Assembly (NCBI RefSeq): GCF_041886205.1
Contig: NZ_CP169029.1
Length of the DNA stretch: 64,000 nucleotides
Reading direction: 5' to 3' (one strand)
Source: Escherichia coli
GTDB taxonomy: Bacteria; Pseudomonadota; Gammaproteobacteria; Enterobacterales; Enterobacteriaceae
The notes under the pieces are model-generated. The model ran no database searches. It was not told where the DNA came from and saw nothing but the letters and a program-made list of their open reading frames with translations. Positions 1-64,000 of the stretch are shown here, one piece after another. Positions within the stretch are counted from its first letter, which is position 1; the number at the start of each line of letters is the position of its first letter. The position numbers were made by a program, and so were the translations under genes.

Positions 1-268
1 AACTTCATTTCCTGAACCGCGAAACGCCGCGTTTTAGCTGTTACCCGGCTGACGCGGCTCTCTCCTGCCTTTTTCCCTGCTCCTGGACGGTTTTCCCCCT
101 GTTACACGGGAAGCGACCGCGATCAAAAAAGTCTGTTTATAAACTAATTCCTAACAACATCGCATTTTTTTGACACTAGAATTGCAGCAATATGGCGACG
201 CCATTACATTGTGCTTCTCAAAAAGCTTAAACGTTGGCTAAACAGCCCGGTTTAGTGAGGATCGCCCG

Positions 269-2560
269 TTGTCAGAACTACTCTCTTTCGCCCTTTTTCT
301 CGCCTCTGTGCTGATTTACGCATGGAAAGCGGGACGTAACACCTGGTGGTTTGCAGCCACATTAACGGTGCTGGGGCTATTTGTCGTTTTAAATATCACC
401 CTGTTTGCCAGCGACTATTTTACTGGCGATGGTATTAACGACGCGGTTCTCTATACCTTAACCAACAGCCTGACCGGTGCTGGCGTCAGCAAATACATCC
501 TGCCGGGTATCGGCATTGTGCTGGGGCTGACGGCGGTGTTCGGTGCGCTGGGCTGGATCCTGCGCCGTCGTCGTCATCATCCGCACCATTTTGGTTACAG
601 CCTGCTGGCGCTCTTACTGGCGCTGGGTTCGGTGGACGCCAGCCCGGCATTTCGTCAGATAACGGAACTGGTGAAATCCCAGTCACGCGATGGCGACCCG
701 GACTTTGCGGCTTATTATAAAGAGCCGTCGAAAACTATCCCTGACCCGAAACTCAACCTGGTTTATATCTATGGCGAAAGTCTCGAGCGAACCTATTTTG
801 ATAACGAAGCTTTCCCGGATCTCACGCCTGAACTGGGCGCGTTGAAAAATGAAGGCCTTGATTTCAGCCACACGCAGCAGCTGCCAGGAACGGATTACAC
901 GATTGCGGGCATGGTGGCTTCTCAGTGCGGCATTCCGCTTTTTGCCCCATTTGAAGGTAACGCCTCCGCTTCTGTTTCCAGCTTCTTCCCGCAGAACATC
1001 TGTCTGGGCGATATCCTGAAAAACTCGGGTTATCAGAACTATTTCGTGCAGGGCGCGAATCTGCGTTTTGCCGGTAAAGATGTGTTCCTGAAGTCGCATG
1101 GCTTCGACCACTTATACGGCTCAGAAGAGCTGAAAAGCGTGGTGGCCGACCCGCACTATCGCAACGACTGGGGATTCTACGACGATACCGTTCTCGATGA
1201 AGCGTGGAAAAAGTTTGAAGAGCTTTCCCGTTCTGGTCAGCGATTCTCACTGTTTACCCTGACAGTCGATACCCATCACCCGGATGGTTTTATCTCGCGT
1301 ACCTGTAACCGCAAAAAATATGATTTTGACGGTAAACCGAATCAGTCATTCAGCGCGGTAAGTTGCAGCCAGGAGAACATCGCGACGTTTATCAACAAAA
1401 TCAAAGCGTCACCGTGGTTTAAAGATACTGTCATCGTCGTCTCTTCTGACCATTTAGCGATGAACAACACGGCGTGGAAATACCTTAATAAGCAGGATCG
1501 CAATAACCTGTTTTTTGTCATTCGTGGCGACAAGCCGCAGCAAGAGACGCTGGCAGTGAAGCGTAACACGATGGATAACGGCGCGACGGTGCTGGACATT
1601 CTCGGTGGCGATAACTATCTCGGACTTGGTCGTAGCAGTTTATCCGGGCAGTCAATGTCGGAAATCTTCCTCAATATCAAAGAGAAAACATTGGCGTGGA
1701 AGCCGGATATCATCCGCCTGTGGAAATTCCCTAAAGAGATGAAAGAGTTCACCATCGACCAGCAGAAAAACATGATTGCCTTCTCGGGTAGCCATTTCCG
1801 TTTGCCGCTGCTGTTGCGGGTTTCAGACAAACGCGTGGAACCGCTGCCGGAAAGCGAATACTCAGCACCGCTGCGTTTCCAGTTGGCCGATTTCGCTCCA
1901 CGCGACAATTTCGTCTGGGTTGACCGTTGCTATAAGATGGCACAACTCTGGGCTCCGGAACTGGCACTCTCCACCGACTGGTGTGTCTCGCAGGGGCAGC
2001 TTGGCGGTCAGCAAATTGTCCAGCATGTTGATAAAACAATGTGGAAGGGCAAAACGGCATTTAAAGATACGGTCATCGACATGGCGCGTTACAAAGGCAA
2101 TGTCGATACGCTGAAGATTGTTGATAACGATATTCGCTACAAAGCCGACAGTTTCATCTTTAACGTCGCCGGTGCGCCAGAAGAGGTGAAACAGTTTAGC
2201 GGGATTTCCCGTCCGGAGTCGTGGGGCCGCTGGTCCAACGCGCAGCTGGGCGATGAAGTAAAAATCGAGTACAAGCATCCGCTGCCGAAGAAATTTGACC
2301 TGGTGATTACCGCCAAAGCATACGGCAATAACGCCAGCCGTCCTATTCCGGTACGCGTAGGCAATGAAGAACAAACTCTTGTGCTGGGCAATGAAGTGAC
2401 CACCACCACACTGCATTTCGATAACCCAACCGATGCCGACACACTGGTAATTGTGCCGCCGGAACCTGTCTCAACCAACGAAGGGAATATCCTCGGACAC
2501 TCGCCGCGTAAGCTCGGGATCGGCATGGTGGAAATTAAAGTTGTGGAACGTGAAGGGTAA
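269..2560 (+). CDS. opgB: Phosphoglycerol transferase I (OPG biosynthesis), sulfatase-family membrane enzyme
   Basis: 763-aa ORF with TTG start; N-terminal multi-TM region followed by sulfatase-like periplasmic domain; matches remembered OpgB/MdoB length and N-terminus [14 protein letters not shown]; synteny next to lgo genes. Confidence 0.88.
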
Positions 2561-2571
2561 TTCCTGACTGA

Positions 2572-2602
2572 TGTGTAGGTCGCATAAGGTGCGACCTACA
2601 CA
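2572..2602. repeat. REP-like perfect 13-bp inverted repeat immediately downstream of opgB
   Basis: tgtgtaggtcgca / taagg / tgcgacctacaca; no T-run, so more REP-like than intrinsic terminator. Confidence 0.5.
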
Positions 2603-2699
2603 CCTTCTCCGGCCTACAAAACATCATTGAGAAACAGAAAAAAAACAGCGCCCAACACTTCCCCGGACGCTGCATGGCAACTTTAATAATCTCGCCTTA

Positions 2700-3722
2700 T
2701 CAGAAAGTAATTACACCCTTAATCAACTCACGATTGTTAATCACATCGCGCTCGTAGGTTTCTGCCAGCGTGGCGAACGGATAGCGATGGGTTAACATCA
2801 TGTCAGCAGTGATTTTTCCTTCCGCCATCAGTCGACCGACTTTAGCAAAATCTTCCGGCGTGGCGTTGCGGCTGCCCATCATCGTCGTTTCTTTTTTATG
2901 GAATTCCGGATCGGAGAACTGCAACTCACCTTTAAACAGGCCGACAAATACCACCGTGCCGCCGTGACGAATCAGATTCACGGTGTTATTCATCGCATGT
3001 TGATTACCTGTCGCGTCGATCACTTTCTGCGCCAGCGAACCACCAAACTGCGCCCGCAGCTGCGCGTCAAAATCTTCGGCTGACGGGTCCAGCACGGGCA
3101 ACTCCAGACGCGTTGCCACATGTTCACGGCGCGCCGGACTGGTATCCGCCACCACCACCTGTGCGCCATCGGCTTTAGCGATTGCCGCCGCGCCCAGACC
3201 GATTGGCCCCGCCCCGACCACCAGCACCTGCTCGCCGGGAGCAATGGCTGCGCGACGCACTGCATGAGCGCTAATAGCGAAAGGTTCAATCAATGCTGCC
3301 GCCTGCGGGTCAATACCGTCTGCGGGCAAAATGTTCGCCACCGGCACGCTCAAATACTCACTAAAACCGCCATCCTGATGCACGCCAATGACTGAAATTT
3401 TTTCACAGCAATTGGTACGCCCGCTTTTACACGCCGGGCATTGCTGACAGGCAACATAAGGGATCACAGCAACTTGCTGACCATTTTTAAGATCAGCAAT
3501 ATTTTTACCCAGCCCAACAATCTCCCCACATATTTCATGGCCTAAAACCCGTGGATAACTAAAAAAAGGTTGATTTCCACCCCAGGCATGAATATCGGTA
3601 CCGCAAATCCCGACAGACTTAATTTTTATTAATGCTTCATTGTCACCCGGAATAGGTATCTCGCGTTGTTTCCAGACTAATTCTTTCGGCTGCTGGCAAA
3701 TTAAAACATTCATCGTAGACAT
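2700..3722 (-). CDS. lgoD: L-galactonate 5-dehydrogenase, Zn-dependent alcohol dehydrogenase family
   Basis: 340 aa from ATG at 3722 (MSTMNVLICQQPKE); Zn-ADH motifs GHEICGEIV and Cys cluster CQQCPACK, NAD-binding GAGPIGLG; synteny with lgoR/lgoT. Confidence 0.85.
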   Translation of the reverse strand: MSTMNVLICQQPKELVWKQREIPIPGDNEALIKIKSVGICGTDIHAWGGNQPFFSYPRVLGHEICGEIVGLGKNIADLKNGQQVAVIPYVACQQCPACKSGRTNCCEKISVIGVHQDGGFSEYLSVPVANILPADGIDPQAAALIEPFAISAHAVRRAAIAPGEQVLVVGAGPIGLGAAAIAKADGAQVVVADTSPARREHVATRLELPVLDPSAEDFDAQLRAQFGGSLAQKVIDATGNQHAMNNTVNLIRHGGTVVFVGLFKGELQFSDPEFHKKETTMMGSRNATPEDFAKVGRLMAEGKITADMMLTHRYPFATLAETYERDVINNRELIKGVITF

Positions 3723-3860
3723 GATTCGGCTCTCCATTTTTTGTTGCCTTAGATATCAATGAAAATGAAAAATGGCAGCGGAACGGAAAATCTGTTTTGT
3801 GAAAACACACGCATAAAAATGTTTTAAATCGGGTTTTAATGGACTCACAAGGAGGAAAAT

Positions 3861-4775
3861 ATGAGTCGTTCACAAAATTTACGCCACAATGTGATTAACC
3901 AGGTCATTGATGATATGGCGCGGGGTCATATCCCTTCCCCACTTCCATCGCAAAGTGCGCTGGCGGAAATGTACAACATCAGCCGCACCACAGTGCGTCA
4001 TATTCTCAGCCATTTACGCGAATGCGGCGTCTTGACGCAGGTTGGAAACGACTATGTTATTGCGCGTAAACCTGACCACGATGACGGTTTCGCCTGTACT
4101 ACCGCTTCAATGAGTGAACAAAACAAAGTGTTTGAGCAGGCTTTTTTCACGATGATAAACCAGCGTCAGTTACGCCCTGGGGAAACTTTTTCTGAACTGC
4201 AACTGGCGCGGGCCGCGGGTGTCAGCCCGGTGGTTGTAAGAGAATATCTTTTAAAATTCGGCCGTTATAATCTAATTCAAAGCGAAAAGCGCGGCCAGTG
4301 GAGCATGAAGCAATTCGATCAATCCTACGCCGAGCAGCTGTTTGAGCTACGCGAAATGCTCGAAACACATTCACTTCAGCACTTTCTCAACCTGCCTGAT
4401 CATGATCCCCGCTGGCTGCAGGCGAAAACCATGCTCGAACGTCATCGGCTACTGCGTGACAACATCGGCAATAGCTTTCGCATGTTCTCGCAACTTGACA
4501 GAGATTTTCACTCCTTACTGCTTTCGGCTGCCGACAATATCTTTTTTGATCAATCGCTTGAGATCATCTCAGTCATCTTTCATTTTCACTATCAATGGGA
4601 CGAAAGCGATCTTAAACAGCGCAATATCATTGCCGTCGATGAGCATATGACCATTCTCAGCGCTCTGATTTGCCGCAGTGACCTTGATGCCACCCTTGCG
4701 CTCCGTAACCATTTGAATTCAGCTAAACAATCAATGATTCGATCCATTAATGAGAACACGCGTTATGCTCATTAA
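3861..4775 (+). CDS. lgoR: GntR-family transcriptional regulator of L-galactonate utilisation
   Basis: 304 aa; N-terminal winged-HTH (ISRTTVRHILSHLRECGVL) plus C-terminal FCD-like domain; SD GGAGG before ATG. Confidence 0.82.
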   Translation: MSRSQNLRHNVINQVIDDMARGHIPSPLPSQSALAEMYNISRTTVRHILSHLRECGVLTQVGNDYVIARKPDHDDGFACTTASMSEQNKVFEQAFFTMINQRQLRPGETFSELQLARAAGVSPVVVREYLLKFGRYNLIQSEKRGQWSMKQFDQSYAEQLFELREMLETHSLQHFLNLPDHDPRWLQAKTMLERHRLLRDNIGNSFRMFSQLDRDFHSLLLSAADNIFFDQSLEIISVIFHFHYQWDESDLKQRNIIAVDEHMTILSALICRSDLDATLALRNHLNSAKQSMIRSINENTRYAH

Positions 4776-4989
4776 GTACGGATTAAAAACAGCAAACTAT
4801 TAGCGGGTGCACGGTTTTATCAAAAGATAAATACCGGGAAATTCCCGCTTACCTATGCTCACAATCAGTCGACTAAAAATGTTTTTGTGAGCGGTAGTAA
4901 AGTCCTAAAACTTTAACCTGCCGTTAATGTCAACCTTGCGTAATGCACAATTACGTAAACAATTAAAATTATAAATACAGGAGTCCGGC

Positions 4990-6351
4990 GTGGAAAAAGA
5001 AAATATCACCCTCGATCCGCGTTCTTCATTTACTCCATCTTCGTCGGCAGATATTCCCGTGCCACCAGATGGATTAGTTCAACGCAGTACCCGAATTAAA
5101 CGCATTCAAACCACCGCCATGTTGTTATTATTTTTTGCGGCGGTAATCAATTATCTCGACCGCAGTTCGCTGTCGGTAGCAAATTTAACGATTCGTGAAG
5201 AATTGGGATTAAGTGCCACCGAAATCGGCGCTTTGCTCTCCGTGTTTTCACTCGCTTACGGCATTGCGCAACTTCCTTGCGGCCCACTATTGGATCGTAA
5301 AGGCCCACGCCTGATGCTGGGACTGGGGATGTTCTTCTGGTCACTGTTCCAGGCCATGTCTGGCATGGTGCACAGCTTTACGCAGTTCGTGTTGGTGCGT
5401 ATCGGTATGGGGATTGGTGAAGCGCCGATGAACCCATGCGGTGTAAAAGTCATTAACGACTGGTTCAACATCAAAGAGCGCGGACGCCCGATGGGCTTCT
5501 TCAACGCAGCTTCTACCATTGGCGTTGCCGTAAGCCCACCGATTCTGGCGGCGATGATGCTGGTGATGGGCTGGCGCGGGATGTTTATTACCATTGGTGT
5601 ACTGGGGATTTTTCTCGCCATCGGCTGGTATATGCTCTATCGCAACCGCGAGCACGTAGAACTGACTGCCGTTGAACAAGCTTATCTCAATGCAGGTAGC
5701 GTCAATGCCCGCCGAGATCCGCTCAGTTTTGCCGAATGGCGCAGCTTGTTCCGTAACCGCACAATGTGGGGAATGATGCTCGGATTCAGTGGCATCAACT
5801 ACACTGCGTGGCTGTATCTGGCCTGGCTTCCTGGTTACCTGCAAACAGCCTATAACCTGGATTTAAAAAGCACAGGGTTGATGGCGGCTATCCCTTTCCT
5901 GTTTGGGGCTGCCGGGATGCTGGTCAACGGTTACGTTACCGACTGGCTGGTCAAAGGGGGAATGGCTCCGATTAAAAGCCGTAAGATCTGCATTATTGCC
6001 GGGATGTTCTGTTCTGCCGCCTTTACGCTGATAGTACCACAAGCGACAACATCCATGACGGCGGTTCTGCTGATTGGCATGGCACTGTTCTGTATTCACT
6101 TTGCCGGAACATCCTGCTGGGGCTTGATCCACGTCGCAGTTGCTTCTCGCATGACTGCGTCGGTGGGCAGTATCCAGAACTTTGCCAGCTTCATCTGCGC
6201 CTCTTTCGCGCCGATCATTACTGGTTTTATTGTTGATACCACCCACTCATTCCGTCTGGCACTAATCATCTGCGGTTGCGTCACCGCAGCGGGGGCACTG
6301 GCGTACATCTTCCTGGTTCGTCAGCCGATCAACGACCCACGTAAAGATTAA
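4990..6351 (+). CDS. lgoT: MFS-family L-galactonate:H+ symporter
   Basis: 453 aa, GTG start, 12 predicted TM segments, MFS signature region GPLLDRKGPR. Confidence 0.82.
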   Translation: MEKENITLDPRSSFTPSSSADIPVPPDGLVQRSTRIKRIQTTAMLLLFFAAVINYLDRSSLSVANLTIREELGLSATEIGALLSVFSLAYGIAQLPCGPLLDRKGPRLMLGLGMFFWSLFQAMSGMVHSFTQFVLVRIGMGIGEAPMNPCGVKVINDWFNIKERGRPMGFFNAASTIGVAVSPPILAAMMLVMGWRGMFITIGVLGIFLAIGWYMLYRNREHVELTAVEQAYLNAGSVNARRDPLSFAEWRSLFRNRTMWGMMLGFSGINYTAWLYLAWLPGYLQTAYNLDLKSTGLMAAIPFLFGAAGMLVNGYVTDWLVKGGMAPIKSRKICIIAGMFCSAAFTLIVPQATTSMTAVLLIGMALFCIHFAGTSCWGLIHVAVASRMTASVGSIQNFASFICASFAPIITGFIVDTTHSFRLALIICGCVTAAGALAYIFLVRQPINDPRKD

Positions 6352-6360
6352 TCTCCCTAT

Positions 6361-6394
6361 GCCCGATAACATTTTGCTTATCGGGCATTTTTAT
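6361..6394 (+). terminator. Rho-independent terminator after lgoT
   Basis: gcccgataa / cattttgc / ttatcgggc hairpin followed by atttttat. Confidence 0.7.
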
Positions 6395-6399
6395 GGCGA

Positions 6400-8064
6400 T
6401 TAAAACGTTTCCCAGTTCTCACCGCTATCTGCCACGGCCATTTTACGCGGCGCAGCTGGCATCACGGTTTTTACCACAGCCGATGTTTCACGCTGCTGTT
6501 GCTGCTGTTGCTGAATCCGGAACACTGCCACAGCTTCGGTCAGGCGACTGGCCTGCTCTTCCAGCGCGGCGGCGGCAGCGGCAGACTCTTCCACCAACGC
6601 GGCGTTCTGTTGAGTTACCCGGTCCATCTCAGCAACCGCTAAGCCAACCTGATCGATACCGCGGCTCTGCTCATCAGAAGCAGAAGCAATTTCGCCCATA
6701 ATGTCCGTCACGCGGGTCACGGCGCTGACAATCTCCGCCATTGTTTCCCCGGCGCTTTCGACCAGCGTAGAGCCAACATCCACTTTCCCCACCGAGTCTT
6801 CAATCAGGCTTTTAATTTCACGAGCCGCCTGGGCGCTGCGCTGGGCCAGATTACGCACTTCACCCGCGACCACCGCAAAACCGCGCCCTTGCTCACCCGC
6901 ACGCGCAGCCTCAACCGCCGCGTTCAAAGCCAGAATATTGGTCTGGAAGGCAATGCCGTCAATTACGCTGATAATATCGGCGATTTTCTGCGAACTGGTG
7001 GAAATATCGCGCATAGTCTGCACCACGTTATCTACCACTTTGCCGCCGCGTTGCGCCGTTTCAGAAGCACTTAACGCCAGGTGGCTGGCCTGGCGCGCAT
7101 TCTCGGCGTTCTGTTTCACCGTTGCGGTCAGTTGCTCCATGCTGGCTGCCGTCTCTTCCAGCGAAGCGGCCTGTTGCTCGGTGCGCGAAGAGAGATCGTT
7201 ATTGCCGGTGGCGATTTCGCTGGCACCGCTATAGATGGCATTGGCCCCGTTGCGCACATCACCGACGGTACGCATCAGCTCTCCCTGCATATGGCGCAAA
7301 CTCTCTGCCAGTTGCCCCATCTCATTAGAGCCATCCACCTCAATCGGTTTCACCAGATCGCCGCCTGCAATATGACGAATGCTGTCAATCAGGCGATTCA
7401 TTGGCGCTACCAGCGAGGCTTTAATACCGAACCAGACGGCGAAGATGACCGCCAGTACGACGATCATCACGCCCACCAGAATCCACATCGCCTGGCTGTA
7501 GGAGGCATTGTTATCGCTGACGGCGATATCATAGAGCCGATCGTTTTGCTCCATGTAAGCCACATACTGCTTCTCGAAACCGTCCTGATATCCCTGGGTC
7601 GGCTGATCAAAGAACTCGTTGATTTTGCCTGCACCTAACAGTTGGATCAGCTCCGCCAGCGCATTGTGATAAATATCGTAATTACGTTTGATCTCTGCCG
7701 CTGCGGCGGTGCTCTGACGCGGGTCACGCGGCAACGCTTCGTAATCCGCCCAGTTTTTTTCCGCCTGTTTCAGCGAAATACTGGCACTCTGCATCAGCTC
7801 AGCAACGGTTGAACCGCTACCAATATTATTCTGATCCATCATGTAGCGGATACCCGCGCGGTTGAGGGTGTTACGCGTCTGCAACAACGCGACCCAGCTG
7901 CCATTCAGCGTGGATTGCTGCTGGCGAATGGTTTGTAAAACAGTGAAATTTTCTTTGTCATTCTTTAAGGCATTAAAGAACAGACCGCCTGATGTCAGTT
8001 GTAAAAGGCCAAAAACGGCCAAAACCAGCAGTAAGCTGGTCACGATCTTGATACGTTTTAACAT
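6400..8064 (-). CDS. tsr: Methyl-accepting chemotaxis protein I (serine chemoreceptor)
   Basis: 554 aa; two TM segments, HAMP, highly conserved MCP signalling core ([37 protein letters not shown]), C-terminal NWETF pentapeptide; contains a 7-Gln tract near the C-terminus. Confidence 0.92.
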
Positions 8065-8095
8065 GGTTTCTCTTTCCTGTGGACCGACATCAGGA

Positions 8096-8122
8096 TTTTC
8101 GGCCTGAAATGAGAAAACTTTA
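8096..8122 (-). promoter_or_regulatory. Sigma-28 (FliA) class-3 flagellar promoter of tsr
   Basis: On the minus strand TAAAGTTT-N11-GCCGAAAA, one mismatch from consensus TAAAGTTT-N11-GCCGATAA, about 30 nt upstream of the tsr ATG. Confidence 0.7.
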
Positions 8123-8292
8123 TAGGTAGCGACTTGAAACTGGTTAATTTTACCTCACTTTTTTAATTTTTGTTCAAAAATACAATAACCACTTATTGAT
8201 ACATTTTCTTTTCTTATTTTTTTCACACGAATTGTATCTATTTTGAACGAAATATTTTATAGAGTGTGGAATTTTAAGAAAGGACATCTGAA

Positions 8293-8835
8293 ATGTTAAA
8301 CCGTGACTTCGATCATCTCTCAACGCTATTACATCTCTTTTTTGAACGTGAGGATATTTGCCAAAAGCTTAATATTATTGACCAAAACAATATCACCGGT
8401 TGGGAAGTGTGGTTCCAGGTAGAATTTGCTAATATGCTCTGCTCAACAGACCATGAATGGTGGCGTGAACAGGCACTTTCCTGTGATATGCGCAAAAAAC
8501 CTGAACGCCCGACACTACGCACAGATTTCTTACTACGTAAAAAAGGCTGGGCGCAAGATAGCTATATCGCGCTTGAAATAAAACAAAACAGTGACGCGAC
8601 CAGTTGTGTTAAAAATATGATCGCAGACTTAGAAAAAAGCGCCAAAATCAAACGTTCAGAACTCGAGTTACGCAGTTTCTGGACCCTGGGTATCACCCCT
8701 GTGATAGACAGAGAAAGGCTGGATTCTCTCATCGATTGCTATTTAGATGAGAAATTTTATCTTACTAAATCTCGTAAAAAACACGTTTTACTTAAAGAAA
8801 TAAATAATACACCATATTCCTATATTGTTATTTAA
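8293..8835 (+). CDS. Hypothetical 180-aa protein with PD-(D/E)XK-like motif, AT-rich
   Basis: 543-nt ORF in strongly AT-rich DNA where long ORFs are unlikely by chance; AAGGA upstream of ATG; motif D(TDFLL)...E-I-K (YIALEIKQ) spaced like a PD-(D/E)XK nuclease core; I do not recall a gene between tsr and btsT in K-12. Confidence 0.5.
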   Translation: MLNRDFDHLSTLLHLFFEREDICQKLNIIDQNNITGWEVWFQVEFANMLCSTDHEWWREQALSCDMRKKPERPTLRTDFLLRKKGWAQDSYIALEIKQNSDATSCVKNMIADLEKSAKIKRSELELRSFWTLGITPVIDRERLDSLIDCYLDEKFYLTKSRKKHVLLKEINNTPYSYIVI

Positions 8836-8943
8836 TATTTATAGCATGAATATAATTTTTATATGAGTTACACAACCGAGGGCTAAAAATCGCTTCGGTT
8901 GTGATCATCATCACATAAATAACCTTCATAAACCTTGCTCAAA

Positions 8944-8971
8944 ACCGCTCAACCGCAAAACTGACCGCTTA
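8944..8971 (+). promoter_or_regulatory. Putative BtsR (YehT) LytTR-type response-regulator binding site upstream of btsT
   Basis: Direct repeats ACCGCTCA ... ACCGCTTA separated by about 12 bp, matching the remembered ACC(G/T)CT(C/T)A repeat motif of the yjiY/btsT promoter. Confidence 0.5.
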
Positions 8972-9127
8972 CGTCCCTAAAATAACCACTCAGTTATTTA
9001 CCTTACTTTACGCGCGCGTAACTCTGGCAACATCACTGCAGGATAGCGGTCAATTTACCTCCTCAAACGCAACGCAAACCTAGAACGGCTTCGGCCAACG
9101 ATTAATCAATACATGCCAGGTTTTACT

Positions 9128-11278
9128 ATGGATACTAAAAAGATATTCAAGCACATACCCTGGGTGATTCTCGGAATCATCGGTGCATTCTGCCTCGCGG
9201 TAGTTGCATTACGTCGGGGGGAGCACGTCAGCGCCCTGTGGATCGTGGTCGCCTCTGTGTCGGTGTATCTGGTGGCGTATCGCTACTACAGTCTGTACAT
9301 CGCCCAGAAGGTGATGAAACTCGACCCCACGCGCGCGACGCCTGCGGTTATTAACAACGACGGTCTGAACTACGTTCCGACCAACCGTTACGTGTTGTTT
9401 GGTCACCACTTCGCCGCTATCGCCGGTGCTGGTCCGCTGGTCGGTCCGGTTCTCGCCGCACAGATGGGCTACCTGCCTGGCACGCTGTGGCTGCTGGCGG
9501 GGGTAGTACTGGCCGGTGCGGTTCAGGACTTTATGGTGCTGTTTATCTCCTCTCGCCGTAACGGCGCATCTCTCGGTGAGATGATCAAAGAAGAGATGGG
9601 GCCAGTTCCGGGGACTATCGCGCTGTTTGGCTGTTTCTTAATCATGATCATCATCCTCGCCGTTCTGGCGCTGATTGTGGTTAAAGCCCTGGCCGAAAGT
9701 CCGTGGGGTGTCTTCACCGTTTGCTCAACCGTACCGATTGCGCTGTTTATGGGTATCTACATGCGCTTTATCCGTCCGGGGCGTGTGGGTGAAGTCTCTG
9801 TCATTGGTATCGTGCTGCTGGTTGCCTCTATCTACTTCGGTGGCGTGATTGCTCACGATCCGTACTGGGGTCCGGCACTGACCTTTAAAGACACCACCAT
9901 TACCTTCGCGCTGATTGGCTATGCGTTTGTTTCCGCACTGCTGCCGGTGTGGCTGATCCTCGCACCGCGCGACTATCTGGCAACCTTCCTGAAAATCGGC
10001 GTTATCGTCGGCCTGGCGCTGGGTATCGTGGTGCTGAACCCGGAACTGAAAATGCCTGCGATGACCCAGTACATTGACGGTACTGGCCCGCTATGGAAAG
10101 GCGCTCTGTTCCCGTTCCTGTTCATCACCATCGCCTGTGGTGCGGTATCTGGCTTCCACGCGCTGATCTCTTCCGGTACGACGCCGAAACTGCTGGCTAA
10201 TGAAACCGACGCGCGTTTCATTGGCTACGGCGCAATGCTGATGGAGTCCTTCGTGGCGATTATGGCGCTGGTTGCTGCATCCATCATCGAACCGGGTCTT
10301 TACTTCGCGATGAATACCCCGCCTGCTGGCCTTGGCATCACCATGCCTAACCTGCATGAAATGGGTGGCGAGAACGCGCCGATCATCATGGCGCAGCTGA
10401 AAGACGTTACCGCACACGCGGCAGCGACAGTCAGCTCCTGGGGCTTCGTGATTTCGCCAGAGCAGATCCTGCAAACCGCGAAAGACATTGGTGAGCCTTC
10501 TGTCCTGAACCGTGCAGGTGGTGCGCCGACGCTGGCGGTAGGTATCGCTCACGTGTTCCACAAAGTGCTGCCGATGGCTGACATGGGCTTCTGGTATCAC
10601 TTCGGTATTCTGTTCGAAGCCCTGTTCATCCTGACCGCGCTGGATGCGGGTACTCGTTCTGGCCGCTTTATGCTGCAAGACCTGCTGGGTAACTTCATCC
10701 CGTTCCTGAAAAAAACCGACTCTCTGGTTGCCGGTATCATCGGTACTGCGGGCTGTGTGGGTCTGTGGGGCTACCTGCTGTATCAGGGCGTGGTCGATCC
10801 GCTGGGCGGCGTTAAGAGCCTGTGGCCGCTGTTCGGTATTTCCAACCAGATGCTGGCAGCCGTAGCGCTGGTACTGGGCACCGTTGTGCTGATTAAGATG
10901 AAGCGCACCCAATACATCTGGGTAACTGTTGTTCCGGCTGTATGGCTGCTTATCTGCACCACCTGGGCGCTGGGTCTGAAACTGTTCAGCACCAACCCGC
11001 AGATGGAAGGCTTCTTCTACATGGCAAGCCAGTACAAAGAGAAGATTGCTAACGGTACTGACCTGACGGCGCAGCAGATTGCCAACATGAACCACATCGT
11101 TGTGAACAACTACACCAACGCGGGCCTGAGTATTCTGTTCCTGATTGTGGTGTACAGCATCATCTTCTACGGTTTCAAAACCTGGCTTGCGGTGCGTAAC
11201 AGCGACAAACGTACTGACAAAGAAACACCGTACGTTCCAATCCCGGAAGGCGGCGTGAAGATCTCTTCGCACCACTAA
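9128..11278 (+). CDS. btsT: Pyruvate/H+ symporter, CstA-family transporter
   Basis: 716 aa from ATG at 9128 (MDTKKIFKHIPWVILG); many TM helices; CstA family architecture; synteny with yjiX-yjiA. Confidence 0.88.
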   Translation: MDTKKIFKHIPWVILGIIGAFCLAVVALRRGEHVSALWIVVASVSVYLVAYRYYSLYIAQKVMKLDPTRATPAVINNDGLNYVPTNRYVLFGHHFAAIAGAGPLVGPVLAAQMGYLPGTLWLLAGVVLAGAVQDFMVLFISSRRNGASLGEMIKEEMGPVPGTIALFGCFLIMIIILAVLALIVVKALAESPWGVFTVCSTVPIALFMGIYMRFIRPGRVGEVSVIGIVLLVASIYFGGVIAHDPYWGPALTFKDTTITFALIGYAFVSALLPVWLILAPRDYLATFLKIGVIVGLALGIVVLNPELKMPAMTQYIDGTGPLWKGALFPFLFITIACGAVSGFHALISSGTTPKLLANETDARFIGYGAMLMESFVAIMALVAASIIEPGLYFAMNTPPAGLGITMPNLHEMGGENAPIIMAQLKDVTAHAAATVSSWGFVISPEQILQTAKDIGEPSVLNRAGGAPTLAVGIAHVFHKVLPMADMGFWYHFGILFEALFILTALDAGTRSGRFMLQDLLGNFIPFLKKTDSLVAGIIGTAGCVGLWGYLLYQGVVDPLGGVKSLWPLFGISNQMLAAVALVLGTVVLIKMKRTQYIWVTVVPAVWLLICTTWALGLKLFSTNPQMEGFFYMASQYKEKIANGTDLTAQQIANMNHIVVNNYTNAGLSILFLIVVYSIIFYGFKTWLAVRNSDKRTDKETPYVPIPEGGVKISSHH

Positions 11279-11287
11279 CCGTGTTTA

Positions 11288-11314
11288 GCCCCGCTTCGGC
11301 GGGGCTTTGTTCTT
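11288..11314 (+). terminator. Hairpin plus T-run after btsT (terminator or attenuator before yjiX)
   Basis: gccccgc / ttcg / gcggggc followed by tttgttctt. Confidence 0.6.
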
Positions 11315-11327
11315 ATCAGAGTGAACT

Positions 11328-11531
11328 ATGTTTGGTAACTTAGGACAGGCAAAAAAATATCTCGGCCAGGCGGCGAAGATGTTGATTGGCATTCCAGACT
11401 ACGACAACTACGTCGAGCATATGAAGACCAACCATCCCGACAAACCGTACATGAGCTATGAAGAATTCTTCCGCGAACGCCAGAACGCGCGCTACGGCGG
11501 CGATGGTAAAGGCGGTATGCGCTGTTGTTAA
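11328..11531 (+). CDS. yjiX: Small DUF466-family protein
   Basis: 67-aa ORF between btsT and yjiA; conserved position. Confidence 0.75.
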
Positions 11532-11541
11532 TGGAGAGAGC

Positions 11542-12498
11542 ATGAACCCGATTGCAGTTACCCTACTCACCGGTTTTTTAGGCGCGGGAAAAACCACCCT
11601 GCTGCGCCATATTCTTAATGAACAACACGGCTACAAGATTGCCGTGATTGAAAACGAATTCGGCGAAATCTCCGTTGATGATCAATTGATTGGTGATCGC
11701 GCAACGCAGATCAAAACGCTGACCAACGGCTGCATCTGCTGTTCGCGCTCCAACGAGCTGGAGGACGCGCTACTCGACCTGCTGGATAATCTCGACAAGG
11801 GCAATATTCAGTTCGATCGTCTGGTCATTGAATGCACCGGCATGGCCGATCCCGGCCCGATTATTCAGACCTTTTTCTCCCATGAGATTTTATGCCAGCG
11901 CTACCTGCTGGACGGCGTGATTGCGCTGGTGGATGCGGTACATGCCGATGAGCAGATGAACCAGTTCACCATCGCCCAGTCACAGGTTGGCTACGCCGAC
12001 CGTATTCTGCTGACTAAAACCGACGTCGCAGGCGAAGCAGAAAAACTGCGTGAACGCCTGGCGCGCATCAACGCCCGTGCACCGGTCTACACCGTTACCC
12101 ACGGCGACATCGACCTGGGCCTGCTGTTCAACACCAACGGTTTTATGCTGGAAGAAAACGTCGTCAGCACCAAACCGCGTTTCCACTTTATCGCGGATAA
12201 ACAAAACGATATTTCGTCGATTGTGGTGGAACTGGATTACCCGGTAGATATCAGCGAAGTTTCCCGGGTGATGGAAAACCTGCTGCTGGAATCGGCGGAT
12301 AAACTGCTGCGTTACAAAGGGATGCTGTGGATTGACGGCGAACCTAACCGCCTGCTGTTCCAGGGCGTCCAGCGCCTCTACAGCGCCGACTGGGACAGGC
12401 CATGGGGCGATGAAAAACCGCATAGCACGATGGTGTTTATCGGGATTCAGTTGCCGGAGGATGAGATTCGGGCAGCGTTTGCGGGGTTGAGGAAGTAA
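11542..12498 (+). CDS. yjiA: CobW/G3E-family metal-binding GTPase
   Basis: 318 aa from ATG 11542; P-loop GFLGAGKTTL, CxCC metal motif (NGCICCS); stop of yjiX 10 bp upstream. Confidence 0.85.
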   Translation: MNPIAVTLLTGFLGAGKTTLLRHILNEQHGYKIAVIENEFGEISVDDQLIGDRATQIKTLTNGCICCSRSNELEDALLDLLDNLDKGNIQFDRLVIECTGMADPGPIIQTFFSHEILCQRYLLDGVIALVDAVHADEQMNQFTIAQSQVGYADRILLTKTDVAGEAEKLRERLARINARAPVYTVTHGDIDLGLLFNTNGFMLEENVVSTKPRFHFIADKQNDISSIVVELDYPVDISEVSRVMENLLLESADKLLRYKGMLWIDGEPNRLLFQGVQRLYSADWDRPWGDEKPHSTMVFIGIQLPEDEIRAAFAGLRK

Positions 12499-12832
12499 TT
12501 ACCTTAACCTACTCATACGAAGCGGACGAGGATAAAATCCTATCATTTTCCGTTCGCTTCATTATTTTATTTTCTTTCCAATGCCCATTCAAATTAAAAA
12601 TATAACTCTGCCATAACTTCCTGAACACAGATGTAATTACATTGCCACCTCTCATACTTTTAAAAACGATCCATATGACAAGTCGTCCTATTGGGGCGTG
12701 ATAGATGTATTAATTTCCAAATATGCAAACATTCTGATACAGTCCCAAAAAGAAAATAATTACCAACCCAGATAATCAGCAAATAAATTAATGACAGTTG
12801 AATTATAATCAACACGAATACAAGAGATTAAC

Positions 12833-14683
12833 ATGGCAACAATAATCCCAACAATCAGTAGCTGCAACGATAAAATTACTGCCGGAGAGAAAAGGCTGGC
12901 AAGAATTCTGGAAAGAGGACTAGGCGAAGAGTGCTGCTGTTGGTATGACATTCCCACGGGTGATAAGCATCTTCACCCAGATTTTATGATACTTTCGCCA
13001 GAAAAAGGCATTATTTTTCTCGAGGTAAAAGATTGGTTTATTACAAAAATAAAAAAAGCCAACAAGTCTAATGTGTGGTATGAGACACAAAATGGCATTC
13101 AATCTTTAAAGAATCCGATAGAACAAGTTAGGCGATATGCTTTCGAAGCTGTAAACCAGTTAAAAAAAGACCCCCTATTGCGCCAACAGGATGATCGTTA
13201 CAATGGCAATCTTCTTTTCCCCTATGGATATGGCGTCTACTTTAGTAATATTACACGAGAAGCATTAAATAATAAATTTACTCAAGAAGAGCTGCTCGGG
13301 ATCTTCCCATCAGATCTCATCATCTGCAAAGACGAACTAAATGAATTCATGTCAAAAGAGGATGTTTCATCTAAAATACATTCGTTAATTAAATATGACT
13401 TCAAATGTCATGCTACACAAGAACAGTTGAACAGGATTAGATGGCACTTATACCCCGATGTCAGAATAGAAAGGGAAAAGAGAAGTAAAAACCGTGATGA
13501 ATTGAGTGTCGATGCACCAACCATCATTTCTATCCTGGATACTCAACAGGAACAACTTGCCAGGAGTATGAGAGATGGCCACCGAATCATTCATGGTGTT
13601 GCAGGTTCAGGGAAGACATTGATCCTCTATCATCGCTGTCAGGAATTAGCGAAAAAAAATGACAGCGAAAAGCCAATACTTGTCATTTGCTACAATATTA
13701 CTTTAGCCAAAAAACTTCGGTCGATGTTCATCAATCATCCCTTTGCAGAGAAAATAAAGGTTAAAAATTTTCATGCATGGTGTTTCCAACAAATTAAAGA
13801 AAACAAGATCACCATTCCAGAAGGGGATAATATTTTTGAAAATATGGAGCAAGCGTTGACTGATGGTTTCAACACAGGAAAAATAAAACCAGAACAATAC
13901 AGCGCTGTATTAATTGATGAAGGACATGATTTTAAGCCCGAATGGTTAAAAATCCTTGCAAAAATGACTGACTCTCAGGACGAGAATTTGCTATTCCTTT
14001 ATGATGATGCTCAGTCAATTTACCAAAAAAAGAAAGCATTAGACTTTACACTGTCCAGCGTAGATATTAAAGCGACAGGGCGCACAACTATTCTTAATAT
14101 AAATTATAGAAACACACAGCAAATCCTACACTTTGCCAGTTGCATTGCATTTAATTATCTTAATAGCCATATCGATAGTTCTTTAACCTATCATAAACCT
14201 GCTGCGGGAGGAATGAATGGCGATTATCCCAACCTTGAACATTTCGACACACAGGACGAAGAAATAGCAAGAGCAGTCAAATGGATTACAGAGCAAAATG
14301 AACAAGGGATTCCGTGGTCTGAAATTGCTATACTAAGTCCATCAACTCATACCCTTTCTAACTCTCTAAGTTCTGTACTTGAATCGAAAAACATCCCCTT
14401 TAATCTTATTGTAAGCTCTGCAGATAAAAAATCCTGGACGCCAGAACAAGAGCGTGTTTCTGTGATGCCATTACCCAGCAGCAAAGGGCTTGAGTTTCAC
14501 TCAGTTGTCATTATTGACGCAGCGAGAACACGGGATAATAGCGATGATTTGAGTGAGGATATAAAGAGACTCTATGTAGGTTTTACCCGAGCACGTTGCA
14601 ATCTCTTGGTAACCTTGCACGGTGAAGGTGCGTTAAATGAGCATCTACTAAAAACCTATGAGCAAAGCCCACAATATATGTAA
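12833..14683 (+). CDS. NERD-domain nuclease fused to SF1 (UvrD-like) helicase; Nhi-like candidate anti-phage protein
   Basis: 616 aa; N-terminal NERD-like region with PD...(E)VK core (HPDFMIL ... IIFLEVKDW); Walker A GVAGSGKT, Walker B VLIDEGHDF, SF1 motif V/VI-like LPSSKGLEFHSVVII and LYVGFTRARCNLLV; AT-rich; occupies the slot that holds mrr-hsdRMS in K-12. Confidence 0.75.
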   Translation: MATIIPTISSCNDKITAGEKRLARILERGLGEECCCWYDIPTGDKHLHPDFMILSPEKGIIFLEVKDWFITKIKKANKSNVWYETQNGIQSLKNPIEQVRRYAFEAVNQLKKDPLLRQQDDRYNGNLLFPYGYGVYFSNITREALNNKFTQEELLGIFPSDLIICKDELNEFMSKEDVSSKIHSLIKYDFKCHATQEQLNRIRWHLYPDVRIEREKRSKNRDELSVDAPTIISILDTQQEQLARSMRDGHRIIHGVAGSGKTLILYHRCQELAKKNDSEKPILVICYNITLAKKLRSMFINHPFAEKIKVKNFHAWCFQQIKENKITIPEGDNIFENMEQALTDGFNTGKIKPEQYSAVLIDEGHDFKPEWLKILAKMTDSQDENLLFLYDDAQSIYQKKKALDFTLSSVDIKATGRTTILNINYRNTQQILHFASCIAFNYLNSHIDSSLTYHKPAAGGMNGDYPNLEHFDTQDEEIARAVKWITEQNEQGIPWSEIAILSPSTHTLSNSLSSVLESKNIPFNLIVSSADKKSWTPEQERVSVMPLPSSKGLEFHSVVIIDAARTRDNSDDLSEDIKRLYVGFTRARCNLLVTLHGEGALNEHLLKTYEQSPQYM

Positions 14684-14827
14684 AAATGATAAATGATCTC
14701 CATAACGCCCGGTAACGCGGTACCGGGCGAAATGAATGCATATCTAAGATATTAGTCACGCCTGATAGCCGCTACCAAAAACACCATCATCTCCCTCGCA
14801 TCTTTGCGGTGATAAAATCGTACCATT

Positions 14828-15121
14828 TTGCTGTTAAATTCCAGCGCGTTAGCCGCTGGAATTAACAAGATCAGACTTCCGGCAACGAAGAGCCAGTTAT
14901 TACAAAAATTACTGGCAAAAGAGATAAAAAGCATTGTTGACAACACATCGAAATATCCTGACTGGAGTAAACACGATGATATTAAAGCGAAACTGAAAGT
15001 TGAACTTATTCTGCTTCTACACAAGCATAAGTTCCCGTCAGTAGCGAATGATGATGTTTATATGGGTGTGCTGGCACAGGCAGAGAGTTTTAAAGAACAT
15101 CATATGAGTCCTATAAATTAA
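14828..15121 (+). pseudogene. Orphan ORF fragment without ATG start, possible relic of a displaced restriction cassette
   Basis: 97-codon frame beginning at TTG with no convincing RBS; reads like the C-terminal tail of a larger protein; located between the NERD-helicase gene and symE. Confidence 0.3.
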
Positions 15122-15299
15122 TCATGAAGGCTGGATACACTTTGTTATCCGGCCATTGTGAATTAACGTTAATTTTTCTTCCAAATCTTTCCAGTAACGC
15201 TTTTATTATTTTCTATTTTTAGCTGGACTTTCCCTGTATTTACTGATGATATGTCCAGGTATTTAGCGCGGTGCGGATGTGCGCCAACACACCCGCACC

Positions 15300-15376
15300 A
15301 CTCATCACAATCACTATTTTCAAGGAATAGCAGTTATGACTGACACGCATTTTATTGCACAACCGTTCGAAGCAGA
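15300..15376 (-). ncRNA. symR: Expected position of SymR antisense sRNA (type I antitoxin) overlapping the symE RBS and start
   Basis: Placement inferred from the known symE/symR arrangement; boundaries not determinable from sequence alone. Confidence 0.35.
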
Positions 15377-15677
15377 AGTCTCCCCGGCAAATAACCGTCA
15401 ATTAACCGTGAGTTATGCGAGCCGCTACCCGGATTACAGCCGTATTCCCGCCATCACCCTGAAAGGTCAGTGGCTGGAAGCCGCCGGTTTTGCCACCGGC
15501 ACGGCGGTAGATGTCAAAGTAATGGAAGGCTGTATTGTCCTCACCGCCCAACAACCCGCCGCCGAAGAGAGCGAACTGATGCAGTCGCTGCGCCAGGTGT
15601 GCAAACTGTCGGCGCGTAAACAAAAGCAGGTGCAGGATTTTATTGGGGTGATTGCCGGTAAACAGAAAGTCGCCTGA
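15336..15677 (+). CDS. symE: SOS-induced toxin SymE (AbrB/MazE-like fold endoribonuclease)
   Basis: 113 aa from ATG 15336 with AAGGAA SD; sequence [25 protein letters not shown] ... matches remembered SymE (YjiW). Confidence 0.8.
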
Positions 15678-15684
15678 TAAATTG

Positions 15685-15716
15685 ACCCGGTAGCGCCAGT
15701 GCTACCGGGTATTATT
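15685..15716. terminator. Bidirectional hairpin between convergent symE and GmrSD-like gene
   Basis: acccggtagc / gccagt / gctaccgggt followed by attatt; lies between stop codons 15677 and 15724. Confidence 0.6.
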
Positions 15717-15723
15717 CGCCACG

Positions 15724-17817
15724 TTATACCAACGCGCTCTCCATCTGTTTTTCAAATGCCTGACGAATTAATCCCATAATGTAAGGAAGTTGTGCGAGGT
15801 CGCTGAAACCAATTTCCACATCACCATTACCCCAGCGCCCAATATTTGTCACATCTTTGGCAATACCTTTCGGATCGACCAGTTCATGAAACTGCATATT
15901 AAGCGACAATCGCAGTCGGCTTTTTTGCGGCACAACATCAACAAAATTCGTTTCAGCTTTAAACGCAATATACAGCTTTAAAACTTCCTGCGTGATCCCT
16001 GCGTCCAGGCGCATAACTTCATCGCGAAGATGATCGAATAACACCCGGCTATGCGAACCATCAGCAAGAAAAGGATAATCACTCAGGCTGTAACTGGTTT
16101 TGTTTTCTGGCTGCCCCCGATAAACAGCTAAAACCTCTTCAGAAAGAGAAGGCGCTTGCCAGACCTGAACCGCGAGATCGGCCAGACGATCGGCTCGGGC
16201 GTGAATGGCGGCTTCATCCCATTTTTCGCACTGTCCAAGACCGATATTCAAATAAAGCGGGCTATGTTTAAAGCCATCTTCAATATCGCGTTTTTCCGCG
16301 AAAGGTCTGTCACTGTAGCGGGAGTTATAGCGCGTTAAAGTGAGATTCCCCAACGTATGTAACAGTTCTTTATGCACACGCTGCCAGTCGCTTCCCAGCT
16401 CTTCACGCCATTTAGCCGACAGATTTTCGTTCTGCGGCATAATGTGCTCAATCGTAAACTCTTCCACGCGCTCTCTGCGTTTATCGTTTTCCAGTCGTCG
16501 TAACCAGTAGCTGCGGCTGCGGAAGTTATAGAGATCGCGCACTTTTAATTCCCGTTTAAATTCATCATCGTTGGGGAAACGACGATATGAAGGCAGGTTC
16601 ATAAAATGTACCTGAATACTTTCCAGATATTTTTCTTTATTAATGACCTTATAAAAAGTGGCAAACGTCTTGTTAAGAGAATTCGTCGGAATCGCACATA
16701 CTGCACGGCGGAAAACATAAGATTCAATTAAACGAATTATGCTCAGGAAATCTTCGTGAGACAAATCGTCATTTTTATAGTCATGATAAAGCGCCAGTAA
16801 GAAAGGATACGCCACATCAACCTTTAACTCGCGCAAATCCTGAAAAGCCGTAGCAAGCGATTTGTCACTTTCTTTTCCCAATGCCATTGCACAGTAATAC
16901 TCCGCGTAGATATGAATATCTTCAACCAGCCGATCTACGCCTTTTTCAGCAACACTCTGGCTGCGGGCATGGAGTTTAAATGCCTCATAGACTTCATCTG
17001 TCCGAGGGATCTCCCCCGTTTTTACCGTCAGATAATGACGCATAAAACTGTCAAAATATTCGCTGTAACCTTGCTGACCAAAGGCGACTTCCATTGGACG
17101 CCAGTGATCTTCATACAACCGGGTTTGATGCTCTGGTTCGAGACCCATCAGAATAAAATTGCGCACCAGATCGGCCTGACTTAACGCCTTACCGGTGGAG
17201 TTCATACTTTCAAAAATCAGTTGCGGATTATCCTGACCACGATTAAGCGCCACATCGACAATTAATAACTTTGCTAACCCTCGACATAAGGGAATCAAGT
17301 CATCCCCGAGTTTGGCAATTTGCTCATCAAAGAAAGTAAAGTTTTCCATTATTCGATGGGAATAGTTTTCTGGCATTGGTCTTTGTTTTATTAACGCCAG
17401 CAAACTGTCTTTATCAGTCTCGGTCAGCAGTAATTTAAAACCTTTCTCGCCGGACTCATAAGGATTGAGCAAATAATAATTACGCAATTTCATTGCCGAA
17501 AAGCCATCAAAAACTTCGTCTTCGCCAAGATGGCGCGATAAAGCCTCAATCAGCAACATTGCGGTCGTCAGCCGCTGCTGACCATCAATGACCAGCAACG
17601 GAGAAATACCAGAAACCTGATACAACCCCTGCTCAATATAAACAACCGAACCGATAAAATGCGCTGATATATCGTCACGCTTTCCGGCACGAATGATGTC
17701 GTCCCAAAGTTGCCGACATTGTTGCCCGGTCCATGAATAGGTGCGTTGATAAATGGGAATAACAAACTGCTGCGAACGTTTTAAAAAATCGAGTAGGCGG
17801 GCTTCTGTAGCTTTCAT
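15724..17817 (-). CDS. Type IV modification-dependent restriction endonuclease, GmrSD family (DUF262 + DUF1524)
   Basis: 697 aa; N-terminal DUF262/ParB-like NTPase motifs (IPIYQRTYSW, IDGQQRLTT); C-terminal DUF1524 His-Me finger motifs (EHIMPQ, HTLGNLTLT); sits where mcrBC lies in K-12. Confidence 0.75.
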   Translation of the reverse strand: MKATEARLLDFLKRSQQFVIPIYQRTYSWTGQQCRQLWDDIIRAGKRDDISAHFIGSVVYIEQGLYQVSGISPLLVIDGQQRLTTAMLLIEALSRHLGEDEVFDGFSAMKLRNYYLLNPYESGEKGFKLLLTETDKDSLLALIKQRPMPENYSHRIMENFTFFDEQIAKLGDDLIPLCRGLAKLLIVDVALNRGQDNPQLIFESMNSTGKALSQADLVRNFILMGLEPEHQTRLYEDHWRPMEVAFGQQGYSEYFDSFMRHYLTVKTGEIPRTDEVYEAFKLHARSQSVAEKGVDRLVEDIHIYAEYYCAMALGKESDKSLATAFQDLRELKVDVAYPFLLALYHDYKNDDLSHEDFLSIIRLIESYVFRRAVCAIPTNSLNKTFATFYKVINKEKYLESIQVHFMNLPSYRRFPNDDEFKRELKVRDLYNFRSRSYWLRRLENDKRRERVEEFTIEHIMPQNENLSAKWREELGSDWQRVHKELLHTLGNLTLTRYNSRYSDRPFAEKRDIEDGFKHSPLYLNIGLGQCEKWDEAAIHARADRLADLAVQVWQAPSLSEEVLAVYRGQPENKTSYSLSDYPFLADGSHSRVLFDHLRDEVMRLDAGITQEVLKLYIAFKAETNFVDVVPQKSRLRLSLNMQFHELVDPKGIAKDVTNIGRWGNGDVEIGFSDLAQLPYIMGLIRQAFEKQMESALV

Positions 17818-18254
17818 TCTGACGTCTTTCCGTGAAGCGATGATTTCGCAATAATAACCGCTTCCTTGTGGAGGTTATAGAGAAATCCTGTTTATCCGCG
17901 ATGAATTGCCCCCTCACTCCACATCCTCCCTACGTAACCCAATATCCCTCAACCGCTCATCACTCATCTGCTGTAACACTCGTCGGGTCTGCATTTGCCG
18001 CCGCCAACGCCTCACCGCCTGCCAGAGTTGCACAAGTCTGATAAACGGCGTTTTGGCTTTGTTTTCGTGAAATTCCATCTGCTGCCTCCTCATCTTTCAG
18101 AGGCTTCATCATCCGCCTTCTGGCAGTTCACAATACAGATGCAAATATTAGTTTTATTTAACATACAGACAGGTTAAAACAGCATCTGCATCCGGTTTTT
18201 TAGCCTCATCTGTACCGGTTTTTCTTTCTGTATGGGCCAAATAAGGAATACAGC

Positions 18255-19667
18255 ATGACGCGTTATCAACATCTGGCGACTCTACTTGCCGAGCGGATTG
18301 AGCAAGGGCTGTATCGTCACGGGGAGAAATTGCCGTCGGTGCGCAGCTTAAGTCAGGAGCACGGCGTCAGCATCAGCACCGTGCAACAGGCGTATCAGAC
18401 GCTGGAAACGATGAGGCTCATCACTCCGCAGCCGCGTTCGGGTTATTTTGTCGCACAACGTAAAGCCCAGCCGCCTGTACCGCCGATGACGCGTCCGGTG
18501 CAGCGCCCGGTGGAAATTACCCAGTGGGATCAGGTGCTGGATATGCTGGAGGCGCATAGCGACAGTTCCATTGTTCCGTTAAGCAAAAGCACGCCGGATG
18601 TCGAAACGCCCAGCCTGAAACCGCTGTGGCGGGAGCTAAGCCGGGTGGTGCAGCATAATCTACAAACCGTTCTCGGTTATGACTTGTTAGCCGGTCAGCG
18701 AGTGTTGCGAGAGCAGATTGCCCGCCTGATGCTCGACAGCGGCTCGGTGGTCACCGCCGATGACATCATCATCACCAGCGGCTGCCATAACTCGATGTCG
18801 CTGGCGTTAATGGCGGTGTGTAAACCGGGCGATATTGTCGCGGTCGAATCCCCCTGTTATTACGGTTCGATGCAGATGCTGCGCGGCATGGGCGTGAAAG
18901 TGATTGAAATCCCAACCGATCCAGAAACTGGCATCAGCGTCGAAGCGCTGGAACTGGCGCTGGAACAGTGGCCGATTAAAGGCATCATTCTGGTGCCAAA
19001 CTGTAATAATCCGCTGGGATTTATTATGCCGGACGCACGCAAACGGGCCGTTCTCTCTCTCGCTCAGCGTCATGATATTGTGATTTTTGAAGATGATGTC
19101 TACGGCGAACTGGCAACGGAGTATCCGCGCCCGCGGACCATCCATTCATGGGATATCGACGGGCGAGTGTTGTTGTGCAGCTCGTTCAGTAAAAGTATTG
19201 CTCCAGGCCTGCGCGTGGGTTGGGTCGCACCGGGGCGTTATCACGATAAACTGCTGCATATGAAATACGCCATCAGCAGCTTTAATGTGCCGTCCACGCA
19301 AATGGCGGCGGCAACGTTTGTGCTGGAAGGTCACTATCATCGCCATATCCGGCGGATGCGGCAGACTTATCAGCGCAATCTGGCGCTTTATACCTGCTGG
19401 ATACGGGAATATTTTCCCTGCGAAATCTGTATTACGCGCCCGAAAGGCGGATTTTTACTGTGGATCGAATTGCCTGAACAGGTCGATATGGTTTGCGTTG
19501 CGCGGCAGCTGTGCCGCATGAAAATCCAGGTGGCGGCAGGCTCGATTTTCTCGGCTTCCGGCAAATATCGTAATTGTCTGCGCATCAACTGCGCTTTGCC
19601 GCTCAGCGAAACCTATCGCGAAGCACTGAAGCAAATTGGCGAAGCCGTGTATCGGGCAATGGAATGA
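18255..19667 (+). CDS. yjiR: MocR-type GntR-family regulator with PLP aminotransferase-like domain
   Basis: 470 aa; N-terminal GntR wHTH (SVRSLSQEHGVSISTVQQAYQTLE) fused to class I/II aminotransferase-fold domain. Confidence 0.8.
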   Translation: MTRYQHLATLLAERIEQGLYRHGEKLPSVRSLSQEHGVSISTVQQAYQTLETMRLITPQPRSGYFVAQRKAQPPVPPMTRPVQRPVEITQWDQVLDMLEAHSDSSIVPLSKSTPDVETPSLKPLWRELSRVVQHNLQTVLGYDLLAGQRVLREQIARLMLDSGSVVTADDIIITSGCHNSMSLALMAVCKPGDIVAVESPCYYGSMQMLRGMGVKVIEIPTDPETGISVEALELALEQWPIKGIILVPNCNNPLGFIMPDARKRAVLSLAQRHDIVIFEDDVYGELATEYPRPRTIHSWDIDGRVLLCSSFSKSIAPGLRVGWVAPGRYHDKLLHMKYAISSFNVPSTQMAAATFVLEGHYHRHIRRMRQTYQRNLALYTCWIREYFPCEICITRPKGGFLLWIELPEQVDMVCVARQLCRMKIQVAAGSIFSASGKYRNCLRINCALPLSETYREALKQIGEAVYRAME

Positions 19668-19744
19668 ATTCGAAATAGTGGCGAAGCACCTGATTTACTC
19701 TCAAGAATCGCCTGTAACTCGTTTTATCTTTATAGCGACATCGC

Positions 19745-19905
19745 CACGTTCCGGCATGGCTTAGGCAAAGTGCGCTTTGTTCATGCCGGATGCCATGTGA
19801 ACGCCTTACCAGGTCTACAAAATCTTTAAAGTTCAATATATTTAATGGGTTATGTAGACCTGATAAGCGTAGCGCATCAGGCTGCTTTGCGTTTGTCATC
19901 AGTCT
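19745..19905. repeat. REP/BIME elements
   Basis: REP-like units gccggatgccatgtgaacgccttaccaggtctaca and gtagacctgataagcgtagcgcatcaggc. Confidence 0.7.
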
Positions 19906-19909
19906 CTGA

Positions 19910-34300: not shown

Positions 34301-36578
34301 CTCCATGACCGGGAACTTCACGCTAAGTAGTGAAACCGCCCGCACCGATGCAAACGGCGATGCCATGGTCACATTGCGAGGCACAAAAGCGGGTGAGTTT
34401 ACAGTTACGGCGACGCTGACAAGAAATAATACCATTGCTCATCAGCAAGTTTCTTTTATTGGGGATACAAACAGTGCGCAGCTCCAGCCGCTGACTGCCT
34501 CATTAAATACCATTGTTGCGGGTAACAGTACGGGGAGTACCCTGACGGCAACGATCCTGGACGCTTACCAAAATCCGCTTAAAGACCAGCTGGTCACTTT
34601 CCAGAGTAACGATGTCACTCTAAGCGGAACAGAAGTCACCACCAATACGCTGGGTCAGGCGACGGTAACAATGACCAGCAATATTGCCGGACAACATAAC
34701 GTCGTGGTGAGCCGGAAAGCACAAGCCTCCGATAATAAAACGTTTAGTTTATCAGTGCTCCCGGATGAAAGTTCGGCGAAGGTAATAAGTATAACCGGAG
34801 CCGAAAAAACGATAACGGTTGGCGAAAACATCACGCTACGGATACTCGTCCAGGACGCGTTTAACAATGTAATAGCGGGTCAACGTGTCAGATTAAGTGC
34901 GCAGCCAACAGCTCACATTACGATAGGCGATACGGCTTACACCGATAATAACGGTTATGCGTACGTTCACCTTATTAGCACCCAGTCTGGGGTTTATCAG
35001 GTGACGGCAACGCTGGACAATAACAGTAGTAGTAAGGTTGACGTGAATGTGGCAAATGGCAAACTCGAGTTAACATCATCGAAGCCAGAAACCACGGTCC
35101 ATAACAGTGAGGGTATTACGCTTACCGCAACGGCGAGAAATGCGCGGGATGAATTGATGCCTGGGCAAATTATCACCTTTAGCGTAACGCCTGAAGGTGC
35201 AACGCTAAGCAATACAGGGGAAGTCCTTACTGACCAGTCTGGTCAGGCCAAAGTGACGCTGACCAGTGACAAAGTGAATGTCTATACCGTTACGGCCACA
35301 ATGGGCAAAGATGTTCCCGTTCAGAGCCAGGTAACGGTTGCGGTTAAGGCAGATGCTAAAACGGCACATGTTGTAAGCGTCGTGGCCTCTCCTGACACCA
35401 TAACCGCCGACGGCGTTGATAGCAGCACCGTCACGTCACGAGTAGAAGATGATTACGGATTCCCGGTTGAAGGTGTCGATGTTAGTTATGCCTTAGACAC
35501 CAAAGGTCGCCCGGTTGTTAATATTCCAACTACGCGTACCGATCAATCCGGGCAAGTCACGGCGACAATAACCAGTACATTGGCAGAAACCTTAACAGTC
35601 AATGTGCAAGTTCCTGGTACAGCCAACCAATCCGCAGCTATTACCTTGATTGCCGGCACGGCGGATGAAAGTAAGTCAATTTTGAAATCCGACGTTGGCA
35701 CTCTGATGGCTGACTACCAGCATAGCGCGAAACTTACGCTAACATTGCAAGACAAGTACGGTAACCCGATAGTGACGTCTGATCATCTGGAATTTGTCCA
35801 GTCAGGTCCCTTCGTGAACTTTCTCAAGTTGAGCGATATTGATTACAGCCAAAGAAATTATGGCGAGTACACCGTGACTGTCACTGGCGGAAAAGAGGGA
35901 ACAGCGACTCTCATTCCCATGCTGAACGGGGTTCATCAGGCAAACTTAAGCGTATCGCTGAATCTCATCCGCTCGATAAAAGAAATGTCCGGTCATGTCA
36001 CTGCAAACAACCATACCTTCTCCACGGCTAAATTCCCGAGCGAAGGTTTTGCAGGAGCGTATTACACACTCAACAATGATAACTTTGAAGCGGGTAAAAC
36101 CGTTGATGATTATATGTTTTCAAGTTCACAGAGTTGGGTGTCTGTCGATGCGTCAGGTAAGGTTTCTTTCACAAATATCGGCGATCAAACGTCAGTCACA
36201 ATAAGCGCTGTTCCCCGACAAGGAGGTACAACCTACCAGACCTTAATTAAGCTGAAAGGCTGGTGGGTGAATAATGGAAATCAAACCAATATCTGGCTAA
36301 CTGCCAATGCGCTCTGTCATGCGAAAAATGATGGATATACTCTTCCTGGCATCACACATTTGACGTCTGGCGAAAACAAACGCACGCAGGGATCGCTATA
36401 TGGTGAATGGGGGAACGTTGCAGCGTTTTCCAGTAATTCGCCATTTACACCAGGTGCTTACTGGACAAATGAATCTGATGATTACAATAGGCACTACTAT
36501 GTGCAGATGCTAACGGGTATGACCGGAAGCGACGCTGATTCCAGCCCCCAACTGACCGCCTGCCGTAAATCACTTTAA
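31338..36578 (+). CDS. Inverse autotransporter adhesin (intimin/invasin family) with LysM, beta-barrel and many Big domains
   Basis: 1746 aa; SD GGAAGG; extended N-terminal signal region; LysM-like segment (SVADRFGVSLEELRRLNQF); intimin/invasin-type beta-barrel (GLGWRHFTPSWMSGINLFFDHDLSRYHSRAGLGAEYW); at least 12 Ig-like repeats (e.g. TLTATVTDFHNNPLKDMKVNF); divergent C-terminal domain with Cys residues. Confidence 0.8.
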   Translation: MASTNAHQIKNNDQNSLCGLGDKIRRLTAGVCLFTQIFFPVMATAQNVVHAKSQTTVSSAPPLIENNTVPYTLGALESAQSVADRFGVSLEELRRLNQFRTFARGFDNVRQGEELDVPATTSQKSHEQQNAVPPANGENTLENQIASTSQRVGTLLSQDMNSEQASGMARGWASSEASGAMTDWLNNFGTARISLGVDEDFSLKNSQFDFLHPWYDTPDYLLFSQHTLHRTDDRTQINTGLGWRHFTPSWMSGINLFFDHDLSRYHSRAGLGAEYWRDYLKLSSNAYIGLTGWRSAPELDNDFEARPANGWDLRAEGWLPAWPQLGGKLVYEQYYGDEVALFDKNDRQSNPHAITAGLNYTPFPLLTLSAEQRQGKQGENDTRFAVDLTWQPSSSMQKQLNPDEVAGRRSLVGSRYDLIDRNNNIVLEYRKKELIRLSLLDPVKGKSGEIKPLVSSLQTKYALKGYNIEAAALEAAGGKVSTSGKDITVTLPGYRFTNTPETDNTWSIDVTAEDVKGNLSHHEQSMVVIQAPTLSQKDSLLSVNPLTVAADKKSTTTLTVTAHDSDGTPVPGLALQTRSEGVQDITLSDWTDNGDGSYTQMLTAGTTSGSVTLTPQINGESAVKESIVVNIVPVVSSRDHSSITIDNVSYYAGDDIKVRVELKDDSNQPVAYQKEELVKAVTVENSKPGATIVWHEELPGVYTANYPAHKQGTALRAQLSLHNWNAPLQSHIYNIEANQNKARVATLSATNNDVYADKKTFNTLTINVTDESDNPLTNHQVTFKNEKGSAEFVEPPQQNTDAYGVATINMVSQVAEENTISATLPNGFSQRIIAKFVSDSSTPKFKQLVADPDTIIAGNSQGSTLTATVTDFHNNPLKDMKVNFVAPGGSQLDNTTATTDQYGIVRVHLTSSKAGSYSVDASLEADKNIHQSVTITVVPNREQSVMTLNAGSGSAVANNTNTVTLTASVKDVYGHPLPDEDVKFTLPASMTGNFTLSSETARTDANGDAMVTLRGTKAGEFTVTATLTRNNTIAHQQVSFIGDTNSAQLQPLTASLNTIVAGNSTGSTLTATILDAYQNPLKDQLVTFQSNDVTLSGTEVTTNTLGQATVTMTSNIAGQHNVVVSRKAQASDNKTFSLSVLPDESSAKVISITGAEKTITVGENITLRILVQDAFNNVIAGQRVRLSAQPTAHITIGDTAYTDNNGYAYVHLISTQSGVYQVTATLDNNSSSKVDVNVANGKLELTSSKPETTVHNSEGITLTATARNARDELMPGQIITFSVTPEGATLSNTGEVLTDQSGQAKVTLTSDKVNVYTVTATMGKDVPVQSQVTVAVKADAKTAHVVSVVASPDTITADGVDSSTVTSRVEDDYGFPVEGVDVSYALDTKGRPVVNIPTTRTDQSGQVTATITSTLAETLTVNVQVPGTANQSAAITLIAGTADESKSILKSDVGTLMADYQHSAKLTLTLQDKYGNPIVTSDHLEFVQSGPFVNFLKLSDIDYSQRNYGEYTVTVTGGKEGTATLIPMLNGVHQANLSVSLNLIRSIKEMSGHVTANNHTFSTAKFPSEGFAGAYYTLNNDNFEAGKTVDDYMFSSSQSWVSVDASGKVSFTNIGDQTSVTISAVPRQGGTTYQTLIKLKGWWVNNGNQTNIWLTANALCHAKNDGYTLPGITHLTSGENKRTQGSLYGEWGNVAAFSSNSPFTPGAYWTNESDDYNRHYYVQMLTGMTGSDADSSPQLTACRKSL

Positions 36579-36596
36579 TTTCTGCAGTTGTTATTA

Positions 36597-36626
36597 AAGG
36601 ATACCCTTGTGCGAGGGTATCCTTTC
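36597..36626. terminator. Perfect 12-bp inverted repeat between convergent adhesin gene and kptA
   Basis: aaaggataccct / tgtgcg / agggtatccttt. Confidence 0.6.
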
Positions 36627-36701
36627 CGACTGATAACAAACGCTACATTGCCTAATGCGCTGCGCTTATCTGGCCTATATAATCCCTGCAATATATTGAA
36701 T

Positions 36702-37286
36702 TTATTGTTTTTGTGGCCCAGCCGACATGAACGGCCACTCAAGAAACTCAACAGCAACCGTTGATGTCAGCCAGACCCCGTTTTCCGCTTGCCAGAAAGG
36801 GATGCCTCGTTTCGCCATTTCCTGTGCTTTGACGGTTAAGATAACCGGCGATCCGTGTCTTGCTCCCACTTTGCGTGCCGTTGCTTCATCAGCAGAGAGA
36901 TGTACGTAATGACGCTCCCCTGCAATCAGCCCCTGTTTTTTTATCTCGTCAAGGAAACGGCTTGCCGTACCGTGGTAGAGAAACTGTGGCGGTGTTTTTT
37001 CGGCAAAGGAAATGGCGACCTGCGAAGTCGAATGCCCCTGAACCGCGCGGATGCACCTACCATCACTGGAATAACTAAAACGCTTTTTATCGCTGGTGGC
37101 AACCACAGTATCCAGCAATGCACGGGTTAACCGCTTGCCCGCTTTTTGGGCACAGAGTATAAGCTTATCGATATCCGCCCATCCTTCACGGTCAAGTACG
37201 ATACCAATCGCCTCCGGTTTGTGTCGGAGGACAAAACTTAAAAACTTGCTCGTATCCGCCAGCTCTTTTTCGTTGTACTTTGCCAT
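36702..37286 (-). CDS. kptA: RNA 2'-phosphotransferase (Tpt1 family)
   Basis: Starts [25 protein letters not shown] (Tpt1 N-terminal motif); the ORF-track frame extends 34 codons further upstream, so the true start is uncertain. Confidence 0.78.
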
Positions 37287-37523
37287 CTCGTTTTCGTCCC
37301 TGGATTTTCTGTTTTTATTTACTGATGTCATTGTCACTTGGTTTATGAATTTTCTGCAACTCAATCCTGCGCAGAGCCTTTTCCACACAGCGTAATTTTT
37401 CCGCTATGCAAAAAACGCATAGCCAGAAACATACTTGCATTTTCCCCATACCCACATGGCTGATAAGGTTTTTCCGCTCCAGGAATTTTCCTGGCTCAAG
37501 CAACACACAAACACAAAAAAACA

Positions 37524-38219
37524 ATGGGGATTGTTATGACACAACAAGGGGATGCTGTAGCCGGGGAGCTGGCGACAGAAAAAGTGGGCATTAAAGGGTA
37601 TCTGGCTTTTTTTCTCACCATAATCTTTTTTTCCGGTGTTTTTTCCGGGACAGACAGTTGGTGGCGCGTTTTTGATTTTTCCGTTCTGAACGGATCGTTT
37701 GGGCAACTGCCTGGTGCGAATGGAGCCACCACCTCATTTCGCGGGGCGGGTGGCGCGGGGGCTAAAGATGGCTTTCTCTTTGCGCTGGAGCTGGCACCGT
37801 CAGTCATTCTCTCTCTGGGGATTATTTCAATTACCGATGGTCTTGGTGGATTACGCGCCGCGCAGCAGTTAATGACACCTGTGCTAAAACCGTTGTTGGG
37901 CATTCCAGGGATCTGCTCGCTGGCGCTGATCGCTAACCTGCAAAACACGGATGCCGCCGCCGGTATGACCAAAGAGCTGGCGCAGGAAGGTGAAATTACC
38001 GAACGCGATAAAGTGATTTTCGCCGCATATCAAACCAGCGGTAGCGCCATCATCACCAACTACTTCTCTTCCGGCGTCGCGGTGTTTGCCTTTCTGGGCA
38101 CGTCCGTAATCGTACCTTTAGCCGTCATCCTGGTGTTTAAATTTGTCGGAGCCAACATTTTGCGCGTCTGGCTTAACTTCGAAGAACGTCGCAACCCAAC
38201 GCAAGGAGCGCAAGCATGA
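37524..38219 (+). CDS. yjiH: Inner-membrane protein YjiH (nucleoside-recognition-domain-like)
   Basis: 231-aa ORF (alternative ATG at 37536); hydrophobic; 4-bp overlap with yjiG. Confidence 0.72.
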   Translation: MGIVMTQQGDAVAGELATEKVGIKGYLAFFLTIIFFSGVFSGTDSWWRVFDFSVLNGSFGQLPGANGATTSFRGAGGAGAKDGFLFALELAPSVILSLGIISITDGLGGLRAAQQLMTPVLKPLLGIPGICSLALIANLQNTDAAAGMTKELAQEGEITERDKVIFAAYQTSGSAIITNYFSSGVAVFAFLGTSVIVPLAVILVFKFVGANILRVWLNFEERRNPTQGAQA

Positions 38220-38677
38220 CAACTCAGGTCCGCAAAAATGTCATGGATATGTTTATCGATGGTGCGCGCCGTGGCTTTACTATCGCCACGACCAACCTGC
38301 TGCCAAACGTGGTGATGGCGTTTGTCATCATTCAGGCGCTGAAAATTACCGGCCTGCTCGACTGGGTGGGGCATATCTGTGAACCCGTAATGGCGCTGTG
38401 GGGATTACCCGGTGAAGCGGCAACCGTCCTTTTAGCCGCATTAATGAGTATGGGCGGCGCAGTCGGTGTTGCCGCCAGTCTGGCGACCGCCGGCGCATTA
38501 ACCGGTCACGATGTCACCGTTTTACTGCCCGCGATGTATTTAATGGGCAACCCGGTGCAAAATGTCGGTCGCTGCCTGGGGACAGCCGAAGTGAATGCCA
38601 AATATTACCCGCATATCATTACGGTCTGCGTGATTAACGCATTGCTGTCGATCTGGGTTATGCAGCTTATTGTTTAA
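38216..38677 (+). CDS. yjiG: Inner-membrane protein YjiG
   Basis: 153 aa; ATGA overlap with yjiH; synteny with iadA. Confidence 0.72.
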   Translation: MTTQVRKNVMDMFIDGARRGFTIATTNLLPNVVMAFVIIQALKITGLLDWVGHICEPVMALWGLPGEAATVLLAALMSMGGAVGVAASLATAGALTGHDVTVLLPAMYLMGNPVQNVGRCLGTAEVNAKYYPHIITVCVINALLSIWVMQLIV

Positions 38678-38689
38678 CAAGGAGTTACC

Positions 38690-39862
38690 ATGATTGATTA
38701 TACCGCAGCCGGTTTTACCCTGCTGCAGGGAGCGCATTTGTATGCGCCGGAAGATCGGGGAATTTGCGATGTCCTCGTCGCTAACGGCAAAATTATCGCC
38801 GTTGCCAGCAATATCCCTTCTGACATTGTACCGGACTGCACGGTTGTCGATCTCAGCGGGCAGATCCTCTGTCCTGGTTTTATTGATCAACACGTCCATT
38901 TGATTGGTGGTGGCGGTGAAGCAGGTCCCACGACGCGCACGCCAGAAGTGGCGCTAAGTCGCCTGACGGAAGCGGGCGTCACGTCAGTGGTTGGTCTGCT
39001 GGGCACCGACTCTATCTCTCGCCACCCGGAATCCCTGCTCGCCAAGACCCGTGCGCTCAATGAAGAAGGCATCAGCGCCTGGATGCTGACCGGCGCTTAT
39101 CATGTCCCTTCCCGCACCATTACAGGTTCCGTGGAAAAAGACGTGGCGATTATCGATCGTGTGATTGGCGTGAAATGCGCCATCTCTGATCACCGTTCTG
39201 CCGCACCGGACGTTTATCACCTGGCTAATATGGCGGCGGAATCCCGCGTTGGCGGTTTGCTCGGCGGTAAACCTGGCGTCACCGTGTTCCACATGGGCGA
39301 CAGCAAAAAGGCGTTACAGCCTGTCTATGACCTGCTGGAAAACTGCGATGTGCCGATCAGCAAGTTGCTGCCGACCCACGTTAACCGCAACGTTCCGTTG
39401 TTTGAGCAGGCGCTGGAGTTCGCGCGCAAAGGCGGCACTATCGATATCACCAGCAGCATTGACGAACCGGTCGCCCCTGCCGAAGGTATTGCGCGCGCCG
39501 TTCAGGCGGGTATTCCGCTGGCACGCGTCACCCTCAGCTCCGACGGCAACGGTAGCCAGCCGTTCTTCGATGACGAAGGGAATTTAACCCATATCGGTGT
39601 TGCCGGTTTTGAAACGTTGCTGGAAACCGTGCAGGTGCTGGTCAAAGACTATGATTTCAGTATCAGCGATGCCCTGCGCCCGCTCACCAGTAGCGTAGCC
39701 GGTTTCCTTAACCTGACCGGGAAAGGCGAAATTCTGCCAGGCAATGATGCTGACTTGCTGGTCATGACGCCAGAACTGCGCATTGAGCAGGTATACGCTC
39801 GCGGCAAACTGATGGTCAAAGACGGCAAAGCCTGCGTGAAAGGAACGTTTGAAACGGCTTAA
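38690..39862 (+). CDS. iadA: Isoaspartyl dipeptidase (amidohydrolase superfamily)
   Basis: 390 aa; metal-binding HxH motif (GFIDQHVHLIGGGGE); SD AAGGAG. Confidence 0.85.
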   Translation: MIDYTAAGFTLLQGAHLYAPEDRGICDVLVANGKIIAVASNIPSDIVPDCTVVDLSGQILCPGFIDQHVHLIGGGGEAGPTTRTPEVALSRLTEAGVTSVVGLLGTDSISRHPESLLAKTRALNEEGISAWMLTGAYHVPSRTITGSVEKDVAIIDRVIGVKCAISDHRSAAPDVYHLANMAAESRVGGLLGGKPGVTVFHMGDSKKALQPVYDLLENCDVPISKLLPTHVNRNVPLFEQALEFARKGGTIDITSSIDEPVAPAEGIARAVQAGIPLARVTLSSDGNGSQPFFDDEGNLTHIGVAGFETLLETVQVLVKDYDFSISDALRPLTSSVAGFLNLTGKGEILPGNDADLLVMTPELRIEQVYARGKLMVKDGKACVKGTFETA

Positions 39863-39926
39863 ACGGTTGTCAGCCGCCCGAATGGACGTAGAATGCCCGC
39901 AAGGGCGGCTGACAGAGTAAAACGTA

Positions 39927-40763
39927 ATGGATGACTGTGGTGCGATTTTGCATAATATTGAAACCAAATGGCTTTATGATTTTCTGACCCTGGAAAAATG
40001 CCGCAATTTTTCCCAGGCGGCAGTCAGTCGCAACGTCTCGCAACCGGCATTCAGCCGCCGCATCCGTGCGCTGGAACAGGCGATTGGTGTTGAATTGTTT
40101 AACCGCCAGGTAACGCCGCTGCAACTCTCAGAACAAGGGAAAATCTTCCATTCGCAGATCCGCCATCTGTTGCAACAGTTAGAGAGCAATCTGGCAGAGC
40201 TGCGTGGCGGCAGCGATTACGCGCAACGAAAAATCAAGATAGCCGCTGCACACTCTCTTTCCCTCGGGCTGTTACCGTCCATTATCAGCCAGATGCCGCC
40301 GCTCTTTACCTGGGCAATTGAAGCTATTGATGTCGATGAAGCGGTCGATAAACTGCGTGAAGGGCAAAGTGACTGTATTTTTTCCTTTCACGACGAAGAT
40401 TTGCTGGAAGCGCCGTTTGACCACATTCGCTTATTTGAATCTCAATTGTTCCCTGTCTGCGCCAGTGACGAACACGGAGAAGCACTTTTTAACCTCGCGC
40501 AGCCACACTTTCCGTTACTGAATTACAGCCGCAACTCCTACATGGGGCGATTGATTAATCGCACCCTGACGCGCCACAGTGAGTTAAGTTTCAGCACCTT
40601 TTTTGTCTCTTCGATGAGCGAGCTTTTAAAGCAGGTTGCCCTCGACGGCTGTGGGATTGCCTGGCTGCCGGAGTACGCCATCCAACAAGAAATTCGCAGC
40701 GGGAAGCTCGTTGTACTGAATCGGGACGAACTGGTGATCCCGATTCTGGCCTATGCATACTGA
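39927..40763 (+). CDS. hypT: LysR-family hypochlorite-responsive regulator, C-terminally truncated allele
   Basis: LysR wHTH (LEKCRNFSQAAVSRNVSQPAFSRRIRALE); ORF ends at TGA 40761-40763 and the same frame continues for 24 more sense codons ([24 protein letters not shown]) before the next stop; 278 + 1 + 24 = 303, the length I recall for HypT. Confidence 0.75.
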   Translation: MDDCGAILHNIETKWLYDFLTLEKCRNFSQAAVSRNVSQPAFSRRIRALEQAIGVELFNRQVTPLQLSEQGKIFHSQIRHLLQQLESNLAELRGGSDYAQRKIKIAAAHSLSLGLLPSIISQMPPLFTWAIEAIDVDEAVDKLREGQSDCIFSFHDEDLLEAPFDHIRLFESQLFPVCASDEHGEALFNLAQPHFPLLNYSRNSYMGRLINRTLTRHSELSFSTFFVSSMSELLKQVALDGCGIAWLPEYAIQQEIRSGKLVVLNRDELVIPILAYAY

Positions 40764-40830
40764 ATGAATACCCGCATGAATCCAGTTGCCGAACGCTTCT
40801 GGCGTGAACTGCGCGAGCTGGAGATTGTAC

Positions 40831-41223
40831 TTAGCTGACATTCTCCAGCGTCGCACTACGCCAACCGCCATTATCCCAGACCAGATCAAACGTTAGCGGT
40901 TCATCGTCGTGGTACAGCATTATCTCAAGGCTGATCGCCAGCGTGTGACTGTACGCTTCTTTCAGATTGACCTGCAACGCCGCAATCCGTGGCTCATGAA
41001 ATAACAGTGCAGAACGCAGCTGACGGCAATACCAGCTCTGGAGATGTTTGTCGCTCTGGTTATGCACTTGCCACTCGGGCATGCCTGAAACAAGTAATGA
41101 CGGTAATGCCGAAAGAGGAGAATTAAAAAGAGTGAGGAGATCGCTGCATACCGATTTACGCAGCAATGACGTTTTATTGCCTGAAATTTTAGGTAAAACA
41201 GCCTGAAGTGATTGGCGCATCAT
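40831..41223 (-). CDS. iraD: Anti-adaptor protein stabilising RpoS
   Basis: 130 aa from [11 protein letters not shown]; synteny between hypT and yjiC. Confidence 0.78.
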
Positions 41224-41894
41224 TTTGCGCACTCCTGACGTTTAGCAACATATGCGGCTTGCCCTGAACACCGGGCACCACTGTATTGATGCTCATTTTC
41301 CATAGCCATTCCCTTTTGTTCATTACATCCATGTCAGTCTGAGACAGGCCTGAATCCTGTCAGCAAAGTATAAAACCTTACTTGCCTATGAATATCTACT
41401 GACTTTTCAGGAAAAAAGTCATGATTTGATAAAAATCATCAAACTCAAAAAAAAACCGCTAGTATATTCTGAATATTCCGAATAGTTACGTAGATGAAAA
41501 TACTTGTCACCGCCGCTACTTAATTCCGGTTGGAAATTATTTATTTCCGCATAATCATCTATGTATTATTTGAAACAATTAGTTTGTAAATAATATAAAT
41601 TGATAACATATCAAATACATCAAAAATACCATTCACAGGCATTATTAATATAGACCTCAATATAGCAACATCAAATTCCAATTAGTAATAAGATATGCTT
41701 TTAAATTGCATGCAAATAATTTTAAATGAGCGTTTTTTGATACTTTAGAGTGTTTCCTACCATTTAATATCACTGTGTAGAGTTGATATCACTACAACAG
41801 AAACATGCATGTCATTTGTTTACTTCTCTTTTACTACAGAAAAATTTATCTATTTTTCTAAACATCAGTGAAATACTCATAAAAGGTAACTATT

Positions 41895-42725
41895 ATGTCT
41901 ATGCCATTAAGCAATGCCGCTAATAACCAATTCTATATAAATAATCACTTCCTTCATCATCCAAAAGTCGACAATGAGTTAACACGTAAATATGAACGTG
42001 CACGCCTGGATACGGAAAATATCTATCTTCTGCCTCTTACTCGTGGCAATAACCATAATTACGATGGAAAAAGCGTTGTCGAAATTAGAAAACTTGATAT
42101 TAGTAAAGAGTCCTGGCCATTTAATTATGTGACAGAAACATGCAGAGAATCCGATGGTATTACAACAACAGGTCGTATGCTCTATCGAAACTTGCGAATT
42201 ACCTCAGCTTTAGACGAAATATATGGTGGTATATGTAAAAAGGCGCATGCTGCCACAGAGTTAGCAGAAGGATTACGGCTAAATTTATTTATGAAGAGCC
42301 CTTTCGATCCTGTTGAGGACTATACAGTTCATGAAATAACATTAGGCCCTGGTTGCAATGTTCCTGGTTATGCCGGAACCACGATAGGATATATTTCAAC
42401 CCTTCCAGCTTCTCAGGCAAAAAGATGGACCAATGAGCAGCCAAGGATTGATATCTATATTGATCAGATAATGACGGTAACAGGGGTAGCAAATTCTTCC
42501 GGATTCGCCCTTGCCGTATTACTTAATGCTAATATTGAGTTGGGTAATGACCCAATAATTGGTATAGAAGCCTATCCCGGTACCGCGGAGATCCATGCAA
42601 AAATGGGATATAAAGTTATCCCGGGTGATGAAAATGCACCACTCAAACGTATGACTCTGCAACCGTCATCTCTTCCAGAACTGTTTGAATTAAAAAATGG
42701 TGAATGGAATTATATTGGTAAATAA
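41895..42725 (+). CDS. yjiC: Uncharacterised protein YjiC
   Basis: 276-aa ORF in AT-rich DNA preceded by about 650 bp of AT-rich non-coding sequence; synteny. Confidence 0.65.
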   Translation: MSMPLSNAANNQFYINNHFLHHPKVDNELTRKYERARLDTENIYLLPLTRGNNHNYDGKSVVEIRKLDISKESWPFNYVTETCRESDGITTTGRMLYRNLRITSALDEIYGGICKKAHAATELAEGLRLNLFMKSPFDPVEDYTVHEITLGPGCNVPGYAGTTIGYISTLPASQAKRWTNEQPRIDIYIDQIMTVTGVANSSGFALAVLLNANIELGNDPIIGIEAYPGTAEIHAKMGYKVIPGDENAPLKRMTLQPSSLPELFELKNGEWNYIGK

Positions 42726-42865
42726 CTACCAGGAAGAATGAGTACTAACATTCAGGTTATACAGATAGCTAAACAATACCCTGCAATTTACAAAGTAATA
42801 CTCATTGCGACTTCTTAATTTAAGAAAGCGCAAGGAACGTTTACCCTTGCGCTTATTATAATAAG

Positions 42866-43639
42866 TCAGGCGTCGACTTTATCCAGCGGCCATGAATCAA
42901 ACAGATAGCCATCAAAATAAATATCGTCAACGTTCGAGAATTCCAGCAGACGTTGCTTAACGTTTTCCAGATGCTGCCACATTGCCAGCTTCGCCGCTCG
43001 GGCATCTTTTTTGATTAACGCGGCGAGGATCTGTTTGTGATCGCCCAACCACTCTTTGCGATACAGGCTGTCATCCAGATGGCTGTGCAACTGGATCCAC
43101 ATTGGATTGTTTTCCCGCCACTGCCAGGACTGACGGAACAGCTCCACCAGCATGCTGTTATGCGTTGCTTCGGCAATAGCGAGATGGAACTGCATGTCAC
43201 CGCTTTCGCTGCTGCCCGGCGCACTGGAAGCCAGTTCACGCTCTTCCAGTTGCAATGCCTGACGCATTTTGACGATATCTTCGCGGGTAGCCTGCAGGGC
43301 GGCAAACTCGGCGATGTTGCTCTCAAGAAGCTGTCGCGCCTGCAACAGCTCAAAAGGACCCGCATCATTGCAAACGTTGGCATCCGGACTGTCTGTGTTG
43401 TGGCTGCCTGAGCTATCAAGAACATAGATACCGGCACCCCGGCGCACTTCCACCAGCCCTTTGATCTCCAGCATGATCAGCGCTTCACGTACCACCGTCC
43501 GCGTGACATCAAGCATTTCTGCAATTTCACGCTCCGGCGGCAGCCGTTCGCCAGGATTGTACGGCGTCTTTATGATCAGATCGCGGATCATCGCCCCGAC
43601 TTCCTGGTAAGGTCTTTGCGCAGAGGTGGCAGATTTCAT
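42866..43639 (-). CDS. uxuR: GntR/FadR-family repressor of hexuronate utilisation
   Basis: 257 aa; N-terminal wHTH (DVTRTVVREALIMLEIKGLVEVRRGAGIYV) plus FCD domain. Confidence 0.9.
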   Translation of the reverse strand: MKSATSAQRPYQEVGAMIRDLIIKTPYNPGERLPPEREIAEMLDVTRTVVREALIMLEIKGLVEVRRGAGIYVLDSSGSHNTDSPDANVCNDAGPFELLQARQLLESNIAEFAALQATREDIVKMRQALQLEERELASSAPGSSESGDMQFHLAIAEATHNSMLVELFRQSWQWRENNPMWIQLHSHLDDSLYRKEWLGDHKQILAALIKKDARAAKLAMWQHLENVKQRLLEFSNVDDIYFDGYLFDSWPLDKVDA

Positions 43640-43675
43640 GGTGTTGTGTCCGTTAGGTGCGGTTAATCAAATTTT

Positions 43676-43710
43676 GCCGGATGCGGCGTGAACGCCTTAT
43701 CCGGCCTACA
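43676..43710. repeat. REP element
   Basis: gccggatgcggcgtgaacgccttatccggcctaca. Confidence 0.75.
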
Positions 43711-43782
43711 ACGGGCAATTTTACGGCCCCCGTTAATCTCAAACTATACCATTAGCACTGGAAGTTGGCACGTACAGGTGGG

Positions 43783-43832
43783 CAAAAAAACGAAAACTGG
43801 TCAACCAAATATCAGTTTGATTGACCAGTAAG
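43783..43832 (-). terminator. Intrinsic terminator downstream of uxuB
   Basis: Minus-strand hairpin actggtcaa / 16-nt loop / ttgaccagt followed by a T-run (plus-strand aaaaaaacgaaa at 43783-43793). Confidence 0.55.
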
Positions 43833-43852
43833 TCTGTAGGGTAATCAGTTAG

Positions 43853-45313
43853 TTACAGCGCAGCCACACACTCGCGCGCACCGCGTTCGCACAGCTGCTG
43901 ATATGCCGCCGTCACCGCGCCAACAAAGTCCGCATTTTGCGGCAGATCATCGGCAAAAATACCGCTCAGGCCCAGCAACGCTTTCACGCGGTCTGCGCCC
44001 TGATTCTGCGCGTTGATCTTCTGGAACTCCGCCAGCATCGGGTCAACTACGTCAATGGCATTACCCTGCTCATCCACGCCCTGGGTGTAGCGCATCCAGC
44101 CAGCCACGCCCAGCGCCAGGTGACGCCAGCTGCCGCCGTTTTGCAGGTGCAGACGCACCGGATCCAGCAGACGCTGCGGTAACTTCTGGCTGCCGTCCAT
44201 CGCAATCTGCCAGGTACGGTGACGCAGAGACGGGTTGCTGAAACGCTCGATCAGCAGCGTCGCATAGGCGTTCAGGTCCGTACCTTCCGGCATCGACAGC
44301 GTTGGCGCTTGTTCCTGCATCATCAGGGCAAAGGCCGCTTTGCGATAATCCGGGTTAGTCATGGTGTCGGCAATAGTTTCATAGCCGCCGAGGTAACCGA
44401 GGTATGCCAGGAAAGAGTGGCTGCCGTTCAGCATACGCAGCTTCATCATTTCGAACGGCACAACGTCTGCAACGAACTGTGCGCCCACTTTATCCCAGTC
44501 CGGGCGACCATTAACGAAGTTATCTTCAATCACCCACTGACGGAACGGTTCGCAGGCAATGGCGCACGGGTCGTAAACACCCAGCTGGTCAGCAATTTCC
44601 TGTAAGGTTTCTGGCGTCGCCGCCGGAACGATGCGGTCAACCATGGTGCACGGGAAGGTGACGTTCTCTTCAATCCATGCCGCCAGCTGCGGATCGCGTG
44701 CCTGAGCCAGCCCAAGAACGGCAACCTTCGCCACATGACCGTTTTCTCGCACGTTGTCGCAGGACATCACCGTAAACGCTTTCAACCTTTTTTCACGACG
44801 CAGGCGCAACGCTTCTACGATGTAACCAATCGCGGACTTCGGCGCAGTCGGGTTTTCCAGATCGTGCTTGATCAGCGGGTTATTGAGATCCAGTTGACCG
44901 CTTGCCGCATCAGCGCAGTAGCCTTTTTCCGTGACCGTTAGAGAGACAATCGCCGTTTGCGGACGCGCCATCGCGTTGAGAATACCTTCGCAGCCATCGA
45001 TTTCCGGATGCAGCGCTTCTTTCATTGAACCGATAATTTTCAGCTCGGTGCTTTCTGCGCCTTTTTCCGCCACGGTGTACAGCAGTTGCTGTTTTTTCAG
45101 GTTTTCGATCAGCACGCGGTCGTTGCCTGGCATCAGGTTAACTTCGCAGATACCCCAGTCGCTGTCGGTGCTTTCCAGCAGGTGATGGGTATACAGCGCC
45201 TGGTGCGCGCGGTGAAACGCCCCGCAACCGAGATGCACAATGCGTGATTCCAGACGAGAATGATCCCATGACGGGCGGGCAACCGGCAGATTGCTGTCAA
45301 CAATAGTAGTCAT
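43853..45313 (-). CDS. uxuB: D-mannonate oxidoreductase (fructuronate reductase)
   Basis: 486 aa; mannitol-dehydrogenase-family Rossmann fold; synteny uxuA-uxuB-uxuR. Confidence 0.9.
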   Translation of the reverse strand: MTTIVDSNLPVARPSWDHSRLESRIVHLGCGAFHRAHQALYTHHLLESTDSDWGICEVNLMPGNDRVLIENLKKQQLLYTVAEKGAESTELKIIGSMKEALHPEIDGCEGILNAMARPQTAIVSLTVTEKGYCADAASGQLDLNNPLIKHDLENPTAPKSAIGYIVEALRLRREKRLKAFTVMSCDNVRENGHVAKVAVLGLAQARDPQLAAWIEENVTFPCTMVDRIVPAATPETLQEIADQLGVYDPCAIACEPFRQWVIEDNFVNGRPDWDKVGAQFVADVVPFEMMKLRMLNGSHSFLAYLGYLGGYETIADTMTNPDYRKAAFALMMQEQAPTLSMPEGTDLNAYATLLIERFSNPSLRHRTWQIAMDGSQKLPQRLLDPVRLHLQNGGSWRHLALGVAGWMRYTQGVDEQGNAIDVVDPMLAEFQKINAQNQGADRVKALLGLSGIFADDLPQNADFVGAVTAAYQQLCERGARECVAAL

Positions 45314-45393
45314 CGTAAACTCCAGAATCCGTCTTCAGAGAGTGACGGCAAGGAAGAAGGAACCGGCACGGCGCGCAGCCATGCCGGTGGATA

Positions 45394-46578
45394 TTAACGG
45401 CTAAAGAAAGCGCGCTGGATCGCCAGTTCGACACCGCGAACTTCGGCCAGGCCTTTCAGACGACCAATTGCGGAGTAACCTGGGTTGGTTTTCTTCTTCA
45501 GGTCGTCCAGCATCTGATGACCGTGGTCCGGACGCATCGGGATCAGGTCTTCTTTGCCTTCCGCTTTACGACGGTGTTCTTCTTCAACAATCGCTTTCAC
45601 CACTTCGTACATATCAACGTCACCGTTCAGGTGCGCCGCTTCGTGGAAGGTTTTGGGGTTATCTTCACGCATGGTGGAGCGCAGATGGGTGAAGTAAATG
45701 CGCGGACCAAACTGCTTGATCATATCAACCAGATCGTTGTCAGCACGCACGCCGTAGGAACCGGTGCACATGGTGAAACCGTTCGCCATGCTGTTTACGG
45801 TATCAACCATCCACTGCATATCTTCAATGGTGGAAACAATGCGCGGCAGGCCGAGGATCGGGCGCGGCGGATCGTCCGGGTGAACAGCCATACGCACGCC
45901 AACTTCTTCGGCAACCGGAATAATCGCTTTCAGGAAGACCGCAAAGTTTTCGCGCAGTTTGGCTTTGTCGATATCTTTGTACAGCTCCAGGTGTTTACGG
46001 AACTGGTCGAGGGTGTAGCCTTCTTCCGCGCCCGGAAGACCAGCAATGATGTTACGGGTCAGACGCGCTTTGTCTTCGTCGCTCATAGTGGCGAAGCGAA
46101 CAGCAGCCTGAGCAATTTCTTCTTCGGCGTAATCCGCTTCCGCGCCTGGACGTTTCAGGATATGCATTTCGAATGCAGCGAATTCGATCTGGTCGAAGCG
46201 CAGCGCTTTGGAGCCGTCTGGCAGCACGTATTCGAGGTCAGTACGGGTCCAGTCGAGCACCGGCATGAAGTTGTAGCACACGGTGCGAATGCCGCACTGC
46301 GCCAGGTTGCGCAGAGTCTGCTGATAGTTAGCGATCCACTGCTCATAGTTGCCAGTGTGGGTTTTGATATCTTCGTGAATTGGTACGCTTTCTACGACAG
46401 ACCACACCAGGCCTGCGTCTTCAACGATCGCCTTGCGTTTGAGGATCTCTTCTACGGACCATACTTCGCCGTTCGGGATATGGTGCAGCGCGGTAACCAC
46501 GCCAGTTGCGCCCGCCTGACGGACATCAGCTAAAGAAACCGGATCGTTTGGGCCGTACCAGCGCCAGGTCTGTTCCAT
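45394..46578 (-). CDS. uxuA: D-mannonate dehydratase
   Basis: 394 aa from [16 protein letters not shown]; synteny. Confidence 0.9.
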
Positions 46579-46740
46579 GATTTTTCCTCTTTCACATAGT
46601 GGGTTCCACAGCAAAGAGACGCGGAACCCTGGAGTTGTTTAGGTATCCGGATGAACAACCAGACCGCAGCCGTGGCGTTGCATCGGATGAGATGGCGTAT
46701 AAGTTCTACCTTTTGGTAAGACATGTCAACCCGAATTCTG

Positions 46741-46757
46741 AAATTGGTTAACCACAT
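46741..46757. promoter_or_regulatory. UxuR/ExuR operator-like palindrome in uxuA upstream region
   Basis: aaattggttaaccacat with TGGTTAACCA palindromic core. Confidence 0.5.
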
Positions 46758-46972
46758 CACAAGAAATCAACTCTATTGCTGGTTGATGCAAATGACAACA
46801 AAGGAGAAGCGGCGGTTAGTAATCGGGGGATGTGACATTCATCGCAATAATGGTTGACCAATTTACATAACGTGTCGCCCAAAATAACAATGGATTAACC
46901 TACTCCCCCATTGCATAAGTTGTGACCGACACAACAAAACTGATGTTGTTGCAAAGATTGCTATTTAGTTTT

Positions 46973-46987
46973 GGTATAAAAGGTATA
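46973..46987 (+). promoter_or_regulatory. Tandem GGTATA repeats, NanR-operator-like, about 50 bp upstream of nanM
   Basis: GGTATAaaaGGTATA; NanR is known to bind GGTATA repeats. Confidence 0.4.
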
Positions 46988-47036
46988 CAGGCACATGGTG
47001 CGACATTTGAATTCCAGCGATCAGGAGTAATTCACA

Positions 47037-48143
47037 ATGAATAAAACAATAACGGCGCTTGCTATCATGATGGCTTCATTTGCCGCAAACGCGTCTGTAT
47101 TACCGGAAACTCCTGTGCCATTTAAAAGTGGTACCGGAGCAATTGATAACGACACTGTCTACATTGGTTTAGGTAGCACAGGTACGGCATGGTACAAGCT
47201 GGATACACAGGCCAAAGATAAAAAATGGACAGCGTTAGCTGCATTCCCTGGCGGACCAAGAGATCAAGCAACCTCGGCATTTATTGATGGCAATCTGTAT
47301 GTGTTTGGCGGCATTGGCAAAAACAGCGAGGGCTTGACTCAGGTATTTAATGACGTACACAAATACAACCCCAAAACCAATAGTTGGGTTAAATTGATGT
47401 CGCACGCACCGATGGGCATGGCGGGTCATGTAACTTTTGTACACAACGGCAAGGCTTATGTTACTGGCGGTGTTAACCAGAATATCTTCAATGGCTATTT
47501 TGAAGATCTCAACGAGGCTGGAAAAGATTCAACCGCTGTAGATAAAATCAACGCTCACTATTTTGACAAAAAAGCAGAAGATTATTTCTTCAATAAGTTT
47601 CTGTTGTCTTTTGATCCCTCAACACAGCAATGGAGTTACGCTGGCGAATCCCCCTGGTACGGAACGGCTGGTGCGGCGGTTGTGAATAAAGGTGATAAAG
47701 CCTGGCTTATTAATGGCGAAGCCAAACCAGGATTGCGAACGGATGCCGTATTTGAACTTGATTTCACCGGTAATAATTTAAAATGGAATAAGCTTGCTCC
47801 CGTCTCATCACCAGATGGCGTCGCTGGCGGTTTTGCGGGGATAAGCAATGATTCTCTTATATTTGCCGGAGGGGCCGGATTCAAAGGTTCACGAGAAAAT
47901 TACCAGAACGGTAAGAACTATGCGCATGAAGGCCTGAAAAAATCATATAGCGCTGATGTTCATCTTTGGCATAACGGGAAATGGGATAAATCGGGCGAAT
48001 TGTCGCAAGGTCGGGCCTACGGAGTATCATTGCCCTGGAATAATAGTTTATTAATTATTGGCGGTGAAACTGCAGGCGGCAAAGCGGTGACGGATTCAGT
48101 TTTGATCTCTGTGAAGGATAATAAAGTCACAGTACAAAACTAA
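47037..48143 (+). CDS. nanM: N-acetylneuraminate mutarotase (Kelch-repeat beta-propeller, periplasmic)
   Basis: 368 aa; signal peptide MNKTITALAIMMASFAANA; repeated GG-containing Kelch blades (YVFGGIG, YVTGGVN, IFAGGAGF, LLIIGGE). Confidence 0.85.
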   Translation: MNKTITALAIMMASFAANASVLPETPVPFKSGTGAIDNDTVYIGLGSTGTAWYKLDTQAKDKKWTALAAFPGGPRDQATSAFIDGNLYVFGGIGKNSEGLTQVFNDVHKYNPKTNSWVKLMSHAPMGMAGHVTFVHNGKAYVTGGVNQNIFNGYFEDLNEAGKDSTAVDKINAHYFDKKAEDYFFNKFLLSFDPSTQQWSYAGESPWYGTAGAAVVNKGDKAWLINGEAKPGLRTDAVFELDFTGNNLKWNKLAPVSSPDGVAGGFAGISNDSLIFAGGAGFKGSRENYQNGKNYAHEGLKKSYSADVHLWHNGKWDKSGELSQGRAYGVSLPWNNSLLIIGGETAGGKAVTDSVLISVKDNKVTVQN

Positions 48144-48207
48144 CGCTTCAGGGCCCCAGTAAAGGGGCCCTGCTATCAATTTATCATATCAATTACGCGA
48201 AAATTAT

Positions 48208-49188
48208 ATGGACGCAATAATATCGCCCGATTATTACTATGTTCTTACCGTTGCTGGTCAGTCTAATGCCATGGCGTATGGCGAAGGACTGCCATTACCG
48301 GACAGGGAAGATGCGCCTCATCCCAGAATTAAACAATTAGCAAGATTTGCGCATACGCATCCCGGAGGCCCGTCATGTCACTTTAACGACATTATTCCAC
48401 TGACTCACTGCCCACACGATGTTCAGGATATGCAGGGTTATCACCATCCTCTGGCAACGAATCATCAAACACAGTACGGCACCGTTGGCCAGGCACTGCA
48501 TATTGCACGGAAATTACTGCCCTTCATTCCTGATAATGCAGGGGTTCTCATCGTTCCATGTTGTCGTGGCGGCTCGGCTTTTATCGCAGGCAGCGAAGGG
48601 ACATATTCAGAACGGCACGGAGCCAGCCATGATGCTTGTCGTTGGGGAACGGATACTCCGCTATACCAGGATTTAGTCAGCAGAACGCGAGCCGCACTGG
48701 CAAAAAATCCGCAGAACAAATTCCTCGGCGTATGCTGGATGCAAGGCGAATTTGACTTAATGACCTGTGACTACTCGTCACACCCTCAACACTTTAATCA
48801 TATGGTTGAAGCCTTTCGTAGGGATCTAAAACAATACCATTCTCAGCTTAATAAAATTACTGACGCGCCGTGGTTTTGCGGCGATACCACCTGGTACTGG
48901 AAAGAAAATTTCCCTCATGCGTATGAAGCTATTTATGGCAATTATCAAAATAATGTTTTAGCTAATATTATTTTCGTCGACTTCCAGCAACAAGGTGAAA
49001 GAGGACTGACGAACGCGCCTGATGAAGACCCGGACGATTTAATCATGGGATATTACGGTTCAGCGTACCGGTCACCGGAGAACTGGACGACGGCACTGCG
49101 AAGCAGTCATTTCAGCGCGGCAGCCCGTCGGGGGATTATTTCTGACAGGTTTGTAGAAGCAATTTTGCAGTTTTGGCGCGAAAGGTGA
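48208..49188 (+). CDS. nanS: 9-O-acetyl-N-acetylneuraminate esterase (SGNH-like)
   Basis: 326 aa directly downstream of nanM; LTVAGQSNAM Ser-containing motif near N-terminus. Confidence 0.8.
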   Translation: MDAIISPDYYYVLTVAGQSNAMAYGEGLPLPDREDAPHPRIKQLARFAHTHPGGPSCHFNDIIPLTHCPHDVQDMQGYHHPLATNHQTQYGTVGQALHIARKLLPFIPDNAGVLIVPCCRGGSAFIAGSEGTYSERHGASHDACRWGTDTPLYQDLVSRTRAALAKNPQNKFLGVCWMQGEFDLMTCDYSSHPQHFNHMVEAFRRDLKQYHSQLNKITDAPWFCGDTTWYWKENFPHAYEAIYGNYQNNVLANIIFVDFQQQGERGLTNAPDEDPDDLIMGYYGSAYRSPENWTTALRSSHFSAAARRGIISDRFVEAILQFWRER

Positions 49189-49195
49189 GCGTTCA

Positions 49196-49846
49196 TTAAT
49201 TTGATTTATTCGCATCCATTAGCGCTTTTAACTGCTCCGGCGTAAACGGTGGTTTGCGTCGGTGCAGCATCGCATGGCAATTAGGGCACACAGGAAGCAA
49301 ATCATTAACTGGATCCAGCTGGTAATCCTCTTTAATGGCTGAAAGCGGCACCAGGTGATGCACATGGATAAAGCCTTCAGCGATATCACCATAGATCTTC
49401 ACCAGATCAACGCCGCATACGTTGCATTGGCATCCATGATGTTCGACCGCTTTATCTCGGGCCTTTTTATCGCGTTCATAGCGGTTTACTGTCACCTTTA
49501 TCGCCGCACCTTCAACGTAGGTCCCCTGCGACGGCAGCTCATCCGGGAACAGAACGTCGGCTATGGGAGCCGCAGCGGCTTTATCCTGATGAATATGAAA
49601 TCCCTGCTCTATGAGTAGCTTGACACATTTAGATTTTATTCCGCCGGTGAAATCCGCAGGGGTAAATTGCGTCCCCGTCATCAATGTCGCTGCGATGCCA
49701 GCAATCGCCTTCGAGGGGTAACGTCGGCCATGATATTCAATTTCATACAACCGTGCAGGCTGGAACTGATGAGTTTCTCCCGCATCCCATAAATGAATAG
49801 CTTCGATGATATACCGCCGCGGAAGATGATCGGGGAGTTTATTCAT
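49196..49846 (-). CDS. HNH endonuclease with N-terminal putative DNA-recognition domain (candidate modification-dependent restriction enzyme)
   Basis: 216 aa; SD AAGGA; C-terminal HNH motif (CQCNVCGVD ... HVHHLVPL ... CPNCHAMLH); stop codon 8 bp from nanS stop (convergent). Confidence 0.7.
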   Translation of the reverse strand: MNKLPDHLPRRYIIEAIHLWDAGETHQFQPARLYEIEYHGRRYPSKAIAGIAATLMTGTQFTPADFTGGIKSKCVKLLIEQGFHIHQDKAAAAPIADVLFPDELPSQGTYVEGAAIKVTVNRYERDKKARDKAVEHHGCQCNVCGVDLVKIYGDIAEGFIHVHHLVPLSAIKEDYQLDPVNDLLPVCPNCHAMLHRRKPPFTPEQLKALMDANKSN

Positions 49847-49992
49847 AGAGAATGTCCTTATACGTTCTCAGAACAAGCAGCAAAAAAACAAATGAGATCA
49901 AAGTAATATATCTTCACTTGCAGGCTTGAACAGCAGAAAATTTGCGAGCATGATCGCAATTATTTCACTGCCAGGGAGGTAATGACTCCAAC

Positions 49993-50496
49993 TTATTGAT
50001 AGTGTTTTATGTTCAGATAATGCCCGATGACTTTGTCATGCAGCTCCACCGATTTTGAGAACGACAGCGACTTCCGTCCCAGCCGTGCCAGGTGCTGTCT
50101 CAGATTCAGGTTATGCCGCTCAATTCGCTGCGTATATCGCTTGCTGATTACGTGCAGCTTTCCCTTCAGGCGGGATTCATACAGCGGCCAGCCATCCGTC
50201 ATCCATATCACCACGTCAAAGGGTGACAGCAGGCTCATAAGACGCCCCAGCGTCGCCATAGTGCGTTCACCGAATACGTGCGCAACAACCGTCTTCCGGA
50301 GCCTGTCATACGCGTAAAACAGCCAGCGCTGGCGCGATTTAGCCCCGACATAGCCCCACTGTTCGTCCATTTCCGCGCAGACGATGACGTCACTGCCCGG
50401 CTGTATGCGCGAGGTTACCGACTGCGGCCTGAGTTTTTTAAATGGCGGAAAATCGTGTTGAGGCCAACGCCCATAATGCGGGCGGTTGCCCGGCAT
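49993..50496 (-). CDS. insB: IS1 transposase InsB
   Basis: 167-aa ORF matching IS1 InsB ([19 protein letters not shown]...). Confidence 0.9.
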
Positions 50497-50690
50497 CCAA
50501 CGCCATTCATGGCCATATCAATGATTTTCTGGTGCGTACCGGGTTGAGAAGCGGTGTAAGTGAACTGCAGTTGCCATGTTTTACGGCAGTGAGAGCAGAG
50601 ATAGCGCTGATGTCCGGCGGTGCTTTTGCCGTTACGCACCACCCCGTCAGTAGCTGAACAGGAGGGACAGCTGATAGAAACAGAAGCCAC
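50415..50690 (-). CDS. insA: IS1 protein InsA
   Basis: 91 aa, zinc-finger [37 protein letters not shown]; overlaps insB as in IS1 (frameshift fusion InsAB'). Confidence 0.9.
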
Positions 50691-50766
50691 TGGAGCACCT
50701 CAAAAACACCATCATACACTAAATCAGTAAGTTGGCAGCATCACCCAGCAAACGAACCTGGATGAT

Positions 50767-51057
50767 TTGCCGGATAAAGCCAGCATCATTGACGCGTTTT
50801 TTACCTTTGCTCAACGCGAACAGCAACGTGAAGCAGAAGCCTTGATCAAAGAAGAAAATCTCAATGAAGAGGCGGCGAAACGCTATATTCGCACGTCTTT
50901 AAAACGCGAATACGCCACCGAAAATGGCACGGAATTAAACGAGACATTGCCAAAACTCAGTCCGTTAAATCCGCAATATAAGACGAAAAAACAGACGGTT
51001 TTCCAGAAGATCGTCGCGTTTATTGAGAAGTTTAAAGGTGTAGGCGGGCAGATATAA
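50767..51057 (+). pseudogene. Truncated ORF (C-terminal fragment) abutting the IS1 end
   Basis: 96-codon frame beginning 22 bp after the IS1 terminus; charged, helical-looking sequence; followed by a perfect hairpin cctgatctg/cagatcagg; identity unknown. Confidence 0.35.
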
Positions 51058-51241
51058 TGTATTAATCCGAACCTGATCTGGCAGATAGCTGTCAGATCAG
51101 GACTGAGCTAATACAAATTAATGTCGAACCGAAAATACCAACGCCTGTACCAACATTTTTCGTTTGCGATGGGTTGGAATTGGTTAGCCCTGAGAGAGTT
51201 AAAATAGCGAGAAAGATAGGTAACTAACGGATTTCAGACAC

Positions 51242-51266
51242 AAAAAAAGCCGCTCTTGAGCGGCTC
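51242..51266 (-). terminator. Rho-independent terminator of leuX
   Basis: Minus strand: gccgctc / tcaa / gagcggc followed by a T-run (plus-strand aaaaaaa at 51242-51248). Confidence 0.75.
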
Positions 51267-51282
51267 GATTTGCATACGGTGT

Positions 51283-51367
51283 GGTGCCGAAGGCCGGACT
51301 CGAACCGGCACGTATTTCTACGGTTGATTTTGAATCAACTGCGTCTACCGATTTCGCCACTTCGGCA
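51283..51367 (-). tRNA. leuX: tRNA-Leu (anticodon CAA)
   Basis: 85-nt minus-strand sequence GCCGAAGTGGCGAAATCGGTAGACGCAGTTGATTCAAAATCAACCGTAGAAATACGTGCCGGTTCGAGTCCGGCCTTCGGCACCA; anticodon loop TTCAAAA; next to ahr as in K-12. Confidence 0.92.
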
Positions 51368-51561
51368 CTGAAGAGGTATGCGGAAAACGTTGTGGATTAT
51401 ACCTGTCGCACGCCACCATGCAAGCGCCAGCTTGCTCGCACCTCGCTAAGTGCTGAAATTTTCAGCATTGCATACAGCGATGTGTAACCTTTGTCACACT
51501 CCAGGCACCCCGCCCTGCCATGCTCTACACTTCCCAGACCACACCAGAGAAGGACCAAAAA

Positions 51562-52581
51562 ATGTCGATGATAAGAAGCTATGCCGCAAAAGAAGCGGGC
51601 GGCGAACTGGAAGTTTATGAGTACGATCCCGGTGAGCTGAAGCCACAAGATATTGAAGTGCAGGTGGATTACTGCGGGATCTGCCATTCCGATCTGTCGA
51701 TGATCGATAACGAATGGGGATTTTCACAATATCCGCTGGTTGCCGGGCATGAGGTGATTGGGCGCGTGGTGGCACTCGGGAGCGCCGCGCAGGATAAAGG
51801 TTTGCAGGTCGGTCAGCGTGTCGGGATTGGCTGGACGGCGCGTAGCTGTGGTCACTGCGACGCCTGTATTAGCGGTAATCAGATCAACTGCGAGCAAGGT
51901 GCGGTGCCAACAATTATGAATCGCGGCGGTTTTGCCGAGAAGTTGCGTGCGGACTGGCAATGGGTGATTCCACTGCCAGAAAATATTGATATCGAGTCCG
52001 CCGGGCCGCTGTTGTGCGGCGGTATCACGGTCTTTAAACCACTGTTGATGCACCATATCACTGCTACCAGCCGCGTTGGGGTAATTGGTATTGGCGGGCT
52101 GGGGCATATCGCTATAAAACTTCTGCACGCAATGGGATGCGAGGTGACAGCCTTTAGTTCGAATCCGGCGAAAGAGCAGGAAGTGCTGGCGATGGGTGCC
52201 GATAAAGTGGTGAATAGCCGCGATCCGCAGGCACTCAAAGCACTGGCGGGGCAGTTTGATCTCATTATCAATACTGTGAACGTCAGCCTCGACTGGCAGC
52301 CTTATTTTGAGGCGCTGACCTATGGCGGTAATTTCCATACGGTCGGTGCGGTTCTCACGCCGCTGTCTGTTCCGGCCTTTACGTTAATTGCGGGCGATCG
52401 CAGCGTCTCTGGTTCTGCTACCGGCACGCCTTATGAGCTGCGTAAGCTGATGCGTTTTGCCGCCCGCAGCAAGGTTGCGCCGACTACCGAACTGTTCCCG
52501 ATGTCGAAAATTAACGACGCCATTCAGCATGTACGCGATGGTAAAGCGCGCTACCGAGTGGTCCTGAAAGCCGACTTCTGA
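51562..52581 (+). CDS. ahr: NADPH-dependent aldehyde reductase (Zn-ADH family)
   Basis: 339 aa from [14 protein letters not shown]; Zn-ADH motif [12 protein letters not shown], Cys cluster CGHCDAC, Rossmann GIGGLGH. Confidence 0.85.
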
Positions 52582-52710
52582 TCCCTTTGCCGGGTGCCTG
52601 TCGCCCGGCACTTAAATCTCTTTGGAAGGCATCTCGCAATCTGCTTAATTTAGCGGTGAAGAGTGCATAGCCGTTGCCTATACTCCAGGCAGGAAACTGG
52701 AGGAAATCTC

Positions 52711-54213
52711 ATGAGTGAACCCCTGTTAATTGCCCGCACGCCGGACACAGAACTGTTTTTACTGCCGGGAATGGCTAACCGTCACGGGCTGATTACTGGC
52801 GCAACGGGGACGGGTAAAACTGTCACGCTGCAAAAACTGGCGGAGTCTCTATCGGAAATCGGTGTTCCGGTGTTTATGGCCGATGTGAAAGGCGATCTGA
52901 CCGGCGTCGCGCAGGCAGGAACGGCGTCGGAAAAACTGCTCGCAAGGCTTAAAAATATCGGCGTCAATGACTGGCAACCGCATGCCAATCCGGTGGTGGT
53001 GTGGGATATCTTTGGCGAGAAAGGCCATCCGGTGCGGGCGACGGTTTCGGATCTGGGGCCGCTGTTGCTGGCGCGGCTGTTGAATCTCAACGATGTGCAA
53101 TCTGGCGTGCTGAATATCATCTTCCGCATTGCTGACGATCAGGGGCTGTTACTGCTCGACTTTAAAGATTTGCGGGCGATTACCCAGTACATCGGCGATA
53201 ACGCCAAATCTTTCCAGAATCAGTACGGTAATATCAGTAGCGCATCGGTTGGTGCCATCCAGCGCGGATTACTGTCGCTGGAACAGCAAGGCGCAGCACA
53301 CTTCTTTGGTGAGCCGATGCTGGATATCAAAGACTGGATGCGCACCGATGCCAACGGTAAAGGCGTTATCAATATCCTCAGCGCCGAGAAACTTTATCAG
53401 ATGCCGAAACTGTACGCCGCCAGCCTGCTGTGGATGCTTTCAGAGTTGTATGAACAATTGCCGGAAGCGGGCGATCTGGAGAAACCAAAACTGGTGTTTT
53501 TCTTCGACGAGGCACATCTGCTGTTTAACGATGCACCGCAGGTACTGCTGGATAAGATTGAGCAGGTGATAAGGCTTATTCGCTCAAAAGGCGTGGGCGT
53601 CTGGTTCGTTTCGCAAAACCCGTCTGATATTCCGGATAATGTGCTCGGCCAGCTCGGTAATCGCGTTCAGCACGCTTTGCGGGCTTTTACGCCCAAAGAT
53701 CAGAAAGCAGTGAAGGCAGCGGCGCAAACCATGCGGGCCAATCCGGCATTTGATACCGAAAAGGCAATCCAGGAACTGGGGACCGGCGAGGCGTTAATCT
53801 CGTTTCTCGATGCAAAAGGAAGTCCTTCTGTGGTGGAACGGGCGATGGTGATTGCGCCTTGTTCGCGGATGGGACCGGTGACGGAAGATGAGCGCAATGG
53901 CTTGATTAATCACTCTCCGGTGTATGGCAAGTACGAGGATGACGTGGACCGGGAATCCGCCTATGAGATGTTGCAAAAAGGCTTTCAGGCCAGTACCGAG
54001 CAGCAAAATAATCCTCCCGCGAAAGGGAAAGAGGTGGCGGTGGATGACGGTATTCTTGGTGGATTGAAGGATATTTTGTTTGGCACTACCGGACCACGCG
54101 GCGGGAAGAAAGATGGTGTGGTGCAAACAATGGCGAAAAGCGCCGCCCGCCAGGTGACGAATCAGATTGTACGCGGGATGTTGGGGAGTTTGCTGGGGGG
54201 GAGAAGAAGGTAA
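52711..54213 (+). CDS. yjgR: DUF853-family P-loop NTPase
   Basis: 500 aa from [11 protein letters not shown]; Walker A GATGTGKT; Walker B-like [10 protein letters not shown]. Confidence 0.8.
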
Positions 54214-54373
54214 GTCAGGCGCGATTTGTCTTTGCCTGATGCGACGCTGGCGCGTCTTATCATGCCTACACCACTGCAACATATTGGATTTTCATGATTT
54301 TTCAGGCATGAACGAAGCACACTTTGCTAACAATAATAAAGGGAGCTTTAGCTCCCTTTATTCGTTCATCAGG

Positions 54374-64000: not shown

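Follow-up and report, generated by a model that had tools for sequence, protein, structure and literature searches.

A probable NanR-type operator directly upstream of nanM-nanS in a rare Escherichia coli allele lacking nanC

Direct repeats of the hexamer GGTATA are the defining trait of the operators recognized by NanR (PMC3658417, PMC8012715), and such operators form part of the nanATEK-yhcH, nanCMS and yjhBC promoters (PMC8012715, PMC3658417). NanR dimers bind these repeats cooperatively, with a KD of ~25 nM for a (GGTATA)2 oligonucleotide, while a single repeat is bound poorly and six additional spacer nucleotides attenuate binding; Neu5Ac weakens the interaction, and the location of the operator in the promoter region blocks transcription (PMC8012715). 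Both nanCMS and yjhBC are NanR-regulated and Neu5Ac-induced (PMC3658417), and genomic SELEX placed NanR in the spacer between nanC and fimB (PMC4797297). Around this spacer the K-12 genes run in the order nanS, nanM and nanC, all pointing to the left, then fimB, fimE and fimAICDFGH, followed by the left-pointing gntP and the right-pointing uxuA, uxuB and uxuR.

The locus studied here belongs to a 64-kb stretch of E. coli DNA (hereafter the window, meaning the whole stretch that was analysed), in which the gene order is reduced to uxuR, uxuB and uxuA pointing to the left and nanM and nanS pointing to the right, with a single intergenic region between the two groups (Table 1). A first-pass annotation had drawn attention to two direct GGTATA hexamers some 50 bp upstream of nanM and had read them as a NanR-type site inherited from the nanC promoter of K-12-type genomes. 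Both hexamers are exact matches on the + strand, they are separated by the trinucleotide AAA, and 49 nt lie between the second of them and the nanM ATG at 47037, the sequence around the tandem reading ...tagttttGGTATAaaaGGTATAcaggcacatggtgcgacatttgaattccagcgatcaggagtaattcacaATG. As single GGTATA hexamers are common in the window (27 copies vs ~16 expected), a lone copy is uninformative; in contrast, GGTATA-N3-GGTATA occurs just once on the two strands of the 64 kb, has exact matches in 0/100 dinucleotide shuffles, and has an expectation of 0.15 in the window even with one mismatch permitted. Together with a degenerate third copy the element reads GGTATA-AAA-GGTATA-CA-GGCACA (46973-46995), i.e. 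at least two direct repeats 2-3 nt apart, immediately 5' of sialic-acid genes. The transcription unit that follows is nanM-nanS rather than nanCMS, since nanC survives only as a 22-nt 3' relic. Based on these features and on the homologies described below, we consider it likely that the two repeats and the degenerate third constitute a NanR operator in a compact nan-family promoter that drives the nanM-nanS operon directly.

Table 1. Coordinates of the features recognized between uxuA and leuX in the window
Feature	Position	Strand	Remarks
gntP promoter-region relic	46831-46902	+	K-12 uxuA-gntP spacer, ending ~20 bp short of the gntP ATG; points to nanM
UxuR-type palindrome	46849-46864		within the gntP relic
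Promoter-like TTTACA-18-AACAAT	46862-46891	+	9/12 consensus match
Left deletion junction, gntP-promoter relic / nan module	46903-46912	.	K-12 collinearity stops near 46900
nan-type promoter/operator module (83 bp)	46913-46995	+	homologous to modules 5' of K-12 nanC, nanX (yjhB) and nanA
CRP-like site TGTGA-CCGACA-CAACA	46921-46936	+	vs TGTGA-N6-TCACA: left half perfect, right half weak (3/5)
GGTATA repeat 1, predicted NanR operator	46973-46978	+	aligns with repeat 1 of the K-12 nanC, nanX and nanA operators
GGTATA repeat 2, predicted NanR operator	46982-46987	+	invariant in 8/8 modules
Degenerate third repeat GGCACA (4/6)	46990-46995	+	2 nt past repeat 2
nanC relic (final 22 nt), stop codon lost	46996-47017	+	blastn homology to K-12 resumes at 46996, 21 nt inside nanC
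Counterpart of the 19-nt nanC-nanM spacer	47018-47036	+	12/19 identical to K-12
Shine-Dalgarno AGGAG of nanM	47023-47027	+	within the nanC-nanM spacer counterpart
nanM (N-acetylneuraminate mutarotase/epimerase), intact	47037-48143	+	362/368 aa identical to K-12; annotated nanM in ET201 and 6EVA
nanS (sialate O-acetylesterase), intact	48208-49188	+	314/326 aa identical to K-12; annotated nanS in ET201 and 6EVA
HNH-endonuclease ORF	49196-49846	-	next after nanS
IS1 transposase fragment	49993-50496	-	
tRNA-Leu(CAA) leuX	51282-51366	-	

Aligned with the K-12 nanC promoter, as the first-pass annotation had suggested, the segment that ends in these repeats gives a significant match: its local score against the nanC-fimB spacer is 49, a value reached by 0/500 shuffles (mean 20, maximum 31). 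Scores against the K-12 nanX and nanA regions are 35 and 32, respectively, and again 0/500 shuffles reach either. The K-12 nanC-fimB spacer holds a single GGTATA-N3-GGTATA, gatcTGGTATAacaGGTATAaaGGTGCA, ~430 bp 5' of the nanC ATG, and the operators of K-12 nanA and nanX (yjhB) are identical to this string save that their third repeat is perfect. In the window, as in the K-12 nanC operator, 3 nt separate the first two repeats and 2 nt precede the degenerate third, which is GGCACA in the window and GGTGCA in K-12 nanC, the same position being occupied by GGTATA in nanA and nanX. The shared repeat architecture and the nanC 3' relic, together with the alignment score, bear out the idea that the site derives from the promoter upstream of nanC. 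We then compared eight modules, namely those of the window, Escherichia whittamii, the SCPM-O-B-8794 lineage, Escherichia sp. E1V33, nanC of E69 (which has the K-12-type arrangement with nanC present), and K-12 nanC, nanX and nanA, and found a common layout of TTGTGA ... ACAAA ... TTTGTT ... GATTG ... TGGTATAA-AGGTATA-AGG. Identity to the window's module is 97-98% in E. whittamii, 88% in SCPM-O-B-8794 and 63% in E1V33, as against ~65% for K-12 nanC, 63% for nanX and 51% for nanA, with the modules beyond the window's near-identical relatives spanning 51-68%; the nanC-type module is itself stable, being 96% identical between K-12 and the divergent E69 lineage. Amid this otherwise low identity 17/20 positions of the operator core TGGTATAANAGGTATANAGG are invariant over the eight modules, and the site is therefore a homologue of the known operators and not a chance match. 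Such invariance amounts to a phylogenetic footprint over the elements that NanR recognizes, and the sequence evidence thus supports the earlier interpretation of the repeats as a NanR operator.

Conservation of the module extends beyond the repeats. The GTGA of the left half of the CRP-like site is invariant in 8/8 aligned modules, and the site lies 46.5-49.5 bp 5' of the TATA of the first repeat in every module; in the window this distance falls 3 bp short of that in nanC and nanX, and the helical phasing of the two elements could be altered as a result. Activation of nanC by CRP was reportedly described by Condemine et al. in 2005, and the conserved TGTGA ~47 bp 5' of repeat 1 probably confers a cAMP-CRP dependence on the window's promoter. 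A Dam site, GATC, abuts repeat 1 in the nanA, nanC, nanX and E69 nanC modules (alignment columns 67-70) and is absent from the nanM-type modules, which have GTTT or TTTA instead (window 46969-46972), and any link between methylation and the behaviour of the NanR site would thus be lost here. A scan for the sigma-70 consensus found no promoter over the window's operator; as it also missed the K-12 nanA and nanC regions, we set it aside as evidence in either direction. We infer that the module is itself the promoter, with a candidate -10 element, TATAAA or TATACA, within the repeats. This placement rests on the homology to nanA, from the summary given by Horne et al. and from the work of Kalivoda in 2003, which is said to have put the promoter at the operator.

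In light of this arrangement, we posit that in the absence of sialic acid two NanR dimers would bind cooperatively to the two perfect repeats, which stand at their native spacing and would overlap or abut the -10/start region, and that transcription would be blocked. Neu5Ac binding to NanR would weaken its hold on the DNA, thereby derepressing nanMS. Transcription is predicted to start near 46988-46998, giving a leader of ~40-50 nt that would carry the nanM Shine-Dalgarno sequence; CAGGAG and TCACA in the counterpart of the nanC-nanM spacer are kept in all lineages. The same stretch contains an 11-codon upstream ORF (46995-47030, ATG GTG CGA CAT TTG AAT TCC AGC GAT CAG GAG TAA), which extends across what is left of nanC and the Shine-Dalgarno sequence of nanM. 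We rejected it as a real feature and regard it as probably fortuitous, as the corresponding ATG in E. whittamii and SCPM-O-B-8794 gives a different length or the nanM frame.

The repressor gene, nanR, is absent from the 64-kb window, where tblastn finds only the paralogue UxuR. The nearest complete genome with this allele is that of strain ET201, with an identity of 99.4% across the locus. Its NanR matches that of K-12 at 262/263 aa; the N-terminal DNA-binding half is identical, and the sole change affects residue 207, which is not part of that domain. ET201 further possesses nanATEKQ with a nanA operator identical to that of K-12, and nanR is present in 5410/5426 E. coli genomes.

The first-pass annotation had spoken of a loss of nanC, which holds in that nanC is gone bar its 22-nt relic, but the loss is far larger. 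About 12.5 kb of K-12 (positions 5786-18297 of the K-12 locus, L002) are missing between uxuA and nanM (window 46579-47036), a block that comprises gntP, fimH-fimB, ~1 kb, i.e. most, of the 1.45-kb fimB-nanC spacer, and nanC. With the K-12 proteins NanC, FimB/E/A/D/H, GntP and NanX as queries, tblastn returned no match anywhere in the 64-kb window, and the type 1 fimbrial cluster is absent from its usual place in this strain. The NagC and IHF sites acting on fimB, which we take to lie in the upstream part of the K-12 fimB-nanC spacer, were lost with it. At the right-hand end of the deletion, an ungapped comparison anchored at the nanM ATG shows the nanC relic to be identical to K-12 at 16/22 positions (binomial P = 6e-6; 1/200000 shuffles) and the leader as a whole at 28/41 (binomial P = 1.5e-8). 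This comparison and the blastn extension replaced a free local alignment of the leader with the nanC 3' end, whose score of 20 was reached by 51/500 shuffles. Given the match of the 3' relic, the deletion in nanC starts just past the operator and ends 22 nt short of the stop codon. On the left, E. whittamii Sa2BVA5 has an additional 107 bp at the junction (L004 2751-2857), flanked by TTAACCTG direct repeats and containing gntP-internal matches of 25 bp at 92% and 14 bp at 100%. The window resembles the product of removing this insert, which is consistent with a stepwise decay. Further downstream, collinearity of the window with ET201 stops at 49977; the ~40-kb K-12 leuX island (KpLE2, including nanXY and fec) is absent from the window, and leuX is followed by ahr, yjgR, lptG, lptF, pepA, holC and valS.

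Comparison of successive segments suggests that the junction did not arise in place. Relative to K-12, identity is 97-99% in uxuA and 162/162 at 46579-46740, falls to 78% at 46741-46830, 89% at 46831-46902 and 68% in the leader (46996-47036), and returns to 100/100 over the first 100 bp of nanM (47037-47136). Relative to E. whittamii, it is 87%, 96%, 98% and 93% over the four segments spanning 46741-47036, and 84-93% in nanM. Fisher tests on the segment identities give P = 2e-9, 1e-11 and 3e-4, and outside the ~300-bp patch of 46741-47036 the window is 97-100% K-12-like on both flanks. Because the patch is E. whittamii-like and the flanks are K-12-like, import of a deletion allele is favoured over deletion of nanC in place. 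The simplest reading of these identities is that a ~300-bp junction allele from a cryptic Escherichia near E. whittamii, which already carried the deletions, recombined into a K-12-like E. coli, the crossovers having probably fallen near 46740 and at the nanM start. The K-12-type origin suggested at the outset thus stands as far as homology goes, but probably not as a recent deletion of a K-12-type allele, the module being ~65% identical to K-12 and 97-98% to E. whittamii. An origin of the window from cryptic clade I, considered since the window's uxuA region is 96-97.6% identical to all E. coli, was ruled out by the 97-100% identity to K-12 outside the patch.

The allele is rare. The 142 bp at 46895-47036 occur in 2/5426 complete E. 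coli genomes, ET201 (frog faeces, China) and 6EVA (human faeces, Singapore), in both with 100% identity and the same gene order. By comparison, nanC is present in 5063/5426 and nanM in 5086/5426 complete E. coli genomes, so that the two genes are normally retained or lost jointly. Among strains with partial nanC or nanM hits, EC529 (L035) and 2017.06.04CC (L036), considered as independent cases of nanM without nanC, were rejected, as IS1-linked deletions there remove nanMS and keep fim; in both, nanM is lost, with or without nanC, fimB and fimE are intact, and the polarity is opposite to that of the window's deletion. A metagenome scan was anchored on the Shine-Dalgarno/ATG string, so that conservation of the operator was not forced. 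It yielded 22 loci, 21 of which are unrelated and one of which (L034, OGXJ01000071.1) is identical to the window, and thus no new operator variants for footprinting were found among the 22.

A NanM scan of genome contigs recovered four Escherichia loci. Among the species representatives, E. whittamii and the SCPM-O-B-8794 lineage show the same operator-nanM fusion, adjoining uxuA. In Escherichia sp. E1V33 the module before nanM is divergent, reading GGTGTA-ata-GGTATA-aa-GGCATA, and occurs together with a different nanC relic and, as the upstream neighbour of the module, a type II Zorya system rather than uxuA. As the module precedes nanM in E. whittamii and SCPM-O-B-8794 and, separately, in E1V33, it has survived two or more distinct rearrangements. 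Most of nanS is missing in both E. whittamii (L004) and E1V33 (L006). In the latter, a partial zorA2, zorB2 and zorE stand directly 5' of the nanM promoter module (L006 76-2790) and a phosphorothioate-DNA-dependent restriction endonuclease lies downstream (L006 4546-5475); the nanM neighbourhood in this lineage is a defence-island hotspot.

We next consider other ways in which the repeats and the genes behind them might be understood. The one that fares best, though we hold it to be unlikely, is that nanMS are transcribed mainly or additionally from the gntP promoter ~140 bp 5', under UxuR/CRP regulation and inducible by fructuronate/glucuronate, with NanR acting as a roadblock and not by promoter occlusion. 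The whole uxuA-gntP spacer is kept to ~20 bp before the gntP start (a gntP relic persists in E. whittamii and the SCPM lineage too), and it contains a promoter-like element facing nanM, with no terminator-like structure found between the relic and nanM; in K-12 this spacer is bound by UxuR (PMC5934670). Yet the promoter call matches just 9/12 of the consensus, with ~1 such match expected by chance in the region, and the full nan module is conserved beyond the repeats, its CRP half-site included, which favours the module being a promoter in its own right. Transcription from the gntP promoter is in any case compatible with a NanR-controlled module promoter, as the two are not mutually exclusive. 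Two UxuR/ExuR-type palindromes, AAATTGGTTAACCACAT and AATGGTTGACCAATTT (46741-46757 and 46849-46864), accompany the gntP relic, which also bears a CRP-like TGTGACATTCATCGCA at 46831-46846.

A composite scheme, which as a whole we rate somewhat lower still, would have an E. whittamii-like deletion allele devoid of gntP, fimBEAICDFGH and nanC imported by homologous recombination into a chromosome that is ordinary E. coli in other respects, with nanMS then read from both a compact NanR/CRP promoter and the UxuR-controlled gntP promoter, such that periplasmic sialate processing would be coupled to hexuronate availability. Sialic-acid sensing would no longer be tied to the phase switching of type 1 fimbriae, and uxuAB, ~400 bp away, might also come under the influence of the NanR site at a distance, as fimB does in K-12.

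It is quite improbable, in our estimation, that the repeats are a non-functional relic of the nanC promoter that survives because the event was recent, leaving nanMS silent or constitutive. The window, ET201, 6EVA and the one metagenome contig are identical and hence uninformative on selection, and the NagC, IHF and GATC elements that accompany the K-12 nanC operator are missing. Against such decay, the operator core is conserved even though nanM differs by 7-16% (nt) and the modules by 12-38% between lineages, the rearrangement in E1V33 is independent, nanM and nanS are intact ORFs with 96-98% aa identity, and two perfect repeats at native spacing suffice for nanomolar NanR binding in vitro. 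Finally, a chance pair of hexamers in AT-rich intergenic DNA has next to no probability and is refuted by homology, as, for all the abundance of lone copies, the tandem, unmatched in the shuffles, precedes a gene of the known NanR regulon and belongs to an 83-bp segment whose homology to three experimentally defined NanR-controlled promoters is significant.

Returning to the preferred reading, a NanR-controlled promoter immediately before nanM, we conclude that the evidence from sequence comparison supports the element being one more example of the established NanR operator/promoter, present as a rare allele at the head of a truncated nanMS operon. The current understanding of NanR is unchanged by this allele, and its only unexpected aspects are its apparent origin as an introgressed deletion allele and the gntP promoter as its upstream neighbour. 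If NanR control has been retained, the periplasmic mutarotase and esterase would stay sialic-acid-inducible even though the NanC porin and type 1 fimbriae are gone, along with the NanR/NagC-fimB link, and the operator-promoter module would be a portable unit kept by selection before nanM across differing rearrangements in several Escherichia lineages. The locus would also offer a natural minimal NanR promoter, with two repeats and a short leader, handy for testing operator rules, and its mosaic junction would exemplify the spread of a large fim-removing deletion allele between Escherichia species by recombination.

Set beside the described nan promoters, the locus shares with nanCMS of K-12 ~83 bp of homology that includes the CRP-like TGTGA, GATTG and TGGTATAA-AGGTATA-AGG, two perfect repeats 3 nt apart followed after 2 nt by a degenerate one, and the downstream genes nanM and nanS. 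It departs from nanCMS in that nanC and its ~430-nt leader region are deleted, placing the operator 49 nt instead of ~1.2 kb from nanM, in that the remainder of the 1.45-kb spacer is gone along with the divergent fimB, and in having no GATC by repeat 1 and the gntP promoter and uxuA upstream. In its operator-to-ATG architecture (~40-50 nt) it resembles nanA more closely than nanC: in nanATEK-yhcH, too, the operator stands tens of bp from the ATG (35 bp for nanA; 41-49 here) with a CRP-like site at a similar distance, although nanA has three perfect repeats, as opposed to two plus a 4/6 match in the window, and a module of only 51% identity, and although nanR adjoins nanA in K-12 and is unlinked to the window's nanM operator. 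The nanXY (yjhBC) promoter of K-12 likewise has a homologous module (63%) with the same TGTGA-to-repeat layout, but with three perfect repeats and ~420 bp from operator to ATG. The operator-nanM fusion without nanC is shared with E. whittamii Sa2BVA5, SCPM-O-B-8794 and E1V33. Unlike the window, E. whittamii still has the 107-bp gntP relic and lacks the greater part of nanS; E1V33 combines a module of 63% identity with a longer leader and Zorya genes upstream; and the genes flanking the window's locus are K-12-like, not cryptic-clade-like.

Follow-up and report, generated by a model that had tools for sequence, protein, structure and literature searches.

Evidence for an IS1-associated deletion in the resident defence cluster between nanS and leuX of an Escherichia coli chromosome

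Deletion of DNA adjacent to a resident IS1 and recombination between two IS1 copies both belong to the classical biology of this element, and Reif and Saedler are said to have reported IS1-promoted deletion in 1975. Insertion sequences that lack a target duplication usually result from adjacent deletion or from recombination between two insertion sequences, and deletions of the adjacent kind were often small at first and became larger later in the E. coli long-term evolution experiment (LTEE; PMC11708052). The region of the tRNA gene leuX is known as hotspot #37, a site of the genome given over to defence systems, AbiEii among them, where 68% of the instances are without a detectable mobile element (Hochhauser et al., 2023, PMC10121019). 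Of the 41 defence hotspots of E. coli this one is the most occupied, with defence genes in 97% of isolates, and it holds type IC restriction-modification (R-M) and PT-related defence (EcoSal Plus review, PMC12707154). In K-12, the interval from leuX to nanS is occupied by KpLE2 and measures about 40 kb in MG1655, in line with the original prediction for this DNA, which had placed a large element there.

The locus described here lies in a 64-kb stretch of E. coli DNA, referred to as the window. It matches hotspot #37 in its position at leuX, in its flanking genes (leuX, ahr and yjgR) and in its defence content, which comprises an hsdR remnant and an HNH gene in the window and AbiE plus hsdMSR in its relatives. 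The likeness extends to the ancestral content, which comprised type IC R-M, AbiEii, a PT-related restriction gene and a type IV nuclease and included no recognizable mobile element. The window differs from the hotspot as described in being nearly emptied, with one intact defence-type gene left.

The gap between nanS (ORF 48208-49188), which borders the interval, and leuX (tRNA-Leu(CAA), 51282-51366, minus strand, recognized by ARAGORN and Rfam) measures 2,093 bp and contains an HNH gene, a copy of IS1 and a 3' fragment of hsdR. The original prediction had described much the same contents, namely an HNH gene, an IS1 and a truncated ORF within about 2.1 kb, and the truncated ORF can now be named as the last 312 bp of hsdR. 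The gene for a McrA-like HNH endonuclease (49196-49846, minus strand; assigned from the Pfam HNH domain and from homologues with ScoMcrA_N and HNH) is intact and encodes 216 aa. Upstream of it lie 131 bp of non-coding DNA (49847-49977), identified by alignment to relatives as the residue of the divergent intergenic region between the HNH gene and a phosphorothioate-DNA restriction gene. IS1 occupies positions 49978-50745 (minus strand) and abuts the hsdR remnant (50746-51057, plus strand), which belongs to type IC (EcoR124 family) and consists of 103 codons and a stop codon. The 224-bp spacer between hsdR and leuX (51058-51281) contains an imperfect inverted repeat (51058-51115) and the intrinsic terminator of leuX (51247-51266, minus strand). 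This arrangement was matched in none of 5,426 complete E. coli genomes, many of which carry longer versions of it.

The origin of the interval is most directly seen in an undeleted relative (L024, scaffold_6 of ENA sample ERZ28577560), which was located through an exact-protein look-up. Window positions 45879-49977 correspond to L024 1-4099 and positions 50746-60000 to L024 12806-22060, with 1 mismatch in each block, i.e., 2 mismatches in total across 13.3 kb of flank. The two sequences that meet IS1 in the window are collinear and non-adjacent in L024, where they end at 4099 and resume at 12806 with 8,706 bp between them, which is the configuration of a deletion scar. The segment missing from the window has a G+C content of 44.3% versus 53.7% in the core flank. 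In L024 it carries a stub of the phosphorothioate-DNA restriction gene, a 61-aa ORF, AbiEii, AbiEi (DUF6088), DUF4942, hsdM, hsdS and most of hsdR, of which the first 2,805 of 3,117 bp (90%) are lost. The closest complete genome, ET201 (99.4-99.6% identical), gives the same picture, with 9,943 bp absent from the window and the order nanS, HNH, a 150-bp endonuclease stub, AbiEii/AbiEi, DUF4942, hsdM, hsdS, hsdR and, directly, leuX. Comparison with strain 3045 again points to a deletion, here of 11.5 kb, with the order given in brackets (nanS, truncated HNH, a phosphorothioate-DNA-binding restriction endonuclease, McrC, McrB, DUF4942, hsdM, hsdS, hsdR). Very probably, therefore, an IS1-associated deletion removed 8.7 kb from a resident defence cluster, an event made visible by the undeleted relative. 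Judged from the near-identical sequence of L024, which is direct evidence for it, the deletion appears to be recent.

The window contains no integrase gene between leuX and nanS, as had been noticed before, and so lacks the hallmark of a tRNA-borne island. Both 33261-49977 and 50746-60000 are collinear without gaps with relatives that have no integrase there, and on the other side of leuX the genes ahr and yjgR follow directly, leaving no room for the misplaced integrase island that had been considered. The intact cluster of near-isogenic relatives (L024, ET201 and others) is likewise free of an integrase, with hsdR abutting the leuX terminator; the absence of the gene from the window is thus not due to the IS1 deletion. 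The search for attachment-like repeats of the leuX 3' end, suggested at the outset, was carried out with probes of 30 and 18 nt, which at up to 3 mismatches matched the tRNA gene alone in the window. With the tRNA end present just once, the leuX attachment site is unoccupied. Near-isogenic relatives that do carry integrase-borne elements in leuX each carry, directly at the hsdR spacer, a 24-31-bp repeat of the 3' end of the tRNA gene. These elements, which include one with ThsB_TIR (L025), a P4-like satellite (L026/L020) and other islands in ECONIH5 and strain 3045, all sit between leuX and the hsdR spacer. From these comparisons, the cluster from HNH to hsdR seems to behave as the chromosomal side of attB, inserted elements displacing the hsdR spacer as a whole. 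The 3' end of hsdR and its spacer are contiguous with leuX in 203 of the 5,426 complete genomes.

The best surviving alternative is that the interval is the decayed stump of a P4-like, integrase-borne island in leuX, from which the IS1 deletion took both the integrase and the cargo. The low G+C content of the cluster would fit this, as would the scar of the HNH 5' end that K-12 has next to nanS, at the end of KpLE2 remote from leuX. Furthermore, a sequence 75% identical to positions 51124-51281 stands between leuX and intB in K-12 and W444, so this arm could derive from an old element. However, the intact, integrase-free cluster of the relatives with hsdR directly at the leuX terminator, the missing repeat of the leuX 3' end and the displacement of the entire spacer by newly arrived elements all speak against it, as does the conservation of the terminator-proximal 54 bp of the leuX spacer in Salmonella. 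When the leuX-distal arm was compared with a phage collection for a P4-like origin, tRNA-level and Salmonella chromosomal matches were the only ones obtained. An island stump is accordingly improbable on balance. What remains is the stump of a resident defence cluster without an integrase, and not of an integrase-borne island such as KpLE2; the proposal of a decayed islet at the leuX hotspot holds, with this correction as to what decayed.

The left junction lies at 49977/49978, and alignments to ET201, DAX4 and L024 all end exactly at 49977, 5 bp ahead of the position at which the phosphorothioate-DNA restriction gene starts in relatives. This exact junction is absent from the 5,426 complete E. 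coli genomes. As IS1 is a multicopy repeat, an assembler might have collapsed two direct copies around the 8.7 kb and so produced an apparent deletion. Assemblers usually break at repeats and seldom drop unique sequence, which counts against such an artefact. In addition, an independent draft genome from this lineage (L013) has a contig that terminates at a distance of 1 bp from the left junction of the window, as expected at a repeat boundary, whereas undeleted relatives such as L024 read through this point without a break. Analogous deletions are also found in many closed genomes. An assembly error is hence very hard to sustain, and a true loss of the 8.7 kb remains the preferred reading.

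The IS1 copy, of the IS1A/B type and the single one within the window, was assigned from its ORFs, its ends and its identity to IS1B. It is complete, as originally stated, with a length of 768 bp and terminal inverted repeats of 23 nt that begin GGTAATGACTCC and GGTGATGCTGCC and place it in the IS1 family. It contains insA (50415-50690) and the insB frame (49993-50496), with the A6C frameshift motif AAAAAAC of the insA/insB' arrangement at element position 306, and is 99.5% identical to the annotated IS1B of strain W444. The 9 bp on either side, tgccaggga and cagcaaacg, differ as reported, agreeing at 2/9 positions; within 14 bp the longest common string is 3 bp, and a search around the element for a hidden target-site duplication with shifted ends gave none, nor did realignment produce a 9-bp repeat. 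The same procedure detected perfect 9-bp duplications at simple IS1 insertions in DAX4 (gaggccgta) and 3045 (ggcgggcag), so the absence of a duplication in the window is real. Such an absence is expected for a deletion junction and is no argument against the element being IS1. A simple insertion whose duplication decayed later, next to an unrelated deletion, is ruled out for practical purposes by the junction alignment to L024, as the flanks are identical to this undeleted reference as far as the ends of IS1 yet map 8.7 kb apart, and agree with each other so poorly. The view that the locus arose by IS1-mediated deletion or two-copy recombination, and not by simple insertion, is upheld by these collinear and widely separated flanks.

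The ancestral cluster consisted of HNH, the stub of the phosphorothioate-DNA restriction gene, AbiEii/AbiEi, DUF4942, hsdM, hsdS, hsdR (type IC), the leuX terminator and leuX. IS1 may then have entered the cluster and caused one or more adjacent deletions through intramolecular transposition; alternatively, two directly oriented copies may have recombined. The outcome is one intact IS1 set between the HNH upstream region, on its left, and the terminal 312 bp of hsdR, on its right, with a presumed loss of the type IC R-M system and the AbiE module and retention of the McrA-like HNH gene and a ythB-like ORF. As far as the route can be inferred, insertion followed by one or more adjacent deletions is slightly favoured, and recombination between two copies is nearly as likely. 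The preference comes from staggered endpoints in the same lineage, where the contig end of L013 and the left junction are 1 bp apart and a draft contig of L012 has an IS1 175 bp further in. No mosaic pattern that would signal recombination between IS1 copies was seen in the window element; given that IS1 copies are identical within a genome, recombination would leave no trace. Among the 5,426 complete genomes, no simple IS1 insertion with a duplication was found at either junction.

IS1 elements without a duplication and joined to deletions in the same cluster occur in W444, DAX4, ECONIH5, SC516 and B-JRPT-4119, and in strain 2017.20.01CC an IS1 is fused to a larger rearrangement there. A third of the staggered endpoints is found in L016 (GCA_054664295.1, 2370-3185), a strain that shows 2 mismatches to the window over 5.8 kb towards leuX and has an IS1 in hsdR, 47 bp upstream of the right junction. 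It was considered as an intermediate of stepwise deletion and rejected, as its other flank is an autotransporter gene, the mark of an independent rearrangement. The joining of this IS1 to an autotransporter gene indicates that independent IS1 hits are also common. The locus shares with classical IS1 deletions the retained intact element, the lack of a target-site duplication, the collinear and non-adjacent flanks and the staggered endpoints in related strains. It differs in nothing of kind; just the particular endpoints are new.

The hsdR fragment corresponds to positions 871-973 of 976 of the PADLOC REase_I model (E 3e-29) and is collinear with the full 1038-aa HsdR of two relatives (L024/L015), which ends in PF12008 EcoR124_C. 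Full-length HsdR in relatives consists of HSDR_N, ResIII, SWI2_SNF2 and EcoR124_C, of which the C-terminal 103 codons alone remain in the window. The stub is a pseudogene and, judged by what it retains, should be inert and non-functional. Its junction with IS1 (50737-50760) recurs base-identical and in the same orientation in 7 complete E. coli genomes, beside ykgJ (16036-16055 in L006 and L007; search among 5,426 complete E. coli genomes). In the leuX context the exact right junction had no match among these genomes, the matches coming solely from the unrelated context. The ykgJ-linked hsdR fragment differs at 22/290 positions (7.6%) versus 3-6/290 for leuX-linked alleles, and the simplest reading is that the shared junction may reflect independent insertion at an IS1 hot spot. 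A wider proposal is that the 3' end of EcoR124-family hsdR is a sequence-specific hot spot for IS1 and that erosion of the leuX cluster by IS1 is recurrent and selected, conceivably through a loss of restriction that favours DNA uptake. It draws on the ykgJ junction, on the IS1 of L016 47 bp away and on at least 6 further IS1 junctions without duplication in the cluster of other strains, and is rather unlikely as a whole, the suggested selection included.

The feature is real but ordinary, being a known element and a known type of deletion in a known hypervariable defence hotspot. Its general importance is small, and its value lies in being a clean example of insertion sequences stripping defence systems from the most heavily used hotspot of E. 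coli. The window strain and strains of the L024 type form a near-isogenic natural pair (2 mismatches in 13 kb) that differs by type IC R-M and AbiE, and could serve to measure the costs and benefits of these systems. For annotation, the hsdR stub would be entered as a pseudogene and the leuX attachment site as empty.

The one intact defence-type gene of the interval encodes a protein with a Pfam HNH domain at residues 141-197 of 216, and its homologues carry PF26345 ScoMcrA_N together with PF01844. Matches to PDB sequences comprise ScoMcrA residues 29-93 (E 2.7e-5) and the HNH domain of E. coli McrA (6ghc, E 4.9e-4), and PADLOC returned weak mREase_IV matches. NCBIfam gave nothing useful for either protein tested. 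The protein shows the beta-beta-alpha-Me HNH motif CxxC...HH...N...CxxCH (Cys4). Its family is large (>7,000 proteins at E < 1e-5), and in 1,231 of the 5,426 complete E. coli genomes the region of this gene stands intact next to nanS. The domain content makes the protein a putative modification-dependent restriction nuclease of type IV, and its gene is the left end of the defence cluster that has survived. It resembles ScoMcrA and EcoKMcrA in having an N-terminal ScoMcrA_N head and a C-terminal Cys4 HNH motif, but neither an SBD nor an SRA reader domain was seen in it, so that the readers of phosphorothioate and methylated DNA present in ScoMcrA (SBD and SRA-like) are missing. The ScoMcrA head domain has no known function (PMC6224610). 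The distance from the HNH start codon back to the IS1 end is 131 bp, so the promoter of the gene may or may not be intact.

A small ythB-like ORF of 29 aa (49107-49196, minus strand) follows the HNH gene. Its translation, MNAHLSRQNCKIASTNLSEIIPRRAAALK, is the same as that of a product marked PF23516 YthB in another relative (L011). Its start codon and the stop codon of HNH share bases (TAATG), and it is antisense to nanS at the 3' end of that gene; in K-12, ythB is kept even though the body of the HNH gene is deleted there.

The window and K-12 share the leuX-nanS interval, at whose nanS end K-12 still has ythB and a remnant of the HNH 5' end. They differ in that K-12 has an intB pseudogene beside leuX together with fec, sgc and other genes, whereas the window is free of an integrase and contains an hsdR remnant that has no counterpart in K-12. 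The two also differ in the leuX-distal arm. This 158-bp stretch (51124-51281) exists in two diverged forms, that of the window and ET201 being 75% identical to that of K-12 and W444; each form has its own terminator hairpin, and in K-12 and W444 an integrase gene follows directly. The scar in K-12 (L008 41003-41126) is 84% identical to window positions 49818-49942, covers the 5' end of HNH and its upstream region, and lies directly at nanS, which indicates that the HNH end of the cluster predates the KpLE2 arrangement of K-12.

Identity to ET201 is 99.58% to the left of the islet (33261-49977) versus 98.0% to the right (50746-53086). This drop suggests a possible recombination boundary coincident with the hotspot. 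Elsewhere, window positions 46901-46995 provide 95 bp where K-12 has 12,507 bp, including nanC, all of the fim operon (fimB-fimH) and gntP. With the fim operon stretch thus replaced, the lineage is one without type 1 fimbriae. The upstream region of uxuA is fused to the last 22 bp of nanC, and this deletion is common to ET201 and the L024-type relatives.

What the first reader, a model, noticed from the sequence alone, without database searches (positions are those of the whole stretch)
49196..49846. Compact HNH endonuclease with an N-terminal extra domain, convergent and 8 bp from nanS
The 216-aa protein has a clear C-terminal HNH motif (CxxC ... HH ... CxxCH) and an approximately 130-aa N-terminal domain of unknown type (EAIHLWDAGETHQFQPARLYEIEYHGRRYP). 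HNH nucleases fused to modified-base reader domains act as type IV restriction enzymes, and this one lies inside the leuX-associated variable segment.
Basis: inference. Interest (0 to 1): 0.5.

Follow-up and report, generated by a model that had tools for sequence, protein, structure and literature searches.

The report
ScoMcrA-head HNH nuclease, orphaned by IS1
This is a real, intact and selectively maintained 216-aa nuclease gene at the E. coli leuX defence hotspot; its N-terminal part is the uncharacterised "head" domain of the restriction enzyme ScoMcrA, and here an IS1 element has removed the phosphorothioate-sensing restriction gene that normally sits beside it.

Summary
The ORF at 49196..49846 (-) encodes 216 aa with a complete McrA-type HNH motif. 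It converges on nanS with a 7-nt gap and lies 1.4 kb from tRNA-Leu(CAA) leuX.

In other proteins the module is fused almost only to type IV restriction parts: EVE, SRA, DUF3427, McrB-like AAA+, NOV_C and HNH.

In E. coli, Citrobacter and Klebsiella the gene forms a divergent two-gene cassette with an EcoWI-family SBD-HNH enzyme, which is phosphorothioate-dependent. In this window IS1 replaces that partner, leaving only its conserved upstream palindrome.

The gene is under purifying selection without its partner (dN/dS 0.05-0.19) and no phage record holds the full protein. About 23% of complete E. coli genomes carry it.

Best reading: a stand-alone type IV-like defence nuclease whose reader has no known ligand. 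This is a known kind in an uncharacterised variant, of moderate interest.

The parts
49196..49846 (-). Complete CDS of the 216-aa ScoMcrA_N(head)-HNH endonuclease; the stop codon is 49196-49198.
   Evidence: ORF listing. 97% identical to cluster P0001 (2133 member sequences, precomputed Pfam PF26345). RefSeq calls the orthologues 'HNH endonuclease', e.g. WP_001037970.1.
49577..49846 (-). Codons 1-90: ScoMcrA-type N-terminal head domain, predicted as helix 10-22, strands 34-38 and 41-44, helices 45-57 and 73-80, strand 84-87.
49478..49576 (-). Codons 91-123: linker predicted with low confidence, with conserved PDE and EG motifs and the start of the VNRYERD block.
   Evidence: pLDDT <50 at residues 91-101 and 111-123. 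Length-variable region in the family alignment.
49199..49477 (-). Codons 124-216: McrA-type HNH (beta-beta-alpha-Me) nuclease domain with a CxxC...CxxC zinc site.
   Evidence: Pfam PF01844. Alignment to EcoKMcrA 6ghc and TagI 6ghs. Foldseek top hits are EcoKMcrA, ScoMcrA, Cap5, Cas5-HNH, TagI and VcaM4I.
49847..49977 (.). Remaining 131 nt of the divergent intergenic region. It holds the head-HNH ribosome-binding site (AAGGA, 8 nt before the ATG) and presumably its promoter.
   Evidence: Sequence. Collinear with the intergenic region of strains C4, M18 and 536. The consensus scan found no strong sigma-70 match.
49942..49959 (.). Orphan palindrome TTGCGAGCATGATCGCAA, which belongs to the lost EcoWI-like gene (operator or 5'-UTR hairpin).
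   Evidence: Found. The 20-nt core is invariant in 18 loci of Escherichia, Citrobacter, Klebsiella, Enterobacter and Raoultella, always 21-22 nt upstream of the SBD-HNH ATG, including loci without a head-HNH.
49978..50745 (-). IS1 (768 bp) that replaces the SBD-HNH (EcoWI-like) partner gene. Its inverted repeat starts 6 nt before the position of that gene's ATG.
   Evidence: InsA/InsB ORFs. Terminal inverted repeats read. Junction shown in alignment A1. The flanking 9-mers differ (TGCCAGGGA vs CAGCAAACG), so there is no target-site duplication. This points to a deletion or recombination event rather than a simple insertion (inference).
50746..51057 (+). 3' remnant (last ~96 codons) of a type I restriction R subunit.
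   Evidence: ORF 50767..51057. Matches positions 924-1028 of 1032 of phrog_3830. RefSeq names 'type I restriction endonuclease subunit R, EcoR124 family' under the match.
51282..51366 (-). tRNA-Leu(CAA), i.e. leuX, the anchor of the defence hotspot.
   Evidence: ARAGORN. Rfam tRNA, 59.4 bits.
48208..49188 (+). nanS (sialate O-acetylesterase, 326 aa), the convergent core-genome neighbour that bounds the variable segment.
   Evidence: ORF. RefSeq annotation of the orthologous gene in strain 536.

Best explanation
The gene encodes a stand-alone restriction-type (type IV-like) defence nuclease.

Shown by sequence and structure prediction:
- A C-terminal McrA-type HNH domain has every catalytic and zinc-binding residue.
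- It is joined by a roughly 30-aa linker, predicted with low confidence, to an ~90-aa N-terminal domain homologous to the 'head' domain of the type IV enzyme ScoMcrA.

Inferred mechanism:
- The head domain tethers the enzyme to foreign DNA, most likely through a DNA modification or backbone feature that E. coli's own Dam/Dcm-methylated DNA lacks.
- The tethered HNH domain then nicks or cuts nearby, as in other reader-linker-HNH enzymes.

Ancestrally the gene is one half of a mobile, divergently transcribed two-gene cassette. The other half is an EcoWI-family SBD-HNH enzyme that cuts phosphorothioated DNA. ScoMcrA carries both sensing modules (head and SBD) in one chain. In this window an IS1-associated event removed the SBD-HNH gene, so the head-HNH gene now stands alone, apparently still functional.
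For: Nuclease half:
- Pfam HNH.
- Residue-level alignment with EcoKMcrA, including HH, DN, CPNCH and the final H.
- 25 invariant family columns are retained.
- Foldseek top hits are all defence-type HNH nucleases: EcoKMcrA, ScoMcrA, Cap5, Cas5-HNH, TagI and VcaM4I.

Head half:
- Profile E=2.4e-8 to ScoMcrA residues 4-94.
- Pfam name ScoMcrA_N on homologues.

Association with type IV enzymes:
- The head module is found in proteins of 100-1567 aa (599 representatives at E<=1e-3).
- Of 79 longer carriers, 39 have HNH, 16 HNH_2, 14 EVE, 7 NOV_C, 4 DUF3427, 4 McrB-type AAA_5 and 3 SAD_SRA.
- AFDB matches carry names such as EcoKMcrB DNA-binding domain, YDG, EVE and DUF3427.
- The same HNH subfamily (150-175 bits) is fused elsewhere to DUF3427, EVE or Mrr_N.

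Context:
- leuX is E. coli defence hotspot #37, where 97% of isolates carry defence genes (PMC12707154).
- Neighbours elsewhere include Zorya, Wadjet, type I R-M, and GmrSD plus a STAND NTPase.
- The divergent SBD-HNH partner is conserved in E. coli, C. farmeri, three other Citrobacter, K. aerogenes and Klebsiella sp. R445, in unrelated surroundings.
- The partner scores 438 bits on NF045808 against a cut-off of 180. EcoWI restricts dnd+ plasmids (PMC7461809).

Functional maintenance:
- dN/dS is 0.05-0.19 among E. coli alleles, including strains whose partner is truncated.
- The gene is present at >=80% coverage in 1231 of 5426 complete genomes, and about 905 of these lack an intact partner.
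- It is not a phage or homing HNH: no full-length match in 50,697 phage records.
Against: - No ligand is known for the head domain. The ScoMcrA structure paper calls it small, of unknown function and flexibly attached, and PT and 5mC recognition there are assigned to the SBD and SRA domains.
- hhalign against Mrr_N is negative (probability 9.7%).
- The domain's net charge is about zero across the family (mean +0.25), so it is not an obviously basic DNA binder.
- The window clade differs from the wider domain family at four otherwise >=91%-conserved positions: S31A, D35E, P45S and K88D.
- PADLOC gives only partial, sub-threshold hits, and no paper on this protein was found.
- In the few alleles compared, one C. 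freundii locus has a homologue about 3.5 kb from a dnd-like PT-modification cluster. This argues against phosphorothioate as its target.
- The promoter scan found no consensus promoter in the remaining 131 nt, so expression after the IS1 event is unverified.
Confidence: 0.5

Rival explanations
1. The protein is an accessory subunit or regulator of the EcoWI-like enzyme rather than an independent nuclease. Under this reading the head-HNH protein works only with the SBD-HNH enzyme, as a split ScoMcrA. It could form a heteromer that supplies a second strand cut, or its head domain could bind the conserved palindrome to control the partner's expression. In this window it would then be a functionless leftover.
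For: - The divergent pairing, with a 137-180 nt spacer, is conserved across three genera and unrelated neighbourhoods.
- Head and SBD are fused in one chain in ScoMcrA, which is a Rosetta-stone argument for joint function.
- An invariant palindrome lies between the two genes.
- A second E. coli paralogue (58% identity) on an ICE has an SBD-HNH gene 4 kb away.
Against: - EcoWI alone cuts PT-DNA in vitro and restricts dnd+ plasmids in vivo as a homodimer.
- About 905 complete E. coli genomes keep the head-HNH gene without an intact partner, and dN/dS stays at 0.05-0.19 in such strains.
- Joint retention (326 genomes) is no higher than the roughly 387 expected if the two genes were kept independently.
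- Homologues in Pantoea, Shewanella, C. freundii, K. pneumoniae, Atlantibacter and Pseudescherichia have no SBD-HNH gene within 6-8 kb.
- The palindrome travels with the SBD-HNH gene even where the head-HNH gene is absent (L033, L045, L047).
Confidence: 0.15
2. The protein is a defence effector nuclease whose head domain is not a DNA reader. Instead it is a protein-interaction or auto-inhibitory module that couples a non-specific HNH nickase to some other sensor or keeps it inactive until infection.
For: - The head domain appears as an extra N-terminal bead on proteins that already have a bona fide reader (EVE, SRA, SBD, McrB N-domain), so it may add something other than DNA reading.
- Stand-alone head-only proteins of 90-100 aa exist.
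- The domain's net charge is near zero.
- It makes no dimer contacts and is mobile in ScoMcrA.
- It is also fused to STAND NTPases and to a ZorC-like protein.
Against: - In the 216-aa family the head is the only non-catalytic domain, and an untargeted HNH nuclease would be toxic to the host.
- No conserved partner gene other than the dispensable SBD-HNH gene was found.
- The weak structural neighbours are DNA-binding winged-helix or HTH domains.
Confidence: 0.2
3. The gene is a decaying or neutral remnant of the leuX island with no present function in this strain, for example because the IS1 event silenced it.
For: - The locus is heavily eroded: IS1, an hsdR fragment and the lost partner gene.
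- The consensus scan found no promoter.
- The gene has been lost repeatedly in E. coli, by a 583-bp internal deletion in strain 536-type genomes and by larger deletions in O157.
Against: - The ORF is full length with all family-invariant residues.
- In the few alleles compared, dN/dS is 0.07-0.15 against other alleles, and the window copy is 99.6% identical to strain M18.
- The native 131 nt upstream, including the ribosome-binding site, is intact.
Confidence: 0.1

Closest known systems
ScoMcrA (Sco4631, PDB 5zmm), the type IV PT- and 5mC/5hmC-dependent endonuclease of Streptomyces coelicolor
   Different: ScoMcrA has 561 aa, with SBD and SRA reader domains between the head and the HNH. The window protein has neither. 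The ScoMcrA activities are explained by SBD and SRA, so they say nothing about what a head-only enzyme recognises.
EcoWI and the NF045808 SBD-HNH phosphorothioate-dependent restriction endonucleases
   Same: It is the ancestral divergent neighbour of this gene in E. coli, Citrobacter and Klebsiella. It is also a small reader-HNH defence nuclease without a methyltransferase.
   Different: The window protein scores 15.4 bits on NF045808 against a cut-off of 180. The EcoWI-like gene is absent from this window.
EcoKMcrA (PDB 6ghc)
   Same: It has the same type of HNH domain, with CxxC, HH, CPNCH and a final H. It has the same overall plan of an N-terminal specificity domain plus a C-terminal HNH, and many sources annotate homologues as 'restriction enzyme A'.
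   Different: The McrA N-terminal domain (NEco) is unrelated. Only residues 123-198 of the window protein align.
SRA-HNH (TagI), EVE-HNH (VcaM4I) and DUF3427/PUA-HNH modification-dependent enzymes
   Same: They have the same reader-linker-HNH architecture. Close relatives of this HNH domain are fused to EVE, DUF3427 and Mrr_N, and the head domain itself co-occurs with EVE, SRA and DUF3427.
   Different: The window protein's only reader candidate has a different fold, with no match to the PUA or SRA superfamilies.
[quoted passage not shown]
   Different: No sequence or significant fold link to DpnI-type wH or to Mrr_N was found. The secondary-structure order also differs from a canonical winged helix. 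Those enzymes are toxic in Dam+ E. coli, whereas this gene is a resident of E. coli, which is normally Dam+ (background knowledge).

Membership tests
HNH / beta-beta-alpha-Me nucleases (Pfam PF01844) | Significant match to the family profile | tested here: met
   PF01844 at aa 141-197, E=1.8e-4, 22 bits. Precomputed PF01844 on most homologues. PHROG HNH families down to E=2.7e-9.
HNH / beta-beta-alpha-Me nucleases (Pfam PF01844) | Catalytic His (general base), Asn/Asp and metal-binding His, plus the CxxC...CxxC zinc site | tested here: met
   H163-H164, N181-D182, H191 and H195, with C141, C144, C187 and C190. These are invariant or nearly so in 58 homologues and align with EcoKMcrA.
HNH / beta-beta-alpha-Me nucleases (Pfam PF01844) | Metal-dependent DNA cleavage | not testable with these tools
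   This needs purified protein.
ScoMcrA_N head domain (Pfam PF26345) | Sequence homology to the ScoMcrA N-terminal ~90 residues | tested here: met
   phmmer hit to 5zmm residues 29-93. Profile of 68 domains to 5zmm residues 4-94, E=2.4e-8. PF26345 is precomputed on a 97%-identical cluster, and the name ScoMcrA_N is given. The tool's own Pfam copy is older and lacks this family.
ScoMcrA_N head domain (Pfam PF26345) | Same fold as the crystallised head domain | tested here: met
Type IV (modification-dependent) restriction enzymes | Nuclease domain joined to a domain that recognises modified DNA | tested here: inconclusive
   The nuclease is present. The N-domain is found almost only in type IV-like architectures, but its ligand is unknown and its fold matches no known reader.
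Type IV (modification-dependent) restriction enzymes | No cognate methyltransferase; located among defence genes | tested here: met
   No methyltransferase is adjacent in the window or in L007, L016, L022 or L012. leuX is defence hotspot #37. Neighbours elsewhere include Zorya, Wadjet, GmrSD and type I R-M.
Type IV (modification-dependent) restriction enzymes | Cleavage or restriction that depends on a DNA modification | not testable with these tools
   This needs in vitro digestion and in vivo restriction assays.
PT-dependent SBD-HNH endonucleases (NCBIfam NF045808; EcoWI, SprMcrA) | Sulfur-binding domain (SBD, PF26340) and a score above the family cut-off | tested here: not met
   NF045808 scores 15.4 bits against a cut-off of 180. 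The ScoMcrA match is to the head, not the SBD (residues 91-260). A local SBD profile hits the neighbour genes but never this protein.
EcoKMcrA family | NEco N-terminal 5mC/5hmC-binding domain | tested here: not met
   Only the HNH part aligns: query residues 123-198 to McrA residues 199-269.
Winged-helix (DpnI-type or Mrr_N) reader-HNH enzymes | Homology of the N-domain to DpnI wH or Mrr_N | tested here: not met

The most novel reading that the evidence does not exclude
The ScoMcrA head domain may be a previously unrecognised sensor of a DNA modification or backbone feature, different from 5mC/5hmC (SRA, EVE), PT (SBD) and 6mA (wH). The 216-aa head-HNH protein would then be the minimal natural enzyme built on it. 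With the EcoWI-like gene it would form a mobile 'split ScoMcrA' cassette of two complementary modification-dependent nucleases. Such a cassette would guard enterobacteria against DNA from strains carrying modification-based systems, such as Dnd or Dpd, that occupy the same leuX hotspot.
Probability: 0.25. Interest if true: 0.65.

Novelty: new variant of a known kind. Interest (0 to 1): 0.4.

Why it matters
The head domain is a widespread orphan module of type IV restriction enzymes. It had 599 representative clusters at E<=1e-3 and 372 AlphaFold-DB matches at E<=0.001, and it is fused to EVE, SRA, DUF3427, McrB and STAND partners. Its ligand has been unknown since the ScoMcrA structure of 2018.

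The 216-aa protein is the simplest natural context in which to find that ligand, because the head is the only non-catalytic domain. It is common: about 23% of complete E. coli genomes carry it.

If the head reads a DNA mark, the enzyme would be a further barrier to horizontal transfer in E. coli. It might also become a mapping reagent in the way EcoWI became EcoWI-seq.

The conserved pairing with an EcoWI-family gene, and the repeated independent loss of either half, also give a small, clean example of turnover at the most occupied E. coli defence hotspot.

Tried and rejected
2. A phosphorothioate-binding SBD in this protein. Rejected: NF045808 scores 15.4 bits against a cut-off of 180, and the ScoMcrA match lies in residues 4-94, outside the SBD.
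3. Remote homology of the head to the Mrr_N winged helix, which replaces it in sister HNH proteins. hhalign probability is 9.7%.
4. A conserved third gene. The 678-aa hypothetical protein next to the cassette in E. coli C4 and 536 and the 675-aa one next to the C. freundii homologue are unrelated (BLASTP E=1.1) and have no NCBIfam hit.
5. A local SBD profile, built from enterobacterial sequences only, run against 150 head-domain representatives to count head+SBD fusions. It gave no hits and is too narrow to be informative.
6. The search for homologous proteins with the head-domain profile, to obtain up-to-date Pfam architectures. It returned only short or fragmentary proteins of at most 154 aa, so it gave no fusion statistics.
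7. A phage or homing-endonuclease origin. Only 8 of 50,697 phage records match, all in the HNH part alone.
8. A known RNA family in the intergenic region. Rfam finds only the leuX tRNA.
9. A consensus sigma-70 promoter upstream of the gene. None was found at the tool's threshold. By eye there is only a weak TGTTCA-16-TATATT candidate.
10. Locating the exact window arrangement in complete E. coli genomes. No record covers 80% or more of 45000-52700, so the source strain was not identified.

Full report
**Observation**

It runs 49196..49846 on the minus strand, starts with ATG and encodes 216 aa. The product contains the quoted peptide and a full HNH signature: C141-x2-C144, H163-H164, C187-P-N-C190-H191 and H195. 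Pfam assigns HNH (PF01844) to residues 141-197. phmmer against the PDB aligns residues 123-198 with the HNH domain of EcoKMcrA (6ghc), matching HH, DN, CPNCH and the last His.

nanS (48208..49188, +) converges on the gene with 7 nt between the stop codons. tRNA-Leu(CAA), i.e. leuX, lies at 51282-51366.

One correction applies. The extra N-terminal module is about 90 aa, not 130. AlphaFold2 with a 58-sequence alignment gives a confident N-domain (aa 1-88), a low-confidence linker (aa 91-123) and a confident HNH domain.

**What the N-terminal domain is**

It is not SRA, EVE, PUA or YTH. The only solved protein that matches it by sequence is ScoMcrA (PDB 5zmm), and the match is to residues 29-93. 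These lie N-terminal of the sulfur-binding domain, which spans residues 91-260 according to PMC6224610.

- A profile of 68 copies of the domain matches ScoMcrA residues 4-94 with E=2.4e-8.
- Homologues carry the precomputed Pfam family PF26345, named ScoMcrA_N. The tool's own Pfam copy predates this family.

The ScoMcrA structure paper describes this head domain as small, of unknown function and flexibly attached, and says the other three domains make the dimer contacts. A search of the held literature for the Pfam accession, the domain name or the RefSeq protein accessions found nothing.

**Where else the two halves occur**

Searching 1.84 billion cluster representatives with residues 1-118 gave 599 hits at E<=1e-3. 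The ~85-aa module is present at the N-terminus or internally in proteins of 100-1567 aa.

Pfam scans of 79 longer carriers found HNH in 39, HNH_2 in 16, EVE in 14, NOV_C in 7, DUF3427 in 4, McrB-type AAA_5 in 4, nSTAND3 in 4 and SAD_SRA in 3. Individual sequences show head-SRA-HNH, head-EVE-HNH and head-EVE-McrB layouts. Foldseek against AFDB50 found 372 matches at E<=0.001, with the same kinds of names.

The reverse test gives the same picture. A scan of species-representative genomes returned 72 loci in which the same HNH subfamily (150-175 bits) is joined to other N-terminal regions. These regions include DUF3427, EVE and Mrr_N.

Both halves of the protein therefore belong to the shuffling repertoire of modification-dependent restriction enzymes. 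This is association, not proof that the head reads a modification.

**Genomic anatomy and the missing partner**

In complete E. coli genomes the gene has a divergent neighbour annotated 'phosphorothioated DNA-binding restriction endonuclease' (290 aa). That neighbour scores 438 bits on NCBIfam NF045808 against a cut-off of 180. This is the EcoWI family: SBD-HNH enzymes that cut GpsAAC/GpsTTC DNA and restrict dnd+ plasmids (PMC7461809).

A chimeric query showed that 326 of 5,426 genomes have both genes contiguous (for example strain C4). The head-HNH region is present at >=80% coverage in 1,231 genomes and the SBD-HNH gene in 1,707. About 387 joint occurrences would be expected if the two were retained independently.

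Several distinct lesions were seen:
- The SBD-HNH gene is truncated after about 150 nt in M18- and SC516-type genomes.
- IS1 is inserted at other positions.
- A clean 583-bp deletion removes the promoter and most of the head-HNH gene in strain 536-type genomes.
- In O157-type genomes the head-HNH gene and nanS are missing and the SBD-HNH gene abuts nanM.

In this window the IS1 inverted repeat (IS1 = 49978-50745) starts 6 nt before the place where the SBD-HNH ATG would be. On its other side IS1 abuts the last ~96 codons of a type I hsdR. There is no target-site duplication. An IS1-associated deletion or recombination therefore removed the partner gene and more (inference).

**The cassette outside E. 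coli**

The same divergent pair, with a 137-180 nt spacer, is found in several other species:
- Citrobacter farmeri, next to a T6SS cluster.
- Klebsiella aerogenes, next to a type I R-M system and an Mrr_N-HNH gene.
- Klebsiella sp. R445, next to Wadjet.
- Three further Citrobacter species.

This shows that the pair moves as a unit. More distant homologues are unpaired. These are in Pantoea, Shewanella (beside GmrSD_N and a STAND NTPase), C. freundii, K. pneumoniae, Atlantibacter and Pseudescherichia. One C. freundii locus has a dnd-like cluster about 3.5 kb away. This argues against phosphorothioate as the target of the head-HNH protein.

**Is the gene functional on its own?**

Pairwise dN/dS among five full-length E. 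coli alleles is 0.05-0.19, including strains in which the partner is truncated. The window copy keeps every family-invariant residue. It also keeps the native 131 nt upstream with an AAGGA ribosome-binding site, although no consensus promoter was detected.

The full protein is absent from phages. Only 8 HNH-only matches were found in 50,697 records. The leuX locus is described as E. coli defence hotspot #37, the most occupied of 41 hotspots (PMC12707154).

**Interpretation**

The best-supported reading (confidence about 0.5) is a stand-alone type IV-like defence nuclease. A head domain that targets foreign DNA is tethered by a flexible linker to a McrA-type HNH domain, and the gene has been orphaned from its EcoWI-like cassette partner.

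Because E. coli is normally Dam+ and Dcm+ (background knowledge), any modification target must be something else. The step 'head domain binds a DNA mark' is inferred, not shown.

Points against this reading:
- The head has no known ligand.
- It matches no known reader fold.
- Its net charge is near zero.
- It is dispensable for PT-DNA binding by truncated ScoMcrA constructs (residues 91-260 and 91-442).

The rivals are:
- an accessory or regulator of the SBD-HNH enzyme (0.15);
- an effector nuclease whose head domain is a protein-interaction or auto-inhibitory module (0.2);
- a silent remnant (0.1).

**Comparison with known families**

By tested criteria the protein is a member of the HNH and ScoMcrA_N families. 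It is not a member of the SBD-HNH (EcoWI), EcoKMcrA, SRA-HNH, EVE-HNH or wH/Mrr_N-HNH families. It works most like those reader-HNH enzymes, but with an uncharacterised reader.

I rate it a new variant of a known kind, of moderate interest. The gene is catalogued but unstudied, and its value lies in offering the minimal context in which to assign a function to a widespread orphan domain.

Noticed in passing
window 49942-49959; also L007 7747-7766, L016 5881-5900, L018 5844-5863, L033 2276-2295, L045 6753-6772, L047 6749-6768: An 18-bp palindrome TTGCGA-N6-TCGCAA, with 20-nt core AATTGCGATSATGCTCGCAA, is invariant across Escherichia, Citrobacter, Klebsiella, Enterobacter and Raoultella, while the surrounding intergenic DNA has diverged. 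It always lies 21-22 nt upstream of the EcoWI-like SBD-HNH start codon, even where no head-HNH gene is present. It is probably an operator or a 5'-UTR hairpin of that gene. In the window it is an orphan. From memory it resembles a degenerate CRP-type site (TGCGA-N6-TCGCA), and Rfam has no match.
   Followed up: partly
L018 4260-6636 (Klebsiella aerogenes); L045, L047, L033: There are three small HNH restriction-type genes in a row: Mrr_N-HNH (219 aa), SBD-HNH (289 aa) and head-HNH (211 aa). The HNH domain of the Mrr_N-HNH protein is about 55% identical to that of the window protein, so the two look like reader-swapped sisters. In C. portucalensis, Raoultella and Enterobacter the SBD-HNH gene is paired with the Mrr_N-HNH gene instead of the head-HNH gene.
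   Followed up: partly
window 45394-47037: uxuA (45394..46614, -) is followed directly by nanM (47037..48143, +). In the E. coli genomes inspected, gntP, the whole fim operon and nanC lie between them. The window strain therefore appears to lack type 1 fimbriae genes and nanC through a deletion of roughly 12 kb or more. No complete E. coli genome in the collection covers 80% or more of 45000-52700.
   Followed up: no
window 49978-51057: IS1 is flanked by non-matching 9-mers, on one side by the cassette's intergenic region and on the other by the last ~96 codons of an EcoR124-family type I hsdR. In this strain the whole leuX island has therefore been reduced to about 2 kb: leuX, the hsdR remnant, IS1 and the head-HNH gene.
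   Followed up: partly
L006 6001-6199 (strain 536), equivalent to window 49296-49878: A clean 583-bp deletion, seen in at least 13 of the sampled complete E. coli genomes (the class with 26-27% query coverage), removes the promoter and codons 1 to about 181 of the head-HNH gene while leaving the EcoWI-like gene intact. It is the mirror image of the state in the window.
   Followed up: yes
L008-L011 6001-6654 and 10744-11616: E. coli also carries a second, 58%-identical head-HNH paralogue (217 aa, on 565 contigs) on an integrative conjugative element with TraI_2, ArdC and TraG genes. A second SBD-HNH gene lies 4 kb away, so the two gene types co-occur again on a mobile element.
   Followed up: no
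L021 9123-12651 (Citrobacter freundii): A dnd-like phosphorothioation cluster (Aminotran_5, DNA_S_mod_dnd_assoc_4 and a DndD-like SMC ATPase) lies about 3.5 kb from a head-HNH homologue at the ahr/yjgR (leuX-equivalent) locus, with no SBD-HNH gene present.
   Followed up: no
L001 8009-8575, L002, L003, L005 versus window 48208-49188: RefSeq marks nanS as an incomplete pseudogene in the five genomes inspected whose RefSeq annotation was viewed and that carry an intact head-HNH gene. It also annotates a 29-aa 'hypothetical protein' just downstream of the HNH stop codon. In the window, and in strain 536, nanS is a full 326-aa ORF.
   Followed up: no
proteins P0271-P0359; AFDB entries of 88-103 aa: Many stand-alone ScoMcrA_N proteins of about 90-100 aa exist in metagenomes and in actinomycete and planctomycete genomes. 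This suggests the head domain can also act as a separate small protein.
   Followed up: no

Follow-up and report, generated by a model that had tools for sequence, protein, structure and literature searches.

A short reading frame abutting IS1 near leuX in Escherichia coli as the likely 3' end of a lost type IC hsdR gene

The nanS-leuX interval

The window, that is, the whole 64-kb stretch of E. coli DNA that was analysed, contains a strip between nanS and leuX in which an endonuclease gene, an insertion sequence and a short truncated frame lie side by side. The features of this strip are listed below from left to right.

49196..49846, minus strand: intact gene for an HNH endonuclease of 216 aa (ScoMcrA_N + HNH; Pfam HNH and ScoMcrA_N, PADLOC type IV REase models)
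49969..49977, no strand: left flank of IS1, TGCCAGGGA, the left deletion breakpoint (alignments to the relatives L001, L013 and L002 end at 49977)
49978..50745, minus strand: intact IS1, 768 bp, with IRR at 49978-50000 (plus strand) and IRL at 50723-50745 (minus strand); 0 terminal-repeat matches expected by chance
49993-50496, minus strand: insB', open reading frame of 167 aa
50415-50690, minus strand: insA, open reading frame of 91 aa
50746..51057, plus strand: 3' remnant read as hsdR, codons 936-1038 plus stop of a type IC (EcoR124-family) restriction subunit; pseudogene
50767..51057, plus strand: 96-codon ORF with a TTG start, inside the remnant, taken from the mechanical ORF list
51072..51101, plus strand: hairpin belonging to the original 3' flank of hsdR; its stem has 13 pairs (one of them G-U) and its loop 4 nt
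51247..51266, minus strand: leuX intrinsic terminator, a G+C-rich stem followed by T7 (terminator scan)
51282..51366, minus strand: leuX, tRNA-Leu(CAA) (ARAGORN; Rfam tRNA, 59.4 bits)

Beyond leuX lie ahr and yjgR. The HNH gene is the surviving left neighbour of a block of genes that is missing from the window, and it is annotated as an HNH endonuclease in E. coli WAT. Its protein weakly matches type IV methyl-directed restriction models, and the gene for its usual partner, a phosphorothioate-dependent ScoMcrA-like endonuclease, is gone. Further to the left (45394-48143), nanM (47037-48143, plus strand) lies ~420 bp from uxuA (45394-46614, minus strand). The nanC gene, the fim cluster, and gntP, which separate nanM and uxuA in K-12-like genomes, are absent, and the layout is the same in the relatives L012-L014.

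The insertion sequence qualifies as an IS1 element by its terminal inverted repeats, which are ~23 bp long and imperfect, and it is 97-99.5% identical to annotated IS1 copies over its full length. The A6C slippery motif TTTAAAAAAC is readable on the minus strand near 50440. IS1 normally generates target-site duplications of 8-9 bp and is a known cause of deletions (PMC12428005). No 8-9-bp duplication is present at this copy, as the left flank TGCCAGGGA and the right flank CAGCAAACG differ. The missing duplication is expected after an adjacent deletion or after recombination between two IS1 copies, and it is no argument against the identity of the element.

The preliminary description of this DNA had drawn attention to a 96-codon frame starting 22 bp past the IS1 terminus and followed by a perfect hairpin with a 9-bp stem. 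Both were found: the last base of IS1 is 50745, the TTG codon lies at 50767, and the peptide quoted earlier occurs in the translation of the frame. The perfect 9-bp arms of the hairpin are CCTGATCTG (51072-51080) and CAGATCAGG (51093-51101), and folding lengthens the stem to 13 pairs. In RNA folding, the 81-nt context of the hairpin reached -29.5 kcal/mol (z = -6.2), and 0 of 200 shuffled sequences folded as well. The 30-nt hairpin sequence occurs only once in the window. In the test for a rho-independent terminator, the stable stem was found to be followed by ACTGAGCTAATAC with no T-run, and the terminator scan makes no call there. The hairpin is the original 3' flank of hsdR. Its 30 nt are unchanged in all aligned leuX-side loci except L003, which has one G-to-A change that breaks the stem. 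This change is the only one and no covariation is seen among the aligned loci, so the alignment has no word on function. An Rfam scan of 50700-51500 matched only the tRNA; three matches to sRNA families were far below the gathering scores.

Identity of the truncated frame

What is the short frame between IS1 and the hairpin? It was described earlier as a 96-codon remnant of a larger gene. A 96-codon ORF does exist, and the homologous remnant is longer than the ORF. The reading frame is open from 50731, i.e., already inside IS1, and the stretch homologous to hsdR starts at 50746, the first base past the element. It spans 312 bp, which corresponds to 103 codons plus the stop codon.

Evidence for the family assignment comes from profile and structure comparisons. 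The translation of the remnant matches the Pfam family PF12008 (EcoR124_C) with E = 1.9e-20 and 74 bits, against a cut-off of 23.1, and it covers only profile positions 169-260 of 260, the last 92. The Pfam entry is titled 'Type I restriction and modification enzyme - subunit R C terminal'. The PADLOC model REase_I likewise matches at 3e-29 with model positions 871-973 of 976. In a comparison with PDB, the remnant aligned end to end with residues 936-1038 of the 1038-residue HsdR of EcoR124I/II (2w00, 4beb, and others), and 99 of the 103 residues are identical. Further evidence comes from L013, a metagenome scaffold in which a full-length 1038-aa HsdR is encoded beside leuX. The last 103 residues of that protein are exactly the translation of the remnant.

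The rest of the protein is missing from the window. The intact ortholog has the domain order HSDR_N, ResIII/SWI2_SNF2, T1R_D3-like, and EcoR124_C. The N-terminal PD-(D/E)xK nuclease domain (HSDR_N), present in that ortholog, is absent from the 64-kb window, and so are the SF2 helicase/translocase motor domains (ResIII, SWI2_SNF2) that the ortholog also has. When the full L013 HsdR was searched against the 64-kb window by tblastn, only residues 931-1039 were matched. Because the motor and nuclease domains are absent, the window carries a fragment of an HsdR family member and not a functional member. Even the C-terminal domain is incomplete. By our own arithmetic from the chain numbering of 5j3n, in which the C-terminal region was solved separately, that region begins near residue 887. 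By the same arithmetic, the remnant misses roughly the first 49 residues of the solved region and keeps ~2/3 of the domain. The partners are missing as well: neither blastn nor tblastn gave any match to the L013 hsdM or hsdS genes anywhere in the 64-kb window.

The closest characterized counterparts are the HsdR subunits of EcoR124I and EcoR124II, which share 99 of 103 residues with the remnant. The intact ortholog at the locus of the window is also 1038 aa long and has the same Pfam order as these subunits. In contrast to them, the window lacks the nuclease, both motors, the helical domain, and the start of the C-terminal domain. The locus is also chromosomal, whereas EcoR124I itself is plasmid-borne.

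The alternative that the 96-codon ORF is a complete, stand-alone small gene can be given hardly any probability at all. The ORF is uninterrupted, it has a possible TTG start, and gene callers called it in 14 contigs. However, it matches only EcoR124_C positions 169-260 of 260, that is, residues 936-1038 of a 1038-aa protein. Moreover, the homology does not begin at the TTG but runs upstream of it right to the end of IS1, and in WAT and L013 the identical DNA closes a gene of 3,117 bp. The preliminary description had named a complete small protein of the same length as the observation that would speak against truncation. The only public entries that long are annotated HsdR fragments. The exact 96-aa product of the ORF has the NCBI accession EKI47508.1 and the name 'type I site-specific deoxyribonuclease, HsdR family [Escherichia coli N1]'. 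The cluster formed around it at 90% identity has 420 members, and those listed are mostly C-terminal HsdR fragments of various lengths. The RefSeq pipeline labels equivalent remnants, including one of the same 312 bp, as 'type I restriction endonuclease subunit R, EcoR124 family; incomplete; missing N-terminus'. In other words, this is an ordinary IS-truncated pseudogene that is already annotated publicly. The evidence favors, at a probability of about 94%, that the frame is the dead 3' end (the last ~10%) of an EcoR124-family type IC hsdR gene, the rest of which was lost in the IS1 event. The earlier suggestion of a 3' remnant whose 5' part was removed by the IS1 event is borne out by these C-terminal-only matches in Pfam and PDB and by the full-length hsdR found at the same place in L013 and WAT.

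The intact locus and the probable deletion

The gene order before the loss can be read from relatives. In WAT, the order is hsdM-hsdS-hsdR(1038 aa)-leuX-ahr, and the 312 bp of the window are the end of the 3,117-bp hsdR. The 536 bp from the end of IS1 to leuX, remnant DNA included, are 100% identical between WAT and the window. Upstream of hsdR, WAT carries hsdS, hsdM, a DUF4942 gene, a DUF6088/AbiEii pair, a small ORF, and a remnant of the phosphorothioate-dependent (ScoMcrA-like) endonuclease gene. These are followed by the same 216-aa HNH gene and nanS that lie to the left of IS1 in the window. The distance from the hsdR stop codon to leuX is 224 bp in closely related genomes. A query made up of the remnant and the intergenic DNA up to leuX is matched over at least 80% of its length by 314 of 5,426 complete E. 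coli genomes.

L013 has the same layout as WAT and defines the missing block. It is 99.96% identical to the window over 10,782 bp to the left of IS1 and 100% identical over 1,163 bp to the right. The alignments stop exactly at the ends of IS1, 49977 and 50746. Between the two breakpoints, L013 has 8,706 bp (positions 1164-9869 of that scaffold), and this is the block that IS1 replaces. The left breakpoint lies 131 bp upstream of the start of the HNH gene and, in relatives, 5 bp before the start of the ScoMcrA-like gene. The lost block comprises 2,805 bp of hsdR (the first 935 codons), hsdS, hsdM, the DUF4942 gene, AbiEi/AbiEii, and a 61-aa ORF; the gene identities were taken from Pfam marks and PADLOC calls (REase_I, Specificity_I, MTase_I, AbiEi, AbiEii) on L013.

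How was the block lost? IS1-mediated adjacent deletion is most likely, because no 9-bp duplication surrounds the element and the DNA on both of its sides keeps the order of the intact locus. As in the classical form of such deletions, a complete IS1 is kept, no target duplication is present, and the flanks are collinear with an intact reference; unlike in the classical form, the mechanism is read here from the end product only. Two routes could have led to it. In one route, an IS1 already in place would have undergone intramolecular transposition. In the other, two directly repeated IS1 copies would have recombined. Both routes would yield the same end product and would be indistinguishable from the window. 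Other genomes repeatedly have IS1 ends at the same point of hsdR, which suggests that the insertion there came first. The deletion is very recent, and the remnant is probably too young for decay: intact alleles differ from it and from its 3' flank at 0 positions.

Support for the junctions outside the window comes from two draft contigs, both of which end inside IS1. Over 3,384 bp that include the junction, L016 (a draft scaffold, GCA_000303635.2) matches the window at 100% identity, and the sequence of L011, a draft contig, breaks off 1 base before the left junction. The whole HNH-IS1-hsdR'-leuX arrangement is not found in complete genomes: none of the 5,426 E. coli genomes covers at least 80% of the query.

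The join could instead be an assembly artefact, in which a pair of IS1 copies on either side of a still present 8.7-kb block had been merged into a single copy. IS1 is a multicopy repeat, and the related drafts L011 and L016 break at exactly these two junctions and cannot tell one IS1 from two. Yet the window reads through the full 768-bp IS1 with unique sequence on both sides, no part of the 8.7-kb block is present in the 64 kb, and comparable IS1-mediated losses with other breakpoints occur in finished genomes. An artefact is extremely unlikely on these grounds. The block could also have moved to a part of the genome beyond these 64 kb rather than been deleted; within the 64-kb window, a search at the DNA and protein levels found nothing of the 8,706 bp. 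An adjacent deletion mediated by IS1 is the preferred account of the locus.

The loss falls in a strip that differs from strain to strain. A ScoMcrA-like endonuclease, McrBC or AbiE, DUF4942, and type IC hsdMSR are all possible between nanS and leuX, and IS1 has struck the strip at many different points across strains. Variability of the leuX region, with IS-driven losses, was described earlier in E. coli and Shigella (PMC4374849). It had been expected that the origin of the frame would reveal what a leuX island originally carried. The hsd cluster is not carried by an integrase-borne island; it is part of the defence strip that varies from nanS to leuX. P4-like elements sit between hsdR and leuX in some relatives. 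It follows that the hsd cluster is a neighbour of the integration site and not island cargo.

Two relatives illustrate a loss of another kind. L012 and L014 (~5505-6602, compared with 607-1705 and 6601 onward in L013) have an IS-free 4.9-kb deletion of hsdM, hsdS, and most of hsdR. This deletion leaves an 854-bp hsdR remnant, and a P4-like element (Psu, AlpA, primase) is inserted at leuX. Their alignments with the window end at 50746, and a shared IS1 junction was considered. It was rejected because these loci have no IS1 and the 4.9-kb deletion is a separate, IS-free event. A breakpoint shared with the IS1 junction of strain DAX4 was likewise rejected, the remnants being 854 bp in one case and 840 bp in the other.

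Recurrent IS1 ends in hsdR, expression and consequences

IS1 ends lie at the same hsdR nucleotide, or 6 bp away from it, in at least four apparently independent contexts. The candidate target point, between codons 935 and 936, follows GATTTTATT and precedes CAGCAAACG. The cases are as follows.

(a) IRL then CAGCAAACG: the window (50746) and L016, leuX allele
(b) IRL then CAGCAAACG: seven complete genomes, next to ykgJ (L004/L005, 9769); another hsdR allele with ~30 differences in 312 bp and another 3' flank
(c) IRR then CAGCAAACG: L015 (about 76), opposite IS1 orientation and a different IS1 variant
(d) IRR then ACGAACCTG, 6 bp further in: L017-L020 (about 30), several flanking contexts

These contexts span two hsdR alleles ~10% apart, two loci, both orientations of IS1, and more than one IS1 variant. 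The seven genomes of case (b), strain 2 HS-C (pseudogene E4F32_RS17120) and six others, resemble the window in having a 312-bp remnant with the IS1 IRL at the identical nucleotide. They differ from it in that the remnant adjoins ykgJ and has a different hsdR allele (~90% identical) and a different 3' flank. A further counterpart, QN220_RS19775 of DAX4, has IS1 abutting an hsdR 3' remnant at the leuX locus itself, and the remnant there is 840 bp long. The allele found next to ykgJ also occurs in E. coli ET5 (L022, 5498-12312), which has a second type IC hsdMSR cluster in an Ag43/DUF932/GTPase island. The hsdR 3' end of this cluster is ~90% identical, and its hsdS region is interrupted by IS1.

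Target preference of IS1 is a known general phenomenon, and the recurrence could mean that type IC hsdR genes contain a strong hot spot for IS1 insertion. The odds for such a hot spot are about even. Cases (c) and (d) were found through a look-up of the exact 96-aa ORF, which can detect a truncation only if it lies no more than a few dozen bases before the TTG. The clustering is therefore partly built in. IS1 also meets hsdR at other positions: in DAX4 the junction is 840 bp from the stop codon, and in strain 3045 it falls in the last ~15 bp of the gene. Another explanation for the shared nucleotide is that the junction was copied between alleles, with homologous recombination transferring it from the ykgJ-locus remnant to the leuX locus. 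Such copying was rejected as unlikely, since the window has the leuX allele from the first base past IS1 and the alleles first differ 23 bp in, which leaves too little shared sequence for a crossover. Complete genomes were also searched for the counterpart junctions. The search for IRR-hsdR junctions gave only spurious ~88% matches to unrelated IS1 flanks. The search for the left junction of a simple insertion (the hsdR 5' part then IRR, with CAGCAAACG duplicated) also gave only spurious ~88% matches, and no precursor was found.

Is the remnant expressed? The promoter region of hsdR and 90% of the gene are gone. No Met codon occurs anywhere in the remnant frame. The sole start codon is TTG, and no convincing ribosome-binding site was found for it. 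On the plus strand, a consensus scan of 50600-51400 detected nothing promoter-like ahead of the remnant; its single hit on the IS1 side lies on the minus strand and points into IS1. The remnant is taken to be a silent, unexpressed pseudogene on the strength of these sequence features. Read-through from IS1 or outward transcription may occur, for which a consensus scan leaves room. The same scan picked up a sigma-70-like match at 51031-51058 on the plus strand (TTTAAA, a 16-nt spacer, TATAAT; 10/12). This match lies across the stop codon of hsdR and would direct transcription through the hairpin and on towards leuX, in antisense. It is probably a chance match, because the scan gave 2 sites compared with 1.3 in shuffled sequences.

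A different possibility is that the remnant is expressed, by read-out from IS1 or from the TTG, as a free HsdR C-terminal peptide. Such a peptide would compete for the type IC methylase core and dampen restriction, and the survival of the remnant would then reflect selection. The C-terminal domain of EcoR124I HsdR reportedly shares in complex assembly and DNA binding. The C-terminal region of this subunit was solved alone, as a GFP fusion (PDB 5j3n), and remnants that start from the same nucleotide or 6 bp away are present in at least four contexts. However, the frame lacks an ATG, a clear ribosome-binding site, and any promoter-like site ahead of it, it is missing roughly the first 49 residues of the solved region, and the window has no hsdM or hsdS for a peptide to act on. 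Furthermore, remnants of other lengths exist (~840 bp; several ORF lengths), so no length is favoured overall, and the look-up that yielded most of the recurrences was biased towards this very ORF. A free peptide under selection is very unlikely in light of these results.

If the hot spot is real, restriction would be repeatedly switched off by IS1, a point of small wider interest. The loss makes the strain restriction-deficient for this type IC system. The question of what originally adjoined leuX is answered: it was a small defence cluster, not virulence cargo. The finding leaves the understanding of type I enzymes and of IS1 unchanged, and it provides one further example of IS1 eroding the nanS-leuX defence strip.
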